64,000 nucleotides of DNA from Acutalibacteraceae bacterium (GTDB taxonomy: Bacteria; Bacillota; Clostridia; Oscillospirales; Acutalibacteraceae), in assembly GCA_045594685.1 (NCBI GenBank), contig JAZNYZ010000003.1:5670-69669 (forward strand). The letters are read 5' to 3'. The notes beneath the pieces were generated by a model. That model saw only the letters and a program-made list of their open reading frames with translations. It did no database searches and had not been told where the DNA came from. Of the stretch, positions 1-64,000 are shown piece by piece (within the stretch, counting starts at the first letter, position 1; each line of letters begins with the position of its first letter). The position numbers and the translations under genes are program-made.

Positions 1-416
1 GCAGATGCGCTGCTTCACTTACATATATTGCAGAATGCAAGAAGTACACATCACCCGAAACACTTCCTGACGGGTGGGTTATATCAACGCAGTTTTTCTA
101 CATCCGCAAGACTGACAATCGACTTGTGGGTATGATACAGGTGCGCCATTATTTCAATGATTGGCTTTCAAAGTTTGGCGGTCATATCGGGTATTCAATA
201 AAACCAAGCGAAAGAAGAAAAGGCTATGCAACATCAATGCTCCGTGCCATTCTCCCGTATTGCAAAGACCTCGGTCTTGATAAAATACTCATAACCTGTA
301 TTGACGGCAACATAGGTAGCGAGAAAGCAATACTTAATAACGGTGGTGTTTATGAATCAACTGTATATGAACCTGATGGAAAACGCAATTTAAAAAGATT
401 TTGGATAACATTGTAA
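1..416 (+). CDS. GNAT-family N-acetyltransferase, 5' end outside window
   Basis: This frame is open from base 3 to the stop at 414-416, with no stop upstream of the listed Met at 126. The core RRKGYATSML...GSEKAILNNGG resembles the GNAT acetyl-CoA binding region. Confidence 0.7.
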   Translation, partial: RCAASLTYIAECKKYTSPETLPDGWVISTQFFYIRKTDNRLVGMIQVRHYFNDWLSKFGGHIGYSIKPSERRKGYATSMLRAILPYCKDLGLDKILITCIDGNIGSEKAILNNGGVYESTVYEPDGKRNLKRFWITL

Positions 417-426
417 AGGAAAAATT

Positions 427-1026
427 ATGAAAGAAAACCCCATCGCAAAACACTATGACATTTTAATAAACGAAGGCAACGACCCTGTTCACGACCCCGC
501 ACCACTTAAAGCGTATATGGATAAGTGGGATGGTCAGGAGTTTATTGATAAAATGCAATTATCAAAGGAAAAGACTGTTCTTGAAATCGGTGTAGGAACA
601 GGCAGACTTGCTGTTCGTACTGCACCACTTTGCAAGGCTTTTTATGGTATCGATATTTCACCCGAAACAATAAAAGGAGCTCAAAAGAACCTTGAAGAAT
701 ACCAAAATGTAAATCTCATGTGTGATGATTTTATGACATATAATTTCAAACTTACCTTTGATGTTATATATTCATCACTTACATTTATGCATATAAAAGA
801 CAAACCAAGTGCTATAAACAAGGCTCGGCAGTTACTTAAAAATGGTGGTTTATTTGTGTTATCTACAGATAAAAACCAAGATAAATATATTGATATCGGT
901 TCAAATAAAATTGAGGTTTATCCCGACACAGCGGCAGATATTACACGGTGCATAAACAATTCGGGTTTACAATTTCTTGAACACTATGAAACTGAATTTG
1001 CAAATGTTTTTATTTGCAGGAAATGA
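427..1026 (+). CDS. Class I SAM-dependent methyltransferase
   Basis: Motif I VLEIGVGTGRLA and downstream D-I-S / DVIYSS motifs typical of the Rossmann-fold MTases. RBS aaggaaaa lies upstream of the ATG. Confidence 0.8.
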   Translation: MKENPIAKHYDILINEGNDPVHDPAPLKAYMDKWDGQEFIDKMQLSKEKTVLEIGVGTGRLAVRTAPLCKAFYGIDISPETIKGAQKNLEEYQNVNLMCDDFMTYNFKLTFDVIYSSLTFMHIKDKPSAINKARQLLKNGGLFVLSTDKNQDKYIDIGSNKIEVYPDTAADITRCINNSGLQFLEHYETEFANVFICRK

Positions 1027-1039
1027 AAAAGGACAAAAA

Positions 1040-2305
1040 ATGAAAATAATCAACACTTGTGAAAAAATTAAATCCGTTTTTGCAGATGGTTATGATATTA
1101 AATTGTGGCGTGAATATGCAGGTGAAATATCAAAAAATCTTACGTCAAAATGCGAAAACGATGCCAAAAACTATGATTTTGAAAAAGAGGTTCTGCCTGT
1201 TCTTGAAAATGCTTTGAATGAAGAAAAAATCGATTTTGTAAGCCGTAATTTTCAAATAGTAATTGACACTTTGAACGAAAATCTTTCAAAGCTTTTTGAG
1301 AGCGAGCCTGACATAAATATTATTCTTTATCTTGGACTTTGTAATGGTGCAGGTTGGGCAACTACACTTGACGGCAAAAATACCGTTCTTCTCGGTGTTG
1401 AAAAGATTATCGAGCTTAATTGGGGCGATGAAACAAATATGCGCGCCCTGATACTGCACGAAATCGGTCATTTATGGCACAAAATGAACGGAAATCTTTA
1501 TATTCCTGATTTCACTAAACGCAGAAAAGCTATTCAGCAACTCTATCAAGAGGGTGTTGCTATGGTTTGCGAACAGATTTTATGTGATGATGAATTTTAT
1601 CATCAGAATAAAGACGGTTGGCTTGATTGGTGCTATGACAACGAGAACGATATAAAGAAAGAATATCTCCGTTGCCTTGATGAAAAAGAAAGTGTTCAGG
1701 ATTTCTTTGGCGATTGGCAGAGCTACAACGGTCATTCTGATGTGGGCTATTTTCTCGGTTGCCGTTTTGTGCGTCACCTTATGAAAAAGCAGACCATAAA
1801 AGAAGTTGCGAATATGAAATACAAGGTAATAAACAAAGCATTCACAGAGTTTGCAAACACGGTTATCGAACCTCTCAAACTCGAAGAATACTACAAGTGC
1901 TCTAACATCTGGAACATGAAAGCTCAACCTCTTGCCGAAAAGTGGCGTGAGGAAATTGAGTCGGGCAATCGTCTTGTTTTTATTTATAAAATCAATGGCG
2001 AGTTTATAGGTGAGGGTGCATTGGTTTTAGATACAGGCGACCCTGATTATACTATATCTGGTCAGCGTGTTTATGTTTCGAGAATGATTGTTAAAAAGGA
2101 ATACAGGAACCGTGGTATCGGTAGCGAAATTCTTGCGTTCCTTGTTGATAAAGCTAAGAAAATGAGATTTGTTGAAATGACTATCGGTGTTGATAAGGAT
2201 AACGAAAACGCCTTGCATTTATACAGAAAATACGGCTTTACCGAAGTCCTTTTTGATGGTGCTGATAAAGACGGAGAATATTATAAGTTAATGAAGAGAA
2301 TATAA
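1040..2305 (+). CDS. Fusion protein: HExxH zinc-metallopeptidase-like domain plus C-terminal GNAT acetyltransferase domain
   Basis: HEIGHLWH motif in the N-terminal half. The C-terminal RNRGIGSEILAFLVDKAKK...ALHLYRKYGF is a GNAT core. Start moved to ATG 1040 (MKIINT), because the listed start at 977 overlaps the upstream gene and lacks an RBS. Confidence 0.6.
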   Translation: MKIINTCEKIKSVFADGYDIKLWREYAGEISKNLTSKCENDAKNYDFEKEVLPVLENALNEEKIDFVSRNFQIVIDTLNENLSKLFESEPDINIILYLGLCNGAGWATTLDGKNTVLLGVEKIIELNWGDETNMRALILHEIGHLWHKMNGNLYIPDFTKRRKAIQQLYQEGVAMVCEQILCDDEFYHQNKDGWLDWCYDNENDIKKEYLRCLDEKESVQDFFGDWQSYNGHSDVGYFLGCRFVRHLMKKQTIKEVANMKYKVINKAFTEFANTVIEPLKLEEYYKCSNIWNMKAQPLAEKWREEIESGNRLVFIYKINGEFIGEGALVLDTGDPDYTISGQRVYVSRMIVKKEYRNRGIGSEILAFLVDKAKKMRFVEMTIGVDKDNENALHLYRKYGFTEVLFDGADKDGEYYKLMKRI

Positions 2306-2311
2306 AAGCAA

Positions 2312-2349
2312 ACACCTATGAAACTGAGATTTTTCGGCTTCATAGGTGT
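2312..2349. terminator. Bidirectional intrinsic terminator between convergent genes
   Basis: Stem acacctatgaa (2312-2322) pairs perfectly with ttcataggtgt (2339-2349). T-rich flanks on both strands. Confidence 0.7.
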
Positions 2350-2357
2350 TATTTTAT

Positions 2358-3659
2358 TTAAAGCTTAACTTTTATAAAAATGACAGATTCGGCAGGAAGC
2401 TTGCTTTTGAATTCATAATCCTCCCAGACAGCTCCATCTGTAATAATCTTACATTCAGTGATATGCTTGACACCAATTAAATCAAGCTCAATGGCCTTTT
2501 CTTCTTCGGTTACGTTTGCCATAACAATGCATCCGTCTGCATCTCTTGATGCGCATGCATAAACGCCCTCGGGTAACTCACCAATCTGGATTTGCTTGCT
2601 TCGCTTATAAAGCTCACCGAAAGCAACAAAGGAATAATAGGTGGGGAGAGGCTTGAAGCTTACGCAGTCAAAAAGCCCTGCATATATTCCCATATTGCAT
2701 CTTGCATCATAAAACATCGCGCTATCCAATGAGGTGCCTTGCAATGCTAAAAGCATTCCGCAGGTGAGTGCAGCGTGCCTGATTGTTCCCTTAAGCTCAG
2801 GGTGGAAGTTCCATTCGTTTAGGGTGTGCTCGGCACTTTCGTAGCCTACATCATCCAAACGCTTTCGGGCATAGGTAGCCCATTGAAGATTTGCTTCAAT
2901 ATCGGCATAGCTGTGCCATGAGAAAAAGTCCAATGGACAATTATGTGCCTTGATGTACTCTAAAAATCCATCAAGGAAATCAATGAAATATTGGTAGCGT
3001 GGTGAGCAAGCGCCGACATTGGTTTGACTATCGGTAATAGCGTAGAAGCCACAACTTGCATAGCCACCGATTTTAAGGTGTGGGAACCTTTCTTTAAGGT
3101 GCTTTGAAGCAACCTCATATAGCCTGTAGTAATCCTCGGGTGTGCCTGCCCACATCTGATTTTCTTCAGGACTTTCAAAATTATCAGGCTCGTTCCATAT
3201 TTCCCAATAGGTTATTTTATAGTTGAAGCCATTTGCCCAGCCCTCGGTATAATGACGGATAACGCCCTCGCAGATACGCGCCCATTTTTCATAATCACTG
3301 GGTGGGTCAATGCGATAAGCCTTGATTTTACGGTGGTTTTCAATAGTTACACCTAAACGGAAGAAGGGCTCAATACCACGCTCAACAAGAGCGTTGATAA
3401 GTAAGTCCGTAAAATCAAAGTCATAGCTTTCAGGGTCTTCAGGGTCACGGGAAAAATCACGGAAAAGGTTAGGTATATCCACATACAGATTACCACCAAA
3501 GGCACCGCCTACATCGTGAAGGCGTGAATAGGGGATATGAGCCTCTTTAAGATAATCACACATAGAAAAATCAATGCCTGTAAATGGTGGCTGACCCACA
3601 CCGTGCATAGGCTTGATTGTACCGATTTCCTGAGTAAAGTCCATAGTAGTTTTGCTCAA
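2358..3659 (-). CDS. Glycoside hydrolase, clan GH-A (GH39-like)
   Basis: YWEIWNEPDN acid/base motif and a TIM-barrel-like layout. TTG start at 3659 lies 6 nt after acggggtg. Confidence 0.6.
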   Translation of the reverse strand: MSKTTMDFTQEIGTIKPMHGVGQPPFTGIDFSMCDYLKEAHIPYSRLHDVGGAFGGNLYVDIPNLFRDFSRDPEDPESYDFDFTDLLINALVERGIEPFFRLGVTIENHRKIKAYRIDPPSDYEKWARICEGVIRHYTEGWANGFNYKITYWEIWNEPDNFESPEENQMWAGTPEDYYRLYEVASKHLKERFPHLKIGGYASCGFYAITDSQTNVGACSPRYQYFIDFLDGFLEYIKAHNCPLDFFSWHSYADIEANLQWATYARKRLDDVGYESAEHTLNEWNFHPELKGTIRHAALTCGMLLALQGTSLDSAMFYDARCNMGIYAGLFDCVSFKPLPTYYSFVAFGELYKRSKQIQIGELPEGVYACASRDADGCIVMANVTEEEKAIELDLIGVKHITECKIITDGAVWEDYEFKSKLPAESVIFIKVKL

Positions 3660-3867
3660 CTAAAACACCCCGTATCTTAGATTTATGATAATTATACCAC
3701 CCATAACACAAAAAGCAACAGTGAAAAACACAATAGATATTGTTGTTTGTTAACGATATGGATGGGTGAATAGTATATCCGGCAGTTATATCAGCTTCCG
3801 GTTACTATTAATTAATTAAATCAGATGAATTTAACCTCACAAAGTCCCAAGAATGTCCCAATGGATG

Positions 3868-3876
3868 TGATATAAT
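3868..3876 (+). promoter_or_regulatory. Extended -10 promoter element (TGaTATAAT) upstream of the ATPase gene
   Basis: tgatataat at 3868-3876, about 40 nt upstream of the ATG at 3919. The -35 is weak. Confidence 0.35.
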
Positions 3877-3918
3877 CTGGGTGTATTAAGAAATTAGTTG
3901 TGAAGGCAGGGGAGCGAA

Positions 3919-4767
3919 ATGTACATAAAATCCTTAAAACTGACATCAGATGCGGATGAAATAATATTTATAAAAAATCAAGTCCGCACTTGTTATAACG
4001 GTGTTTATCCTTTCAAAATCTTTCCTGATAAAGGGCTTGAAAGGGTGGATTTTGCACCCATAACAATTTTCTATGGCGGTAATGGTTCGGGCAAAACCAC
4101 ACTTCTCAATATTCTTGCAGAGCTAACAGGTGTAACACGTCATTCTGCATTCAGTGGTAGTGCGTTTTTCAAGGAATATACACGCTATTGTCAGTTAGAT
4201 GCAAAGCCAATACCCGAATGTAGTCAGATTCTCACAAGTGATGATGTTACCGATTATCTTCTCAATATCCGCTATCTGAATGACGGTATTGATGTTCGCA
4301 GAAACGAGTTGTTTGACGAATATCTAGACAGAAAATATAGCCACCACCAACTGAAATCAATGGCAGACTATGATGAGTGGAAAGAAAGTATGGATGCGAA
4401 AAAATCAACACAGTCTATGTATGTTAAAAATCGACTTATGCGAAATGTTGATATGCAGTCAAATGGTGAAACTGCCATCAAATATTATACTGAAAGAATA
4501 GATAGGGATGCCCTGTATCTCATTGATGAGCCTGAAAATTCACTTTCTGCCATAAGGCAAAAGGAATTGGCGGAGTATATCCACCAATCCGCAAGATTTT
4601 TCGGTTGTCAGTTTGTAATTTCAACCCATTCACCGTTCTTTTTAGCAATGCCCGGCGCAAAGATTTATAACCTAGATTTGTATCCCGCAAGGGAATGTAA
4701 TTGGACAGAGCTCGAAAACGTACGAGCCTACTACGACTTTTTCAAGGAACACGAAAATGAGTTTTGA
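3919..4767 (+). CDS. ABC/AAA_21-type ATPase with no fused effector domain
   Basis: Walker A GGNGSGKTTLLN, Walker B/D-loop LYLIDEPENSLS, H-loop ISTHSPFFL. RBS ggcaggggag. Confidence 0.75.
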   Translation: MYIKSLKLTSDADEIIFIKNQVRTCYNGVYPFKIFPDKGLERVDFAPITIFYGGNGSGKTTLLNILAELTGVTRHSAFSGSAFFKEYTRYCQLDAKPIPECSQILTSDDVTDYLLNIRYLNDGIDVRRNELFDEYLDRKYSHHQLKSMADYDEWKESMDAKKSTQSMYVKNRLMRNVDMQSNGETAIKYYTERIDRDALYLIDEPENSLSAIRQKELAEYIHQSARFFGCQFVISTHSPFFLAMPGAKIYNLDLYPARECNWTELENVRAYYDFFKEHENEF

Positions 4768-4778
4768 GGGGGGAGATT

Positions 4779-5303
4779 ATGTCAAAGATAAAAGAATGCG
4801 CAAGGCAATTAAATGAGGCAATATTTCAAACTCACGAAGAAATCTATACTGTGCGAAGTCTTGATATTGCAGAGCGGTTATCCGAAGATTCATGTTATCG
4901 AGTTATTACCCTGAGAAAGAGTTATAACAAGACTGTTCAAGAAAGGGTGCAAATACTCTATAAAACTTTGAAAAATAATCTATTGCATAACGAAGAGTTA
5001 TTAACAGATAATCGTTGTTTTACAATTAAAGGCAAAGACTATCAGATTGTATATTGCATTGAAACTTATAAAAAGAATGCGGATAGAATCTGGTATATCG
5101 AGGACGGTAAGGTTTGCACCGCTTTTATCAGGCGTATGGGTATAGAGGTAGCATTCAAATGGTTAAAGGATAATCCAGAATACAGAAAAGCTATAGGCGA
5201 AAGAATGTACCTTGAAGCTATGAATGAAACCTATCCGAATCCTGCAGATAGATTTGTTGCCTCTGTTAATATTGAGAAGCAATTTATAAAGCAATTTAAA
5301 TGA
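4779..5303 (+). CDS. Hypothetical protein, partner of the ATPase
   Basis: ATG 4779 lies behind the strong RBS gagggggga and 12 nt after the ATPase stop. No motif recognised. Confidence 0.55.
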   Translation: MSKIKECARQLNEAIFQTHEEIYTVRSLDIAERLSEDSCYRVITLRKSYNKTVQERVQILYKTLKNNLLHNEELLTDNRCFTIKGKDYQIVYCIETYKKNADRIWYIEDGKVCTAFIRRMGIEVAFKWLKDNPEYRKAIGERMYLEAMNETYPNPADRFVASVNIEKQFIKQFK

Positions 5304-5512
5304 ATCGCGGTGTGATTATGGACTGGAACAACAATGGAAAATTTGATGCTGGAGATTACGCTCACTATAAAATGGCGATCGAATCATCCAACAAAAGCGC
5401 AAGTAATAATTCATCAAGCAATATAGGCATAGACGGTGGTTTGAAGTTTTTGGTGATCGTTATCGTTGTCTCGGTTGTGTACGCCGTCCTTGAGGCAATG
5501 GGTTCAAGCTGA
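5300..5512 (+). CDS. Small membrane-anchored protein with an EF-hand-like loop
   Basis: ATGA overlap with the upstream stop. Loop DWNNNGKFDAGD fits D-x-N-x-N-G-x-hydrophobic-D-x-x-D. C-terminal TM segment LKFLVIVIVVSVVYAVL. An alternative start exists at 5318. Confidence 0.5.
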   Translation: MNRGVIMDWNNNGKFDAGDYAHYKMAIESSNKSASNNSSSNIGIDGGLKFLVIVIVVSVVYAVLEAMGSS

Positions 5513-5546
5513 TTTAATAAAAAAATAAAGAATAGGGGATAGTATC

Positions 5547-5687
5547 ATGATGAACGGCATTTTCGGCGACATGTTCGATTTAAATAACGAAGGCAACCTT
5601 GATGCCTTTGAACAAGGTCTGGAATTTATGTTCCTTGACGAATTAACAAAAGAAGAATCAGACAATTCAGATGATGACGATTTCTAA
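5547..5687 (+). CDS. 46-aa acidic microprotein with a canonical EF-hand loop (below the ORF-track cutoff)
   Basis: RBS ggggat 8 nt upstream. Translation MMNGIFGDMFDLNNEGNLDAFEQGLEFMFLDELTKEESDNSDDDDF. The loop DLNNEGNLDAFE matches the EF-hand consensus. Confidence 0.45.
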   Translation: MMNGIFGDMFDLNNEGNLDAFEQGLEFMFLDELTKEESDNSDDDDF

Positions 5688-5691
5688 AACG

Positions 5692-5735
5692 AAAACAAAG
5701 GTTAAGACAAAATCTTAGCCTTTGTTTTGTGCTTT
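5692..5735 (+). terminator. Intrinsic terminator
   Basis: aaaacaaagg (5692-5701) pairs with cctttgtttt (5719-5728), followed by a T-rich tail. Confidence 0.65.
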
Positions 5736-5879
5736 TGTTCAAAATCAAATGTGCCAATTTGTGCGTTTCGCTGAATTTTTGAAAATATCAAAAAATATGT
5801 GAAGTATTTGTCGAAATTTGTCATATATATACGAGAAGATATTTTGTTAGATAAAGCGTAAGAAGAGTGGGGTGTTATT

Positions 5880-6356
5880 ATGTTGTATATAAAACAACTA
5901 TGTGTTAGTTTTAGAAAAGCAATGGATGATGCTAGGGAGAATGGAGATTTTATAAAGTGTTCGACTTTTTCTAAATTTCCACAAGAATGTTGTGATATGA
6001 CATGTGATTTGTTGGGGTGCTTTTTAGCCGAAAATGGTATTTATACGTATCAGATTAACGGCCAACATTTTCGTGATTCGTTTCGTAGACATTCATGGTT
6101 AGTTGCTGGAAATGGAGTGATTATTGATATTACAGGCGATCAATTTAATGGAAAAGGGTTGTTTGATGATTATGTTGACCCCGTATATGTTGATACAGTG
6201 GAATCATTTGTTCATAAAAATTTTTGTAAAAGGAGAATAAAAGAAGAAAATACAATATTTACTGATGAAGAATATTTTGAGGGGTTTGGAAATACGCCAA
6301 ATTATCGACAAAAAAGTTTAAAAGATTTATACGATAAAATTAAGGCGTATTTGTAG
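5880..6356 (+). CDS. Hypothetical protein (Cys...His...Asp arrangement, possibly a papain-like fold)
   Basis: RBS agagtgggg. Conserved-looking QECCDMTCD, RRHSWL and IIDITGDQF segments. No secure family assignment. Confidence 0.5.
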   Translation: MLYIKQLCVSFRKAMDDARENGDFIKCSTFSKFPQECCDMTCDLLGCFLAENGIYTYQINGQHFRDSFRRHSWLVAGNGVIIDITGDQFNGKGLFDDYVDPVYVDTVESFVHKNFCKRRIKEENTIFTDEEYFEGFGNTPNYRQKSLKDLYDKIKAYL

Positions 6357-6430
6357 TTTTTGTAATATACCATACATTGTGCTTTGCGGATCTTATAGCA
6401 AACCAATATGCAAAAAATGTCGAAATATAG

Positions 6431-6459
6431 TTGACATACCGTGAAAACCTTGATATACT
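6431..6459 (+). promoter_or_regulatory. Sigma-A type promoter of the dnd operon
   Basis: TTGACA (6431-6436), 17-nt spacer, TATACT (6454-6459). The -10 lies inside a 12-bp-period direct repeat, ATATACTTA at 6453-6461 and 6465-6473. Confidence 0.6.
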
Positions 6460-6495
6460 TACGTATATACTTAAGTATAATTGGAGGCGAGGGTT

Positions 6496-7554
6496 TTGAA
6501 GTATCAGTTTTCTGCTGTGAAAGGGAAACAGGCAGGCAAAGAATATTACATTTGTATGGTACCTCTTGGTTTATTAAGTAGAATTTTTCCTAGCGATAAT
6601 AATGATGTTGCACCAGAACATCGTGCACAAAGGAAATTAAATGAATTAAGGGTTCCGGAAATTAGGGATTACATATTAGAAAATAGGGATTCGTACGTTT
6701 TTTCTGCGTTGGCAGCTTCCGTTGATGGTGAAATGCGTTTTGTTCCAGCTTCACCAGAGTCTAATGTGGGGTTGCTTGAAATTGATATGAGAGCTACTTT
6801 TCTTATAAATGATGGTCAACACAGAAAAGCAGCAATAGAAGCTGCACTTTTTGAGGATGAAAGTCTTGGAGATGAAACAATTTCGGTTGTAATGTTTAAA
6901 GATAAAGGTTTGCAATCAAGCCAACAGATGTTTACTGATCTTAATAAACATGCAGTAACGACTTCAAAGTCCCTAAATACTCTATATGAGTCAAAAGACC
7001 GTGTTGCTATAATTACTAAAAATGTTGTTAATTCAATTGATTTTTTACGGAAGTATACTGATAAAGAAAAAGATAACTTAAGTAAATTCTCATCTAATAT
7101 TTTTACGCTTAACACTTTCTATACAGCTCACAAAAGAATTGTGAAAATTATAGGTGATGATGAGGATAGTGAAAAACTTATATATGATTTTTGGTGTAAC
7201 GTTGTAAATAATATGCGAGAATGGAATGAGATGGATAAAGGTGAATTAAGCAAAAAAAGCCTTCGTGAGGATTATATTACCACGCAGGGATTAATTATTC
7301 TTTCTCTTGGTCGAGTTTGCGAGTTTTTATGTCGCCATTCTGATATTGATATGCCAAATGCATTAATAGGCTTAAATAAAATAGATTGGCTTCGCAACAA
7401 CGAAGAATGTTGGATGAATCGAGCTATTAAACCCAACGGAAAAATTAATAGAAATGAACAGGGCATTTTTATGACCTATGTCCAAATAAAAAGATTGCTT
7501 GGGTTGCCTATAACAGAAGAAGAACTAAAAAAAGAATCGATTATGAGAGGATAA
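6496..7554 (+). CDS. dndB: DNA sulfur modification protein DndB (DGQHR domain)
   Basis: N-terminal FSAVKGKQAGKEYYICMVPLGLLSRIF and the INDGQHR motif. TTG at 6496 lies 8 nt after GGAGG (6483-6487); the ORF-track start at 6481 overlaps that RBS. Confidence 0.85.
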   Translation: MKYQFSAVKGKQAGKEYYICMVPLGLLSRIFPSDNNDVAPEHRAQRKLNELRVPEIRDYILENRDSYVFSALAASVDGEMRFVPASPESNVGLLEIDMRATFLINDGQHRKAAIEAALFEDESLGDETISVVMFKDKGLQSSQQMFTDLNKHAVTTSKSLNTLYESKDRVAIITKNVVNSIDFLRKYTDKEKDNLSKFSSNIFTLNTFYTAHKRIVKIIGDDEDSEKLIYDFWCNVVNNMREWNEMDKGELSKKSLREDYITTQGLIILSLGRVCEFLCRHSDIDMPNALIGLNKIDWLRNNEECWMNRAIKPNGKINRNEQGIFMTYVQIKRLLGLPITEEELKKESIMRG

Positions 7555-7560
7555 ATTACA

Positions 7561-8964
7561 ATGCCCTATACTGGTAAATTTCAAGCATTTGAAGATATTA
7601 TAAAAGAAATAATGATTGTGTACAAACACGATGAACGTCCATGGCTTATTGGATATAGCGGCGGTAAAGACTCAACCTTATTGGTCAGTCTTGTTTATGA
7701 GTCGGTTAAACGTCTGAAAGATGTAGGCGCTGAGCTTACAAAAAAGGTTTATATTATAACCTCCGATACTATGGTTGAAAATCCAATAGTAAAAAATTAT
7801 ATGCATTCATCTTCGAAGAGCATCAACATAGCAGCAAAGAAAGATCGGCTTTCTGATGTTATCAAAGCGGATGTTATATATCCTGAAGCGGATCAGACAT
7901 TTTGGAGCCGTGTAATTGGTCTTGGCTATCCTACTCCCGAACCTCCCGGATTTAGATGGTGTACCGAGCGTTTAAAGATTAACCCTATGAACAAATATGT
8001 TAATGATCGTATTAAGGAAAGCGGAGAAATTGTCGTACTATTAGGTGTGCGTAAAGGCGAAAGTCTTACACGTATGAAGACAATAACAGCGCGTGAAATC
8101 GAAGGTAAACTTCTTAATATGCATAATGATATACCCAATGCATATGTTTACAATCCTATAACAGAAATTCCCAATGAACTTGTTTGGGAATTCTTACTTA
8201 AAGATGACTGTAAAAGCCCTTGGGGGACCGATATGAAATATCTCTTTAATCTCTATCAAGGCGAAAACCTTGGTGAAGAAAAAAGTGTGTTGGGAGAAGT
8301 TGATAGAGATAAAATCCCTGTAACCGGAAATTCCCGATTCGGTTGTTGGTGTTGTACTATGGTTAAAGAAGACAAATCTCTTCAAAATTTTATTAACCAT
8401 TCAAATGAAGAAGATGCAAAACAATTAACCATGTTACGTGACTTTAGGAACAAGCTTCTTGAGATGCGTGAAGATACCAATATGAGAGATCACAAACGTC
8501 GTAATGGTGCTGTTTACAAAAAAGCTGATGGTTCCTTTGGTATGGGACCGTTTACGCTCGAAGCAAGACGTATGATTTTGGAAGGGCTTTTAGAACTTGA
8601 GAATAAAACAGGTTTAGAGCTTATTACTATTGCTGAACTTAAAGTGATAGATAAGATGTGGGATGAAGAAGGCGATTTAACTTGTAGAAATTTGGTTGAC
8701 ACTTACTATAAAGTTAAAGGTAAAAAGCTGCCTTGGGATGATTACAAGACGGCCAGATTTGATGACGAAGCGATAATATCTATTAAAGCTGTAGCTGAAA
8801 AATACAACATTCCTGTTGAACTTATTACAAAACTCATTGTTTCGGTTGATACGAATAAGCACATTACTCGTAATAACAAAATGCAAAAATCATTCGACCA
8901 AATCATCGGTCAAGGATGGTTGCACTATGATGCAGTCGAAGGAGTATTCGAGAATGAAAATTAA
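7561..8964 (+). CDS. dndC: DNA phosphorothioation sulfurtransferase DndC (PAPS-reductase/PP-loop family)
   Basis: PP-loop GYSGGKDST, a CWCC cysteine cluster, size of 467 aa, and position between dndB and dndD. Confidence 0.85.
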   Translation: MPYTGKFQAFEDIIKEIMIVYKHDERPWLIGYSGGKDSTLLVSLVYESVKRLKDVGAELTKKVYIITSDTMVENPIVKNYMHSSSKSINIAAKKDRLSDVIKADVIYPEADQTFWSRVIGLGYPTPEPPGFRWCTERLKINPMNKYVNDRIKESGEIVVLLGVRKGESLTRMKTITAREIEGKLLNMHNDIPNAYVYNPITEIPNELVWEFLLKDDCKSPWGTDMKYLFNLYQGENLGEEKSVLGEVDRDKIPVTGNSRFGCWCCTMVKEDKSLQNFINHSNEEDAKQLTMLRDFRNKLLEMREDTNMRDHKRRNGAVYKKADGSFGMGPFTLEARRMILEGLLELENKTGLELITIAELKVIDKMWDEEGDLTCRNLVDTYYKVKGKKLPWDDYKTARFDDEAIISIKAVAEKYNIPVELITKLIVSVDTNKHITRNNKMQKSFDQIIGQGWLHYDAVEGVFENEN

Positions 8965-11056
8965 GAAAATACAATTAAAAAACATCGGTCCATACGTTGA
9001 TTATAATGGGTTCGATTTTGATATTGCAGATAGTGTCAAAAGAATGGTTTTAGTCGGTGGTAAAAATGGTGCCGGCAAGACAACTCTTTTTAACGCCATT
9101 AAAATCTGCCTCTATGGTTGCATAGCCTTTGGTTATGAAGCCAAAAATGCAAAATATTACGAAGAAGTAGAAAAAATCATTAACACCAACGAAAAACTCA
9201 AAAAAAACGGTGAATCCGAAGTCAAGATCGATTTGCTGATTGATGATGGTAAAGATGATCATATTTATACATTCATTAGAAGTTGGCAAATCAGGGGCAA
9301 AAGAATTATCGAAACTTTTGTATTGTTAAAAGATAACGAACCAGTTAACGAAACTGAAAAAAGTGATTTCGAAAGTTTTCTTCTGCAAACATTACCGCCA
9401 AATTTGTTTAAGTTCTATTTCTTTGATGGCGAGAAAATAAGCGATTTCATTTTTAATGGGAATAAGAATACGGATTTTAAAGAAGCGTTTTTGAAACTTT
9501 GTAATCTCGATACTATGGAAATTATTCGCGATAATTTCCGCAGAATTTCACGCAATCAATCTAAAGATGGAATTGATTTGTCAGAAGAATATGAAAATTG
9601 CTTGTCAGAAGATAATCTCCTTGCTGAAAGAATTGTTTCTGCTGAAGAAGATTATAAGGAAATTGCAAGCGAAATAGCAGTAATTGATGATCAATTAGCT
9701 TCTTTAGAAAAAGTATATGCTAAAAGTGGGGGTATTTCTAAAAAAGAATGGCGTTCAATGGAAGAGCGCATCTCAAAAGAAGAATCTAGACGTGAGGAGA
9801 AAAGAAAGTGGCTTAAAGATATTGCTAATAATGTATTACCATTCGTTATTTTGCAACATCAATTAGAAGTTCTTAAAGAACAAATAATGATAGAGCATAA
9901 GGCACAAGTAGATGCAAATGTGAAAAGCACAATTGATACACCGGAAATAAAATCAATTATTGCAAATGTTTTGGATGTGTCGGGAATTGAACTGTCTGAT
10001 ACAATCACAGAAAAAATCATTGATGAAATTGTTGATTACACAAACACTACTGCATCAATTACGCCTATCTTAAATCTCTCTGATTTTGATAGATTTGAAT
10101 TAACCTCAAAAATCAACAGTCTACTATCTTTTGATACGAGTCGAATTAAGGCTGCTACTGATGATATTGAAGCCTCTCTGAATCACGTAAAGAGAATTCG
10201 CAAAAAGATGGAGCGAAGCAGTATTGAAAATTATGAAGGTTATCTCAAATCAAAAAGTGATTTGAATGAAGAAAAAGCCAAAAAAACACTAAGATTAATT
10301 GAGATTGATGCCGAACTTCAAAAATGCCGCGCTGATAAAGCTGTTTCTTCCGCCAAGTTAGCAAAAGCCAAGGCAAGTTATGAAGCTGTGCTAAAAAAAC
10401 AATCTATAAATGATATTTCTGCACGCGCACTTCTCGCATTTGATGAATTACAAACTATTCTTTACGAGAAGAGTATAAAACAGGTTGAAGAAGGCTTCCA
10501 AAGATATTTTACATCACTTATTAATAAGTCTGATTTAATAGATGGAATTCATATTGACGCCAACCTTAATGTATTGCCATATAAGAATAAATCGTTTGAT
10601 ACCGCTGAACTCAAGAAGACCATCGATAAAAACGGTTCGGAATATGTTATTGCTCAAATAGGTTTGCATGCATATGAAATACTTCAAGAAAAAATTGCGG
10701 CCGGTGAGCGTGAGATCGTTCTCCCTGTCGAAGTAAAGCAACAGTTATCCGCTGGAGAAAAGCAGATTTTTATCATGGCTTTGTACCAGGCACTTTCGCA
10801 GCTTAATAAAATCGATGTTCCATACATTGTTGATACACCGTTTGCTCGTATCGATAAAGAACACAGAGGAAAAATCTTAGATCGTTTCTTTAAACAGCTT
10901 AATGGTCAAGTTATTATTCTATCAACAGACGAGGAAATTGTCGGAAATTACTGCGATGTGATTTCGGATATTGTATCTAATACCTTTGTTCTTAATCACA
11001 CTATTAACGGAAATACTGAAATTATCGCAGACACCTATTTTGGAGGTAGCATATGA
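8954..11056 (+). CDS. dndD: DNA sulfur modification protein DndD (SMC/ABC-like ATPase)
   Basis: Start at ATG 8954 (MKIKKIQLKNIGPY) overlaps the dndC stop. Walker A GGKNGAGKTTLFN, long coiled coil, signature LSAGEKQ, Walker B YIVDTPFARID. Confidence 0.85.
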   Translation: MKIKKIQLKNIGPYVDYNGFDFDIADSVKRMVLVGGKNGAGKTTLFNAIKICLYGCIAFGYEAKNAKYYEEVEKIINTNEKLKKNGESEVKIDLLIDDGKDDHIYTFIRSWQIRGKRIIETFVLLKDNEPVNETEKSDFESFLLQTLPPNLFKFYFFDGEKISDFIFNGNKNTDFKEAFLKLCNLDTMEIIRDNFRRISRNQSKDGIDLSEEYENCLSEDNLLAERIVSAEEDYKEIASEIAVIDDQLASLEKVYAKSGGISKKEWRSMEERISKEESRREEKRKWLKDIANNVLPFVILQHQLEVLKEQIMIEHKAQVDANVKSTIDTPEIKSIIANVLDVSGIELSDTITEKIIDEIVDYTNTTASITPILNLSDFDRFELTSKINSLLSFDTSRIKAATDDIEASLNHVKRIRKKMERSSIENYEGYLKSKSDLNEEKAKKTLRLIEIDAELQKCRADKAVSSAKLAKAKASYEAVLKKQSINDISARALLAFDELQTILYEKSIKQVEEGFQRYFTSLINKSDLIDGIHIDANLNVLPYKNKSFDTAELKKTIDKNGSEYVIAQIGLHAYEILQEKIAAGEREIVLPVEVKQQLSAGEKQIFIMALYQALSQLNKIDVPYIVDTPFARIDKEHRGKILDRFFKQLNGQVIILSTDEEIVGNYCDVISDIVSNTFVLNHTINGNTEIIADTYFGGSI

Positions 11057-11427
11057 CAAATAAATTACACACCTCTGTGCAAACCCAGGAGATATTTACG
11101 TCTCTTTCACAGTCTCTTGGTTTGCAACCTTTTATTTTATCTAAATTGGCCATTGCGTTATCAGTTAGAAAAGGAAAAATTCTTGAAGAAGACTATAAAA
11201 CCGATAACGACGGCTTAGAACTGAGTAGACAAACAATTTTTGGTGACCACGATTTGCTATTTAAATCATTAATAATTAACAGAGAGGATAGGGCAATAAA
11301 TGAGGAAGAGTATTTTCCGGGTATTGTAAAAGCTCATCTTGATCGTGGTGCTAAATTACTTGAAGATGAAAAACGATACACAAAAGATTTTTACAATCAT
11401 CTTTGCAGGCTTGATATGAATATTTAA
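11053..11427 (+). CDS. dndE: DNA sulfur modification protein DndE
   Basis: ATGA overlap with dndD. 124 aa; N-terminal pattern (T..Q..F..L...LGLQPFILSKLAIALSV) is typical of DndE. Confidence 0.75.
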   Translation: MTNKLHTSVQTQEIFTSLSQSLGLQPFILSKLAIALSVRKGKILEEDYKTDNDGLELSRQTIFGDHDLLFKSLIINREDRAINEEEYFPGIVKAHLDRGAKLLEDEKRYTKDFYNHLCRLDMNI

Positions 11428-11437
11428 GGAGTTAGTT

Positions 11438-13348
11438 ATGGATTATCCTAATGTAAAACCTTGTTTAGATACATCCGAATCCGATTTAATACAAGATTTA
11501 TATTTGCCTTGTTTGAAATGGGCGAATAGATTTGATAGAGGAGTTGGCTTTTTTACTACAGGCTGGATCACATACAATGTGTCTGGCCTAAGCGATTTTG
11601 CATCTCGTGGAGGTAAAATGCGCTTAATAACAAGCCCAATTCTATCAAATGAGGATACTGATGCTATTATTAATTCAAAAGATAACAATGGCGAAGCCTT
11701 CAAAAAGTTTGAAGAGGCTTTACTTGAAAATGTTAGTGCCTTGGAATCTGAAATGAAAGCTGATGTTTCTAACGCTTTTTCTTGGATGATCTATGATGGC
11801 ATAATTGATCTTCGTTTTGCTATTCCTTGTGAAAAGCTTAAGGACGGAGATTTTCACGATAAGTTTGGTATCTTCTACAAAGACGAAGATATGCTCTCTT
11901 TTTCTGGTTCCATCAACGATAGCAAACACGGATATCAAAATTATGAAAGTATAAAAGTTTTCAAAACATGGGCTGGTACTAGTGAGTATGTAGAGTCTGA
12001 TAGGAGTCGTTTTGAAAAGATATGGAATGGTAAAGACAAAAATCTGAAAATATATACAATTCCATCTGCTGTAAAAGAGCGTATATTTCAGCTTCGCACA
12101 TCTTCAAGACCTTATAAAAAAGACGAAGTAATTGCAAATAATAAATGGATTCATCAGGATAAAGCAGTAGAAAAGTTCATTGAAAAAGAACACGGAATAT
12201 TGGCTATGGCTACCGGGACAGGCAAAACTGTAACGGCAATAAAAATCATGAACCGTTTGTTTGATGAAGGTAAAATTAAACGAGTTGTTATAACCATGTA
12301 TGGCAATGATTTGCTTGATCAGTGGGCAAAGCAGATGAGGGAATCGTTTAAAACTAAGCAAATTCATTATCATTATGGTAATAACAAGCGAATGAATGAT
12401 TTTATTATGCATCCCGATGAAGCTATATTGCTAATTTCGCGTGATTCGAACAATCTTACTAAATTGCTAAATAATTTAGATAAAGCGCCCGGCAACTACA
12501 AAGATGACACATTATTCATTTTCGATGAGGTTCACGGTGCGGGCTCGCAATCATTTGTAGAAAATTTAACCGGAAGACTGTCGACGTATAAATACAGACT
12601 CGGTTTAAGTGCAACTCCTGAAAGAGAATACGATGACATTGGTAACGATTTCTTGCAGAATGAAATTGGAGAAATTATTTTCGAGTTTAATCTTGAAGAT
12701 GCAATTAAAAAAGGTATTCTTTGTGAGTTTAATTATATTCCTTTGTCCTACGCATTGACTGAGGCAGAAAAGCAAAAGAAAAAGAAAATTATATCTGCAT
12801 TTAATGCAAAGAAAGAAAACGGTGAACCGTGTGATGAAACTGAAATGTTTACACAGTTATCTTTGGTTAATAAAACAGCTATAAACAAAATTGAAGAATT
12901 TAAGGTGCTAATTTCAGAATATCTCGGATTACTTGAGAAATCCATTATATTTGTTCAAACAATGGAGTATGGTAAGCAACTACAAGAAGTATTGATAAAA
13001 TATACAGATAAGTATCACACATATTACGCTGATGATGAAAAAATCAATCTTGAAAACTTTGCGGAAGGAAAAATCAACTGCCTGTTGACTTGCAAAAAGG
13101 TTTCTGAAGGAATCGATATAAGTAGTGTTACAAATATCTTTTTATTTGCTTCTGATCGTTCTAAATTGGTTACAACCCAAAGAATTGGTCGTGCATTACG
13201 TTTGGATAAGAATAATCCGAATAAGAAGGCAAATGTAATTGATTTTATTCTTGATGACATTAGCGAAAACGATAATAATGCCGATCAAGATAGAAAAGAA
13301 TGGTTAACAAGACTTTCACAAACGAGGAGAATTGACGATGAGGAATAA
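11438..13348 (+). CDS. PLD-family (HKD) nuclease fused to an SF2 (ResIII/DEAD-like) helicase; candidate Dnd-linked restriction enzyme
   Basis: HKD motif HDKFGIFYKDEDMLSFSGSINDS. Helicase motifs I AMATGTGKT, II FIFDEVH, III GLSATPER, VI QRIGRALR. Only a 10-nt gap after dndE, with RBS taaggag. Confidence 0.8.
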   Translation: MDYPNVKPCLDTSESDLIQDLYLPCLKWANRFDRGVGFFTTGWITYNVSGLSDFASRGGKMRLITSPILSNEDTDAIINSKDNNGEAFKKFEEALLENVSALESEMKADVSNAFSWMIYDGIIDLRFAIPCEKLKDGDFHDKFGIFYKDEDMLSFSGSINDSKHGYQNYESIKVFKTWAGTSEYVESDRSRFEKIWNGKDKNLKIYTIPSAVKERIFQLRTSSRPYKKDEVIANNKWIHQDKAVEKFIEKEHGILAMATGTGKTVTAIKIMNRLFDEGKIKRVVITMYGNDLLDQWAKQMRESFKTKQIHYHYGNNKRMNDFIMHPDEAILLISRDSNNLTKLLNNLDKAPGNYKDDTLFIFDEVHGAGSQSFVENLTGRLSTYKYRLGLSATPEREYDDIGNDFLQNEIGEIIFEFNLEDAIKKGILCEFNYIPLSYALTEAEKQKKKKIISAFNAKKENGEPCDETEMFTQLSLVNKTAINKIEEFKVLISEYLGLLEKSIIFVQTMEYGKQLQEVLIKYTDKYHTYYADDEKINLENFAEGKINCLLTCKKVSEGIDISSVTNIFLFASDRSKLVTTQRIGRALRLDKNNPNKKANVIDFILDDISENDNNADQDRKEWLTRLSQTRRIDDEE

Positions 13349-13514
13349 AATAATAGAACAAACAATAGACCAAGTAATTGACGAATCTAAAACTCCGTCT
13401 GATTTTAAGTCCGTTTTTAAGAAGTATATTAAGAATAAATTTGACAACAATGCAAGCGAAGGCGACTTGAAAAGAGCTTTGGCACTCATTGAAGAGGAGG
13501 ATGAACAGATATGA
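13338..13514 (+). CDS. 58-aa acidic protein of unknown function
   Basis: ATG 13338 lies 8 nt after GAGGAG, overlaps the helicase stop (13348), and its own stop overlaps the next start (ATGA at 13511). Confidence 0.5.
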   Translation: MRNKIIEQTIDQVIDESKTPSDFKSVFKKYIKNKFDNNASEGDLKRALALIEEEDEQI

Positions 13515-15430
13515 AAATGTCTATCCTTGGAATCGAATACAAAAATATTCGAAAAATCTCTGAGTTAAAGCTTTCATTTGTTGATGTTGATGGTAACCCG
13601 ATCAAAAATAATTTCGTAATGATGGCAAACGGTACCGGCAAAACTACGACAATGGGTCTTATCAAGGGATTACTTGATGGTTCGGCAGAGGATTGGGAAG
13701 TTAATACTGTAAAACAATACGCCCCAAAAACTTTTGAAGCGGATATGGGTTGGTTTAAAATAACGGTGAAATTTGATGAACGGCTATTTATATACACTTT
13801 GTATTTAGACTACAATAAAGGCGAAGCGTGTATAGAGACTACAACTACCGAAAAAGGTGGAGCTAATAAAGGTCGTCTTTTGCCTGATGCTCTTAAGGGG
13901 ATTTTTACGCCCGAATTTGTAAGACGTTTTATCTTCGACGGTGAGCAGGCAGAAAAAACAATGGATAGTTCCTCTAACGAAGCTGAAGAAACTATTCGCT
14001 ATCTTTACAGATTGGATGAACTTGATGATATTATTACAGCTAATCAAAGAATTCTATTCGAGATTCAGGACGCTGAAGGAAGCAAGGGTAGCAAAGGTTC
14101 CTTGAGCAATTTGCGCACACGTCAAGACAATGTGAAAAAGACAATTTCTAAATTGAAAGAACGCGCAGAACATCTTCGTAAAGATATCAAAAAGTTTGAT
14201 GATGAGAAAAAAGAAAAAATCGCCCAACGTGACGCACTTGATAAAAATTACGAAGCCTTAAATCAAGAAAAACAAGAAATTGTAAAATTACAACAGCATA
14301 ATAAAGATTCTATTGATGCAAAGATTTCTGAAATAATTGGATTAACAAAATTCCCTTATTTGATTAGCCAGGAATTTTGTGATCGTATGTATGGACTGGG
14401 TAGCAGTATGACAAAACTGAAGTTGCCCAAAACCATTTCTAAGGACTTCTTTGTAGAGTTGGCGCATGCCGAAGACTGTATTTGTGGCAGATGTATTGGA
14501 GAAAGTGAAAAGAAAACTATTCTTGAAAATGCCGAAAAATATTTAGGTAGCGATCAACAGTCCGTCCTCAATGCAATAAAGAGCAGTTTGATGGCTTGTT
14601 CTTACGATTCGCGCTTAGGTGATGCCTTTGTTGATATCTCAAAATTGCGCGAAGAAGCAAACCGTCTGCAAACAAGATTCAATACTAATGCGGAAAAACT
14701 GTTAAAAGCGGGTGGCGAAGAAGCCGCTAAGTTAAAGCAGAGAATAGACGAATTAGAAGAATTTATTGCGGTTTCTAAATATCAGTTAGATCTAATCGAA
14801 TCTAAAGATGAGAGCAATGAAGAGCTTACAGAAGATAATAATCTTTACAAAGCTGGGCTCTTAGAAAAAGATTACGAGCAAAAGATAGCTGCCGCAACAA
14901 GAACAAATGCTGCGCTTTATAAAAAAGAGGTTGTTGAGAAATTAGTTACTGAAATTAAAGAAAAAGCAACTGCAGCTCTCAAGAAAGAAATTATCCGAAA
15001 AGCAAACGAGAAAATCCAAAAGGTTATAATGGACGATTTTATTGAAATCGAAAATATTGACCGTTACATAAAGCTTAAAGGCAGAGATGGTGCAAGCGAA
15101 GGACAAACTCTTGGTATTGCCTACTCTTTCCTCGGCACCCTTTTTGAAGATTCAGAGCTCGAGTTCCCATTCGTTATTGACTCGCCTACAGGTAAAATGG
15201 ACTTTCGTAAAAGACAAGCTGTTGCGGATATTATTCCCAAAGTGTTTAACCAAATGGTTGCGTTTGTTCAGTCGGCCGAAGTTGAACGTTTTGCCGATAG
15301 ATTTTATGATAAACCCGATGCACAGTATCTTACTATTATTGCATCACCCTACACTGGCAAGGTAGAAGTGCACGAAGGCATAGAATTTTTCGATTCCTAT
15401 CAACATGAGCATAAAGGAGATGAAGAATAA
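13511..15430 (+). CDS. DndD-paralog / Rad50-SbcC-like ABC ATPase with a central CxxC hook
   Basis: Walker A MANGTGKTTT, about 400 aa of coiled coil, DCICGRC at about residue 323 of 639, signature-like ASEGQT, Walker B FVIDSPTGKMD. Confidence 0.75.
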   Translation: MKMSILGIEYKNIRKISELKLSFVDVDGNPIKNNFVMMANGTGKTTTMGLIKGLLDGSAEDWEVNTVKQYAPKTFEADMGWFKITVKFDERLFIYTLYLDYNKGEACIETTTTEKGGANKGRLLPDALKGIFTPEFVRRFIFDGEQAEKTMDSSSNEAEETIRYLYRLDELDDIITANQRILFEIQDAEGSKGSKGSLSNLRTRQDNVKKTISKLKERAEHLRKDIKKFDDEKKEKIAQRDALDKNYEALNQEKQEIVKLQQHNKDSIDAKISEIIGLTKFPYLISQEFCDRMYGLGSSMTKLKLPKTISKDFFVELAHAEDCICGRCIGESEKKTILENAEKYLGSDQQSVLNAIKSSLMACSYDSRLGDAFVDISKLREEANRLQTRFNTNAEKLLKAGGEEAAKLKQRIDELEEFIAVSKYQLDLIESKDESNEELTEDNNLYKAGLLEKDYEQKIAAATRTNAALYKKEVVEKLVTEIKEKATAALKKEIIRKANEKIQKVIMDDFIEIENIDRYIKLKGRDGASEGQTLGIAYSFLGTLFEDSELEFPFVIDSPTGKMDFRKRQAVADIIPKVFNQMVAFVQSAEVERFADRFYDKPDAQYLTIIASPYTGKVEVHEGIEFFDSYQHEHKGDEE

Positions 15431-15909
15431 TGCATTTTAAGATGTCTAAAAACGCTCAGTCGTTTTTTTCTGATATAATAAGTCCTGCCGGTTCTCATGG
15501 CTCGGAAAATAAGAACAAATTCAAGTTTCAGTTCGACGTGTATTATTGTTGCGCTTTGTTAGGTATGGCGGCAGTTCAACTTGATGAAGATGCCTCGGAT
15601 CTGAATGATTTGACGGAAAATTATCCGAAGCCGTACATTGACTGTAAAGCACAAATTGCTGGTCTTTTGGTTGCTACTGAGGCAAAACGTCAAGGAATTG
15701 ATGTGCAAAGCCCTAAACTTGAGGAAATGATGTTACGCTATTTGAGCGATAACGAAACTATGCTTTCTGATGAGGGTGTAAAAACATTAAATGCTTATGC
15801 ACTTAGAGGATTTCAATTGATTCACGATTTCCCTCTTGAAGAAAAGCCGACTTCCCGCGAAGAGTTTTTGGAAGCGTTTAATATTGCATTACAAAGGCAT
15901 ACTTTATAA
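15430..15909 (+). CDS. 159-aa protein of unknown function (possibly a Dnd-associated family)
   Basis: The ATG overlaps the upstream TAA (TAATG). RBS aaaggaga. No catalytic motif recognised. Confidence 0.55.
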   Translation: MHFKMSKNAQSFFSDIISPAGSHGSENKNKFKFQFDVYYCCALLGMAAVQLDEDASDLNDLTENYPKPYIDCKAQIAGLLVATEAKRQGIDVQSPKLEEMMLRYLSDNETMLSDEGVKTLNAYALRGFQLIHDFPLEEKPTSREEFLEAFNIALQRHTL

Positions 15910-15952
15910 GTGCAAGCAAAAAAACTTATTGACGTAAAAAAGGAGAAGAATA

Positions 15953-17752
15953 ATGGTAAATCAAATCACACCCATTTATACAACAATTGGTGACATTTTT
16001 GAAAAAAATTATTTATTTGAAGTCCCCAAATATCAACGCTACTATTCGTGGGAAGAGGAACAAATAGAAGATTACATTAAAGATATAGATAATATTTTTA
16101 ACAATACAACAGATGAAAATCCAATTGAACACTTTTTTGGTGGAATAGTAGTCGTAGAAAAGCCGGTTCCTGGGTCAACTCGTTCACAGCGAGAACTTAT
16201 AGATGGTCAACAAAGAATTACTACAACTATACTTTTAATTACTGCGCTAATTCGTAAATATGAAGAACTCAAAAATTCGGATAATTTAACTTTGATTGAA
16301 AGTAGAATAAATAAGTTAAAAGAAAAGTATATGGTATATAACGATGAAATTAATCGTATTCCCACACCAGTTAAAAAACTTGTACTATCGAATGCAGATT
16401 CACAATTCTTTGAGGATATAGTAAATAATCGCACAGGCAGAGTAGGTCGAGATTCACATAAACGCATCAATAAGGCGTTTAACAAACTCAAAAAGTATGT
16501 TAACGATAAGATTGATGTAATAGTATCTATTGAGGAAAAAACAGACGCTATAGCCAAAATAGAAAAACTGATTCATAAAAATTGTACTATCATTTTTATC
16601 GATTCTAGAACAAGAGAATCAGCATATAAATTGTTTCAAGTTTTGAATGATAGAGGTGCGGGTCTTACAGAAGGTGATTTGCTAAAGTCTAAAACACTTG
16701 AATCTCTTGAAAAGCATTTTTCATTGCGTCAGGCAGGCGTAGAACGTGATTGGGATGAAATATTACAGGATGAACCTAAAATCATCGAACAGTTTTTACG
16801 CTATTACTATGCCTCTGTATGTGGCAAACGTGTAGGAAGAACTTCTTTGTACGATGATTTCCTAAAGAAATTCTTCCCCAAATTAGTAGAAGTAGAAGCT
16901 GTTACAGAAGAAGCTGATGCAAATGAGGTTGTTGATACTGTTGCAGTTATTCTTAGTGAAGTAAAAACCTATCGCAAATTGATTAATGGGATTTGGCCTT
17001 ATGACTCTCAACAACCGATTACTGATTGGAATCGTAAACGATTAGATATTTTAGTCAATTATTTGAATTTTGATATTGTTTATCCTATTTTGCTGGCGGC
17101 TTCTCATTTAAGTGAAAAAAAGTTTTCGGAACTTGTACATATGCTTGAAAAATTTATGTTTAGACATAAAAGTGTATCTAATCTTGGTCATCAAAAATTA
17201 AGCGATTTGTACATGGCAGAAGCTGTAAAAATAAGATGTGATCCTGAGAATTATAGACTATCTGAATTGAGAAGTAAACTTCGAGAGTATATTGAAACCG
17301 AATGCACAGATGTGGTTTTTCGTGCTGGATTATCCAATTTAAAGTATAGAACCAGTGGCAATAACAAGCAGTTGAAGTATTTGTTTAGCACTCTCAACGA
17401 ACATGTTGAGTGGTTTGCGGCAGGAGCTGACGGTGCGCCTAAACCGAACACCGGAAGTGTTATTAATTACGATAATGTAACTATAGAGCATATAAGTTCG
17501 CGGTCTGCCGCAACACCTTTGCCGGAATTTGAAGGAGATAAAGTACACAGTTTTTATAATTTGACACTTTTGACAGGTGCAGAGAATGATAGAGCTAACA
17601 ATAAAGATTTCTTGTCGAAGAAGCCTATTTACGAAGGATCTTTTTATATTCTAAATAAATATTTTACGCCTTTAGCTAAGTGGGACTATGCAGCAGCAAA
17701 AGAATGGGAAGAGTATTTAAAAGATTTTGCATGTAAAGTGTTTGTTGTATAA
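15953..17752 (+). CDS. DUF262 (ParB/NTPase-like) plus DUF1524 (His-Me/HNH-like) protein, GmrSD/SspE-like
   Basis: N-terminal FEVPKYQRYYSW and ELIDGQQRITT. C-terminal TIEHISSRS...NLTLLTGAENDRANNKDF. RBS aaaaggaga. Confidence 0.8.
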   Translation: MVNQITPIYTTIGDIFEKNYLFEVPKYQRYYSWEEEQIEDYIKDIDNIFNNTTDENPIEHFFGGIVVVEKPVPGSTRSQRELIDGQQRITTTILLITALIRKYEELKNSDNLTLIESRINKLKEKYMVYNDEINRIPTPVKKLVLSNADSQFFEDIVNNRTGRVGRDSHKRINKAFNKLKKYVNDKIDVIVSIEEKTDAIAKIEKLIHKNCTIIFIDSRTRESAYKLFQVLNDRGAGLTEGDLLKSKTLESLEKHFSLRQAGVERDWDEILQDEPKIIEQFLRYYYASVCGKRVGRTSLYDDFLKKFFPKLVEVEAVTEEADANEVVDTVAVILSEVKTYRKLINGIWPYDSQQPITDWNRKRLDILVNYLNFDIVYPILLAASHLSEKKFSELVHMLEKFMFRHKSVSNLGHQKLSDLYMAEAVKIRCDPENYRLSELRSKLREYIETECTDVVFRAGLSNLKYRTSGNNKQLKYLFSTLNEHVEWFAAGADGAPKPNTGSVINYDNVTIEHISSRSAATPLPEFEGDKVHSFYNLTLLTGAENDRANNKDFLSKKPIYEGSFYILNKYFTPLAKWDYAAAKEWEEYLKDFACKVFVV

Positions 17753-17865
17753 TTTCTGGACTTTTTAAAATCTTTGGTATATGTTTGTGTTGCATGAAGG
17801 GAGTGCAACATATGAGAATGATTGAAGATTTATTCTATGGCAAAATATGTCCGTATGAGAAACGT
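17749..17865 (+). repeat. Direct repeat copy A (promoter-like region, RBS hairpin and first ~17 codons of a small gene)
   Basis: Aligns with 21519-21635. The 53-nt core 17776-17828 is identical to 21548-21600. Confidence 0.9.
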
Positions 17866-17883
17866 TTTAGAATAAGTGGTTAA
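17812..17883 (+). pseudogene. Truncated copy (23 codons) of the gene at 21584-21862
   Basis: MRMIEDLFYGKICPYEK matches MRMIEELFYGNICPCEK, then diverges and stops. Confidence 0.7.
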
Positions 17884-17944
17884 GTTTTGTATTGTCAAAT
17901 AAGATGAAACTGTGTTTGATTGTTGATTCCAAAGGAGAATGACT

Positions 17945-18871
17945 ATGCCGTATGATTTATCCAATAAATTAAAAATAGCGGTAACTACTCGTGCTTTATT
18001 TCGATTAGAAGATGAAAATAAGATATATATTGAAAAAGGAAAGAAAGCTTACGAAGATTATCAAATCAGTAAAGAACAAGATCTCTTGAATAAAGGTGCG
18101 GCATTCTCATTGGTTCAATCATTGCTGTCAATAAATTCAATTGAAGCAACAAAAGATAAAGTAGAAGTATTATTAGTTACACGAAATAATGCTAATACTG
18201 GTATTCGCGTTTTTAATTCAATTAATGAGTATAAATTGAATATAACAAGAGGTGTGTTTACAGGTGGGGGAGAACTGGTTCCATATCTTTCGGCATTAAA
18301 TATAGATTTATTCTTAACTGCAAATCCTGCTGATGCACAATCTGCAATTGATGCGGGTATTCCTGCAGCTACATTATTGACTGATAATATTCCGGACTAT
18401 GAAGACAATGTACCTAATCAGATACGTATAGCTTTTGATGGTGATGCGGTGTTGTTTGCGGATGATTCTGAATTGATATATAAAAAACAAGGTCTAACAG
18501 AATTCGCCAACAACGAAGCAAGACTCGCAAATGTTCCAATGAACGAAGGTCCTTTTGCTAAATTTTTAAAAATAATAGCCTCTTTACAAAATTCGCTAGG
18601 TGATGAACAGACTTTCATAAGAACTGCGCTTGTTACAGCAAGAAATGCCCCATCTCACGAACGTGTTATAAAAACATTACGAGAATGGGGAGTAAGGATT
18701 GATGAGATGTTCTTTTTGGGTGGCATTTCTAAGGTTCCGATTTTAAAAGCTTTTGGTGCACAAATATTTTTTGATGATCAGAGCTCATATACTGAACCAG
18801 CGTCTTCAATCGTGCCTTCCGGAACAGTTCCATATACATCCAATAGCGAATTGAATCAGTACAAAAATTAA
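17945..18871 (+). CDS. Cytosolic 5'-nucleotidase I (cN-I, PF06189-like) family HAD phosphatase
   Basis: IAFDGDAVLFADDSE (DxDxV nucleophile motif) and RTALVTARNAPSHERVIKTLREWGVRIDEMFFLGG...IFFDDQ, as recalled for the cN-IA family. ATG 17945 lies 8 nt after AAGGAG. Confidence 0.7.
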   Translation: MPYDLSNKLKIAVTTRALFRLEDENKIYIEKGKKAYEDYQISKEQDLLNKGAAFSLVQSLLSINSIEATKDKVEVLLVTRNNANTGIRVFNSINEYKLNITRGVFTGGGELVPYLSALNIDLFLTANPADAQSAIDAGIPAATLLTDNIPDYEDNVPNQIRIAFDGDAVLFADDSELIYKKQGLTEFANNEARLANVPMNEGPFAKFLKIIASLQNSLGDEQTFIRTALVTARNAPSHERVIKTLREWGVRIDEMFFLGGISKVPILKAFGAQIFFDDQSSYTEPASSIVPSGTVPYTSNSELNQYKN

Positions 18872-18915
18872 ATCTTGCCATTACATTTGGTTAGATAAAG
18901 TGAGTGAGTATTAAA

Positions 18916-19548
18916 ATGCAGGTAGAAAAAATAAATGAATTAATTCAAGCGTTAATTAACTATCTAAATGGAAATTCAACCCCATCAACTAATTGGATAG
19001 CGTTGATTTTACCTTTTATAGGAACTATTTTAGGTGCGGGTATTACCTTGTTAACGGCACAAATTTCTAATTCTAAAAATAAAAAAGAAAAAAGAAGTGC
19101 TGAGATTAAGCGTGAGCTAAATGAATTTTATAATCCGTTGTTGTTTCTCTTCAAAAAGGATACGGCTTTTTTTGACATTTTTAATTTAGATGCCAAAGAG
19201 GCGGCACGTAACTCAGGAGAGGAATACAGAACATTGGATTTTTTAATATCCAGAAAACACAAATTGTCGACTTTTTCTGAGACGGATGAATATTTACTCA
19301 AAGAAATTCTTGTTATAAATTCGCAAATTTCTGATTTAATAGTTAAGAATATGGGATTAATAGATAAAGATTTATCTCAACCATTAGTTGAATTATCAAG
19401 ACACTATGAATTACTTCGTTTGGCAGAACAAGGGAAAATAGAGAATGTAGAAGAATATAAGAAATATGTTTATCCAATAGATATAAAAGAAAAAGTGCAA
19501 TGTAAAGTTGATGAATTATATGAAGAATTAAGAGAATTGGATATATAG
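18916..19548 (+). CDS. Single-pass membrane protein, unknown function
   Basis: TM segment WIALILPFIGTILGAGITLLTAQI followed by a helical/coiled C-terminal region. Start uncertain (GTG 18904 or ATG 18916). Confidence 0.5.
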   Translation: MQVEKINELIQALINYLNGNSTPSTNWIALILPFIGTILGAGITLLTAQISNSKNKKEKRSAEIKRELNEFYNPLLFLFKKDTAFFDIFNLDAKEAARNSGEEYRTLDFLISRKHKLSTFSETDEYLLKEILVINSQISDLIVKNMGLIDKDLSQPLVELSRHYELLRLAEQGKIENVEEYKKYVYPIDIKEKVQCKVDELYEELRELDI

Positions 19549-19599
19549 AGAATTGATTAAAAGCAAGAGTTATCCCATGTAGGATATATATTCTGGTAA

Positions 19600-19818
19600 A
19601 GGAAAAATGGTGACCAAACATTAACCAAAGGAAATCTTGCCATAAAAAATGCAACAAAAGACTGTAAGAAAATACATCTCTTTGTTAACTTTTCGCCTAA
19701 GGAGTATTATTACCAAAGTGTTTTTGAATTTGTAGACTACACCTATGAATATGGAAAAGATGGAGATGGAAATGTTCGCAAGGAATATAAGTTTAGATTG
19801 AGGAAGGTACAAGAATGA
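19600..19818 (+). pseudogene. Start-less 3' remnant of an upstream gene, stop overlapping the NUDIX start
   Basis: 72 sense codons (...FSPKEYYYQSVFEFVDYTYEYGKDGDGNVRKEYKFRLRKVQE) with no ATG or GTG and only a terminal TTG. It ends in an ATGA overlap with the ATG at 19815. Confidence 0.35.
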
Positions 19819-20246
19819 ATGATCTTGTAGAAGTTGTAGCAGCACTTATATGGGATAAGGATAAATTTATGATATGTCAGCGACCTGCGACAAAGTCGTG
19901 TGCTTTGTTGTGGGAGTTTGTTGGTGGCAAGGTTGAACCAGGGGAGACAAAAGAACAAGCACTCATACGTGAGTGCCGTGAAGAGTTGAATATTACACTT
20001 TCTGTTGGTGATGTCTTCACTGAAGTTGTTTATGAGTACCCCGATATCACCGTGCATTTAACATTGTTTAATGCAGAAATATCCGAAGGCGTTCCTGAAC
20101 TCTTGGAGCACAATGACCTGAAATGGATAACTCCATCCGAAATCCCAAACTACAATTTCTGTCCTGCAGATAAGGATATTTTGAAGGAAATAATAGATTT
20201 ATGGCAAAATTTAATTGAGACAAATACTAAGGAGAGCAAATGGTAA
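19815..20246 (+). CDS. NUDIX hydrolase (MutT-like (d)NTP pyrophosphohydrolase)
   Basis: NUDIX box GGKVEPGETKEQALIRECREELNI. Confidence 0.85.
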   Translation: MNDLVEVVAALIWDKDKFMICQRPATKSCALLWEFVGGKVEPGETKEQALIRECREELNITLSVGDVFTEVVYEYPDITVHLTLFNAEISEGVPELLEHNDLKWITPSEIPNYNFCPADKDILKEIIDLWQNLIETNTKESKW

Positions 20247-21412
20247 GTAACGAAGAAAAAAAGAATCTTCTTGAAAAATATATACCGATTTGTTTTGAAT
20301 CGCAGGATGATACTGAGTTTAATTTAAAATTACATCAACTACTGCTTTCTGATACTAATGGTGGTAAGTTATATAAATACCGAACTTTTGATAAAAAAGG
20401 ATGGTCTTTGAAAAGTCTAAAATCACAAACTTTACACTGTTCTTCGCCAAAAGTATTTAACGATCCATTCGAATGTAAGTTGGGAATGGATTTTAATTCA
20501 ATTACCACAGATATGTACGAAAGGGAGTTTGACATAGTTGGTGATTTGATGTGTAAAGCCATAGAAGTAATAGATGGGCTAAAGGTTTTAACAGATTTTA
20601 ATAAAGACGAACAAGAGATAATACACGCTTTGGTTAATGGTTCATTTGGAATATTTTATAAAGAGCATTCAGACACTGTTTTTAATGAAGATGATTTAAA
20701 AAAACTGCTTTTAGATAATTTTGTAGTTATAAAAGATGTAATAGAAATCGTAGCAAACAACAGTAAAAACGGAGATTATTTGCACACTTCTATGAAAATG
20801 ATGGAGATCATTACAAAAAATATGGATGAGCAGGGTCGATTACAATTATTGGATGAAAAATTAACGTTCGCTGATTTTGCTCAAAGTAATGGTGTAGACG
20901 AAGATGTAGATGAAATGCAATTAGCAAGTTTGATATATCAAAAAAAGTTTCCTGAAAAAGCGGATGAAGCAAAAGAGAGTGAAGCTAAACTAGCAGAAAT
21001 AGGTGGAAAAGTCATAAATATGCTACTAGACTTGTTTTATGTTGGATGTTTGTGTACAGATAATAAAAATCGGTTGATGTGGTCACATTATGCCGATAAT
21101 CACAAAGGGTTTTGCGTAGAGTATGACTATAGCTCATATGGTTGTAAGGATGATGAAACTTTACCATTTCCTGTGATTTATTCTGCCAAAAGAGTGAAAG
21201 TTCCATGGAAACCAGCACTTGAAAAAACTCCTGAAAATCTTGATGATGCTACTGGAAAACTTGCATTAGCACTTTTAACCAAGGATTCTGCATGGCAATA
21301 TGAAAATGAGTGGCGAGTTCTAGTGAAGGCTGGAGAACCCCAAGATATCAAATGTGCTCCAATTACCTGCATATATTTAGGTGCTATGTGTTCAGAAAAA
21401 AACAAAAAGTAA
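20240..21412 (+). CDS. DUF2971 family protein (C-terminally truncated by an in-frame TAA?)
   Basis: LYKYRTF...VFNDPFEC, MWSHYADNHKGFCVEYD and DSAWQYENEWRV match DUF2971 signature blocks as I recall them. 7-nt overlap with the NUDIX gene. Confidence 0.7.
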   Translation: MVSNEEKKNLLEKYIPICFESQDDTEFNLKLHQLLLSDTNGGKLYKYRTFDKKGWSLKSLKSQTLHCSSPKVFNDPFECKLGMDFNSITTDMYEREFDIVGDLMCKAIEVIDGLKVLTDFNKDEQEIIHALVNGSFGIFYKEHSDTVFNEDDLKKLLLDNFVVIKDVIEIVANNSKNGDYLHTSMKMMEIITKNMDEQGRLQLLDEKLTFADFAQSNGVDEDVDEMQLASLIYQKKFPEKADEAKESEAKLAEIGGKVINMLLDLFYVGCLCTDNKNRLMWSHYADNHKGFCVEYDYSSYGCKDDETLPFPVIYSAKRVKVPWKPALEKTPENLDDATGKLALALLTKDSAWQYENEWRVLVKAGEPQDIKCAPITCIYLGAMCSEKNKK

Positions 21413-21518
21413 ATAATGAAAATTGCTAAAAAAATCAAAGTTCCAGTTAAACAAATGGTTATGGATCGTGGAGAGTATGAATTACATGTTCAAGAGATTA
21501 CATAATATTTTTTAAAAA

Positions 21519-21635
21519 TAATTCACTGGACTTCTCAAAATTTTTGTGGTATATGTTTGTGTTGCATGAAGGGAGTGCAACATATGAGAATGATTGAAGA
21601 ATTGTTTTATGGCAACATATGCCCGTGTGAGAAGA
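21519..21635 (+). repeat. Direct repeat copy B
   Basis: See copy A. This copy contains the promoter-like region and the 5' end of the intact gene 21584-21862. Confidence 0.9.
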
Positions 21636-21862
21636 GTTTGACTCGTGGTAGTGAGTATTCACATCTGTTGAATTTGGCGGTGAAGAATGAGGAAAAGTTT
21701 TCTGCACTACTATCACCACAACAGAAAGAGATGTTTGAGAAAGTCAAAGATTGTATGACTGATATGAACAATCTCTTGGAAAAGGAAGCGTTTATTGACG
21801 GGTTCAGATTGGGTATTAAACTCATAGCAGAAGCGGTATATGATAAGTCCCGTGACATATGA
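21584..21862 (+). CDS. Small helical protein (MRMIEELFYGNI... family common next to XRE regulators in Clostridia)
   Basis: ATG 21584 lies after the RBS gaagggag, which sits in the loop of a 6-bp hairpin (21561-21581). The listed start at 21557 lacks an RBS. Confidence 0.6.
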   Translation: MRMIEELFYGNICPCEKSLTRGSEYSHLLNLAVKNEEKFSALLSPQQKEMFEKVKDCMTDMNNLLEKEAFIDGFRLGIKLIAEAVYDKSRDI

Positions 21863-21914
21863 TTTAGATAATTATGCCTTATTACGAGGTGTAAGCCGTT
21901 TTTTCAGAGATAAA

Positions 21915-21946
21915 GCGAGGGTGGGGTGTTTAGTCCCTGCCCTCGC
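21915..21946. terminator. Bidirectional hairpin terminator; member of a repeated hairpin family
   Basis: gcgagggtgggg / ccctgccctcgc stem between convergent genes. A near-identical hairpin occurs at 24492-24521. Confidence 0.6.
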
Positions 21947-21955
21947 TTTGCGTGT

Positions 21956-22558
21956 TTATTCACTCCAACCCATTTCGTCGTCGGTGATGCCAAGTTTTCT
22001 GCATTCGTTGCAGACATACTCTTTTTCGTCTTTGTTGCCGATGGTATATTTTAATATTTTATCACGGAAGACGATGAGTTTCGTTTTACCTGATTTGAAA
22101 TCAACAAACCAACTACCATTTTTCATAACCTTTGAGAGTTTTTGTGGTAGTGCAACATCCTCTGATGTGAAGAAAAGCACAGTCCAATATTTCGGTGTTC
22201 CACCTGTATCCCAAAGTTCAATTTTATTAACGGAAATACAGTCAATAACACTGTCATCTTCCAAGCTTTCTTTTATAAGTACTCCCTCGAAAACTTGTTT
22301 TGTTGCTTTTGTGATGGTATTTTTACCGCAATGATGAACTTCCTTTACAGTATCTATTTCGAATTCATCACGAAGTAAAACATCTGTGCTTACGCCAAAA
22401 GTTTCACTCAATATAATTAGTTTTTCGATTTCGGGTAGTGCAATATCCGCTTCCCATTTGGATACAGATTGTCTGCTTACACCACAAATCTCCGCAAGTT
22501 CTTCTTGGCTTAAATGCTTTTCTTTCCTTAAATGTTGGATTTTATCAGATAGCTTCAT
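21956..22558 (-). CDS. XRE-family HTH regulator with a C-terminal domain of unknown function
   Basis: MKLSDKIQHLRKEKHLSQEELAEICGVSRQSVSKWE HTH. Start at 22558 behind ggtgagg; the listed start at 22612 runs into the upstream gene. Confidence 0.8.
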   Translation of the reverse strand: MKLSDKIQHLRKEKHLSQEELAEICGVSRQSVSKWEADIALPEIEKLIILSETFGVSTDVLLRDEFEIDTVKEVHHCGKNTITKATKQVFEGVLIKESLEDDSVIDCISVNKIELWDTGGTPKYWTVLFFTSEDVALPQKLSKVMKNGSWFVDFKSGKTKLIVFRDKILKYTIGNKDEKEYVCNECRKLGITDDEMGWSE

Positions 22559-22580
22559 AACCTCACCACTTTCTGAGAAT

Positions 22581-22588
22581 ATTATACA
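22581..22588 (-). promoter_or_regulatory. Extended -10 (TGTATAAT) promoter for the XRE gene
   Basis: Minus-strand tgtataat lies about 25 nt upstream of the ATG. TTCAAA sits 17 nt further upstream. Confidence 0.4.
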
Positions 22589-22592
22589 CCTT

Positions 22593-23147
22593 TTATTCTG
22601 CAATTTGAACATCGTCGCCCGTAAAAATTATGGCTTGATTATCTTTCAAACGAACCATTTTCATCTTTTGAAAGTTGTGTTTTCCTGCAGGAGTGCTATT
22701 TTTACAATGGACATCAATTTTGCAAGGGAACCACGGAATACCTTTTTTGAAATCAGGTCCGCAAATGCAACTGCCTGCACTTACACCCACATACATACCA
22801 TCATTCAATACATATTCCTGAATTAAATCAATGAAATTAACTTTTCTCATGTGCTTAATAAGATGATTACAGTCACCACCGCAAACATACACAACATCGT
22901 ATGATTTTAACTGTTCATAGGACAGCATATAATCTAAATCATATATAGTGATATTTTCTTTTGTGAAACCTGCATTCAGCAAATCATTCATACATTTTGG
23001 AAGTACTGCTTTAGCATCTTCATCAATGGCAGCAGTAGGAATCCACAGGGCTTTTGCTTTTTGGGCAGGTTTGCCAACCATCTCTAAAAATATTTTCTCA
23101 ATGTTTGGATTCTCAAATCCTGCAGAAGTTAGAATAATTCTTTTCAT
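22593..23147 (-). CDS. Peptidase S51 (peptidase E) / class I glutamine-amidotransferase-like protein
   Basis: MKRIILTSAGF...ALWIPTAA...VYVCGGD...YVGVSAGS pattern of S51 dipeptidases. Start at 23147 behind gaaaggtg. Confidence 0.65.
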   Translation of the reverse strand: MKRIILTSAGFENPNIEKIFLEMVGKPAQKAKALWIPTAAIDEDAKAVLPKCMNDLLNAGFTKENITIYDLDYMLSYEQLKSYDVVYVCGGDCNHLIKHMRKVNFIDLIQEYVLNDGMYVGVSAGSCICGPDFKKGIPWFPCKIDVHCKNSTPAGKHNFQKMKMVRLKDNQAIIFTGDDVQIAE

Positions 23148-23240
23148 AATAAAAACACCTTTCGAATTTTGATTAAATACTATCAAAACCGAAAGGTGTT
23201 TTCTACCAACTAAGAGGTTACTTGATGCAACCTGTGGGTG

Positions 23241-24329
23241 CTATTCTAATATATTTATAATCGCCTTGAAATCTTCTGTTTGCTTGAATTCAGCTGAAAG
23301 GGGATATTTGTTTAATAAATTGTTTTTCATTCTTTCGCACATGGTTTTGCCGAATTTGGTTTTCTTGTAAACTGCACCGTCCAAAAGCATTGAATTATGT
23401 GTGTTTTCATCAGGCAATCCATCGTGCTTTTTGGCAAGCTCTGCACATTTTCTTAAATATTCAAGGCATTTGTCAGTGTTACCATTTTCAAAATATAAAC
23501 GCCCTAAATCACCGAGTAAGAATATTACGGATCGATAACAAGAACCATAGTTGCCATCATCATAAACAGTATTTAACACACCAAGGCATTTTTCCATTGC
23601 TGCTATCTGGTATTCAACAGAAAAGCTTTTCTTGTAAAACAGCAAGTTGCTTATGGTGCTCATAAACAAAAGCATTTCATTATCAAGTGCAGTTTTACAG
23701 GCTGAGTAATGCTCATCATCGGGCAGATTTATAACGGTTTCAAGATATTCTCTGCTGTCAATCATACATGGCATTTCTTTTGCGATTTCAAGCATTTTTT
23801 CGGTGTATTTATCTTTGCCTGTTTTGTGGCTTAAGGTGTTGTAATACATACAAATACGGCGTTTTATCCATATCCGAATTTTATCATCGGTGCAACCGTT
23901 TAAGAGCCTGGTGTAGAGCTTCTCTACCTCATCAAGTATTTCTTCGCTGTCGCAATCTCTTGCGGATTTTATCATAATTAGCATATCGAGATAACGGGCG
24001 AGTAAGCGGAACTCTCCCGGGAATTCTTTGATTGCCTGACTCATTTGGTCAAACACATAAGGACTGTCCTTTAGCCTGAGTTCGTCATATAACTTCATAT
24101 ATTGCTGTATTTTTTCTTCCTTTTCATTTGTATCAACACCTAAAAGTTCATCGCAGCTCACACTAAAATACGATGCGATTGACGGTAAAAGGGTGATATC
24201 GGGATAACTTTCTTCACGCTCCCATTTGCTTATGGTTTGAAAAGATACACCAAGAGCTTCAGCAACCTTTTCCTGAGTCAATTCTCTTTTAAGTCGTAAA
24301 TTCTTTATATTCTTACCAATAGAAATCAT
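23241..24329 (-). CDS. XRE HTH plus TPR-like repeat regulator (RRNPP-like architecture)
   Basis: N-terminal HTH LTQEKVAEALGVSFQTISKWE, followed by about 290 aa of helical repeats. ATG 24329 lies 10 nt after AAGGAG. Confidence 0.7.
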   Translation of the reverse strand: MISIGKNIKNLRLKRELTQEKVAEALGVSFQTISKWEREESYPDITLLPSIASYFSVSCDELLGVDTNEKEEKIQQYMKLYDELRLKDSPYVFDQMSQAIKEFPGEFRLLARYLDMLIMIKSARDCDSEEILDEVEKLYTRLLNGCTDDKIRIWIKRRICMYYNTLSHKTGKDKYTEKMLEIAKEMPCMIDSREYLETVINLPDDEHYSACKTALDNEMLLFMSTISNLLFYKKSFSVEYQIAAMEKCLGVLNTVYDDGNYGSCYRSVIFLLGDLGRLYFENGNTDKCLEYLRKCAELAKKHDGLPDENTHNSMLLDGAVYKKTKFGKTMCERMKNNLLNKYPLSAEFKQTEDFKAIINILE

Positions 24330-24491
24330 AGCAATCAAGCTCCTTAATTTTTTAACTACGTAGCTTGATTTTATAATACATTACAGGAGATATAAAAACA
24401 ATAACCTTTTATGCGAATACAATTCTACCAATAGGCGAAAACTCAACCAATCGTATAAATTCCTTTTTGTGCGATTTGAGGCAAGAAAGGA

Positions 24492-24521
24492 CGAGGGTGG
24501 GGATATTAGTCCCTGCCTTCG
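24492..24521. repeat. Second copy of the cgagggtgggg...ccctgcc(t/c)tcg hairpin
   Basis: About 85 percent identical to 21916-21946, but here it is not downstream of any gene. Confidence 0.6.
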
Positions 24522-24573
24522 CTTTTAGCGTTTTGTGGCAGTTGAGGGGGCTTTGTGGGGCTGGAAAGTGTCG

Positions 24574-24605
24574 ATAGTGACGTTAGTGACGTTAGTGACG
24601 ATAGT
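24574..24605 (+). repeat. Tandem 9-bp repeat (a/t)tagtgacg, three units plus a partial
   Basis: atagtgacg ttagtgacg ttagtgacg atagt read directly. Confidence 0.85.
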
Positions 24606-24770
24606 TTTATGGTTGGCAAATATGTCGGCACTTTCGTTCCTGTCGTCCCTGTGTTGTTGGAAAGTCCTATTTATAGTGCTAATGTGAGTTGTTTTACTAT
24701 TGTAAAAATGGTGCTTTTGTTATATGATTTGAGTGTAATAAAATTAATAAAGTTGTGGAGGGGTATATAG

Positions 24771-25679
24771 GTGAATATAAAAATTGATACAACGCTTGAA
24801 CGTGATATTGATTTGCTGATATTTGAAGAATTTATTTCCAACCCTGAATTTGCATCAATTTTTTTGAATGCGGTTGGTATTAGCGATGCTTACACCATTG
24901 AAGCAGCTATTCATTCAAAAATGGATGCAGAATTTGGTGAATCTGATATTGTCTTTATTCTCAACATGAATGGAAAACGTTATGCTTTACATATTGAAGA
25001 TAAAATTGATGCAATAGCTATGCAGAATCAAAATGGTCGTTATCACGATAGAGCTAAAAAGGATATTGCTGCAGGTGAGTATGATGATTACTCGGTTTTG
25101 ATTGTTGCGCCTGAGAAATACCTCGAGGTTAATAAAGAAGCACATAAATATACCAACCAAGTTAAATATGAGCAGTTGCGTGATTATTTTTTAACAAAAG
25201 ATGATATTCGTTCAAAATACAAATTAGCATTGATTGAACGTTCTATTACCGACCAGAAGAATGGTTATCAGTACGAAGCCAATCCAGGTATGGTTGAGTT
25301 TTGTGAAAAAATGAATGACTACCATAAAGATAAATATCCCGGACTTCCGGCGGGGAGTATTGCATGGTGGCGGTATTATCCAACTGTTATGGATGATGTT
25401 ACTATTGTTTTCAAGGCCAATAAAGGCTTTTGTGATTTGCAATTTGGACATACAACAAAAGAAGATTTATTTCCTCGTGTCTGTGAATTCCTTTCAGACC
25501 GTATGAATGTTGTACAGGCAGGTAAATCTGCTTCAATTCGTATCTCAGTAGCACCTATATGGTATGAAAATAAGTTCGAGGATAATCTTGTTGAAGTTGA
25601 TGAAGCGTTGGATGCAATTTATGAATTGTTTCAGTTATCAAAGAAAATAGCTGCAAAAGAGATGCAAGTGAGCAAGTGA
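24771..25679 (+). CDS. PD-(D/E)xK nuclease superfamily protein
   Basis: ESDIVFIL...YALHIEDKIDA fits the D...(D/E)xK core. GTG start 7 nt after ggagggg. Confidence 0.5.
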   Translation: MNIKIDTTLERDIDLLIFEEFISNPEFASIFLNAVGISDAYTIEAAIHSKMDAEFGESDIVFILNMNGKRYALHIEDKIDAIAMQNQNGRYHDRAKKDIAAGEYDDYSVLIVAPEKYLEVNKEAHKYTNQVKYEQLRDYFLTKDDIRSKYKLALIERSITDQKNGYQYEANPGMVEFCEKMNDYHKDKYPGLPAGSIAWWRYYPTVMDDVTIVFKANKGFCDLQFGHTTKEDLFPRVCEFLSDRMNVVQAGKSASIRISVAPIWYENKFEDNLVEVDEALDAIYELFQLSKKIAAKEMQVSK

Positions 25680-25692
25680 AAGGAGCGGAACT

Positions 25693-26613
25693 GTGGACGA
25701 GAAAATCTTGAAAATATTTAAAGATGAAGAGTTGGGTGACCTTGAAGAGTTGCAGGAATTGGCGAGGAAGGCTGATATTCTTTCGAAAAGAATTGCAACA
25801 GGTAAGCCGAAGATCAGCAAGGAAAACAAATATGTTTATGACAGAGCAAAGAAAATTTATTCAAAATTCTGGAGTGAACAGATGGCAGAAACCATAGGCA
25901 AAAAGTCCTTGGCGAATTTTTCAGGCACATCTCCTGTGAGTATGTTATCCGATGGATTACAGTCTGTTGTTATGAATGGCGTGGGAAACCTTATAGAGCA
26001 GGGTGCCATAGGTGATGTGTTGGAAACAACAGTTTTATTAAATGAAGATGCATTTAATGAGATAGCTACCGAATATTCTAAAGAGCATTGCAAAGATGTA
26101 GATGACTTTACCGATGAGGATATAGAGAAAATTATTGATATATTTGCCGATAGATTTCTTGCTGACAGGCTCAATACACTCCAACAGGTATATAAGCTTC
26201 CTGAGATTTTTAACATGCAAAAGGAGCTTTCTGCTGATGAAGATTTCAATGGAAATGTGGCTATTAATTACGATAAGATGGATCACGATAAAAAGATTAA
26301 TCACACCAGAACAAAATTTGGTGCAGCAGTTTCATTGGATGAAATATATGAAAGAGAAGACGATAGTGAATATGGTCTAGGGTTATATGAAGAATCTGTT
26401 GGTGGTGAAAACTCAGAATCAGAGGTTGAAAAAATCTTTTTGAGTGTGCTTGATGATGAGGAAAAGGAGTTGTATTTCTTGCTTAAACAAGGGGATACAC
26501 AACAGGAAATTGCAGAAGTTTTAGGTTATAAAACTCATAGTGCAGTGTCCAAAAAGAAAAAAGTAATGCTTGAGAAAATAAAAAATGAGATAGACAAGCA
26601 GAATAATATATAA
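25693..26613 (+). CDS. Sigma-70 region-4-like HTH protein
   Basis: C-terminal EKELYFLLKQGDTQQEIAEVLGYKTHSAVSKKKKVMLEKI. GTG start after gaaaggag. Confidence 0.55.
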   Translation: MDEKILKIFKDEELGDLEELQELARKADILSKRIATGKPKISKENKYVYDRAKKIYSKFWSEQMAETIGKKSLANFSGTSPVSMLSDGLQSVVMNGVGNLIEQGAIGDVLETTVLLNEDAFNEIATEYSKEHCKDVDDFTDEDIEKIIDIFADRFLADRLNTLQQVYKLPEIFNMQKELSADEDFNGNVAINYDKMDHDKKINHTRTKFGAAVSLDEIYEREDDSEYGLGLYEESVGGENSESEVEKIFLSVLDDEEKELYFLLKQGDTQQEIAEVLGYKTHSAVSKKKKVMLEKIKNEIDKQNNI

Positions 26614-26632
26614 CTGAATACATAGTTAAAAG

Positions 26633-26666
26633 GCTTTCGGAATCACTTCCGAAGGTCTTATTTTTT
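26633..26666 (+). terminator. Intrinsic terminator
   Basis: gctttcggaa / ttccgaaggt stem followed by a T run. Confidence 0.7.
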
Positions 26667-26800
26667 GTTCTTTTTTGCTGATTTTAAAATTTTTAAAAAA
26701 ATTTTTAATTTTTTTGGAACATTTGGCGTTTCTTATGTCGGGGTATATATGAGGGGATTAATTAAAAATCCTCAATTTAATTTAGACAGGAGGTGAAACC

Positions 26801-27832
26801 ATGTTAACCGATAATAAAAAACTCTTTGCAATTGATGCGGACTCTTTGATGAATGCATATATCCCGAAATTAGATTACCGGGTTGAAACTCTCTTACCCC
26901 AGGGCTTAAGTATTTTAGGTGGAGCACCTAAGGTTGGTAAGAGCATGATGGTACTTCATATGTGCGATTGTGTTTCAAAAGGTAATGACTTTTTAGGACT
27001 CAAAACTAATAAGTCAGGGGTGCTGTATATTTCGTTGGAAGACACAGAAAGACGACTGCAGAGCAGACTGTTTGACATAAGTGATGAGGGTGCTGAGAAC
27101 CTGTTTCTCGTAACTGAAACACTTACTTTAGGCACAGGTCTCATAGAACAGCTGACTGATTTCATTACAGAAAATCCGAATGTGAAGTTGATTGTAATAG
27201 ATACATTCCAGCTTGTTCGAGATGCAAATACAGATATGTCGTACAGTAATGACTACAAAGATATGTCCATACTGAAGCATTTCGCTGATGAATTTGGTCT
27301 GTCAATTCTTCTTGTTATGCATCTGAGAAAGCAGAATGACAGCGACCCGTTCAACAGAATTGCAGGAACAACAGGCATCATTGGTGCGGCAGATAATATG
27401 TACATTCTTGATAGAAGCGACAGAGGTGAAGGCAGTGCAAAGCTGAAATGTACAGGCAGAGATATCGAAACTCGTGACATTGAATTAAGGTTCAATAAGG
27501 AAGAATGTAAGTGGGAGTTGGTAGGCGACAGCCTTCAGCAACCCGAATTCTCTTTACCGAAAACTATGTTTGAGTTGGTTGAGTTTATGAAAAATATCAA
27601 ACAGTATGACGGTAGCAATACCTTGTTCTGCGAAATGTTCTGCGAGTTTTCAGGCTCCGATGTTGATGCGAAAAGTCTTAAAAGAATGATGAATAAATAT
27701 CGCCACGAGCTTGAAAATGCGAACGTATTCTTCTCCAGTTACCGCTCCAACGGGAGCAGGTTTTTAGGAATAACGTACTTAGAACCAACAGAGGAAAGTA
27801 CAAAGACAGAGAAAGCATTTGGTGTCACTTGA
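26801..27832 (+). CDS. RecA-fold AAA ATPase (AAA_25/RepA-like)
   Basis: Walker A GGAPKVGKSMM, Walker B LIVIDTFQ. RBS aggaggtg. Confidence 0.7.
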   Translation: MLTDNKKLFAIDADSLMNAYIPKLDYRVETLLPQGLSILGGAPKVGKSMMVLHMCDCVSKGNDFLGLKTNKSGVLYISLEDTERRLQSRLFDISDEGAENLFLVTETLTLGTGLIEQLTDFITENPNVKLIVIDTFQLVRDANTDMSYSNDYKDMSILKHFADEFGLSILLVMHLRKQNDSDPFNRIAGTTGIIGAADNMYILDRSDRGEGSAKLKCTGRDIETRDIELRFNKEECKWELVGDSLQQPEFSLPKTMFELVEFMKNIKQYDGSNTLFCEMFCEFSGSDVDAKSLKRMMNKYRHELENANVFFSSYRSNGSRFLGITYLEPTEESTKTEKAFGVT

Positions 27833-27869
27833 GAGCTTTTTAAGAAACTGAATGTCAGATAATAGTGGC

Positions 27870-28090
27870 AGGAATAAGCACGGGGGCATAAATACCCCTG
27901 TGCGACCACTTCGGACGGCGACGCCGACCGAAAAAGCCCGATTCTACGGGGGTTGTGGGCATTGTGTGTCACTACATACTTTGGCGCCTTTGACGGTATC
28001 GGTTGTGTCACTCAGAGCGCTCCAAATTCGAGAAAAATCGCCGTGAATGCCGATGTTACGGGGTTTCAAGAGTGTTAAATCGGAGCCGTT
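27870..28090 (+). other. GC-rich structured non-coding region with two pairs of direct repeats
   Basis: By eye about 50 percent GC against a much more AT-rich background. 9-bp hairpin gcacggggg/cccctgtgc (27877-27902). tgtgtcact at 27965 and 28004. tacgggg(g)tt at 27945 and 28057. Confidence 0.5.
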
Positions 28091-28126
28091 GAGTGTGTAT
28101 TACTAAAAAAGAAAGGAGGTTTTAGC

Positions 28127-28597
28127 ATGATAGGTGAAGATAAAATAAGAATCAGTCTTTATCTCGATAAAGATTTCGTTAAGAATGTTGATGAAGTTAT
28201 AAAGAAATATGGTTATGCTTCAAGAAGTGATTTCTTTAAAATTGCAGGAGAAAATCTCGCTGCAGACAGAGCTCTTCAGGAAAATGCAACTGCTATTTCA
28301 AGAAGATTGGCTTATGAAATCAACAAAAACGGTAAAGAAAATTCCAAAAGAATTTCACAAGGCTTCTTCAGATATGCAGTTCAGCTTGAAATGTTAATGA
28401 GAGTTGTTGCAAAAATTCTCGGAGCAACAGATGTTGATATTGATAAGATTCGTAAAGATTCGATCAGAAATGTTTACTATACAAAAGGCAGAGTAAACAT
28501 GGAAGAAATACTAAAAGATTATCAATATAAAAAGAACACAGAAGATGATTATGATTATAACTATGACTACATCTACGATGACGAATACAATTATTAA
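28127..28597 (+). CDS. Ribbon-helix-helix (CopG-like) domain protein with a Tyr/Asp-rich tail
   Basis: IRISLYLDKDFVKNVDEVIKKYGYASRSDFFKIAGENL resembles the RHH fold. RBS aaaggagg. Confidence 0.5.
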   Translation: MIGEDKIRISLYLDKDFVKNVDEVIKKYGYASRSDFFKIAGENLAADRALQENATAISRRLAYEINKNGKENSKRISQGFFRYAVQLEMLMRVVAKILGATDVDIDKIRKDSIRNVYYTKGRVNMEEILKDYQYKKNTEDDYDYNYDYIYDDEYNY

Positions 28598-28704
28598 ATA
28601 AGAAAGGTTAGTGATAAAGGTCGTGGCATTATGCCACGTCGATTTGTGAAAAAGAATACCTTACCTTGTCCCTTTAATATAAATGAAAGGGCAGGTGAGA
28701 GGGA

Positions 28705-28881
28705 TTGAGTAAGACTAAGATTGTTCGCTTGGAGCGAACAGAATTTAAGTTGAGCAAAGAGGAAAAAGAAGAGTATGAAAAAGCATTGCTTTTATCTCTT
28801 TATCAATCCCTCTTTGATGAAGGCAAAATATCATTCGAGCAGTTAAAATATTTGGAAAATATGAACTGTAAATATTGGTGA
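28705..28881 (+). CDS. 58-aa hypothetical protein (below the ORF-track cutoff)
   Basis: TTG start after the RBS gtgagaggga. Translation LSKTKIVRLERTEFKLSKEEKEEYEKALLLSLYQSLFDEGKISFEQLKYLENMNCKYW. Confidence 0.4.
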   Translation: MSKTKIVRLERTEFKLSKEEKEEYEKALLLSLYQSLFDEGKISFEQLKYLENMNCKYW

Positions 28882-28974
28882 TTGTGGTGATAGATATATG
28901 CCGAAAATTATAGTATTGTTGGGTTGGCAGTGGTGTGAGCTACTGCCAACCATATAAAGAATAGGAGGTTAAAA

Positions 28975-30726
28975 ATGAATTTAAGAACTGATAGAATTTT
29001 AAAAGTCGCAGTGTATTGTAGAGTGTCAACCGACAAGGATGACCAGGCAAACTCCCTTGAAAGTCAGCAAAAATATTTCACGGAATACATAAAACGAAAT
29101 CCTATGTGGGAGCTTTATGATGTGTATGTTGATGAAGGATTATCAGGAACGAGTACTAAAAAACGAAAAGCGTTTAACAGAATGATGGTTGATGCTCAAC
29201 TGAAAAAGTTCGACCTTATCATCACAAAAGAGATAAGCCGTTTTGCAAGAAACACTCTTGATAGTATTTACTATACTCGTCAACTTAAGGAGTATGGAGT
29301 AGGGGTTATGTTTGCAAACGATAACCTGTTTACTCTTGACCCTGATGCAGAGCTTCGCCTTACAATTATGGCTTCCATAGCTCAGGAAGAAAGCCGAAAA
29401 ACTTCCGAAAGAGTTAAGTGGGGTCAGAAAAGACGAATGGAACAAGGTGTTGTGTTCGGACGGAATATGTTAGGATATAATGTTCGCGAAGGTAAGCTTT
29501 ATGTGGATAAAGATGGCGCAAAGGTTGTTCAAAAAATATTCCATAAATATGTGATTGAGCAAAAAGGTACATCCACCATTGCAAGAGAGCTTCGTGAAGA
29601 GGGCATACCAAGTTTCAATCATTCGGAATGGACTAACACCGTAATACTCAGGATACTGAGAAATGAAAAGTATTGCGGAGACCTGATTCAGAAGAAAACT
29701 ATTACACCCAATTATCTTACACACGAAAAAGTGATAAACAATGGTCAGGAAGATTTTATAATTATAAGAAATCATCATGAGCCTATTATCACCCGTGAAC
29801 TTTTTGAAATGGCTCAAATTGAAATGGCAAAGCGTTCGCCCTCGGAAGACAAACTTGCTAAGCTTGGAAGACGATACTGCTTCTCAGGGAAAATCAGATG
29901 TGCCGAGTGCGGTCATAACTTTGTGTATCATGATAAAAAGTTAGCAAGCGGAAATCGATATAAATTCTGGGAATGCTACAACAAAAAGAAATATGGCAAA
30001 AGAAAAAGAATTGATATTTCAAGTGGTAAAGAGGTGGGGTGTGACTGTAAACCTATTTCGGACAAAGATTTGAAACTGATTATGCAGAGTATTATTGAGA
30101 TGCTTCAAATCAATTCCGATTCCATTCTCAGAACTATGAAAACTCAACTTTCTGAAGTGTTCAGTATGGACGGACTTGAGGACTATGAAACTAAAAAAGC
30201 AAGTCTTGATTCGTTGAAAGAAAAAAGAAATGCATTGGTTGATTTGTATCTTGATGAATGCATAACGAAGGATGAATTTAAAGAAAAAGCTCTGAGTATG
30301 GACCGGGAAATTGAGCGTCAGGAAGAAGCATTGGGAGAACTCAGTAGGTATAAGTTTGAGAAAAAAGAGTTTAAGACAGTTGTTAATGAATGCCTGAAAT
30401 ATGCTGATGATTTTATCAAAAGCAGTGAAATATCTGATGAATTTATAAAAGCAATTCTTGAAGAAATGGTTATTCGCAAAAACAAGGTGATTGAGGTGAA
30501 ATTAAAGCTGATTCCCGGAAAGTGGAAGTTTGCAATCGAGTCAGTTACCAAAAATAAGAATCAGAAACATAGTGAGGAAATGCCACTAGTAACTGATGTG
30601 GATACCTGTGAAACGGAAGGGGAATTTAAGCCCCAAAAACGAAAAAAACAGGCAAAAAATGCCCCTAAAGACAATAAAGTTACTGATGTACCCACATCTG
30701 TAAGGAGTCCCTTTAATTCGGGGTAG
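28975..30726 (+). CDS. Large serine recombinase
   Basis: Resolvase catalytic motif VAVYCRVSTDKDDQANSLESQ, recombinase domain, and a Cys-rich zinc-ribbon/coiled-coil C-terminal region. The last ~13 codons are antisense to the catalase fragment. Confidence 0.9.
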   Translation: MNLRTDRILKVAVYCRVSTDKDDQANSLESQQKYFTEYIKRNPMWELYDVYVDEGLSGTSTKKRKAFNRMMVDAQLKKFDLIITKEISRFARNTLDSIYYTRQLKEYGVGVMFANDNLFTLDPDAELRLTIMASIAQEESRKTSERVKWGQKRRMEQGVVFGRNMLGYNVREGKLYVDKDGAKVVQKIFHKYVIEQKGTSTIARELREEGIPSFNHSEWTNTVILRILRNEKYCGDLIQKKTITPNYLTHEKVINNGQEDFIIIRNHHEPIITRELFEMAQIEMAKRSPSEDKLAKLGRRYCFSGKIRCAECGHNFVYHDKKLASGNRYKFWECYNKKKYGKRKRIDISSGKEVGCDCKPISDKDLKLIMQSIIEMLQINSDSILRTMKTQLSEVFSMDGLEDYETKKASLDSLKEKRNALVDLYLDECITKDEFKEKALSMDREIERQEEALGELSRYKFEKKEFKTVVNECLKYADDFIKSSEISDEFIKAILEEMVIRKNKVIEVKLKLIPGKWKFAIESVTKNKNQKHSEEMPLVTDVDTCETEGEFKPQKRKKQAKNAPKDNKVTDVPTSVRSPFNSG

Positions 30727-30803
30727 GGCATGGCGAAGCGTTGGGAGAGGTAGCGGAGTGATGCTCCGAGCTCACCATCGGGACCGCCATATTGCAAAAA
30801 GAT
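30687..30803 (-). pseudogene. Internal fragment (~39 codons) of a Mn-catalase / CotJC-family gene
   Basis: Minus-strand translation LQYGGPDGELGASLRYLSQRFAMPYPELKGLLTDVGT matches the CotJC region QYGGADGELAAALRYLNQRY...GLLTDIGT(EE). Similarity ends abruptly on both sides. Confidence 0.8.
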
Positions 30804-30809
30804 ATAATA

Positions 30810-32258
30810 TTAAGAGTAAAAATAAATGTCGAGGGTTGGCGGGGTGCTGGTTTTGTTATATACGATGCGGGATATGATTGTTCTGAGGGCATCGTTTTTC
30901 ATTTGTTCGCTGGCATCTGGAGCTTCGAGAATATCAATAACCTTTTTCACTTTCTTTTTATAGCCTTTGGCAGAAGGTGCTTTTGTGTTGGGTTTTGCTT
31001 TCTGCATTTCTTTTTCAATAGTGGCTATGGTTCGGTTGATTTGTTCTTTCTGCTCCTTGTACTCTTCAAGGGTGTCAACGCCTGTTGTATAAGCTTCTCT
31101 TATTTTTACAAGCTTTTGCTGCTCTCTTTTTAAAAGAGCCTCAAGGCTTTGGGTTTCGTCATTCTTTTTAGGTTCTGCAGGTTCGATATTGAAGGCTTCA
31201 TTTTCATAGGCTTGTTTTAGCAAATCGATTATGATTGCATTTGCTTTTTTGATTGAAAGAGAGTGAGAAACGTTGCAACCTCTTGAGCTTGAATAGTTGT
31301 GACATTGTACGCTGGGGCAGGCAGTGGAAAGGTGAACGAGGGTTGCACCACAATTCCCGCAGCGCAATAAACCTTTAAGCATAAAATCAACATTTTGATT
31401 TTGTCGCTGATATTTACGGAACTTCTTCCTGTTCTCTGCAAATATTGCTTCAGCTTTATCAAAGGTTTCCTGAGTAATAATAGCTTCGTGTTTGCCGTCA
31501 ACTATTATATTGTTTTCATTATAATAATCTCTTTTGGAAGATGCTCTGCCCTCTGTGCACCAGCGAATCTTACCGGCATAAACAGGATTATGGAGAATGT
31601 ATTCTACATAACGTCTGTCAGGGGCATTACCTCTCGTTGTTTTTACTCCCAAATTCTGAAGCCAACGGGTTATTTCGTTTATATTAGTACCGTTTATAAA
31701 TTTATTGAAGATTTCTTTTACAATAGGAGCTTGTTCCGGGTGGGGAAAATACTGCTTATCCTTCATCAGGTACCCGAAAGCAGGAGCACAGAGAGGTTCG
31801 CCCCTATTTGCTTTCTCGGTCATACCTCTTTTTACTTCTTCAGCAAGGTTGATTGAATAATATTCATCCCAAGCTTCGTAAACAGATTCAAGAATAATTG
31901 AAGATTTATCATTACTTAATTGTTCGGAAATTGATATAACATCAATTCCACAATCTATACGAAGTATGGATTTATATGAAACGCTGTCTTGTCTGTTACG
32001 GGCAAAACGGGAGAATTTCCAAACAAGAATAGCATCGAAGGGCTTGGGTTTTGTTTTAGCAATACCTATCATGCGCATAAAGGCGGGACGTTTGGTAGCT
32101 GTTTTACCACTTATGCCTTCGTCTATAAAAATATAATCTTCAGGAAGAATATAGTTATTCCTTTTAGCAAAATCCCTGATGTGCTTTAATTGGGAATCGG
32201 GGGAGTACTCCAGCTGGTCGTCTGTGCTTACCCTAATGTAAGCGGCGGCTATTTTCAT
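30810..32258 (-). CDS. Large serine recombinase (prophage integrase)
   Basis: AAAYIRVSTDDQLEYSPDSQ catalytic motif, recombinase domain, and a CGNCG...C...C zinc ribbon. Confidence 0.9.
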   Translation of the reverse strand: MKIAAAYIRVSTDDQLEYSPDSQLKHIRDFAKRNNYILPEDYIFIDEGISGKTATKRPAFMRMIGIAKTKPKPFDAILVWKFSRFARNRQDSVSYKSILRIDCGIDVISISEQLSNDKSSIILESVYEAWDEYYSINLAEEVKRGMTEKANRGEPLCAPAFGYLMKDKQYFPHPEQAPIVKEIFNKFINGTNINEITRWLQNLGVKTTRGNAPDRRYVEYILHNPVYAGKIRWCTEGRASSKRDYYNENNIIVDGKHEAIITQETFDKAEAIFAENRKKFRKYQRQNQNVDFMLKGLLRCGNCGATLVHLSTACPSVQCHNYSSSRGCNVSHSLSIKKANAIIIDLLKQAYENEAFNIEPAEPKKNDETQSLEALLKREQQKLVKIREAYTTGVDTLEEYKEQKEQINRTIATIEKEMQKAKPNTKAPSAKGYKKKVKKVIDILEAPDASEQMKNDALRTIISRIVYNKTSTPPTLDIYFYS

Positions 32259-32395
32259 TTATTCTCACCTTCACCCTTGTTTTGCTCTGATAATTGATTA
32301 TAAACTTCGTCTAAAGCTTTAAAGACTTCTTTCATAAATTTATCAGTTGTTTCATTTTCAGAAAGTTTAAAATCGTCAATAGATTTCTTTGACAT
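32255..32395 (-). CDS. 46-aa hypothetical protein (lysogeny operon)
   Basis: Its stop overlaps the recombinase ATG (ATGA). Translation MSKKSIDDFKLSENETTDKFMKEVFKALDEVYNQLSEQNKGEGENK. Confidence 0.4.
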   Translation of the reverse strand: MSKKSIDDFKLSENETTDKFMKEVFKALDEVYNQLSEQNKGEGENK

Positions 32396-32543
32396 TTTTC
32401 TCACCGTCCTTTTTTAGTGAATTTATAATTTTGTTTAGTTCTTCAGGATGAGAGCGGATGTACTCAATGAGTTGAGCTTCATCCCAAGATAGATTTGATT
32501 TTTGGAGAATGTAGTCAGGGATGTGTTCGTCAGATGTTTTCAT
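32376..32543 (-). CDS. 55-aa hypothetical protein (lysogeny operon)
   Basis: Starts 4 nt after the upstream stop. Translation MKTSDEHIPDYILQKSNLSWDEAQLIEYIRSHPEELNKIINSLKKDGEKNVKEIY. Confidence 0.4.
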   Translation of the reverse strand: MKTSDEHIPDYILQKSNLSWDEAQLIEYIRSHPEELNKIINSLKKDGEKNVKEIY

Positions 32544-32546
32544 TTT

Positions 32547-33431
32547 TTATTTTGAATTTCTTCTAATTATCACACAAGAATGACCTCTATAGCCTTGACT
32601 TTCTGCATATTCAATGTTGTGGACATAATAAGAATCAGCATTTTGGAATTCTTCACAATCGTAGGTATGATAGTGATAAGAATCATTTGCATCTATAAAA
32701 GCTAATTTATTGTCTAAAAAATAGGCCTTGGAAAAATCCTTAATTGCTTTTGACTTATAGTTATCGTATTCATCTTCAAGACTTTCATATTCTATAAGAC
32801 TATCGTTATATTTGTTCTTGTAATACTCTGTAAGTTCTTTTTCTTTAGCAACATCATTTTCAAGCTCTGAAACATAAACTGCCAAAAGAATATTTGCAAT
32901 GAGTGAAAAGCAGAGTACAACACAAAGAACAATTGTAGTAATTTTGAAACTTCTGGGTGTAGGTTTTTTATGAGCTTCCTTTAATAAGCGTTTTTGTTCC
33001 TTGTAAATTCTACGAGCAGCCTTTTTTCTATCTTTGTATGATAAAGGTATTGTATTTTCAGTTTGTGTTGTTTCAGTGTTATTTTCTTGTGGTGGAGTAT
33101 AACGTGCATTATCAGAGATTGCCTCTGATGTTTCTGTAACAGTCACAGTTGCAAGTTCCGTATTGCTCTTTATATCAGATTTTTTTATTTTCTTTTCTAA
33201 TTTTTTATAATAGTATTCGTCCCATATTTCACCGGATTTTTTACAAAGATATAAAGATACAATATAGCAAAGCGTTGTAGGTAAAAAACCTAATAAGATA
33301 TTACCCATTTTTAATAGTGAAATAAAAAGAGTTATCAGAAATAAAATAAACAACCAAATAAAACATTTACCAATAATGCGTATAAAAGACTGTTTTTTTG
33401 TTATGTTTTCCTTTTCCTTCAAAGTTCCCAC
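32547..33431 (-). CDS. Membrane protein with a C-terminal Cys/His (Ada-Zn-like) motif; prophage-expressed, possible exclusion function
   Basis: Two or three TM segments in the N-terminal part and one mid-protein TM. C-terminal YHTYDC...AESQGYRGHSC. Co-oriented immediately downstream of the repressor gene. Confidence 0.5.
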   Translation of the reverse strand: MGTLKEKENITKKQSFIRIIGKCFIWLFILFLITLFISLLKMGNILLGFLPTTLCYIVSLYLCKKSGEIWDEYYYKKLEKKIKKSDIKSNTELATVTVTETSEAISDNARYTPPQENNTETTQTENTIPLSYKDRKKAARRIYKEQKRLLKEAHKKPTPRSFKITTIVLCVVLCFSLIANILLAVYVSELENDVAKEKELTEYYKNKYNDSLIEYESLEDEYDNYKSKAIKDFSKAYFLDNKLAFIDANDSYHYHTYDCEEFQNADSYYVHNIEYAESQGYRGHSCVIIRRNSK

Positions 33432-33437
33432 TCCTTA

Positions 33438-34094
33438 TCAAGAATTTCTAATAACGCTGGTAAAAGCTACTGCTTTACCAAGAATTTTTATTTGATTAAG
33501 CTGTTCATCGGTGTAAACCATATCTGCATACATTGGGTTGCAGGGGGAGAGGGTAAGTTTGTTCTTTGCTTTATACACCTTTTTCAATGTAGCTTCATTA
33601 TCTATAAGAACGGCGGCAATTTCACCGTTCTCAACATCGGGCTGAGGACGGATATAAACAACGTCACCGTCAAAGATGCGGGCAGTAATCATACTGTCAC
33701 CCTTGCATTTAAGTGCAAAGGTTGCGTCAGAGTTCTCATCAATAGAAATATATGCATCAATATTCTCTTCAGCAAGAATAGGTTCTCCGCAGGCAATAGT
33801 GCCGAGCAGGGGAATCTTTTTCATTTTAGGAATACGCATAATTCCGGGAATAGAAAAAATATCATCTGCTACAGTATTCTGGTAATCACGACTATCATCG
33901 ATTAAATATTCCAAAGAAACATTAAGTATAGTTGCATATTCTTTAGCAATTGAAATCTTTGGTGTTCGTTGGTCGTTTTCATATCTGCTTATCACTTGCT
34001 TCGATGTATTTAAAATTTTAGCTAATTCTTCTTGTGTTAAGTCACGTTCTAATCTAATTTGTTTTAATTTTGCACCAAAAGTCAAATTAATCAC
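33438..34094 (-). CDS. Phage cI/LexA-like repressor (XRE HTH plus S24 peptidase)
   Basis: HTH LTQEELAKILNTSKQVISRYE. S24 core KGDSMITARIFDGDVVYIRPQ...ATLKKVY. Confidence 0.9.
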   Translation of the reverse strand: MINLTFGAKLKQIRLERDLTQEELAKILNTSKQVISRYENDQRTPKISIAKEYATILNVSLEYLIDDSRDYQNTVADDIFSIPGIMRIPKMKKIPLLGTIACGEPILAEENIDAYISIDENSDATFALKCKGDSMITARIFDGDVVYIRPQPDVENGEIAAVLIDNEATLKKVYKAKNKLTLSPCNPMYADMVYTDEQLNQIKILGKAVAFTSVIRNS

Positions 34095-34122
34095 CTACCT
34101 GTACCTGCATTATATAGTGTTT

Positions 34123-34229
34123 TGTCACCAAAATCAAGACAAAATTCAAAAAAATCAAAAAAATGTCACCAAAGTATTGACAAAATAAAAATGTTGTGTT
34201 ATTTTATGGTTGTCACCAAATGGTTGACA
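34123..34229. promoter_or_regulatory. Divergent immunity region: three TGTCACCAAA operator repeats and a TTGACA -35 box
   Basis: tgtcaccaaa at 34123-34132, 34164-34173 and 34211-34220. TTGACA at 34177-34182 and 34224-34229. Confidence 0.7.
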
Positions 34230-34248
34230 GAAAGCGAGTGAGATAAAA

Positions 34249-34476
34249 ATGAAGCAAATCACAGGATTAAAAAATGAGATTTTAAGCGTTTATAAAAGGG
34301 AATCGAACTGTGCAAAAGCAATCGGTTGGCCGAGGCAAAAACTGAATAAAATAACAAATGGAGATAAGGAACCAACAGTTGAAGAGTTAAATGCTATTGC
34401 TATAGCATTAGATAAACCTATTAGCTATGTGGTTTCATTTTTTTTACCCAACGAGTCACCAAATAGGCAACAGTAA
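34249..34476 (+). CDS. Cro-like HTH regulator
   Basis: 75 aa, divergent from the repressor. HTH NCAKAIGWPRQKLNKITNG. Confidence 0.7.
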   Translation: MKQITGLKNEILSVYKRESNCAKAIGWPRQKLNKITNGDKEPTVEELNAIAIALDKPISYVVSFFLPNESPNRQQ

Positions 34477-34527
34477 TATATAATACCGTACAACCAATGA
34501 TACATAAAAATAAAAGGGGGTGTGAGT

Positions 34528-34713
34528 ATGGCGAAAGGTCAACAGATAGTCGGAAGAATATTTTTAGAAAATTCCGAGACGGGTGAGGTCAAGCCCTGGG
34601 AAGAGCTGACCGAAAAGGAAATAAATAATTTCAGAAAAAACTCTGCCAAGAGGATGGGCGAATCTCTTTCGCGGTATTTCACACAGCACCCGGAGGAGTA
34701 TGCACGAATATGA
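34528..34713 (+). CDS. Hypothetical phage protein
   Basis: ATG 34528 lies 7 nt after aagggggtg. Confidence 0.5.
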   Translation: MAKGQQIVGRIFLENSETGEVKPWEELTEKEINNFRKNSAKRMGESLSRYFTQHPEEYARI

Positions 34714-35222
34714 ACAGTCGATTATTTCAGGACTTTATATTTTTAACCTGCTGGACGTTGGCGATAGGCTTTTGCACCCTGCACGAAAAGGACCTTATTA
34801 AGCTTGAGCGTAAGCTCTGGCGGATAATAAAAAAATATGCACGGGCTTTCATCAGAAGTGTTGAAGCCTGCATAGCGGAAAGGAAAGGTAATATGTTTAT
34901 TATTCTCAAATCACCCGGACAAGAGCCGGAGCACAGACACAACATCGGAAACACATTTAAAGCTATTGCAAGGGAGCTCGATTCAGAAAACCCGAACAGC
35001 CTTGAAGTAATGCCAGGTATTTATATGTGCTATGACAGTGACGGATTTGCAAAGAGTCTTGCACCCTGTATGGCTGACGACAGAGCAGATAAGATTTACT
35101 ACGGTAATGTTGCATTTTATGCAATGGATCCAAAAGAAAAAAATCTTCGTTGCCTTACACAGAGAGAAGCTAAGCTTGTGTGCGATTACATAGAAAAATA
35201 CAGGGCGGACAAGCTCAATTAA
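34710..35222 (+). CDS. Hypothetical phage protein
   Basis: ATGA overlap with the upstream gene. Hydrophobic N-terminal segment. Confidence 0.5.
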   Translation: MNSRLFQDFIFLTCWTLAIGFCTLHEKDLIKLERKLWRIIKKYARAFIRSVEACIAERKGNMFIILKSPGQEPEHRHNIGNTFKAIARELDSENPNSLEVMPGIYMCYDSDGFAKSLAPCMADDRADKIYYGNVAFYAMDPKEKNLRCLTQREAKLVCDYIEKYRADKLN

Positions 35223-35255
35223 AATATAAAGACTGCCCGGAAAGTCGGGCAATAT

Positions 35256-35423
35256 GCAGGGGCGGGAGCCGGTTAGATTTTCCCATAATAAAAATGTGCA
35301 AGGCTTGAGCAACCTTGCACATCACTCCTTCGGATTAGTCCAAAAAATATTAATAAAATCTGCGAACACTGTAATTATTAACACTTTATAACCGTGGCGG
35401 TTCAACTCCGCCACCCTGCACCA
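35256..35423 (+). ncRNA. tRNA-like element: canonical T-arm, acceptor and CCA, with about 95 extra internal nucleotides (non-canonical)
   Basis: GGCGG-TTCAACT-CCGCC (35396-35412), then ACCCTGC-A-CCA (35413-35423). The 5' GCAGGG (35256-35261) pairs with CCCTGC. GGGA/TCCC forms a D-like stem. There is a 9-bp internal hairpin at 35295-35321. Confidence 0.35.
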
Positions 35424-35443
35424 CCTAAAATTAAATAAAGAAG

Positions 35444-35644
35444 TTGTTAAAATTGGCGGAAAGGAAATACGATTGTTCAAAAACGAGCGATTATTTAAAG
35501 GTTAAGATTTGCCAGAACCATAATTGCGAAAAGTGTTTGTTCCGTAAAGAATACGGAAATGGCGGATGCTTTGAAGCGGAAGCTAATGAACCCGAAAAAG
35601 CAATTGAAATCGCACAAAAATATTCGGAAGGAAAAATCGAGTAA
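35444..35644 (+). CDS. Small Cys-rich phage protein
   Basis: CQNHNCEKC...GGC pattern. TTG start, weak RBS. Confidence 0.4.
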   Translation: MLKLAERKYDCSKTSDYLKVKICQNHNCEKCLFRKEYGNGGCFEAEANEPEKAIEIAQKYSEGKIE

Positions 35645-35659
35645 AGGAGCTGTTTGTCT

Positions 35660-36283
35660 ATGGGACTTCCGAAAATTCCTGATGATATATACGAAAAAAG
35701 ATGCAAATATTGTAAGTTCTTTACCGTAGGTCAAGAAAATAGAGAATTACGAAGTAACGAGGTTTTCTCTAACAAACCAAAAGTTTGCAGAATTCAAGGA
35801 ATAGCCAGGTATTGTTACCAGACACGTGAAAAAGATGGAACCTGCATTGAGCATCCGTATGAGGATGGTGAATGTCGTAGCTTTAATCCAAATTACGGGT
35901 ACCCTGTTTGTTACCATTGCAAATATTATAACCATTTCAGAGAAGATGGTAATTGCTGTTCAAAGAATGTTCCAATGTCAAAAAGAAGAAGCCCGGCAAT
36001 AGTCGGACCTTCAAAATACAATGAATTTGATTATCTTGTTTGTGATAATTGGACATGTTCCACTACTTTTCAAAGTTCAGCAATAAGGTTAGCAGCAGAA
36101 GGCAGACTTCCACGAGTTTTTGATAGTAAAACTTTTAAACTGCTTTCTCCGATAGAAGAAAGTAGAGCGGCTGCTGAGTGGCTTGAAATTGAAAAGAAAC
36201 ATTTTGCTGAAACTGAAAAAAAGGCAAAGGAAGAGCAGTTGGCCAAAAGAACCGATGAAAACGGACAGCTGAGTTTGTTCTGA
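35660..36283 (+). CDS. Cys-rich phage protein
   Basis: ATG 35660 lies 9 nt after AGGAG. Multiple CxxC/CxC clusters. Confidence 0.55.
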   Translation: MGLPKIPDDIYEKRCKYCKFFTVGQENRELRSNEVFSNKPKVCRIQGIARYCYQTREKDGTCIEHPYEDGECRSFNPNYGYPVCYHCKYYNHFREDGNCCSKNVPMSKRRSPAIVGPSKYNEFDYLVCDNWTCSTTFQSSAIRLAAEGRLPRVFDSKTFKLLSPIEESRAAAEWLEIEKKHFAETEKKAKEEQLAKRTDENGQLSLF

Positions 36284-36299
36284 TGTTTTGGAGGTTGCT

Positions 36300-37463
36300 A
36301 TGGGTTCTAAAAAATGGACGAAGGAAGACCTTCTTTATCTTGAGGAAGCTTGGGGAGTTGTTTCAAAAGCCGGTATTGCGAAACATTTGAACAGAAGTGT
36401 TAATGCGATAACATTGAAAGCTCAGCGAATAGGGTTAGGTTCTTTCCTTTTAGGTGGAGAATACATAACATTCAATCAGCTGGTGCAGACAATTACCGGG
36501 CATAACTCACATAGTTATCATTTGAAAAGCTGGCTGGAAAACCGAAAATTCCCGATTCATTATAAAAGGATTAACGAAAAGAAAGTCAGAGTTGTTTACC
36601 TCAATGAATTTTGGGAATGGGCAGAAAAAAATAGAAGCTTTATTGATTTCTCAAGAATGGAACCGCTTTCATTAGGTGAAGAGCCTGCATGGGTGGACGA
36701 GCAAAGGAGAAAAGATTATAAAGCCTTCTCTTTGCAGCGAAAAGACCCCTGGACTCCAGCTGAAGATGCCAAGTTGTTATATTTACTCGAAAAACAAGAA
36801 TATGGCTATAAAGAGCTTTCTGCAATACTCCATCGCTCTGCAGGTGCAATTCAAAGACGTTGCACTGATTTGGGTACCAAGTACCGCCCGGTAAAAGCGG
36901 ACAACCATAGTGCTGAAAGTGCCTGGACTGATGAGGATTATGAAATTCTTGCTGAAGGCATTAAAAACGGTGACAGCTATACAGTTATCGGAAATAGGCT
37001 TGATAAGTCTGAAAAGGCTGTAAGAGGAAAAGTGTATTTTGTGTATCTTACGGAATCAGCTGATAAGGTCCGTGTAATGTTGGGAGACGGTAAGTGGGGT
37101 GACGGTGCACCCGATGTTTTAGTAAAGCAGGGTGTTCACTTGTCACGCTGCAGGTCTGAAACCCGAAGGAACTTATCAACGTTTGCCGGTCTTTTAAAGT
37201 ATCGGATGAAACAATTAAATTATGAACCGTATTATTTTCAAAGAAATATGTGTATGAACTGGGATGACTTCAAAGGGTGCTCAGCTGGTGGTACCGACTG
37301 TGATGCATGTCTTGAATTCAAGAGAATTCGTCCTCAGTACTGTGCCAGATGTGGCGGAACATTTTACGAAAGAAAAGAAAATCGTTTTTGTGAAGCCTGC
37401 AGAACGGCCAAGAAAAAACAAGCACAGAAAAAATGGTGTGCACTTAATAAAAAGGCGGGATGA
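36300..37463 (+). CDS. Protein with three Myb/SANT-like repeats and a C-terminal zinc-ribbon-like Cys cluster
   Basis: WTKEDLLYLEEAWG, WTPAEDAKLLYLLEKQEYGYKELSAILHRSAGAIQRRC and WTDEDYEILAEGIKNGDSYTVIGNRLDKSEKAVRGKV. C-terminal CDAC...CARCGG...CEAC. Confidence 0.6.
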   Translation: MGSKKWTKEDLLYLEEAWGVVSKAGIAKHLNRSVNAITLKAQRIGLGSFLLGGEYITFNQLVQTITGHNSHSYHLKSWLENRKFPIHYKRINEKKVRVVYLNEFWEWAEKNRSFIDFSRMEPLSLGEEPAWVDEQRRKDYKAFSLQRKDPWTPAEDAKLLYLLEKQEYGYKELSAILHRSAGAIQRRCTDLGTKYRPVKADNHSAESAWTDEDYEILAEGIKNGDSYTVIGNRLDKSEKAVRGKVYFVYLTESADKVRVMLGDGKWGDGAPDVLVKQGVHLSRCRSETRRNLSTFAGLLKYRMKQLNYEPYYFQRNMCMNWDDFKGCSAGGTDCDACLEFKRIRPQYCARCGGTFYERKENRFCEACRTAKKKQAQKKWCALNKKAG

Positions 37464-37684
37464 ATATGTCAAACCAAATAAAAAAACTGCTTTCAGAAGG
37501 CGATGTTGTATATTCTGCATCAAGCGGTACTCCGATGGAAGTAACAAAAGTTTGTAAATGTGGTTTTTACATTAAAGGCTCTTACTTTTCCTATAGTGAT
37601 GTTAGGAAAAAATACTTCCTTACTAAGAAAGGCTATGAAGATAGCTTAAAAGAAAAAGAGGTGAGTAATCTACATGTTGTTTAG
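37460..37684 (+). CDS. Hypothetical phage protein
   Basis: ATGA overlap; co-oriented early operon. Confidence 0.5.
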   Translation: MNMSNQIKKLLSEGDVVYSASSGTPMEVTKVCKCGFYIKGSYFSYSDVRKKYFLTKKGYEDSLKEKEVSNLHVV

Positions 37685-37868
37685 AGAGAAAAACAATGAT
37701 GATATAGAGCTTGTGTTGAACCCTGGTGAAAGGGAATTGATATTTAAAGCCCTTAGACACTTTTCGGCATACAACAAAGATGAAGAATATGTTTTGAATC
37801 AAATGGGTTCTATATGTGAGATTTTGAATGTGCTGCATACACCGGAGTTTGATAAGTGTGACTGTTGA
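37674..37868 (+). CDS. Hypothetical phage protein
   Basis: Overlaps the upstream stop; co-oriented. Confidence 0.45.
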   Translation: MLFREKNNDDIELVLNPGERELIFKALRHFSAYNKDEEYVLNQMGSICEILNVLHTPEFDKCDC

Positions 37869-37893
37869 AATCAAATAGGAAGGATTTATAAAA

Positions 37894-38463
37894 ATGCTCA
37901 ATAAAAAAATAGTTGCTTTATGCAAGAAAGAAAATAAGGTTCACATGCTCAGGGGTAAAGATGTGGATTGGCTCGGAAACTGTGTAGGCTATTACCCGCA
38001 AATTGATATGCCTGAATTTACAGAAAAAACTTTCTGTACTGCCTTCGATATTACACCGAAGGCGGCAGGTAAGATTCAATTTGATTTTGCAGGTAAGATT
38101 CCTGAGGGCTATGATTTTTCAGATTGCACCGAGGATGAAGTTGAATGCTATTACTATGAAGATATGGCTATTCAATACGGCGGAAGAGTATTAATGCCTG
38201 TTAGAACAAGTGACGGAATCACTTATCTTGATAAAGCATATCTTGCACCTGTTGCAAATGATGATTTGCTTCATATTTTTGAAAGGCATAGCAAAAACGG
38301 TGTTTTATATTTCGCAGTGAAAATCGGATTTATGGTTACTGCTATTATAATGCCCTATAACGCTATTACCGAAGATTTCGGCAAATCTCTTTCCTTACTT
38401 GCTGAGCTGACACAGGTAAAGCTTGAAAATATGAAGGCGGCAAAGAAAAATGGAACTTCCTGA
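37894..38463 (+). CDS. Hypothetical phage protein
   Basis: RBS aggaagga upstream of the ATG. Confidence 0.55.
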   Translation: MLNKKIVALCKKENKVHMLRGKDVDWLGNCVGYYPQIDMPEFTEKTFCTAFDITPKAAGKIQFDFAGKIPEGYDFSDCTEDEVECYYYEDMAIQYGGRVLMPVRTSDGITYLDKAYLAPVANDDLLHIFERHSKNGVLYFAVKIGFMVTAIIMPYNAITEDFGKSLSLLAELTQVKLENMKAAKKNGTS

Positions 38464-38587
38464 AAACTTTGATAAAGAGGCTTTTATTCAAGGTACCGAA
38501 TTAGCTATAGATTGGAATTTTCCTATACCTGATGAGCAGTATCAATTATACGAAGAGTTGATAAAAGAGAGGAGTTGCGAAAGCTAA
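38450..38587 (+). CDS. 45-aa hypothetical protein (below the ORF-track cutoff)
   Basis: Translation MELPENFDKEAFIQGTELAIDWNFPIPDEQYQLYEELIKERSCES. Overlaps both neighbours (the 14 nt up to the upstream stop codon, and TAATG with the downstream start). Confidence 0.35.
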   Translation: MELPENFDKEAFIQGTELAIDWNFPIPDEQYQLYEELIKERSCES

Positions 38588-38973
38588 TGAACAGCAAAAT
38601 TGAAGAAATTTTGAAACCAGAATGGGTCAATTCAATTATTGACTTTTATGAAATTGACACCTTAAGCGATTTGAAGGATGTAAAAATTGATGAAACACAT
38701 TTTTTTCATATTGTTGACACAAAAATGATAATTGTGTGGGACTTTGATAAGGTTAAGGTTAGCTCAGTTGCTCATTGTTTTGTAAGAGAGTATCTTCAAA
38801 TGTCTGAAGAAAAAACTCTTTTCAAAAACCATGATGGAACAATAATCGAACATGAATATCTGCTCAATAATGCACCGATTAGTGAATTATTAAATTCGCT
38901 GGTAACTTGCCGAGCTCGTGTAAGAAAAAGAATTGGTGAAGTTATTGCTAATAATGGTGCAGAGTTTTATTGA
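38587..38973 (+). CDS. Hypothetical phage protein
   Basis: ATG 38587 after gagaggag. The listed TTG at 38575 is less likely. Confidence 0.5.
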   Translation: MNSKIEEILKPEWVNSIIDFYEIDTLSDLKDVKIDETHFFHIVDTKMIIVWDFDKVKVSSVAHCFVREYLQMSEEKTLFKNHDGTIIEHEYLLNNAPISELLNSLVTCRARVRKRIGEVIANNGAEFY

Positions 38974-38991
38974 TAGAAAAGAGGTCTGATT

Positions 38992-39849
38992 ATGTGCTTA
39001 GGTATGGCTAACGGGTACAGAGTACCTGAAAAAGAAAAAAGCGATTTTGTTATTTCAGATAAGGATGGCAAACTCGTCGTTAATTATAATGGACCGAAAA
39101 ACACAAGTAAAATTTGTGGAGTTTTTACAATAATTGAAGATGATGTAACAGAGTCAAAAATCGAAATAGCTAAAGAAATTGTTTTGAACGAAATGTTTGA
39201 TGTGATAAAAGATGTTGTAAAAAATCACGAAGAGTTTTTTATTATCAAAGATTTAAGTGAGGAAGATGACCCGTTAGGAACAATTGAATTTAAAAAAGGA
39301 TTTAGTGTTGGAGCAAAAGCAATTTTACCCACCGTTATAATAAGTGATTCTGAAGATTTTTTAGCAAGTAGAAAGGTGACTTTTATAGACTCAGGACAAT
39401 CTGATATTGGAACTATAAATGAATTGAAGCGTAAGCTTACCGAAAAAGATGCAGAGATTCAGAAGCTTATAAATGAAATCGCTTATTTAAAAGTAGGGAA
39501 TCCCGGTTATGAAAACAGAGAGTTCATACTTTGGGGAGCTGTAAATACATTTGGTACCGATACACAGCTTGATATAGCTATAGAAGAAATGAGCGAATTG
39601 ATAAAAGCAATTATTAAATATAGAAGATATAACACACCTGTTACCTTAGGCGCAGTTTGCGAAGAGGTTGCGGATGTTCTAATTATGATGGAGCAATTGC
39701 GTATTATCACAAATTCTGAGAGTGTGGACCAATATTTCTTCGATAAAATTCAACGATTAGATTCTCGCATTAAAGAGTATGAATCTAATCATAAAGAAAC
39801 AACCTCTGACCGTATTATGAAAACTTTTATCGGAGGTGACGGGATATGA
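38992..39849 (+). CDS. Phage protein with a C-terminal MazG-like NTP pyrophosphohydrolase domain
   Basis: LDIAIEEMSELIKAI...VCEEVADVLIMMEQL (EExxE...EExxD pattern). Confidence 0.6.
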   Translation: MCLGMANGYRVPEKEKSDFVISDKDGKLVVNYNGPKNTSKICGVFTIIEDDVTESKIEIAKEIVLNEMFDVIKDVVKNHEEFFIIKDLSEEDDPLGTIEFKKGFSVGAKAILPTVIISDSEDFLASRKVTFIDSGQSDIGTINELKRKLTEKDAEIQKLINEIAYLKVGNPGYENREFILWGAVNTFGTDTQLDIAIEEMSELIKAIIKYRRYNTPVTLGAVCEEVADVLIMMEQLRIITNSESVDQYFFDKIQRLDSRIKEYESNHKETTSDRIMKTFIGGDGI

Positions 39850-40031
39850 ATATAAGTCAGAAATGCAATTGTTGTTCGCATGAAAAGGTTTGTTCATTTT
39901 GTAAAGAATACAATTCTATATGTGAAAAAATCGTTTCACTATGCAAAAGTGAAGGTGTAAATACAGTTGAAGTTTCCATAAAATGCAAACATTTTAATTC
40001 TTTGAGTAGTAGTACTACAAATTTTCGTTGA
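39846..40031 (+). CDS. Small Cys-rich phage protein
   Basis: ATGA overlap. CNCCSHEKVCSFC...C...C...C. Confidence 0.45.
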   Translation: MNISQKCNCCSHEKVCSFCKEYNSICEKIVSLCKSEGVNTVEVSIKCKHFNSLSSSTTNFR

Positions 40032-40042
40032 GGTGAGTATGA

Positions 40043-40480
40043 ATGAAAAAATTTACTGATTGGCTTAAAAATGAAGCGAAAGATTGTGGAATGTGCGCCC
40101 CACCGTTGGAACCTCAGAAGGCATTGGAGTTTTTGCAAGAGTATTTGTTGGGTGAAGGTTGGTATGTTACAACTCCTGAAAGCACAAATCAGGTAAATAC
40201 AGAAATTGTTTTTGAAATCCTTTCAAAGCATTCAAGCGAGTTTCGAAAAGAGTGGAAAAAATACACGAAAAAAGAAGATTGGAAAATTACAATGCTTAAA
40301 AATCTTTTCTCAAAAATCAAATTACATATAAAAAAAGCACACTGTTATATAGCGCATATAAGAAGTGGTTGGACTGCTCCTTGTCGTAAGTGTTGTGGTC
40401 ATTACCACAACGGCGAAGCTTATAGGCAGTGTTCAAAATGCCCTTATTTTTCAGATAGGAAGAGTGATGGCAATGTGTGA
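40043..40480 (+). CDS. Hypothetical phage protein with a C-terminal Cys cluster
   Basis: RBS gaggtgag. CRKCCGHYH...CSKC. Confidence 0.5.
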   Translation: MKKFTDWLKNEAKDCGMCAPPLEPQKALEFLQEYLLGEGWYVTTPESTNQVNTEIVFEILSKHSSEFRKEWKKYTKKEDWKITMLKNLFSKIKLHIKKAHCYIAHIRSGWTAPCRKCCGHYHNGEAYRQCSKCPYFSDRKSDGNV

Positions 40481-40637
40481 ATTTCAGCAATTTCCACCGA
40501 GCATAGTTGTAAATGGTGAAATAGTCGCAAAATCAGCACCTATATGCACCTATACCAAAGAGCGTTGCACTTATTGTATTTGTGGTAACCGTAAAACTTA
40601 TGAAGAAGCAAAAAGGAGTGACAACAATGCTCGATAA
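40473..40637 (+). CDS. 54-aa Cys-rich phage protein
   Basis: ATG 40473 overlaps the upstream stop. The listed start at 40365 is an out-of-frame overlap with the upstream gene. Confidence 0.4.
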   Translation: MCEFQQFPPSIVVNGEIVAKSAPICTYTKERCTYCICGNRKTYEEAKRSDNNAR

Positions 40638-40839
40638 AATTAAATCATTGATTGACAGAATTAAAAATTATTCTTCACACCAAAGTTGTTATAACGCTAT
40701 GGAACAAAGTGGGAAAGCCGTATTTGGTATGTGTGACGGATTAGTGGGCGGTGATTTTAATAGCGGATATTTAAGTTATCACTGTATGGATTGTCCGTAT
40801 TTAACATTAACAGATAGGAGTGACAACAATGGCGAATGA
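40627..40839 (+). CDS. 70-aa Cys-containing phage protein
   Basis: ATG 40627 after aaaaggagtgacaacaatg. Confidence 0.45.
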   Translation: MLDKIKSLIDRIKNYSSHQSCYNAMEQSGKAVFGMCDGLVGGDFNSGYLSYHCMDCPYLTLTDRSDNNGE

Positions 40840-40981
40840 AATTATTTTTGTTGATTATGAAATTGGTGACAACTGTTGCAACGATGATAGTTTTGGAGTG
40901 GTTTGCTTAAAGTGTGGAAAATGCGGAAGAAAATTCGTAAATGGATTTTTAGCGGAAGAAGGTGCTACCGATGGCGAATGA
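40829..40981 (+). CDS. 50-aa Cys-rich phage protein (below the ORF-track cutoff)
   Basis: The same ggagtgacaacaatg junction as the previous gene. Translation MANEIIFVDYEIGDNCCNDDSFGVVCLKCGKCGRKF... Confidence 0.4.
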   Translation: MANEIIFVDYEIGDNCCNDDSFGVVCLKCGKCGRKFVNGFLAEEGATDGE

Positions 40982-41378
40982 AATGAGAGATAGGCTGATA
41001 GAGTTGGTAAAAGCAAGTGTCTATGGAAACATAGATGAGGGTTTTGATGGACCTGTATTAAATTGTGAAAATGTTGCCGACTACCTTATCAAGAATGGTG
41101 TGATTGCACCGCCTTGTAAGGTTGGCGATACTGTGTATAGCTTTTGTGATACTTTTGGTCCAATTCTTATTCTGACTTATTTTATTGAAACTTTTCGTAT
41201 TGGTTTTTTAGATAAAGACAGGGATTATTGGGAATGGGAAGCAAATTCGCATGACCCAGAAACCGATGAATTTCTTGATGAAATTGATTTTGACCTTGAC
41301 GATATAGGCAAAACAGTATTTCTCACCAAAGAAGCAGCAGAGCAGAAGTTAAAGGAAATGATGGGTGAGCAGGAATGA
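40971..41378 (+). CDS. Hypothetical phage protein
   Basis: ATG 40971 (MANEMRD) shares gatggcgaatgaaat with the start of the previous gene. Confidence 0.5.
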   Translation: MANEMRDRLIELVKASVYGNIDEGFDGPVLNCENVADYLIKNGVIAPPCKVGDTVYSFCDTFGPILILTYFIETFRIGFLDKDRDYWEWEANSHDPETDEFLDEIDFDLDDIGKTVFLTKEAAEQKLKEMMGEQE

Positions 41379-41701
41379 ATATTATTTGCGAAAGATGTGC
41401 TAACTCGGGTTGCGAATGTGTTCCTTATGATACAGAATGCAACAAAAACTTTAAAGCGAAAAAAGAAAACGAAAATCATTGTTATAAAAAATGCAAGTAT
41501 TTCAATAACGATATTGTTTGTAAAGCACTTCAAGAAGAACAAAACTGTTATCAGTGTATTATTACTGAACTTAACTTCAAAAGGGATGAAGTGAAAAGTT
41601 TGAGGAAAGTGGTTGAGGCTTATGAGCTTGAAAACCAAAAATTGAAAATTGTTTTGGGAGATAAGGTTTTAAAGGAAATGAGGGGTGACAATGACCGGTA
41701 A
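41375..41701 (+). CDS. Cys-rich phage protein with a coiled-coil tail
   Basis: ATGA overlap. CERCANSGCEC...C...C...C. Confidence 0.5.
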   Translation: MNIICERCANSGCECVPYDTECNKNFKAKKENENHCYKKCKYFNNDIVCKALQEEQNCYQCIITELNFKRDEVKSLRKVVEAYELENQKLKIVLGDKVLKEMRGDNDR

Positions 41702-41891
41702 AGATATTGATTCTCTTCCTATTAAAAACGGCCACGATGCAATTTGTAAAGCTATATTTCAAGCAATATACAACAGCAAATTCCCGGACAAGCCCACTGA
41801 ATGTACTATTGATTTGCACGTTGATTTCGGAACGGCAAGCCTGAAGCTGAAAAAAGAGGTAAAGCTGAATGACCACAAGTATTATTGGTAA
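41691..41891 (+). CDS. Hypothetical phage protein
   Basis: ATG 41691 lies 6 nt after gagggg. Confidence 0.45.
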   Translation: MTGKDIDSLPIKNGHDAICKAIFQAIYNSKFPDKPTECTIDLHVDFGTASLKLKKEVKLNDHKYYW

Positions 41892-42327
41892 AGTTACCTT
41901 GCATCAGCTGGAGCGTGCGATTCGCCTTGCACCTGAAGACGAGAATTATAACTCAATGCTGTTCTTCAGATATCTGCAGCAGGCTATGTTGAAATTAGCC
42001 CGAACAAATTTTGTGGATTATAACGAGGTCCGTCAGGCTTTAGCCCTCTTTCAGATAGAGCTTGTATCACCAAGTCAGCAGAAAACGGAGTATCAGGCGG
42101 TTATAGACCGAAAAGCTCATACAATAAGCTGGCGGAAAGATTTCACTAAAAACGGACAATACATAGGCGTTAGTGAATTTATAACAGTTTCTCCTGGCGG
42201 AAAGAAAGTTGAAAGGCGGAAATATAAAATCCATACCAAAATAAACCGTAGCAAACAACGACCATTCAGTGAGCTTCCACCGGAGCTGCAGGAAAAGATT
42301 AAGGAACGGCGGAAAAATTCATTTTAA
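41869..42327 (+). CDS. Hypothetical phage protein (basic C-terminus)
   Basis: Co-oriented; overlaps the upstream gene. Confidence 0.5.
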   Translation: MTTSIIGKVTLHQLERAIRLAPEDENYNSMLFFRYLQQAMLKLARTNFVDYNEVRQALALFQIELVSPSQQKTEYQAVIDRKAHTISWRKDFTKNGQYIGVSEFITVSPGGKKVERRKYKIHTKINRSKQRPFSELPPELQEKIKERRKNSF

Positions 42328-42334
42328 AACAAAT

Positions 42335-42613
42335 CCCCGTGGCAACACGGGGACGAAGCTTTGATTTTAGTTGCTGAAAATCGGCGGCGGAAATGAGAGT
42401 TTCGATTCTCTATATATAAGTATTATATATACAATTTTTAAACAAGGCGGCGGGTGCCGCTTAAGGCTTGTAAGAATAAATTAAGTTAAGAACCATTTTC
42501 AAAATCTGAAAGAGTAAAGATAGAAGAAGGAAGTTTCCGAGGGTTCTCTTTTTCTTCTTGTTATTTAATTTCTTTCAAAACAAAGGGGTTGCAGGGGAAA
42601 CGTGTTCCCCTGC
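42335..42613 (+). other. Origin-like non-coding region: several hairpins and an AT-only palindrome
   Basis: ccccgtg/cacgggg (42335-42352). Perfect palindrome tatatataa-gta-ttatatata (42411-42431). gcaggggaa/ttcccctgc (42591-42613). Confidence 0.4.
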
Positions 42614-42647
42614 GTAATAGAGAGAAAAAAGTAAAGGGGAAAGAAAA

Positions 42648-43499
42648 ATGCAGATAAGGCATAGATTACACATTTACTATACCGGGCAGTACGCTGAAGC
42701 TGAAGTTTTTCCCGTTTTTCCGAAGCCTCGTTCCCGCAAACACAAATTTCAGCCTACAAGCGAACTGCAGGAGCGTATAAATCAAGAAACTGCGGAAAGA
42801 AAATTCCACAGACTTGTGCACACAAATTTCACGGGGGATGATATTACTCTCGGTTTGGATTACTCTGATTATTATTTGCCCTCAAATATTGAAGTTGCAA
42901 AAAAACACATTAAGAACTTTATACGCAGGCTGAAGAGATTATACAAAAAAGCAGGTATAGAGCTGAAATATGTCTATGCCATCGAAATGGCTAACCGCTT
43001 TCACACCCATATGATTTTAAGCGGTGGTGTTGACCGTGACGACGTAGAAAAATGTTGGGGGATGGGCTATGCCAACGCAAAGCGTCTTCAATTCTGTGAA
43101 TTCGGAGTTATAGACAATGCAAACTATATTCAAAAGCAACGTCTTACATATCGTCGCTGGGTAAGCAGCAGAAATCTTATTCAACCTGAAGAGCGTGAAC
43201 ACTATATTTCCAACAAAACAGCAAGAGAATATGCTGAAAACTGGAATGTGCAGAGTTTCATCGAAAGAAACTTTCCTGATTATTGGGTAATTCTTGATGA
43301 TAGCGAATGTATTTTGAATACAACCAACGGATTCGACTATGTTCGCTTGTTCCTCTGCAGGAAGGATGCACAGCTCTCATTCTATTCAACATCTCTTGCA
43401 GAGTTTGATGACCGTGTAAGGCGGAAGATAGATTGCAGAGATTTAAGATTGCCACCTGATGAAGATACTTGGGTGCAAGGTTCGTTGTTCCGACAGTGA
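42648..43499 (+). CDS. Putative HUH-type rolling-circle replication initiator
   Basis: FHTHMIL (HUH-like) and a downstream NANYIQKQ (YxxK-like) motif. Lies directly after the hairpin-rich region. Confidence 0.4.
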   Translation: MQIRHRLHIYYTGQYAEAEVFPVFPKPRSRKHKFQPTSELQERINQETAERKFHRLVHTNFTGDDITLGLDYSDYYLPSNIEVAKKHIKNFIRRLKRLYKKAGIELKYVYAIEMANRFHTHMILSGGVDRDDVEKCWGMGYANAKRLQFCEFGVIDNANYIQKQRLTYRRWVSSRNLIQPEEREHYISNKTAREYAENWNVQSFIERNFPDYWVILDDSECILNTTNGFDYVRLFLCRKDAQLSFYSTSLAEFDDRVRRKIDCRDLRLPPDEDTWVQGSLFRQ

Positions 43500-43532
43500 G
43501 GAGTGGTATGTTTGGACTTTTTACAACAGAAA

Positions 43533-43706
43533 ATGTGTTCTTGCGGAACTGCGCCTGCATTCGCTGATGTAGGCGGAAATATGCCGTTGTATGAAATTTG
43601 TTGTTTCAAGTGCAACAAGACTGTTTACGCTTCCACTGTTCCGGAAGTGTACGAATTATGGGACCAAGTGCGCCTTATCGAAGGTTCACAAGAGAAATTG
43701 TTTTGA
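43533..43706 (+). CDS. Small zinc-ribbon protein, possibly Lar-like (restriction alleviation)
   Basis: CSCG...(14)...CCFKC...ELWD spacing resembles the Lar family. Weak assignment. Confidence 0.3.
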   Translation: MCSCGTAPAFADVGGNMPLYEICCFKCNKTVYASTVPEVYELWDQVRLIEGSQEKLF

Positions 43707-43718
43707 AAGGAGAACGTC

Positions 43719-44069
43719 ATGAGCAGAGTAAATTATAAAAAATACGGGATTTCCAAAAACAGATACCAGGAACTTTCTGCTTTTGCGAGACAGTATGGTG
43801 AATTTGCGGAGAAGCACGAAGCAATCATCAAAGGTAAGGGCGGAGTAGAGGACTGTGCTGTTACAGCTGCAGATATTAAGTCTTACATGGAATTGATTGA
43901 AGAGTGTTTGAATGTTGCCTGCAGTGATATTCCTATGCTCAAGCCTTATCTCTTTAAGAACCTGACCGAAGGAAAAAGCTACAATCAATTAGAGGTACCG
44001 TTTTATGAACGGGGCTTTCTGCTTCGTCGCAAGCTGTTTTTTATCGAATTGAACAAAAGAAAAAAATAG
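43719..44069 (+). CDS. Putative late-gene activator (ArpU/RinA-like position and size)
   Basis: 116 aa, immediately upstream of the packaging genes. Positional argument only. Confidence 0.35.
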   Translation: MSRVNYKKYGISKNRYQELSAFARQYGEFAEKHEAIIKGKGGVEDCAVTAADIKSYMELIEECLNVACSDIPMLKPYLFKNLTEGKSYNQLEVPFYERGFLLRRKLFFIELNKRKK

Positions 44070-44090
44070 CAGTATAAATTCAACTTTTTA

Positions 44091-44099
44091 TGCTATAAT
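44091..44099 (+). promoter_or_regulatory. Extended -10 promoter TGCTATAAT
   Basis: Perfect TGnTATAAT, 100 nt upstream of terS. Confidence 0.5.
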
Positions 44100-44151
44100 G
44101 AAATCGATGAAGGTGTCGAAAACAACTCGCGACATCATTCATTCCGTTCTT

Positions 44152-44181
44152 AGCCGCCTATTTCAGGCGGCTTTTTTATTT
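44152..44181 (+). terminator. Intrinsic terminator between the late promoter and terS
   Basis: agccgcct / aggcggct 8-bp stem, 5-nt loop, then ttttttattt. Confidence 0.7.
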
Positions 44182-44198
44182 GAAGTAGTTGGTGAAAA

Positions 44199-44672
44199 AT
44201 GACAGATGAATTATTAAAACAGAAAAAAGAATGTGAGAAAAAGCTTACAAAACAGCAAATAAAATTTTGTGCTTGTTACATTGAGTGTGATTATAACGGG
44301 ACAGCAGCGGCGGAAAAAGCCGGTTATTCTAAAAAAACAGCACGACAGCAAGCATCCAGACTGTTGACAAATGTTAACATCACCGCGTACGTGCGTATTT
44401 TACAATTAATTGCAATTGAAAGTTCTGGGTTATCTTCTGAATTTATCACTCAAAAAAGACTGGAAATTCTTAATAGGTGTTTACAATCACAACCTGTTGA
44501 AAAGTGGGATTATACAGAACAAAAGATGATTGAAACGGGTGAATATATTTTTGATGCAAAAAATGCACTTAAAGCTCTCGAAGCTCTTGAAAAGACTGTT
44601 AACGGCGGAAAAGATACTGAAGGAATCGTAATAAAAATTGAATCACCAGCAGTAGAAAAATGGAGTAAGTAA
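44199..44672 (+). CDS. terS: Terminase small subunit
   Basis: N-terminal LTKQQIKFCACYIE...GTAAAEKAGYSKKTARQQASRLL HTH typical of P27-type small terminases. Precedes terL. Confidence 0.8.
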   Translation: MTDELLKQKKECEKKLTKQQIKFCACYIECDYNGTAAAEKAGYSKKTARQQASRLLTNVNITAYVRILQLIAIESSGLSSEFITQKRLEILNRCLQSQPVEKWDYTEQKMIETGEYIFDAKNALKALEALEKTVNGGKDTEGIVIKIESPAVEKWSK

Positions 44673-46063
44673 TGGTTGAATTTATTTTTCCTGAACCAAG
44701 TCCTAAACAGAGTTTATTTTTAAGTGATGAGCATCGGTATATTGGTTATGGTGGAGCTCGTGGGGGTGGAAAATCCTGGTCAATCAGATTAAAAGCTTGT
44801 TTACTTGCACTGAATTATGACGGAATAAGAATTTGCATAGTTCGTAGAAGTTTTCCTGAATTAGAAGAAAATCATATAAAACCTTTGAAAATTTTGCTTA
44901 ATAGTAGTGATGAAAACAAAGGTAACCGTATCGCTACCTATAACGAGTCAAAAAAAGTTTTTAGATTTAAAAACGGTAGTGAGATTTTGCTGAAATACTG
45001 TGAAACTGATAAGGATGCAGAGAGGTTTCAAGGTATAGAATTTGATGTGCTTTTTATAGATGAAGCAACACATCAGACAGAAGAACGATTTGTGAAAATG
45101 AATTCAAGTGTTCGTGGTACCAATAGTTTTCCGCATCGAACATATATTACCTGTAATCCTGGCGGTGTAGGACATACTTGGGTAAAAAGAAGATTTGTAG
45201 ATAGACGTTTTCAAGAAACCGAAAATCCGGATGATTATTCTTTTATTCAAGCATTTGTCCAGGATAATAAGGCACTTATGGAACTTGACCCCGGATATGT
45301 AAAAGAACTTGAAGCATTACCACCTAAATTAAGAGCTGCCTGGTTGGAAGGTTCCTGGGACGTTTTTGAAGGACAATTTTTTGAAGAGTTTGTTGATGAC
45401 CCTAATCATTATGCAGACAGAAGATTTACTCATGTTATTGAATCCTTTGAAATTCCTCGTGATTGGCCAATATATCGTTCTTTTGACTGGGGGTTCAACA
45501 AGCCGTACTCGTGTGCATGGTGGACGGTAGATTATGACGGAAGACTTTACAGAATTTTAGAATCTTACGGATGTACAGGAACTCCTAATGAGGGCGTTAA
45601 ATGGGACCAAAACAAAGTTTTTGAAACAATTGCAACAACTGAAAAAGAGCATAGATGGTTGAAAGGTAAACAAATTTTTGGTATTGCTGACCCGTCAATT
45701 TGGATTAGCAATGGCGGAATTTCTATTGTTGAAGTTGCAAATAAGCACGGTGTTTACTTTACAAAAGGTGACAATCAACGAATTCCCGGTTGGATGCAGG
45801 TTCATTATAGACTTTCTTTTGATGAAGAGGGTTTGCCAATGATGTACATATTCAACACCTGCAAAGATTTTATTCGCACAATGCCTGAATTGCAGTTTTC
45901 AAATACAAATCCTGAAGACTTAGATACAACAGGTGAGGACCATATTGCAGACGAAACACGTTATATGTGTATGGCACGGCCAATAAAACCGCAGATAAAA
46001 GAAGAGAAAAAGCCCTTCGGTGATGACCCACTTGATTTGCAAAAGGGTTTCCGAAGGATTTAA
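44672..46063 (+). CDS. terL: Terminase large subunit
   Basis: Walker A-like GGARGGGKSW and Walker B VLFIDEAT, with a C-terminal nuclease-like region. The start overlaps the terS stop. Confidence 0.85.
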   Translation: MVEFIFPEPSPKQSLFLSDEHRYIGYGGARGGGKSWSIRLKACLLALNYDGIRICIVRRSFPELEENHIKPLKILLNSSDENKGNRIATYNESKKVFRFKNGSEILLKYCETDKDAERFQGIEFDVLFIDEATHQTEERFVKMNSSVRGTNSFPHRTYITCNPGGVGHTWVKRRFVDRRFQETENPDDYSFIQAFVQDNKALMELDPGYVKELEALPPKLRAAWLEGSWDVFEGQFFEEFVDDPNHYADRRFTHVIESFEIPRDWPIYRSFDWGFNKPYSCAWWTVDYDGRLYRILESYGCTGTPNEGVKWDQNKVFETIATTEKEHRWLKGKQIFGIADPSIWISNGGISIVEVANKHGVYFTKGDNQRIPGWMQVHYRLSFDEEGLPMMYIFNTCKDFIRTMPELQFSNTNPEDLDTTGEDHIADETRYMCMARPIKPQIKEEKKPFGDDPLDLQKGFRRI

Positions 46064-46072
46064 GGAGCAGTT

Positions 46073-47923
46073 ATGGACGAAAATGAAAAAGTTATTACTT
46101 TGGATGAAATAAGAGCCGAAGTTGATGAAAACAGAATAGCAGAAGCGGAAAGAATTCTGAAGAAATATAAAGAAGGCAAGACCAACCTTGAAAGCCGTGT
46201 TATAAAGAATGACCAATGGTATCGATTGAGGGTTGAACCCGAAAAAAACGACGATTTGAAGTCAACTTCTAAAAAAACAGCGTGGCTCTTCAATTCGATT
46301 GCTAATAAACACGCTGATATGATTGATAATTTTCCTGAAATCAATGTGCTTCCTCGTGAAAAGAGTGATGAAGCAGCGGCGGAAACATTAGGGCAGATAT
46401 TGCCGGTGGTTTTTGAGCGTTGCAATTTTGAAAAAACATACTCTGATGTAGCGTGGGAGATAGTCAAAAACGGCACAGGTATTTATGGTGTGTTCTGGAA
46501 TCCGGATTTAAACGGCATAGGTGATATTGATATTCGTGAAGTTGATATTCTTTCACTTTTCTGGGAGCCCGGCATTAAAAATATTCAGGAAAGTCAGAAC
46601 GTTTTCTATGTAAAGCTTGAGAATAATGATGTTCTTGAAAGTGTATATCCCGATAAGCTTAAAGGCAAATTAGGAGCAAACGGGCTTCAAAAATCACAGT
46701 ATGTTTCTGATGACACAATTGATAACAGTGATAAAAGCACAATTGTGGATTGGTACTATAAGTGTCACACAGAAAACGGTGATGTATTGCATTACTGCAA
46801 ATTCTGTAATGGTGTTTGCTTATATGCTTCAGAAGACGACCCAGTGTATGCAGAACGCGGTTTTTATGACCACGGTAAATATCCCTTCGTTTTTCATGTT
46901 TGTTTTCCCATAAAAGACAGTCCTTGTGGTTTCGGTTATATAGATATTATGAGCGATACCCAGGATTCAATAGATGGACTTACCAATTCGGTTGTGAAAA
47001 GCGCAGATAGAGGTACAACTCCCAGATACTTTATAAACTCTGCAGGAGCTGTTAACGAGGATGAATTTGCTGATTGGAACAATAGCTTCGTTCACGTTTC
47101 GGGAAGTAACCTGGGTGAAGACAGTATTCGTGAAATAAAAGCCCCTGCACTTGATGGGAATTATCTGACGGTTCTTGAAATGCAACAGAACGAGTTGAAA
47201 GAAATCAGCGGTAACAGAGATTTTTCACAAGGTTCAACTGTTTCTGGTGTCACAGCGGCAAGTGCTATTGCAGCTCTTCAGGAAGCAGGCGGAAAGCTTA
47301 CAAGAGATGTGGTTAAGGGTGGATATAATGCATTCCGTGAAGTGAATGAATTAGCCGTTGAGCTTATAAGACAATTCTATGAAACAAACCGAAGTTTCCG
47401 TATTGTTGGTCCCAATGAAAAGACTTCATTCGTAACCTTCAACAATAAGGATGTGAAAGTTCAGCAAGCTCAGATGATGGGAACTGAGGGAATCGGCTCT
47501 CGATTACCTGTTTTTGATATAAAGGTTGTTCCTTCGAAGAACAGTGCATATTCAAGACTTTCGCAAAATGAGCTTGCTTTGCAGTTGTATAATGCGGGAA
47601 TGTTTAACCCGGAGAATGCAGACAGAGCAACTGCAACTGTAACTATGATGAATTTCACGGGCAAGCAGCAAGTACTTGAAACTATCAAAAAGAATGGTTC
47701 TATGTATGAAGCTATTCAGGCTCTCGCTCCGTTGGCTTTGGAATATGCAAAAATGGTTGATAAGCAAGCAAATAACGGCGGACAAATGACACAGAAAATT
47801 GCAATGGTGTTGCAGAACCTGCAGGGTGCATCGCAACCTTTGAGCGCTCAAATTAAGCCTGTTGACAATTCTTTGGAAGCACAGGCAAGAAGGCGCACCA
47901 ACGAGGCGACAACACCCAAATAA
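46073..47923 (+). CDS. Portal protein
   Basis: 616 aa, directly after terL. RBS taaggag. Confidence 0.7.
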   Translation: MDENEKVITLDEIRAEVDENRIAEAERILKKYKEGKTNLESRVIKNDQWYRLRVEPEKNDDLKSTSKKTAWLFNSIANKHADMIDNFPEINVLPREKSDEAAAETLGQILPVVFERCNFEKTYSDVAWEIVKNGTGIYGVFWNPDLNGIGDIDIREVDILSLFWEPGIKNIQESQNVFYVKLENNDVLESVYPDKLKGKLGANGLQKSQYVSDDTIDNSDKSTIVDWYYKCHTENGDVLHYCKFCNGVCLYASEDDPVYAERGFYDHGKYPFVFHVCFPIKDSPCGFGYIDIMSDTQDSIDGLTNSVVKSADRGTTPRYFINSAGAVNEDEFADWNNSFVHVSGSNLGEDSIREIKAPALDGNYLTVLEMQQNELKEISGNRDFSQGSTVSGVTAASAIAALQEAGGKLTRDVVKGGYNAFREVNELAVELIRQFYETNRSFRIVGPNEKTSFVTFNNKDVKVQQAQMMGTEGIGSRLPVFDIKVVPSKNSAYSRLSQNELALQLYNAGMFNPENADRATATVTMMNFTGKQQVLETIKKNGSMYEAIQALAPLALEYAKMVDKQANNGGQMTQKIAMVLQNLQGASQPLSAQIKPVDNSLEAQARRRTNEATTPK

Positions 47924-47996
47924 TTATTATAGTTTTCTCGGGATTTGAAACCCCTTGAATAATAAAAGACGCGCGGGAAAGACCGCAGGAGGAATT

Positions 47997-48857
47997 ATGA
48001 AAAAAATACTTACAATTCGCTTACAGCTTTTTGCAGAAGGTGCAGAAGGTGAGGGTGCAGCAAGTGCAGATGTTGTAAACGAAACCCAAACGGCTGATGA
48101 AACTGAGGTCGCCGCTCAGGAACAGGCAGAAGACGGTCAGCTCGCCACTGACAACCAGGAAGACCTTGATGCTGAATTTAATGCGCTTATAAAAGGCAAA
48201 TATAAATCGCAGTATGAAAGGCATATTCAGGAGAATGTTGGCAGAAGAACAAAAGGTTCAGATAAGCTTCGTGCACAGGTTAGTGCTCAACAGCCTCTTA
48301 TGGATGCTTTAAAACAGCGTTATGGTGTTACGGATGAAACAGAACTTCTTCATGCATTTGAAGAAGATGAACTTTATATCCGCAAACAGGCAACTGAAAC
48401 CGGAGAAAGTGAAGAAAGTATTCTTTCTAAAATCCGTTCCGGTAGAAAAGATACTGAAATAGCGAAACTTAAAGCAGACCAGGTGCTTCGTCAGAAGTTT
48501 AGAGGTTGGAGTAATGAAGCAGAAGAACTTCAGAAAAGCACTTATCCCAATCTTGACCTTATGACAGAAATGGAAAATCCAGAGTTCAGGGAATACCTTG
48601 ATATGGGAAAGAGTGTAAAAAAAGCGTACGAGGCAATCCACCATGATGAAATCGTTAAAGCTGCAGTTTCTCTTGCATCAGAAAAAACTAAAAAGCAAAC
48701 AGAAGATACTATAAGAGCGGGCACCAATCGTGTTCGTGAAAATGGTTTATCTTCTCAGGCTGCATCAACAACTAAAGTTGATGTAAGTAACCTCACCAGC
48801 AAAGATATAAGGGCTATTCTCAAAGAGGTTGAGAATGGCAAAAAAATAACATTTTGA
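47997..48857 (+). CDS. Scaffolding protein
   Basis: ATG 47997 after AGGAGG. N-terminal MKKILTIRLQLFAEG, an acidic helical body, and a position between portal and capsid. Confidence 0.65.
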   Translation: MKKILTIRLQLFAEGAEGEGAASADVVNETQTADETEVAAQEQAEDGQLATDNQEDLDAEFNALIKGKYKSQYERHIQENVGRRTKGSDKLRAQVSAQQPLMDALKQRYGVTDETELLHAFEEDELYIRKQATETGESEESILSKIRSGRKDTEIAKLKADQVLRQKFRGWSNEAEELQKSTYPNLDLMTEMENPEFREYLDMGKSVKKAYEAIHHDEIVKAAVSLASEKTKKQTEDTIRAGTNRVRENGLSSQAASTTKVDVSNLTSKDIRAILKEVENGKKITF

Positions 48858-48868
48858 AGGTGAAATTT

Positions 48869-49891
48869 ATGAAAAAAAATGATGAAAGAAAATTAACTCC
48901 TAATATTCAGCTTTTTGCTGCAGGTGATGTTGTAAACAAAACAACATCGGAACAGCTTTCTGCTGAAATGAAAACATTCTATGATTTAACTCTTATTGAA
49001 CTCGCTTCTCCCCATCTTGTTCATGACCAGTTCGGTCAGAAGCGTGATATTCCCGAAAACGGCGGTAAGGTTATTGAATTCAGAAAATTCTCTGCTCTTC
49101 CCAAGGCTCTTACTCCTCTTACTGAAGGAGTTACTCCCACAGGTAACAAACTTAATGTAAGTGCTATCACTGCAACAGTTGAGCAGTACGGCGATTATAT
49201 TGAGCAGACAGATATGCTTGAGCTTACCGCGGTTGACAACACAATTGTTGAAGCTACAAAACAGCTCGCAGCACAGGCAGGTCTTACAATGGATACAATT
49301 GTAAGAAATGAAATCGTTGGTGGTACCAACGTTCTTTACTGTCCCAAAGTTGTTGATGGTGTTGAAACAACAGTTACATTGAGAAGTCAGATTGATGGTA
49401 CTTGCCTTCTTCGTGTTAAAGATGTTTTCAAAGCTGCAGCAGAGCTTAAAGCTATGAATGCCCCCAAAATTGACGGCTACTATGTTGGTATCATTCATCC
49501 TTATGTTGCATTTGACCTTATGCAGGAAGCAGGCAATCAGTGGATGGAAGTTCAGAAATATACCACACCTGAAAATATGCTTAAGGGTGAAATTGGTTGT
49601 CTCGGCGGTGTTCGTTTCGTTGAAAGCACAGAGGCAAAAATCTGGAAGGATGGCGATTCTCCCGCAGTATTTGCAACTCTTATTCTCGGTGCAGATGCTT
49701 ACGGTGTAACAAAGATTGGCGGTGGCGGTATTGAACATATCGTAAAACAGAAAGGCTATGGCAATGACCCCCTTAACCAGCGTTCTTCAATTGGCTGGAA
49801 AGGTCTTAAAACGGCAAAGAGACTTGTCGAAGAGTACATTTTAAGAATCGAAAGCGGTTCAGCTTTCAGCGGCACAGCAACCGCAAACTAA
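48869..49891 (+). CDS. Major capsid protein
   Basis: ATG 48869 after aaggtga. N-terminal NIQLFAAG motif. Size and position fit. Confidence 0.7.
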   Translation: MKKNDERKLTPNIQLFAAGDVVNKTTSEQLSAEMKTFYDLTLIELASPHLVHDQFGQKRDIPENGGKVIEFRKFSALPKALTPLTEGVTPTGNKLNVSAITATVEQYGDYIEQTDMLELTAVDNTIVEATKQLAAQAGLTMDTIVRNEIVGGTNVLYCPKVVDGVETTVTLRSQIDGTCLLRVKDVFKAAAELKAMNAPKIDGYYVGIIHPYVAFDLMQEAGNQWMEVQKYTTPENMLKGEIGCLGGVRFVESTEAKIWKDGDSPAVFATLILGADAYGVTKIGGGGIEHIVKQKGYGNDPLNQRSSIGWKGLKTAKRLVEEYILRIESGSAFSGTATAN

Positions 49892-49909
49892 GAAAGGATG
49901 TAAACACTT

Positions 49910-50188
49910 ATGGCAAACAAAACTAATCAGGCAACAACTCCTGAAACACAGGAAACAACAACTCCTGAAACACAGGGTGATAAACAGGCAGAGGACCTTG
50001 TTGATGTTTTTATTCCGAAAACCAGCAGAAGCGATAACGAGCGCTTTGTTGCGGTAAACGGTGAAAGAATTCTTATTCAGACCGGAAAAACAGTTGCGGT
50101 TCCCAGAAGATTCGCCGAAGTTATCAAAAACAGTATGGCATCAGATGCAGAAGCAGCTGCTTATATTGAGGCAAATGTTTCTGCTTAA
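49910..50188 (+). CDS. Small virion-module protein with a TTPETQ tandem repeat
   Basis: ATTPETQETTTPETQG at the N-terminus. Position after the capsid gene. Confidence 0.5.
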   Translation: MANKTNQATTPETQETTTPETQGDKQAEDLVDVFIPKTSRSDNERFVAVNGERILIQTGKTVAVPRRFAEVIKNSMASDAEAAAYIEANVSA

Positions 50189-50248
50189 TTAAGCACGGCG
50201 GCGACACTTAGCGGTGTTGCCGCTTTTTTCAAATAAGAAGGTGAAAGT

Positions 50249-50692
50249 ATGAAAATCAAAGAGGTTATAGAGAGAGCAGATAAGCTTTTAAATAATAACA
50301 ATTATTCCGAACAACAGAAAATAGACTGGCTCGCAGAACTGGATGAGCGCATCTTAAGAGAAATTTTTATAAACCACGAAGGTCTTTGTGATATTGAAGA
50401 GCTCGGGTGGATTGCTTATTTAAGAAACAAATTTCTTCCCTTGTATGAAAGCTTAGGGGCAGAAATTGCAACAACTGAGGAATTAAGTGTCACTGCAGAG
50501 GAAGAACTTTTGTTGCCGATGCAGTACCAGGATATATATGTTTACTTTTTGCTTTATAAATATGCTTTGCACGGCGGAGAGCGTGAAAGAGCAGAATATT
50601 ATGCAGCAGAATACCGCGGTTTATACGAACAGTTTACCCGTTGGGTAACAAGAACATATAAACCAATTCAAAAAGCAAAGATAACGGGGTGA
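50249..50692 (+). CDS. Virion-module protein (head-tail connector position)
   Basis: Position only. RBS aagaaggtga. Confidence 0.45.
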   Translation: MKIKEVIERADKLLNNNNYSEQQKIDWLAELDERILREIFINHEGLCDIEELGWIAYLRNKFLPLYESLGAEIATTEELSVTAEEELLLPMQYQDIYVYFLLYKYALHGGERERAEYYAAEYRGLYEQFTRWVTRTYKPIQKAKITG

Positions 50693-50697
50693 TGTAA

Positions 50698-52434
50698 TTG
50701 GCTAAAACAAGATACACGGTTGATACCTTTCAGGGCTATAACCACGGCCTGAGAATCAATGCCGGTGAATTCTATGATATGAAAAATCTCACATCATCCT
50801 ATAGCCCGGTGCTTTCCCCACGTCACAAGAGAGCTGAATTCAATGTTAAAGGTGATGTTCATTCCCTTTATAGCAAAGAAAAGCTTCTTTATGTGCAGAA
50901 CGGTGAATTATATTACGGAGGTGAGAAAATAGACGGCTTTCCTTACCTGTACCCGCAGTACAATGATGTGCGCCATATGGTGTCTATGGGTGCTTATGTT
51001 GTTATATTCCCTGATAAAGTATATTTAAATACCGCCGATTTGAGCGATTACGGGAGCATTGAGGCACATTTTGCCACCGAAGAGGGAACTAATGTGGATT
51101 ATACATTATGTATGCTCACAGGCGAAAATTACGGAAATTACAGCACGGGAGCTGTTGCACCTACCGAGGCGGAAAATGGTTCTTTGTGGCTTGATACATC
51201 TGATACGCCCCATGTGCTTAAAAAATATTCCGAAACAGATTCAATGTGGATTAGTATTGCAACCACTTATGTAAAAATCACTTCACCTAATATCGGCAAA
51301 TCTTTCAAAGAACATGACTGTGTAAAAATAAGCGGTTCTGTTATTGAGGATTTTAATACCGATATGATTATCTGGGCTTGCGGTGACGATTACATAATTG
51401 TTGCAGGTATTATTGATGAAATAAAAACTCAAAATACCGCTTTTGCAGTTGACCGCAATTGTCCTGATATGGATTTTGTGTGCCAGGGAGAAAACAGAAT
51501 ATGGGGCTGCAATTCTGAACTTAACGAGATTTACTGTTGTAAATTGGGCGATTTCAAGAATTGGCGCTGTTATATGGGACTTGCATCAGATAGTTATGCT
51601 GTGACGGTAGGTTCTGATGGCGATTTTACAGGTGCAATTCGCTACGGTTACTATACTTTGTTTTTTAAAGAAAACTGTATTCACAAGGTTTACGGAACTA
51701 ACCCGCCCTTCGAAGTAGGTACAAACTATGTCCGAGGTGTTCAGAAGGGTAGTGACAAGAGCTTGTGTGTGGTTAATGAAACATTGTTTTATAAATCACC
51801 TACAGGAATATGCGCTTATGAAGGCGGTTCTCCTATAACGATTTCCGATAATTTCGGAACCTTGTATTATGACAAGGCTGTTGGCGGAGCTTTCAGAGAT
51901 AAATATTATATTTCAATGCATAACGGCGGAAAGCGCAGTCTGTTTGTTTATGACCTTAACCGCAATATGTGGCACAAGGAAGATGATATTGAAATTCTTG
52001 AGATGGCAAACAACAGCAGTAATTTGTATATGACTGTTAAAACCGATGAAGAAAATAAGCTGGTTATAGCAGATAGTGAACAGGCTTATGGTGATTTTAC
52101 AGGCTCTCTTGCCGGTTGGAGTGTCGAAGATGCAGTTGAGTGGGAAGCTGTGACAGGGCTTATAGGTCTTGATGTTCCCGAACAAAAATATTTTAATCGG
52201 CTTGTCTGTCGTTTGGAAATAAGCTCAGGTTCAACGGTTAATGTGTTTGTTGAATATGACAGTTCGGGTGAGTGGAAACAACTTCATTCTCTTACTGCAC
52301 AGAAAACACATGGAACAGCGTTTCCCATAAGTCCTGATTGCAGATGTGACCATTTTAGATTGAAGTTAACAGGCACGGGGGATGTGAAAATTTATTCTCT
52401 CACCTTTAATTTAGAACCAGGGAGTGAAATGTAA
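50698..52434 (+). CDS. Large virion structural protein
   Basis: 578 aa. TTG start after acggggtga. Position in the structural module. Confidence 0.5.
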   Translation: MAKTRYTVDTFQGYNHGLRINAGEFYDMKNLTSSYSPVLSPRHKRAEFNVKGDVHSLYSKEKLLYVQNGELYYGGEKIDGFPYLYPQYNDVRHMVSMGAYVVIFPDKVYLNTADLSDYGSIEAHFATEEGTNVDYTLCMLTGENYGNYSTGAVAPTEAENGSLWLDTSDTPHVLKKYSETDSMWISIATTYVKITSPNIGKSFKEHDCVKISGSVIEDFNTDMIIWACGDDYIIVAGIIDEIKTQNTAFAVDRNCPDMDFVCQGENRIWGCNSELNEIYCCKLGDFKNWRCYMGLASDSYAVTVGSDGDFTGAIRYGYYTLFFKENCIHKVYGTNPPFEVGTNYVRGVQKGSDKSLCVVNETLFYKSPTGICAYEGGSPITISDNFGTLYYDKAVGGAFRDKYYISMHNGGKRSLFVYDLNRNMWHKEDDIEILEMANNSSNLYMTVKTDEENKLVIADSEQAYGDFTGSLAGWSVEDAVEWEAVTGLIGLDVPEQKYFNRLVCRLEISSGSTVNVFVEYDSSGEWKQLHSLTAQKTHGTAFPISPDCRCDHFRLKLTGTGDVKIYSLTFNLEPGSEM

Positions 52435-53387
52435 TGAGTGCGGATGTTCAAGTTCAACAGATATATAAAATGCTTTCGCAGTTGGATGAGACCTTGCGAA
52501 TGGCCCTTAACACCACAGGTGCAGATTTAAAAAATATTGCTTCGGTTGTTTCAAAGGGAAATGCAATAAGCGAAGAAAAAGAAAATTCGGGGTTAAAGGT
52601 AGCATTACAGCTTTCAAAAGAGCAAAAAGATAATTTTGATAATCTTAAAAACGAAATTATAAGGTCAGCGGATGAGGTTACTCAGGGTTACACCAAAGCA
52701 GTCCAAGAATCGGAGCAGGGAATGCGCACCGAGTTTGAAAAAAACTACATTGCAAAATCCGATATAGGCGAATATACATCAGGAATGGAAACTGCTATTG
52801 AACAGAATACTGAAGCAGTAAAGTTACAGGCGGAAAGTCTGGAGAGTATTCAAACAGAGCTTACCGAATATAAGAAAAGCAACAATGCAGAACTTTCTGT
52901 TCAGGCGGAAGAAATAGTTGCCAGAGTGCAGGAAAGCTTTGTTTCGCAAACTGAAATGGGCGATTTAGAAGAAAAGCTTACATCCCAGATTACGCAGACT
53001 GCAACAGATGTCAAAGAAACCTTTTCAACCCAGATTTCCGCAACCAATGAAAATCTTGAAGAAATTAATAAGGAATTTGCAGAGTTTGCACAAACAATTG
53101 ATGTATATATCAAGCGTGGCCTTCTTGTTGAAGGCGAATCACCCGAAGATGATATATACGGAATTGAAATAGGCAGAAGTGACAGCAACGTCAGAGCTCG
53201 TTTTACCAATGAAAAACTCTCTTTCATTCAGGGCGATGTTGAGGTTGCATATATTTCCGGAAGTAATTTGTATATTACCCGCGCTGAAATTCTTGATTAT
53301 TTAAGAATTGGTAACAGTGAACAAGGGTATTTTACATTTGATGTTAGTGAATATGGTTTAGAGGTGAGATGGAATGGCGAAATTTAA
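52434..53387 (+). CDS. Coiled-coil virion protein
   Basis: The start overlaps the upstream stop. Long heptad-like region. Confidence 0.5.
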   Translation: MSADVQVQQIYKMLSQLDETLRMALNTTGADLKNIASVVSKGNAISEEKENSGLKVALQLSKEQKDNFDNLKNEIIRSADEVTQGYTKAVQESEQGMRTEFEKNYIAKSDIGEYTSGMETAIEQNTEAVKLQAESLESIQTELTEYKKSNNAELSVQAEEIVARVQESFVSQTEMGDLEEKLTSQITQTATDVKETFSTQISATNENLEEINKEFAEFAQTIDVYIKRGLLVEGESPEDDIYGIEIGRSDSNVRARFTNEKLSFIQGDVEVAYISGSNLYITRAEILDYLRIGNSEQGYFTFDVSEYGLEVRWNGEI

Positions 53388-55143
53388 TGGTACCTGCAGC
53401 GGCTCATCAGCTGCTAAATATGATGTATGGCTTTATGTGAAACAAAATTCACAAGATATAGAGAATAACAAAAGTAACATAACGGTAAAATTGAACCTTC
53501 AGCGTAATGATGGTTATTCTGCTTCTGCTTATAATCTGAACGAAGATGAAAATAGTGCCGTGATTAAGGTTAATGGTACAACCAAAGTCAGCAACACACT
53601 CTCTATTGATACAAGAAATGGTGTTGTGGTAACTCTTGCTTCCTGGACGGGTGATGTCAGCCATACCGATGACGGAACTTTAACACTTGATTTAAACGGT
53701 AGCTTTACAATTTCCGGTACTTTACTTACAGGCGGAAAAGTAACTGCAGAATTCACTTGTACCGATATTCCGAGAGCATCCACATTAACTATTGCAGATT
53801 CAAGTGTTATACCAGGTGGTAGTTTTACCTTTGGAATTTCCGGTGTTAGTTCCTTTAAACATAAGATTACTTGCAAAATCGGAAGCAAGGTGAGTCAATC
53901 AGATTCTTTTGCAGCAGGAACGGCAGCAGGCACAATTACCATTCCTGAAAAATGGGCAGAATATGTAACCGATGAAAAGAAAACGGCTATAACGGTAGTT
54001 TTAGCAACATATAAGAGCAGTAAGCTAATCGGAAGCAGAAGATATAGCATAACATTTAAAATTCCTGATACGGCGGAATATAAGCCATCTTTTGATGTTA
54101 CACTTACTGAAAATGGTGCACCTGAAGGGTGGAGTGTTTACCTGAAAGGGATAAGTAAGCTGACAGTTAGTATCGAAAACCAGGGTTATAAAGCGGGCGC
54201 ATCTTTGAAGAATATCAGTATTAAATTTGATGGTCTTACTAAAAGAAAAAATAATTCTGTTTTTGAAATGCTTAATGCAGGGGAAAAGAATGTGGTTGTT
54301 CGTGTAACAGATTCCCGCGGTTATTATACGGAAGTTACAAAGACGATTACTGTGAACAATTATTTTCCACCCTCAATTAAGATTGAATCGGTGCATCGTT
54401 GTGACGAAAACGGAGAAAAGAAAACAGACGGTACATATTTACTTGTGGAATATACATCCCGTTTTTGCGATGTAACTGTTGATGATGTGGCATTGAATAC
54501 CGAAACTAAAAGCTACAGTATCCGTAAAAAAGGTTCAACAACTGTTGCCGAAGAGGGTGAGATTACTGAAGATTCACCGATTATTATAGGCGCAGGTAAT
54601 GTAGCAAGTCAGTCTGGCTATGAAATTGTAATGGCTGTATCGGACTTAGTAACCGGTGATGATGATACATATACTTTGGGAACTGCAGGCATTCCGTTTA
54701 ATATCAAACGAGGCGGAAAAGGGGCTTCTTTCGGTTGTTACGCCGAAAAGGATGGTGAGTTGCTTGTTGCCTGGAATTTAAGAGTTCTCGGAGATTTGTT
54801 TTATGAGAATTCAACAATAAATATATCAGAAGAATTAGTTTCTGATAAAAGAGGTATTGCACGATATATTCCGTGCCTTGAGGTAGTGTTTGTTCGATTA
54901 AGGTTTACATTGAATCAAGATTTGGAAGCTGAAAAAAATTATACCATCGGCACTTTCCCTGATAAAATTCCAAGTCTTCTTACGCCGTTGAATATAAGTA
55001 TCGGAACAAGCGTAAAGCAAAGAGGTAATGCATTAATAAAAAATGGTACCGGTGAACTTGTTATTTCGTCTGATTCCGATGTATCAAAGGGAACCTATAT
55101 TTATATAAGCGGAACTTACTTCGCATACAGAGAAACTGAATAA
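53374..55143 (+). CDS. Tail fibre / receptor-binding-like protein (DUF859-like N-terminus)
   Basis: The N-terminal pattern SGSSAAKYDVWLYVKQNSQDIENNKSNITVKLNLQR resembles DUF859. Beta-rich. Confidence 0.45.
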   Translation: MAKFNGTCSGSSAAKYDVWLYVKQNSQDIENNKSNITVKLNLQRNDGYSASAYNLNEDENSAVIKVNGTTKVSNTLSIDTRNGVVVTLASWTGDVSHTDDGTLTLDLNGSFTISGTLLTGGKVTAEFTCTDIPRASTLTIADSSVIPGGSFTFGISGVSSFKHKITCKIGSKVSQSDSFAAGTAAGTITIPEKWAEYVTDEKKTAITVVLATYKSSKLIGSRRYSITFKIPDTAEYKPSFDVTLTENGAPEGWSVYLKGISKLTVSIENQGYKAGASLKNISIKFDGLTKRKNNSVFEMLNAGEKNVVVRVTDSRGYYTEVTKTITVNNYFPPSIKIESVHRCDENGEKKTDGTYLLVEYTSRFCDVTVDDVALNTETKSYSIRKKGSTTVAEEGEITEDSPIIIGAGNVASQSGYEIVMAVSDLVTGDDDTYTLGTAGIPFNIKRGGKGASFGCYAEKDGELLVAWNLRVLGDLFYENSTINISEELVSDKRGIARYIPCLEVVFVRLRFTLNQDLEAEKNYTIGTFPDKIPSLLTPLNISIGTSVKQRGNALIKNGTGELVISSDSDVSKGTYIYISGTYFAYRETE

Positions 55144-55156
55144 GGAGAGTATAAAA

Positions 55157-56401
55157 ATGGCATATTCAACAATTAGTTACGGTTCATCCGGGGATGATGT
55201 AAAAAAACTGCAGGAACAATTGAATTCTGTAGGCTATAAATTAGACGTTGATGGACAGTTCGGCAGTAAAACACAGTCGGCGGTCAAGGATTATCAACAG
55301 AAAAACGGGCTTACTGTTGATGGTATTGTTGGCACAAATACCTGGAGCAGTCTTACGGGCGGGAGTTCTGAAAACAGCGGTTCGCAGTCAAGTTCGAAGA
55401 ATTCAAAGGTCACAAGTGACCCAAGACCTACATATAAAGAAAGCGATGCGTTGATAGCAGCAGAAAAACAGTTAGCAGAGTTCGAAGCACAGAAGCCTGC
55501 TGAATTCAGTTCGCAATATACAGAGAAGCTTGATGCTCTTGTTGATAAAATACTTAATGGTGAGAAATTCTCTTATGATGTAAGCGAAGATGCGCTTTAT
55601 GACCTTTATAAAGAGCAGTACATCAACCAGGGCAAAATGGCAATGGCAGATACAGCTGCTCAGGCTGCAGCGTTGACTGGCGGTTTTGGTTCTTCTTATG
55701 GTACAACGGCGGCACAGCAAGCTTATCAGCAGTATCTTACAGAGCTTAATGATATTGTTCCCGAACTCCACGATAGAGCATATCAAAAGTACTTGAATGA
55801 TAAAGTGGCGGATAAAGAAAACCTTGCGCTTATTCAGAGCCTTGAAGAAACTGATTACGGCAGGTACCGTGATGAAATGGGCGATTACTACACTGACAGG
55901 GATTATCTTTATGGTAAAACAAGTGATATGTCAGATGAGGAATACCAAAAATATCTGCAGTTGGTTAATAACTGGGAGAATGACCGAACCTTTAATGAAA
56001 GTGTTCGTCAGTATGATGAACAGATGGCCTATCAGAAAGAGCGTGATGCAGTTGCTGATGAGCAATGGGAAAGAACCTTCGCTCTTCAGCAACAGGCAGC
56101 GGCACGTTCGGGCGGTTCCGGTGGTGGCGGTTCATCAAGTAGCGATTATAAAACTCCTGAAGATTATATGTATGATGAAGCTCTTGCTGCTTATGAATCT
56201 GGTGGAGAACAGGCTTTAAATGCTTATGTTGCTAAATATCCTGAATACGATATAAATGCTTTAATGAATTATGCAATTAAATATGGCTCCAATCAAAATG
56301 AAGATAATGAAATCGGTATTATTCCTGAAGATGAATTATCAACGATGAGTAGTACAGTACAAGCAATACTTGCTCCATTTATAAAGGAAAAGAAAAAATA
56401 A
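55157..56401 (+). CDS. Peptidoglycan-binding domain (PG_binding_1) protein
   Basis: GSSGDDVKKLQEQLNSVGYKLDVDGQFGSKTQSAVKDYQQKNGLTVDGIVGTNTW. No catalytic domain recognised. Confidence 0.65.
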   Translation: MAYSTISYGSSGDDVKKLQEQLNSVGYKLDVDGQFGSKTQSAVKDYQQKNGLTVDGIVGTNTWSSLTGGSSENSGSQSSSKNSKVTSDPRPTYKESDALIAAEKQLAEFEAQKPAEFSSQYTEKLDALVDKILNGEKFSYDVSEDALYDLYKEQYINQGKMAMADTAAQAAALTGGFGSSYGTTAAQQAYQQYLTELNDIVPELHDRAYQKYLNDKVADKENLALIQSLEETDYGRYRDEMGDYYTDRDYLYGKTSDMSDEEYQKYLQLVNNWENDRTFNESVRQYDEQMAYQKERDAVADEQWERTFALQQQAAARSGGSGGGGSSSSDYKTPEDYMYDEALAAYESGGEQALNAYVAKYPEYDINALMNYAIKYGSNQNEDNEIGIIPEDELSTMSSTVQAILAPFIKEKKK

Positions 56402-56420
56402 TATAGTGAGGTGAAAAAAT

Positions 56421-59400
56421 ATGAGTGGCGTGCAATCTCGTATAGATGATTTTTGGAAAAAGAAAAAACAACAAGAAGAAAATCACGAAACAAGTATTCA
56501 ACCTTCTACGTCTTCTGTTGATAACCGTATAAGTCAATTTTGGGCTCAAAAATTCACTTCATCCTTACCTGAGAGATTAAACACACTGCAGAAAAGCAAA
56601 GAACAAATGTATACAACATATAATTCCCGCTTCACCGATGGAAACGGGAATTATAAAAATACATACAGGGGCGATACTGCAGATGCGCTTTCTGCTTTTA
56701 ATTCTTCAAGAACAGCCTATGAAAGCGATTCAAGAAAGTTTTTGGACGAATTGAGCACTTATGAAAAATATCTTGATGCAGAGCAGGTTAAAAAGATTAA
56801 GGATACTTTGGCGGATAACACAGACCTTGATGACCTTTATAAAGCCTATCAGACCGACCACGACTATTTCAGCCAATGGGAAAATGAAGAGGCTTATAAC
56901 TATTCAGTATCGAAGGCGGAAAAGCAGAAAAAATATTCAAAGATGTCCGATGATGAGCTTGAAAAAGAACTGAAAAAACTTAAAGATACCGAAAAGGAAA
57001 ATAAGCTTGTTTCGGGTGTGGGTGATGTTCTCGGTAAAGCTCTTTCAGGTTTGGGAATAAATAGCGATGAAGCAAAAAACACAAGCAATGATATTAAAAA
57101 TAAAAGCGTAGAATCAACTTTGGATGTTTCTTTGCTTCAGAATGAAATAAACTCCCGTAAAATTAAGGCTCTTGACTCTCTTCCTGATGATGTTAAAAAG
57201 CTTATTGAAGAATATACAGAGCTTGATGCTCAAAAGGATGAAACCACCATTGAAAATATCGGTAAAGGCTTTCAAAGGGCTTTTAATCAGAACACCGGTG
57301 GCTTTACGGTTGAAAAAACTGCAGTAAGGCGTAAAGAAATTGCAGATGCACTTGAAACTGCAGGTGTTGAAAATTGGCAGGAGCTTGTTGAATACAACCG
57401 TATTCGTAGAGACGGAGAGAAAAACAAGGAATTCAATAACGAGATTAAGAATCTTGCTACGGAGCATCCTTGGATAAGCTCGGCCACAACTGTTCTTGCA
57501 AGTCCTACAAAAATTCTCGGCGTAGTTGAAATGCTCGAAAGTGCAGTTGCAGGTTCCGGTGCTCCTCTCAATTATAATTCACCCTATTTTACCGGTAATA
57601 ACTTTGTTAATACCACCCGTGAAACCGTAATGGAAAATTACGATTGGGAAGGTCCAAAAACAAATATAGATTGGTTCGACCAAATTTATTCAACTGCTAT
57701 GTCAACGGGTGATTCACTTTTGAATATGGCTCTTACAGGCGGAACAAAATTAGGTGGTGCAGTTTTAGGTGCAACCGCCATGAGCGACACAGCTCAGGAA
57801 GTAGCACGAAGCGGCGGAAGCAAAGAACAGGCACTTTTAACAGGTATTGTTGCCGGTGTTAATGAAATGATATGGGAGAATATTTCAATCGGCAATTTCA
57901 AAGGTATGACCGAAAAAGGTATTAAAAATCTTGTTTCTAAAAAAGGCATCAAAACTCTTGCAGGGAATATTTTAAAATCTGTTGGTGTTAACGCTTCAGA
58001 GGAATTTAATACCGAGGCGGCAAATATCGTCGTTGATTATCTTGTTAACGGTGGCTTAAGCTCTTATGCTCAGTCTTATGATGCATACCGTCAGGGCGGA
58101 TATACTGAAACCGAAGCCCGAAAGAAAGCACGTAATGATATGATTTATCAAACTGCTCAGGCGGGTCTCGGTGGAGCTCTTCAGGGCTTGTTTATGGGCG
58201 GTACCGGTTCTGCTCTCGGTGGAGCTCTTACAAAAGCTCAATATAACCATCAGGCAAAGAATATGACTCCTGAAGAAATCTCTGCTCTTCAGTTGAGAGC
58301 AAAAGAATTAGGTGTCAAAGAGTCTGATATAAACGTTAATGTTGAGGCTGTAGGTCCTTGGGGTGAAGCAGGAAGAGTTTCCGAGAAAAAGCTTTCAAAT
58401 CTTTTAAGTACTGTTGAAGATGCTGAGGCGGAAAGCACCAAAAATGAATTGGTAAAAGAAGCAAAAAAATACGGCATCAATACAACACAATATAATTTGA
58501 AAAGGGAAGAGGGGGTTCAGGCTCTCGCTTCGGCCATTACTGAAACGGAAGAAAGAATTCAGACCGAGGTTAATCAGTTAAGCGATAGTATTTATAAAAA
58601 TGCTTTAAAGGAACGTCTTGTTTCTTTAGGCGAAAACGAAAGTACTGCTAATTATATAGCAGAAAACCTTATAAGAAAGAAAAACGGCGAAACTCTTGAT
58701 TCGTACCGGGAGAACTCCACGAAAGCAAAATCTGCAGAAATTGCTTATAATGAGCTTTTGAGTGTTGGGGAAAATGCTCCTCAATGGGTAAAAGACACTG
58801 AAGCACAAATCAATTCCGCAGGTGTAGATTTAATTAAAACCTATACAAGAAAAGCAACGGCGGAAACAACCCCGAGTGTGCAGAATAAAACTGCTCCTGA
58901 AGGTGCACCTTCAACGCCCATGGTGGAGATGCCCTCTATTGTAAGCAAGGCGGCGGAAAACTTTGCGGCACAGTTCGAAACACCACAAAAGCAAGAGGCG
59001 GCACGTCGTTTGTATGTTCCTGCTCTTGACCGCAACGTTGGTTTTAAAACCGCATTTGATGCATATTATAACGCAGGCTTGAAAGGTATCGGCAGTTTTG
59101 AAGCAATTGATAAGTATTATACCTATGCTCACTCTTTACCTCTTTATTGGAGAAAGAACGTTTTCTCTGCAGGTAGAGAGAACAAAGTTTATAACCCAGG
59201 TGTTAATGCTTTCTATCAAAGCAAATTAACTTCTACACAGAAAAATCAGGTTCGCATAATGGATGCCATCGGTAAAGAGTTCGGTATTTCATTTATTGTT
59301 TTTGATAGACTTAAAGACAACGGTGAAGAATTAAACGGTATGCAGTTGTCGGGTACCAATAAAATTCTCGTTTCTCTCGATGCAGATGGTAAACTTTATC

Positions 59401-62400
59401 TCAGAACTGCAGGTCACGAATGTTTCCATCTTATTGAAGAATGGAATCCTGCAGAGGCAGAAAAACTTACTGAAAAGGTTATCGGGTACCTAAAAAATAC
59501 AGAAAGCTATGATTATTCTGCAAGAGTGACAGAATATGCAAATCGCTATGGCGTTGATGCAAATACAGCTGACGGCTTGAAGCTCATTCATTCTGAAATG
59601 GCGGCGGACAGTATGTTTGATGTTTTTTCAAATGAAAGGTTTGTAAAAGACCTTGTGGAGAAAAACAGAACCCTTGCGCAGAAGCTTAAGGATATTCTTC
59701 AGAATTTCCTCAAGCAACTCCGTAATATGATGAATAGCTTCAAAGATAATGCAGAAATGAATGCCCTCAGGGAGCAGACAGAAGCACTTGAAGAAATTCG
59801 TTCATCCTTCCACAATGCTCTCAGAGTTGCAAGCATTGAAATGCAGAAAAACTTACAAAATGAGCAAAAAAATAACGCTTCCCGTAAAGATATTACGGAA
59901 AAAGCGGAAAATGGTATGCAAGATGGTGTAAGAAAGAGTTTTCAAGGTTATGCAGCAGATGGCAAAGGTAAGTATAAAGGGAATTTTCCTAAAGGTACTC
60001 CAAAAGCAGCTAAAGCTGAAGTAATACTTAAGTATATACAAAATGTGTGGTCTCAAAATCCAATTAGGTTAAAAATAACTGAAAATGGTGAAAGCAGATT
60101 TATTTATGCAGAATTTGACCCATATTATGATGAAAGTCAAAATACACTTACGGATGCATCAAAATTAATGGGCGGAAATCGGCATGGAACCTCATCAGAA
60201 CAAAGAGTAACATTGGATTTGGCAGATGATTATTATCAGATTGCTTCAGAAGCTCAATACAATTATTCGAAAAATGAAACAGGTAAAGATAATCCTGCTC
60301 ATAACGATGTTATAAGATGGCATTATTTTATTAACGATATTTATTTTGCGGAATACGATAGTGACGAGTATGTTCCATATAGAGTGTCCATTAACATTAA
60401 AGAAAGAGCAGACGGTGATTTCGTTTATAGCTTTTCTGCAGAAAAACAAGAAAAGCTGAACACCCAACGGACTTTACATGCCGTTGTAAACGATGAAAAA
60501 AACATCGCCAATGCTCAACTTTCTAACACCAATTTACCACAAAAAGATAATGGTGTCAATAGTAATTCTATGCAATCAACGGCGGAAAATACCAAAAATC
60601 CGAAATCTATCAAAATGTCCTCTTCTGCCCGTGAGGTGTTGGAGAGTAATCCTGAATTGAAGCTTGTATTCGAAAACCTGCAGAAACAGATGAAGCATTC
60701 CGACGGTTATGTTCCGGACGGAAAGCGTATTCATCAATTTGCCGTGAAACTACGTAAGGATGTTGAAACAACTTTACCTGTTGCAGAGCTTGAAAGCGAT
60801 TTGCAGGGAATATATAAGGTTCTTGCATCTATCGAAGATTCAGAAGGATATGAATATGCCTGGGATTTAACTGTTGATCTGGCGCAGAAAATGCTCACCA
60901 ATAGCCGAGTACTTGACGATTTGAACGCTGAAAAGAAAGACCTTAGGGAAAGGTTAACCAAATACCTGAAGGACCGTAAATTCTATCTTTCACCTTCGAT
61001 GAAGGCGGAAATAGAAAGCTATTACGATACTTACGGAAACTATCACCGCAAGATTTTCGGCAGAGGTTTTTCATTCTCTGAAAATGCCACTACTACTCTT
61101 GAGAGTGAGTGGAATGACCTTTGTGCAGAGCTCCCCGAACTCTTTGACCCCGATACTCTTGCTGTTGAACAACCTATTGCTTTGTTGGAAGCCTTCAATG
61201 CAACCGAATGGCAGTATGGCTTGTTTGATGAATATCAGTATGATTCACAGGTGAATTATACAGCAACTGAAATAATGAATGCCTTAACTGATATTCCCAC
61301 CACAACAACCTTGCTGGATAGAATAACCGAAAGGCAGTATAACGAAATTGCAAGCCTTAATTCCGAGAACCGAAAGAAAATCCAAGAACTGAAGCAACAG
61401 TTTTCAGAGAATATGGAGCGTATGTCTTCTGAGGCGGAAGCAAGATATAGACTGCAGATTAAAAAGAATATGGAGCAGAAAAAGGCAACAGAAGTCAGAG
61501 GACAAATTGAAAAACAAATTGTTCGTTTGAGTGATATGCTCGCCCACGGTAAGAAAAACCGCCATATTCCTTTAAAGCTTATAGATGCAGTTCGTGATTT
61601 GTGTTACTCCGTAACCCTGAACCGTGCATCACAAAATAAGCTCGGTGAAAATCTCGGTATTATTGAAGCATCCTATCTTGCGCTTAAGCAGGGCAGTGAC
61701 GGGCCCGATGGTGAACAGAACAGTCAGTTCCTTATGAATGCCTATGATGAATATGTTTACGGTTTAATTAAGGATTTGGGAACTGTCCTGCAGCATAAAT
61801 CAGTTGCAAATATGACCTTGGGTGAATTGATTCAGGTTAATGAAACTGTTAAGGCGGTTGCTCAGCGTGTTACAAGAGCAAACGAATTGCATATTGAATC
61901 CCGTAATGAAGGTGTAGAAGAAACTGCAAATGCTATCGGCTTTGAGCTGGGTGCTCCAAAAACAAAAAGAGAGTTTTCACAGGATTGGCTCAATAAAGCT
62001 TCAGATAAAGCAGAACTTGAAGCATGGAAATTTCTTAAGCCTGTTTATGCATGGCGTATGATGGGCTCGGAAACCTTCGCTGAAATTATGGGGAATATTC
62101 GTGCCGGTGAAGATACCTGGGCGGTTGATATGTATGAAGCAAAAGAGAAAATAGATGCTTTTGCGGAAAAGTACAATAAAAAGACCTGGGAAAAAGGCAA
62201 AATCGAAGTTGAACTCAGTAGCGGTACATATAGCTTCAGTATTCAGCAATTGATGATGCTTTATGTTGCTTCTCAGCGTGAGCAATATATTCCTCATTTG
62301 CTTGGTAATCCCAGCAAAGAATCACCCACAGGTAGAGTAGGCGGAGGCTTTGTCTTTGAAGATGCATATAAAACTGTTGAATCGAAAAAAGACGGCACCA

Positions 62401-64000
62401 AGAGAAAACCGAAAGTCTATCGTGAGCGTGATGCAGGTACCCATACTTTAACTGAAGAGGATTTGGAAACCATTGCAGAAGTTCTAACGGCGGAACAGAA
62501 GGGCTATGCTAACGAAATGCGCGACTATCTCGCCCGTGACCTTGCAGTCAAAGGAAATGAAATTACCCGTGTTCTTTATGATATGAATAAATTCGTAGAA
62601 GAAAAGTATTTCCCGATTAAGGTTGCGAGAGAATTCCTTGACGGTACAACCAAAGAACCGGAAGTAAGAAGTGTTCTCAGTCAATCAATGCTGAAAGACC
62701 TGCAGGAAAAAGCAGCAAATCCCATTTTGCTTCGTGATTTTGATACTGTATGGGCGGAGCACGTGCAACAAATGGCAATGTTCCATTCCTTTGCTCTTCC
62801 GCTTGACGATTATCAGAGAGTATTTAATTTCAGAACCACCAAAGGAAAAGCAACTTCTATAAAAACTCAGATTGAAACTGCTTGCGGTAAGGGTGCAATT
62901 TCATATATTGAGAACTTTATAAAAGACGTTAACGGCGGTGTCCGTGCTCAGAATGGTGCAGAGCTTGTCAATACAATGATAAGTAAATTTAAGAAAGGTG
63001 CAGTGTTTGCTTCTGCATCTGTTACCATTCAGCAGCCTTCGGCAATTGCAAGAGCTATTGCAGTTATTGACCCGAAATATTTCACTAACCCGACACTTTC
63101 AAGAAAAGATTATGAGGAACTGATGGAATATGCACCTATAGCTCGCATTAAATCAATGGGCTTTTTCGATACAAATATCGGACAAAGCTCAACTGAGTGG
63201 CTGACTTCCGAACAATATGGAAAAGTTTGGGGCAAAGTTAAAGATGGAGATTTCAAAGGTGTTTTTGAAAATGTAAAAGCGGTCGGTAAAGACAGTTCTT
63301 ATCGTGATGAGCTTCTTTCAAAGGCTCCTGAGGTTATGGATGAAATAACCTGGTGCAATATTTGGCACGCTGTGAAAAAGGAAACGGCGGCAAAAACAGG
63401 GCTTACAGGTGAAGAGCTTCTGAAAAAGAGCGGAAAACGCTTTGCAGAAGTTATTGAGCTTACCCAGGTTTATGATTCTGTTTTCTCGAAATCTGAGCTT
63501 ATGAGGTCCAGAGATACGGGCGTTAAGATGATGACCGCGTTTATGGCAGAGCCCACAGTTTCTCTCAATATGCTTGTTGATGCAGCTGTTCAGGCAAAGA
63601 AAGGAAACCTTAAAGGCGGTGGCCGTTATGTCGGCGCATTTGTAGCATCGGTTATTTTAAATAACATTCTTAAAGCTCTTGTTACTGCTCCCCGTGATGA
63701 TGAAGAAGAAAAGACTTTAATTGAAAAGTATATCGCAAAAGTTATCGGCGGAATAAAGGGCGACCTGAATCCGTTATCTTTAGTTCCCATTGCAAAAGAT
63801 ATTGTTTCTATTTTTGATGGTTATTCTATCGAACGTGCTGATATGGCTTTGGTGCAAAACCTTTATGATGCAATTAAAGATTTGAGCTCCAATAAAAAGA
63901 CGGGACTTGAAAAAGGTTTCGGTATTGCAAATGCTCTTTCAGCTTTCCTTGGTATTCCCTCAAAGAATATAACAAGAGATTTGAAAGCTGTCGGTAACCT
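56421..64000 (+). CDS. Giant (more than 2,526 aa) polyvalent/tape-measure-like virion protein, 3' end outside the window
   Basis: ATG 56421 after gtgaggtga. Spot checks of this frame at nine lines between 56.4 and 64.0 kb found no stop. Absent from the ORF track, presumably because it has no stop in the window. Gly-rich hydrophobic segments (GGTKLGGAVLGATAM, AGLGGALQGLFMGGTGSALGGAL) and an HExxH motif (TAGHECFHLIEEW). Confidence 0.75.
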   Translation, partial: MSGVQSRIDDFWKKKKQQEENHETSIQPSTSSVDNRISQFWAQKFTSSLPERLNTLQKSKEQMYTTYNSRFTDGNGNYKNTYRGDTADALSAFNSSRTAYESDSRKFLDELSTYEKYLDAEQVKKIKDTLADNTDLDDLYKAYQTDHDYFSQWENEEAYNYSVSKAEKQKKYSKMSDDELEKELKKLKDTEKENKLVSGVGDVLGKALSGLGINSDEAKNTSNDIKNKSVESTLDVSLLQNEINSRKIKALDSLPDDVKKLIEEYTELDAQKDETTIENIGKGFQRAFNQNTGGFTVEKTAVRRKEIADALETAGVENWQELVEYNRIRRDGEKNKEFNNEIKNLATEHPWISSATTVLASPTKILGVVEMLESAVAGSGAPLNYNSPYFTGNNFVNTTRETVMENYDWEGPKTNIDWFDQIYSTAMSTGDSLLNMALTGGTKLGGAVLGATAMSDTAQEVARSGGSKEQALLTGIVAGVNEMIWENISIGNFKGMTEKGIKNLVSKKGIKTLAGNILKSVGVNASEEFNTEAANIVVDYLVNGGLSSYAQSYDAYRQGGYTETEARKKARNDMIYQTAQAGLGGALQGLFMGGTGSALGGALTKAQYNHQAKNMTPEEISALQLRAKELGVKESDINVNVEAVGPWGEAGRVSEKKLSNLLSTVEDAEAESTKNELVKEAKKYGINTTQYNLKREEGVQALASAITETEERIQTEVNQLSDSIYKNALKERLVSLGENESTANYIAENLIRKKNGETLDSYRENSTKAKSAEIAYNELLSVGENAPQWVKDTEAQINSAGVDLIKTYTRKATAETTPSVQNKTAPEGAPSTPMVEMPSIVSKAAENFAAQFETPQKQEAARRLYVPALDRNVGFKTAFDAYYNAGLKGIGSFEAIDKYYTYAHSLPLYWRKNVFSAGRENKVYNPGVNAFYQSKLTSTQKNQVRIMDAIGKEFGISFIVFDRLKDNGEELNGMQLSGTNKILVSLDADGKLYLRTAGHECFHLIEEWNPAEAEKLTEKVIGYLKNTESYDYSARVTEYANRYGVDANTADGLKLIHSEMAADSMFDVFSNERFVKDLVEKNRTLAQKLKDILQNFLKQLRNMMNSFKDNAEMNALREQTEALEEIRSSFHNALRVASIEMQKNLQNEQKNNASRKDITEKAENGMQDGVRKSFQGYAADGKGKYKGNFPKGTPKAAKAEVILKYIQNVWSQNPIRLKITENGESRFIYAEFDPYYDESQNTLTDASKLMGGNRHGTSSEQRVTLDLADDYYQIASEAQYNYSKNETGKDNPAHNDVIRWHYFINDIYFAEYDSDEYVPYRVSINIKERADGDFVYSFSAEKQEKLNTQRTLHAVVNDEKNIANAQLSNTNLPQKDNGVNSNSMQSTAENTKNPKSIKMSSSAREVLESNPELKLVFENLQKQMKHSDGYVPDGKRIHQFAVKLRKDVETTLPVAELESDLQGIYKVLASIEDSEGYEYAWDLTVDLAQKMLTNSRVLDDLNAEKKDLRERLTKYLKDRKFYLSPSMKAEIESYYDTYGNYHRKIFGRGFSFSENATTTLESEWNDLCAELPELFDPDTLAVEQPIALLEAFNATEWQYGLFDEYQYDSQVNYTATEIMNALTDIPTTTTLLDRITERQYNEIASLNSENRKKIQELKQQFSENMERMSSEAEARYRLQIKKNMEQKKATEVRGQIEKQIVRLSDMLAHGKKNRHIPLKLIDAVRDLCYSVTLNRASQNKLGENLGIIEASYLALKQGSDGPDGEQNSQFLMNAYDEYVYGLIKDLGTVLQHKSVANMTLGELIQVNETVKAVAQRVTRANELHIESRNEGVEETANAIGFELGAPKTKREFSQDWLNKASDKAELEAWKFLKPVYAWRMMGSETFAEIMGNIRAGEDTWAVDMYEAKEKIDAFAEKYNKKTWEKGKIEVELSSGTYSFSIQQLMMLYVASQREQYIPHLLGNPSKESPTGRVGGGFVFEDAYKTVESKKDGTKRKPKVYRERDAGTHTLTEEDLETIAEVLTAEQKGYANEMRDYLARDLAVKGNEITRVLYDMNKFVEEKYFPIKVAREFLDGTTKEPEVRSVLSQSMLKDLQEKAANPILLRDFDTVWAEHVQQMAMFHSFALPLDDYQRVFNFRTTKGKATSIKTQIETACGKGAISYIENFIKDVNGGVRAQNGAELVNTMISKFKKGAVFASASVTIQQPSAIARAIAVIDPKYFTNPTLSRKDYEELMEYAPIARIKSMGFFDTNIGQSSTEWLTSEQYGKVWGKVKDGDFKGVFENVKAVGKDSSYRDELLSKAPEVMDEITWCNIWHAVKKETAAKTGLTGEELLKKSGKRFAEVIELTQVYDSVFSKSELMRSRDTGVKMMTAFMAEPTVSLNMLVDAAVQAKKGNLKGGGRYVGAFVASVILNNILKALVTAPRDDEEEKTLIEKYIAKVIGGIKGDLNPLSLVPIAKDIVSIFDGYSIERADMALVQNLYDAIKDLSSNKKTGLEKGFGIANALSAFLGIPSKNITRDLKAVGN

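Follow-up and report, generated by a model that had tools for sequence, protein, structure and literature searches.

Intervening elements in sporulation genes

The skin and SPbeta elements are the described systems closest to the locus analysed here. The skin element in sigK of B. subtilis and C. difficile lies, like the elements below, inside the coding sequence of a mother-cell gene, with a large serine recombinase (LSR; SpoIVCA/CD1231) at one end. Its precise excision restores the reading frame, whereas in our case restoration was obtained in silico and in relatives only; skin is moreover a single, mostly defective element with demonstrated control by sigma-E/SpoIIID or a directionality factor (PMC5025042). 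Unlike skin, our locus holds two elements, one of them an apparently complete phage, and its target is the gene of a coat enzyme and not of a regulator. SPbeta in spsM shares with it an apparently active temperate phage, an LSR gene beside the att junction and a spore-envelope gene as target (PMC4191935, PMC5499854). For SPbeta, with its integrase SprA and directionality factor SprB, mother-cell excision and sigma-E/K-driven sprB have been demonstrated; by contrast, our searches turned up neither an SprB-like factor nor a promoter of this type, and the recombinases are only distant relatives.

The gin element in gerE of B. cereus ATCC 10987 resembles the left of our two elements, being non-phage, equipped with serine recombinases and inserted in a small sporulation gene (PMC5595907). 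It is small and has three recombinases, whereas our island, with its defence systems, is more than 30 kb long and has a single recombinase at the junction. Comparable too are the elements that cyanobacteria excise from nifD, fdxN and hupL in terminally differentiated heterocysts, the cell type that alone needs these genes; some genes carry more than one such element, but both the phylum and the developmental programme are different.

The gene concerned here, cotJC, was named as a target of intervening elements by Abe et al. 2013, according to a work citing it (10.1101/2021.11.22.469490), and a skin-like element is on record in cotJC of Laceyella sacchari (10.1101/2022.02.25.481979). These elements of Bacilli have the same target gene and belong to the same element class; they are single insertions, mentioned in passing. 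An earlier note on our DNA had interpreted the locus as a striking, doubly interrupted cotJC-type gene: the structure, a double LSR insertion, stands, while the claim to novelty has to be narrowed, since cotJC had already been named as such a target. To the interruptions of cotJC already in the literature, our locus adds a doubly occupied case. Searchable papers do not describe the two hot spots with dedicated recombinase clades, the ca. 20% of related Oscillospirales species cut at the second site, or the recurrent double occupancy reported below.

A cotJC fragment between two recombinase genes

The window, the whole 64,000-nucleotide stretch that was analysed, contains on its minus strand a short piece of a CotJC/Mn-catalase gene, flanked by the converging stop codons of two LSR genes:

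30687..30794, minus strand: cotJC middle piece, codons 28-63 (QYGGPDGELGASLRYLSQRFAMPYPELKGLLTDVGT), from a PF05067 match above the curated cut-off and from tblastn
28975..30726, plus strand: island LSR, 583 aa, targeting cotJC site 2, from Pfam domains and a YCRVST motif
30810..32258, minus strand: prophage LSR, 482 aa, targeting cotJC site 1, from Pfam domains and a YIRVST motif

The minus-strand translation around the fragment reads ...S*YYIFLQYGGPDGELGASLRYLSQRFAMPYPELKGLLTDVGT|SVTLLS.... The catalase assignment, which the earlier note had drawn from motifs, proved significant in two comparisons. The Pfam family Mn_catalase (PF05067) matches the fragment with 29.7 bits (cut-off 27; E = 4e-7) over profile positions 28-64, and residues 25-64 of the intact CotJC of the close relative L011 align to 30803-30684 with 87.5% identity (tblastn, E = 1.6e-19). 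Since the phage attP arm too codes for the "QYG" with which the match opens on the left, these three residues need not derive from host DNA. Searches of the 64-kb window by tblastn with two CotJC queries gave this middle piece as the sole match, with neither the N-terminal ca. 30 codons nor the C-terminal ca. 140 codons of the gene in it.

The gene is broken at about codons 30/31 and 62/63. The second break is where the earlier note had put it, near codon 62; the first had been placed at codon 25 and is moved accordingly. Between the two predicted crossovers lie 93 bp of DNA (30692-30784). The left recombinase ORF terminates within the cotJC fragment, so that host DNA read in antisense supplies its final ca. 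11 codons. Where relatives have an island of this family, cotJC is the last gene of its operon, preceded by cotJA (PF11007) and cotJB (PF12652). In B. subtilis, cotJ is expressed in the mother cell (sigma-E).

The prophage and site 1

The following features lie at and to the right of the first break:

30783..30794, minus strand: site-1 core CAATATGGCGGT, common to cotJC (attB) and phage attP, from the attP forms L094-L096 and from L145/L146
30795..30812, minus strand: prophage attP arm, recombinase-proximal (TAATATTATATCTTTTTG), overlapping the recombinase stop codon
32255..34094, minus strand: lysogeny operon upstream of the recombinase, from Pfam Peptidase_S24 and HTH_3 and the ORF list
34177..64000, plus strand: rest of the prophage, continuing past the window end, from PHROGs matches

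The prophage LSR has the domains Resolvase (PF00239), Recombinase (PF07508) and Zn_ribbon_recom (PF13408) and a YIRVST catalytic-serine motif, of which R9, V10 and S11 do not vary among 17 homologues. As a single query against viral and JGI metagenome contigs it found only one relative (45% identity); a profile built from the 17 homologues was needed to reach more. With this profile, cotJC was seen to be broken at codons 25-31, 5-110 nt from the LSR stop, in 35 of 61 evaluable IMG/VR viral contigs, and altogether homologues of 42-96% identity adjoin cotJC at these codons. Single cuts at site 1 were found in L001, L091, L093 and 27 IMG/VR loci; in L001 and L091 (45% identity) and L093 (63% identity), what remains of cotJC starts at about codon 28 and includes an intact GTEE.

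Relatives present as free phage have a palindromic attP whose 12-nt core CAATAYGGCGGT is shared with cotJC (L094-L096, L145, L149, L132, L158). In L094-L096 the attP is ATATTATATCTAAAACCAATACGGCGGTGCGTACTGTTTTTGAATATAATAT, with its symmetry axis on the second GG of GGCGGT, and crossover is predicted at the dinucleotide GG of 30784-30785. This position is consistent with the attP/attR pair L145/L146 and with other palindromic attPs, whose centre is GGCGG. Behind the LSR stop, L092, L093, L010 and L094-L096 have the same recombinase-proximal arm as the window; an exact search of viral contigs with the predicted far attP arm found nothing. The rejoined attB1 is predicted to read …ATCATHWSNCAATAYGGCGGTCCNGAYGG….

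The lysogeny operon comprises an HTH + S24 (CI/LexA-like) repressor gene (33438-34094), a 294-aa membrane protein gene (32547-33431) and two small ORFs. The recombinase gene follows the CI-like repressor gene downstream on one strand, and the two probably share a transcript, which is the arrangement of ordinary temperate phages. Divergent sigma-70-like promoters are placed at 34109-34137 (minus) and 34177-34205 (plus) by a sigma-70/terminator scan that was not above shuffled background. Further on are genes for a replication initiator (starting at 42648), terminase (44672), portal (46073), major head protein (48854), a tail protein (53374) and a peptidoglycan-binding endolysin-like protein (55157), followed from 56415 to beyond 64000 by a giant ORF, of which at least 2528 codons of open frame run off the right window end. 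In the related phage L094, ca. 3 kb of lysis genes separate the gene of a 3325-aa LPD38 protein from attP, and related attP-form contigs measure ca. 39 kb. With S24 repressor, replication, packaging, head, tail and endolysin-like genes and free relatives, the part of the right element within the window is that of a temperate tailed phage, its right end lying outside. Among deposited phage genomes neither of the two recombinases has a close relative: the best matches are 47% and 43% identical, and apart from one faecal virus identity to deposited phages is below 30%.

The defence island and site 2

The second break adjoins an element of another kind:

30687..30698, minus strand: site-2 core GATGTGGGTACA, from comparison with intact relatives
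30670..30690, minus strand: island attP arm, recombinase-proximal (TACATCAGTAACTTTATTGTC), from the arm in relatives
26801..28881, plus strand: conserved island core next to the recombinase, from Pfam and gene order in relatives
3919..26613, plus strand: variable island cargo, from Pfam, PADLOC and mosaic identity to other islands

The homology to cotJC ends at 30687|30686, where the GGTACA|GAGGAA of intact relatives is replaced in the window by GGTACA|TCAGTAAC. Crossover is predicted at the dinucleotide GG of codon 62 (30691-30692), around which the P arm of L177 (TTTCCGATGTA-GG-TAC) and the P' arm of the window (TACATCAGTAAC) form an inverted repeat; we infer this centre from the symmetry and from one P-arm junction of the unrelated contig L177. 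The island arm occurs once in the window and also directly follows GGTACA in L013, L092, L012, L003 and L056. For the rejoined attB2 the predicted sequence is …GATGTRGGTACAGARGAA….

The island LSR contains the same three domains, Resolvase (PF00239), Recombinase (PF07508) and Zn_ribbon_recom (PF13408), with a YCRVST catalytic-serine motif, and is only distantly related to the prophage LSR (about 29% identity). It is 96.9% identical to the LSR of L013 and 75% to those of L002-L009; these LSR genes likewise run towards cotJC codon 63, with cotJA-cotJB lying upstream. L002-L009, L012 and L013 present cotJA-cotJB-cotJC(1-63), then a converging LSR (75-97% identical) and the same 156-aa and AAA_25 genes; L013 has no interruption at site 1. 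Cuts at codons 62-66, with cotJA-cotJB upstream, occur in 16 of 80 related species-representative genomes (ca. 20%), and relatives of the island LSR (43-97% identity) are found at these codons, being visible at 10 of the 16 loci. A single-protein scan of viral contigs returned no relatives of this recombinase.

The island core consists of an AAA_25/DnaB_C-like ATPase (26801-27832), a 156-aa RHH-like protein (28127-28597) and a 58-aa ORF (28705-28881), and its gene order beside the LSR recurs in L003-L008 and L092. The cargo includes an AriA/PtuA-like ATPase (3919), DndBCDE (6481-11427), PbeA/PbeC-like/Orf5 (11438-17752), a 5'-nucleotidase (17939) and HTH-TPR regulators, and is a mosaic with other cotJC-borne islands (e.g. 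21892-24537 at 96.5% to L002/L012). The left island end was not found in 1-30686, and a search of 1-31000 for a second or inverted copy of the att arm or for terminal repeats gave nothing convincing. Neither an Rfam nor a tRNA scan of the window gave a match, which indicates that neither element uses a tRNA site.

Independent insertion and the question of developmental excision

We hold with high confidence that two LSR elements inserted independently, each at its own fixed site, in one cotJC gene of an Oscillospirales bacterium, probably one of the Acutalibacteraceae; this refers to the structure and the integration mechanism and not to developmental timing. The earlier note's proposal of two different serine-recombinase elements some 100 bp apart is borne out by singly cut genomes, in which each LSR clade is found at the matching position. 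A temperate phage (ca. 39 kb) would have used its own LSR to join its palindromic attP to the 12-nt core at codons 28-31, and a non-phage island (>30 kb, with Dnd/Pbe phosphorothioate defence cargo) would have recombined through a second LSR at GATGTRGGTACA, codons 60-63. Because both recombinase genes are at the facing ends of their elements, they converge on the 93 bp of host DNA between the crossovers. At this distance the attB sites are separate, and the insertions are therefore independent, as are the excisions, in either order. The target sites coincide with the most conserved motifs of the enzyme (GGPDGE, GTEE), which makes them near-invariant landing sites across many host species. To regain an intact cotJC, precise excision by both recombinases would be required, presumably with a separate directionality factor for each. 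In relatives, rejoining at the shared core in silico gave a full-length in-frame CotJC for L091 (element of 4,107 bp), L088 (5,767 bp, at site 2, Papillibacter cinnamivorans DSM 12816) and L089.

Whether the sporulating mother cell is the place of excision, as for skin and SPbeta, is a separate matter, on which analogy allows a tentative yes to which we give somewhat less than even weight. The alternative is that cotJC is simply off in lysogens, which may be of little cost to vegetative cells. In its full form, this alternative is plain target-site choice with no developmental role: the elements would use invariant DNA in a gene not needed by vegetative cells, would leave by SOS induction or island transfer, and cotJC would be inactive in the spores of carriers. 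We consider it an even call. It concerns function only and shares the structural reading given above. In its favour, the prophage recombinase gene belongs to a lysogeny operon, downstream of the S24 repressor, and related phages exist as free attP forms, which marks them as active phages and not domesticated remnants. The island is much younger than the divergence of the hosts (dS 0.01-0.09 versus 0.51), pointing to recent horizontal arrival. A consensus scan, weak in itself and applied to a clade whose promoters may differ, found no sigma-E/sigma-K promoter upstream of either recombinase gene, and no recombination directionality factor was recognised, the small ORFs beside the recombinase genes being without Pfam match. 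In B. subtilis, moreover, loss of cotJC is reported to be mild, the mutants having no obvious defect (PMC12122855), so that restoration need not be under selection.

Against target-site choice, the pieces of the interrupted alleles (16 at site 2, 35 at site 1) contain no internal stop or frameshift. The fragment differs from that of L092 at 11 nt, all silent at the protein level, and at a dS of 0.51 it is comparable with the prophage recombinase gene (0.38; left LSR 0.09). Furthermore, those intervening elements that have been tested, namely skin, SPbeta, vfbin, vrin and gin, excise in sporulation (PMC4191935, PMC5595907). A stronger developmental proposal makes cotJC of gut Oscillospirales a two-lock switch, in which two unrelated elements, each with a dedicated attB on a codon block of a catalytic motif, must both leave in the mother cell for the coat catalase to be made, double occupancy is selected and the island is kept in the spore germ line; this we regard as unlikely.

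Independent double insertion itself may be questioned on the ground that the outer cotJC halves are not in the window, and the fragment might then be passenger DNA, a piece of cotJC taken up by imprecise excision of one element, into which carried copy the other element integrated. This is very improbable: in L013 the near-identical island lies in an ordinary chromosomal context, beside a complete cotJC 1-63 preceded by an open frame, both ends of the fragment coincide exactly with the cores that singly inserted relatives use, and the attP forms of the phage clade have the 12-nt core only and no gene fragment. Less credible still, even for an apparently uncultured organism whose two recombinases, 5'-nucleotidase and major head protein had no exact match in the indexed protein collection, is a false joining of the recombinase genes through a short shared cotJC repeat in metagenome assembly, because L092, from a separate ENA metagenome assembly, has the same double junction, colinear with window 27348-32546 (5.2 kb) at 95.6% identity, other element pairs flank the same fragment in L010 and L138 (which with L119 make three further double cuts), and other samples likewise contain short ORFs of the middle fragment (P0001, P0026, P0065).

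Implications

Independent double insertion at cotJC has consequences for annotation, in that the many short "Mn-catalase" ORFs of 48-76 aa in metagenome protein sets represent halves of interrupted genes and not small proteins. It also yields new recombinase and att-site pairs with clearly defined attP and attB, the type of reagent used in genome engineering. Two carriers are in culture, Papillibacter cinnamivorans DSM 12816 and Pseudoflavonifractor phocaeensis An507, which makes the developmental question testable. One small gene offers at least two separate landing sites, which can be occupied simultaneously and each of which has a large and diverse clade of recombinases. The double cotJC case is a real instance of a known phenomenon that is common in gut Oscillospirales: mobile elements in genes of the terminal mother cell, known from Bacilli and a few Clostridia, now extend to these abundant, mostly uncultured gut bacteria.

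The cotJC fragment and its flanking recombinase genes

The earlier note proposed a Mn-catalase/CotJC gene split by two serine-recombinase elements, and this was borne out. The 78-aa ORF holding the fragment (which reads QYGGPDGELGASLRYLSQRFAMPYPELKGLLTDVGT) matches Pfam family Mn_catalase (PF05067) over profile positions 28-64, scoring 29.7 bits where the curated cut-off is 27, and residues 25-64 of the intact CotJC (205 aa) of a close relative, L011, align to 30803-30684 with 87.5% identity (E = 1.6e-19). Here L-numbers denote related loci or contigs in genomes, metagenomes and viral contigs, and P-numbers protein matches. Searches with CotJC queries found the rest of the gene nowhere in the whole 64-kb window. 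Two large serine recombinases (LSRs), ca. 29% identical as judged from cross-matches, converge on the fragment. The 'QY' at its edge, read as host sequence in the earlier note, could come just as well from the phage arm.

Features of the window
1-3700: methyltransferase, GNAT fusion and GH39 (island cargo or chromosome)
3919-4767, plus: AriA/PtuA-like ATPase
within 3919-17752, plus: phosphorothioate DNA-modification/restriction set (DndB, DndC, DndD, DndE, then PbeA, PbeC-like and the GmrSD-type 'Orf5')
28975-30726, plus: left LSR, 583 aa (Resolvase, Recombinase, Zn_ribbon_recom; YxRVST motif)
30794-30687, minus: cotJC fragment (sequence, Pfam, tblastn)
30794-30783, minus: site-1 core (12-nt match, attP vs cotJC)
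30810-32258, minus: right LSR, 482 aa (same domains and motif)
56415-64000, plus: giant prophage ORF, at least 2528 codons, running off the window end

The same structure recurs elsewhere. L092, which comes from another ENA assembly, aligns colinearly with window 27348-32546 (95.6% identity), spanning both recombinase genes and the fragment; in L010 the fragment sits between the tail of a right-clade recombinase and a left-clade recombinase (48% identical); both clades converge on cotJC codons 25-70 in L138; the gene is cut at both sites in L119; and middle-fragment ORFs (P0026, P0065) come from further samples. Since the double cut recurs in other assemblies and samples, an assembly artefact is excluded. 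The doubly cut cotJC is a real and well-supported structure.

Two integration sites in cotJC

Site 1 (codons 25-31) is a conserved integration site of the prophage on the right, whose recombinase has 7907 homologues at E ≤ 1e-30. In L093, a prophage that shares the S24 module and has a 63% identical recombinase, cotJC follows the recombinase from codon 28 on, with GTEE intact; L001 and L091 (recombinase 45% identical) show the same arrangement, and in L091 the N-terminal 30 codons are present too, lying 2.6 kb upstream of the recombinase gene. In IMG/VR, a profile scan yielded 80 loci, 61 of them evaluable, having enough downstream sequence: cotJC runs from codons 25-30 onward, 5-87 nt past the recombinase stop, in 29; another 6 have codons 1-31 at a distance of 22-110 nt, on the opposite strand; and the remaining 26 have no cotJC downstream of the recombinase. 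Those of the 26 whose downstream sequence was read are mostly attP (element-site) forms, i.e. imperfect palindromes centred on GGCGG, or on CCGCC where attP is inverted relative to the gene. The attP of L094-L096 reads ATATTATATCTAAAACCAATACGGCGGTGCGTACTGTTTTTGAATATAATAT and shares 12 nt (CAATACGGCGGT) with cotJC codons 28-31; its symmetry axis lies on the second GG of GGCGGT. In the window, the crossover is predicted at 30784-30785. L145 (attP) and L146 (integrated) form a matched pair. The inverted core occurs in part of the right clade (L098, L103, L106, L121, L143, L148, L173; L108-L110, L113, L118, L130), and in its integrated copies the recombinase faces the N-terminal rather than the C-terminal cotJC piece.

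Site 2 (codons 62-66) is a conserved integration site of the left element. When the N-terminal 63 residues were searched against a single genome per GTDB species, 80 loci resulted, all from Oscillospirales (Acutalibacteraceae, Oscillospiraceae, Ca. Fimenecus, and others): cotJC is intact in 62, broken at codons 62-66 in 16, and broken near codon ~135-136 in two. At 10 of the 16 site-2-cut loci, a recombinase related to the left one (43-97% identity) can be seen beside the break. The two late breaks (L050 10001-10423; L068 10001-10459) depart from the family between DLAA and DGA, at the third conserved motif (AAEQKAR), with no serine recombinase within 4 kb downstream; they may represent either a third insertion site, viewed from the end away from the recombinase, or plain truncation. 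L013, an Acutalibacteraceae MAG with cotJC uncut at site 1, matches the window's left recombinase at 96.9% identity, and its cotJC DNA has diverged (over 108 nt, 27 differences are synonymous and 2 non-synonymous); nearly the same island has thus entered different hosts at the same cotJC position.

The best 120 matches to the fragment protein are all short (48-76 aa) Mn-catalase ORFs ending in LLTD(V/I)GT plus unrelated residues, so very many truncated cotJC alleles exist; HMMER ranks short targets slightly higher, and this list is no measure of how rare intact genes are. Such 48-76-aa 'Mn_catalase' proteins form well over a hundred clusters in public protein sets (P0001-P0120). They are N-terminal or middle cotJC pieces read through into element DNA, a systematic annotation artefact. 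All contigs with P0004 share one layout: cotJA, cotJB, cotJC(1-63), a converging 554-aa recombinase (75% identical to the window's left one), a 155-aa gene, and an AAA_25 gene.

Recombinase sub-families differ by a few bases in where cotJC homology ends; in the window it stops at GGTACA/TCAGTAAC (30687/30686). Together, the window's distal arm (TACATCAGTAAC...) and the proximal arm of L177 (...TTTCCGATGTA GG TACTGAAGAG), taken from a C-terminal-half junction, make up an inverted repeat with the GG of codon 62 at its centre; the crossover would accordingly lie at 30691-30692. The left recombinase ORF runs across the att junction and ends at 30726, its last ~11 codons being antisense cotJC DNA (30687-30726); these C-terminal ~11 residues would change on element excision. 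In L024 and L052 the tblastn recombinase match reaches ~90-100 nt into cotJC antisense, and L076 (10186-13628; cultured isolate Pseudoflavonifractor phocaeensis An507) has two tandem left-clade recombinase genes directly after codon 63, 44% and 41% identical to the window's left one.

Both sites fall on the family's most conserved motifs, GGPDGE and GTEE, which contain Mn ligands; this location probably accounts for how widely each recombinase clade ranges across hosts. The predicted crossovers lie 93 bp apart, and as an LSR attB (host site) measures ~40-50 bp (PMC12286644), the inner half-sites of both are predicted to fit in the fragment without overlap. Either insertion would then leave the other site usable, and the excisions would be independent of one another.

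The two elements

The right element is a temperate phage. Its minus strand carries, 5' of the recombinase gene, an HTH + S24 repressor, a 294-aa membrane protein and two small ORFs; the divergent plus-strand block encodes a replication initiator, terminase, portal, major head protein, tail protein and a peptidoglycan-binding endolysin-like protein, and is closed in the window by the giant ORF, whose portion inside the window has no significant Pfam domain. In phage contig L094 (recombinase 65% identical) a 3325-aa LPD38 protein is followed by ~3 kb of lysis genes and then attP, a layout that puts the predicted right end of the prophage ~5-6 kb past the window. In L094/L095 this protein, with its LPD38 'large polyvalent protein' domain, occupies the giant ORF's position just before the lysis genes.

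The left element is a non-phage island. An AAA_25/DnaB_C-like ATPase, a 156-aa RHH-like protein and a 58-aa ORF are encoded 5' of its recombinase, and its cargo includes DndBCDE, PbeA/PbeC-like/Orf5 and the AriA/PtuA-like ATPase, stretches of it being 89-100% identical to other cotJC-borne islands. Searches for att-arm copies and terminal repeats found no left end in the window. A 93-nt direct repeat (91% identical; 17775-17867 and 21547-21639), spanning a hairpin-like leader plus the first part of a small ORF (MRMIEDLFYG...), may bound a cargo cassette. Window 1865-2307 (C-terminal GNAT domain of ORF 977-2305) has 81% DNA and 84% protein identity to a chromosomal GNAT gene in L004, ~4 kb upstream of cotJA, i.e. 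on the opposite side of the cotJ operon.

Restoration of the gene and sporulation

In relatives holding both halves (L091, L088, L089), in-silico deletion of the element at the shared core restores a full-length in-frame CotJC, as for the 4,107-bp site-1 element of L091 and the 5,767-bp site-2 element of L088 (Papillibacter cinnamivorans DSM 12816). No internal stops or frameshifts occur in any interrupted allele examined. The window's fragment and that of L092 encode identical amino acids despite 11 mismatches in 108 nt; dS is 0.51 for the fragment (27 synonymous sites), 0.38 for the prophage recombinase, 0.087 for the island recombinase and 0.011 for the 156-aa island gene. The low island values relative to the fragment suggest a recent arrival of the island. 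The prophage may have co-diverged with its host, with the fragment under purifying selection, although the figures are suggestive only and independent acquisition of related phages is a possible alternative to co-divergence.

The hosts look like spore formers, since spoVAC/spoVAEB, a sporulation-type sigma factor, cotJA and cotJB surround cotJC in L002 and L003. Neither recombinase gene has a sigma-K (AC-N16-17-CATA---TA) or sigma-E consensus upstream, the neighbouring small ORFs match no family, and the prophage recombinase gene belongs to the lysogeny operon, the usual arrangement in phages. On the model of skin, SPbeta, vfbin, vrin and gin (PMC4191935, PMC5595907, PMC5025042), excision of the elements in the mother cell is a possibility, though somewhat less likely than not.

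Serine-recombinase mobile elements inside sporulation genes are a well-established class. 10.1101/2021.11.22.469490, citing Abe 2013, already lists cotJC as an intervening-element target, and the gene is interrupted in Laceyella sacchari (10.1101/2022.02.25.481979); C. difficile phi027 adjoins a CotJC-like gene without interrupting it (PMC11222575, PMC12122855). The literature searched holds no account of two defined cotJC hot spots with dedicated recombinase clades, of their prevalence in gut Oscillospirales, or of double occupancy.
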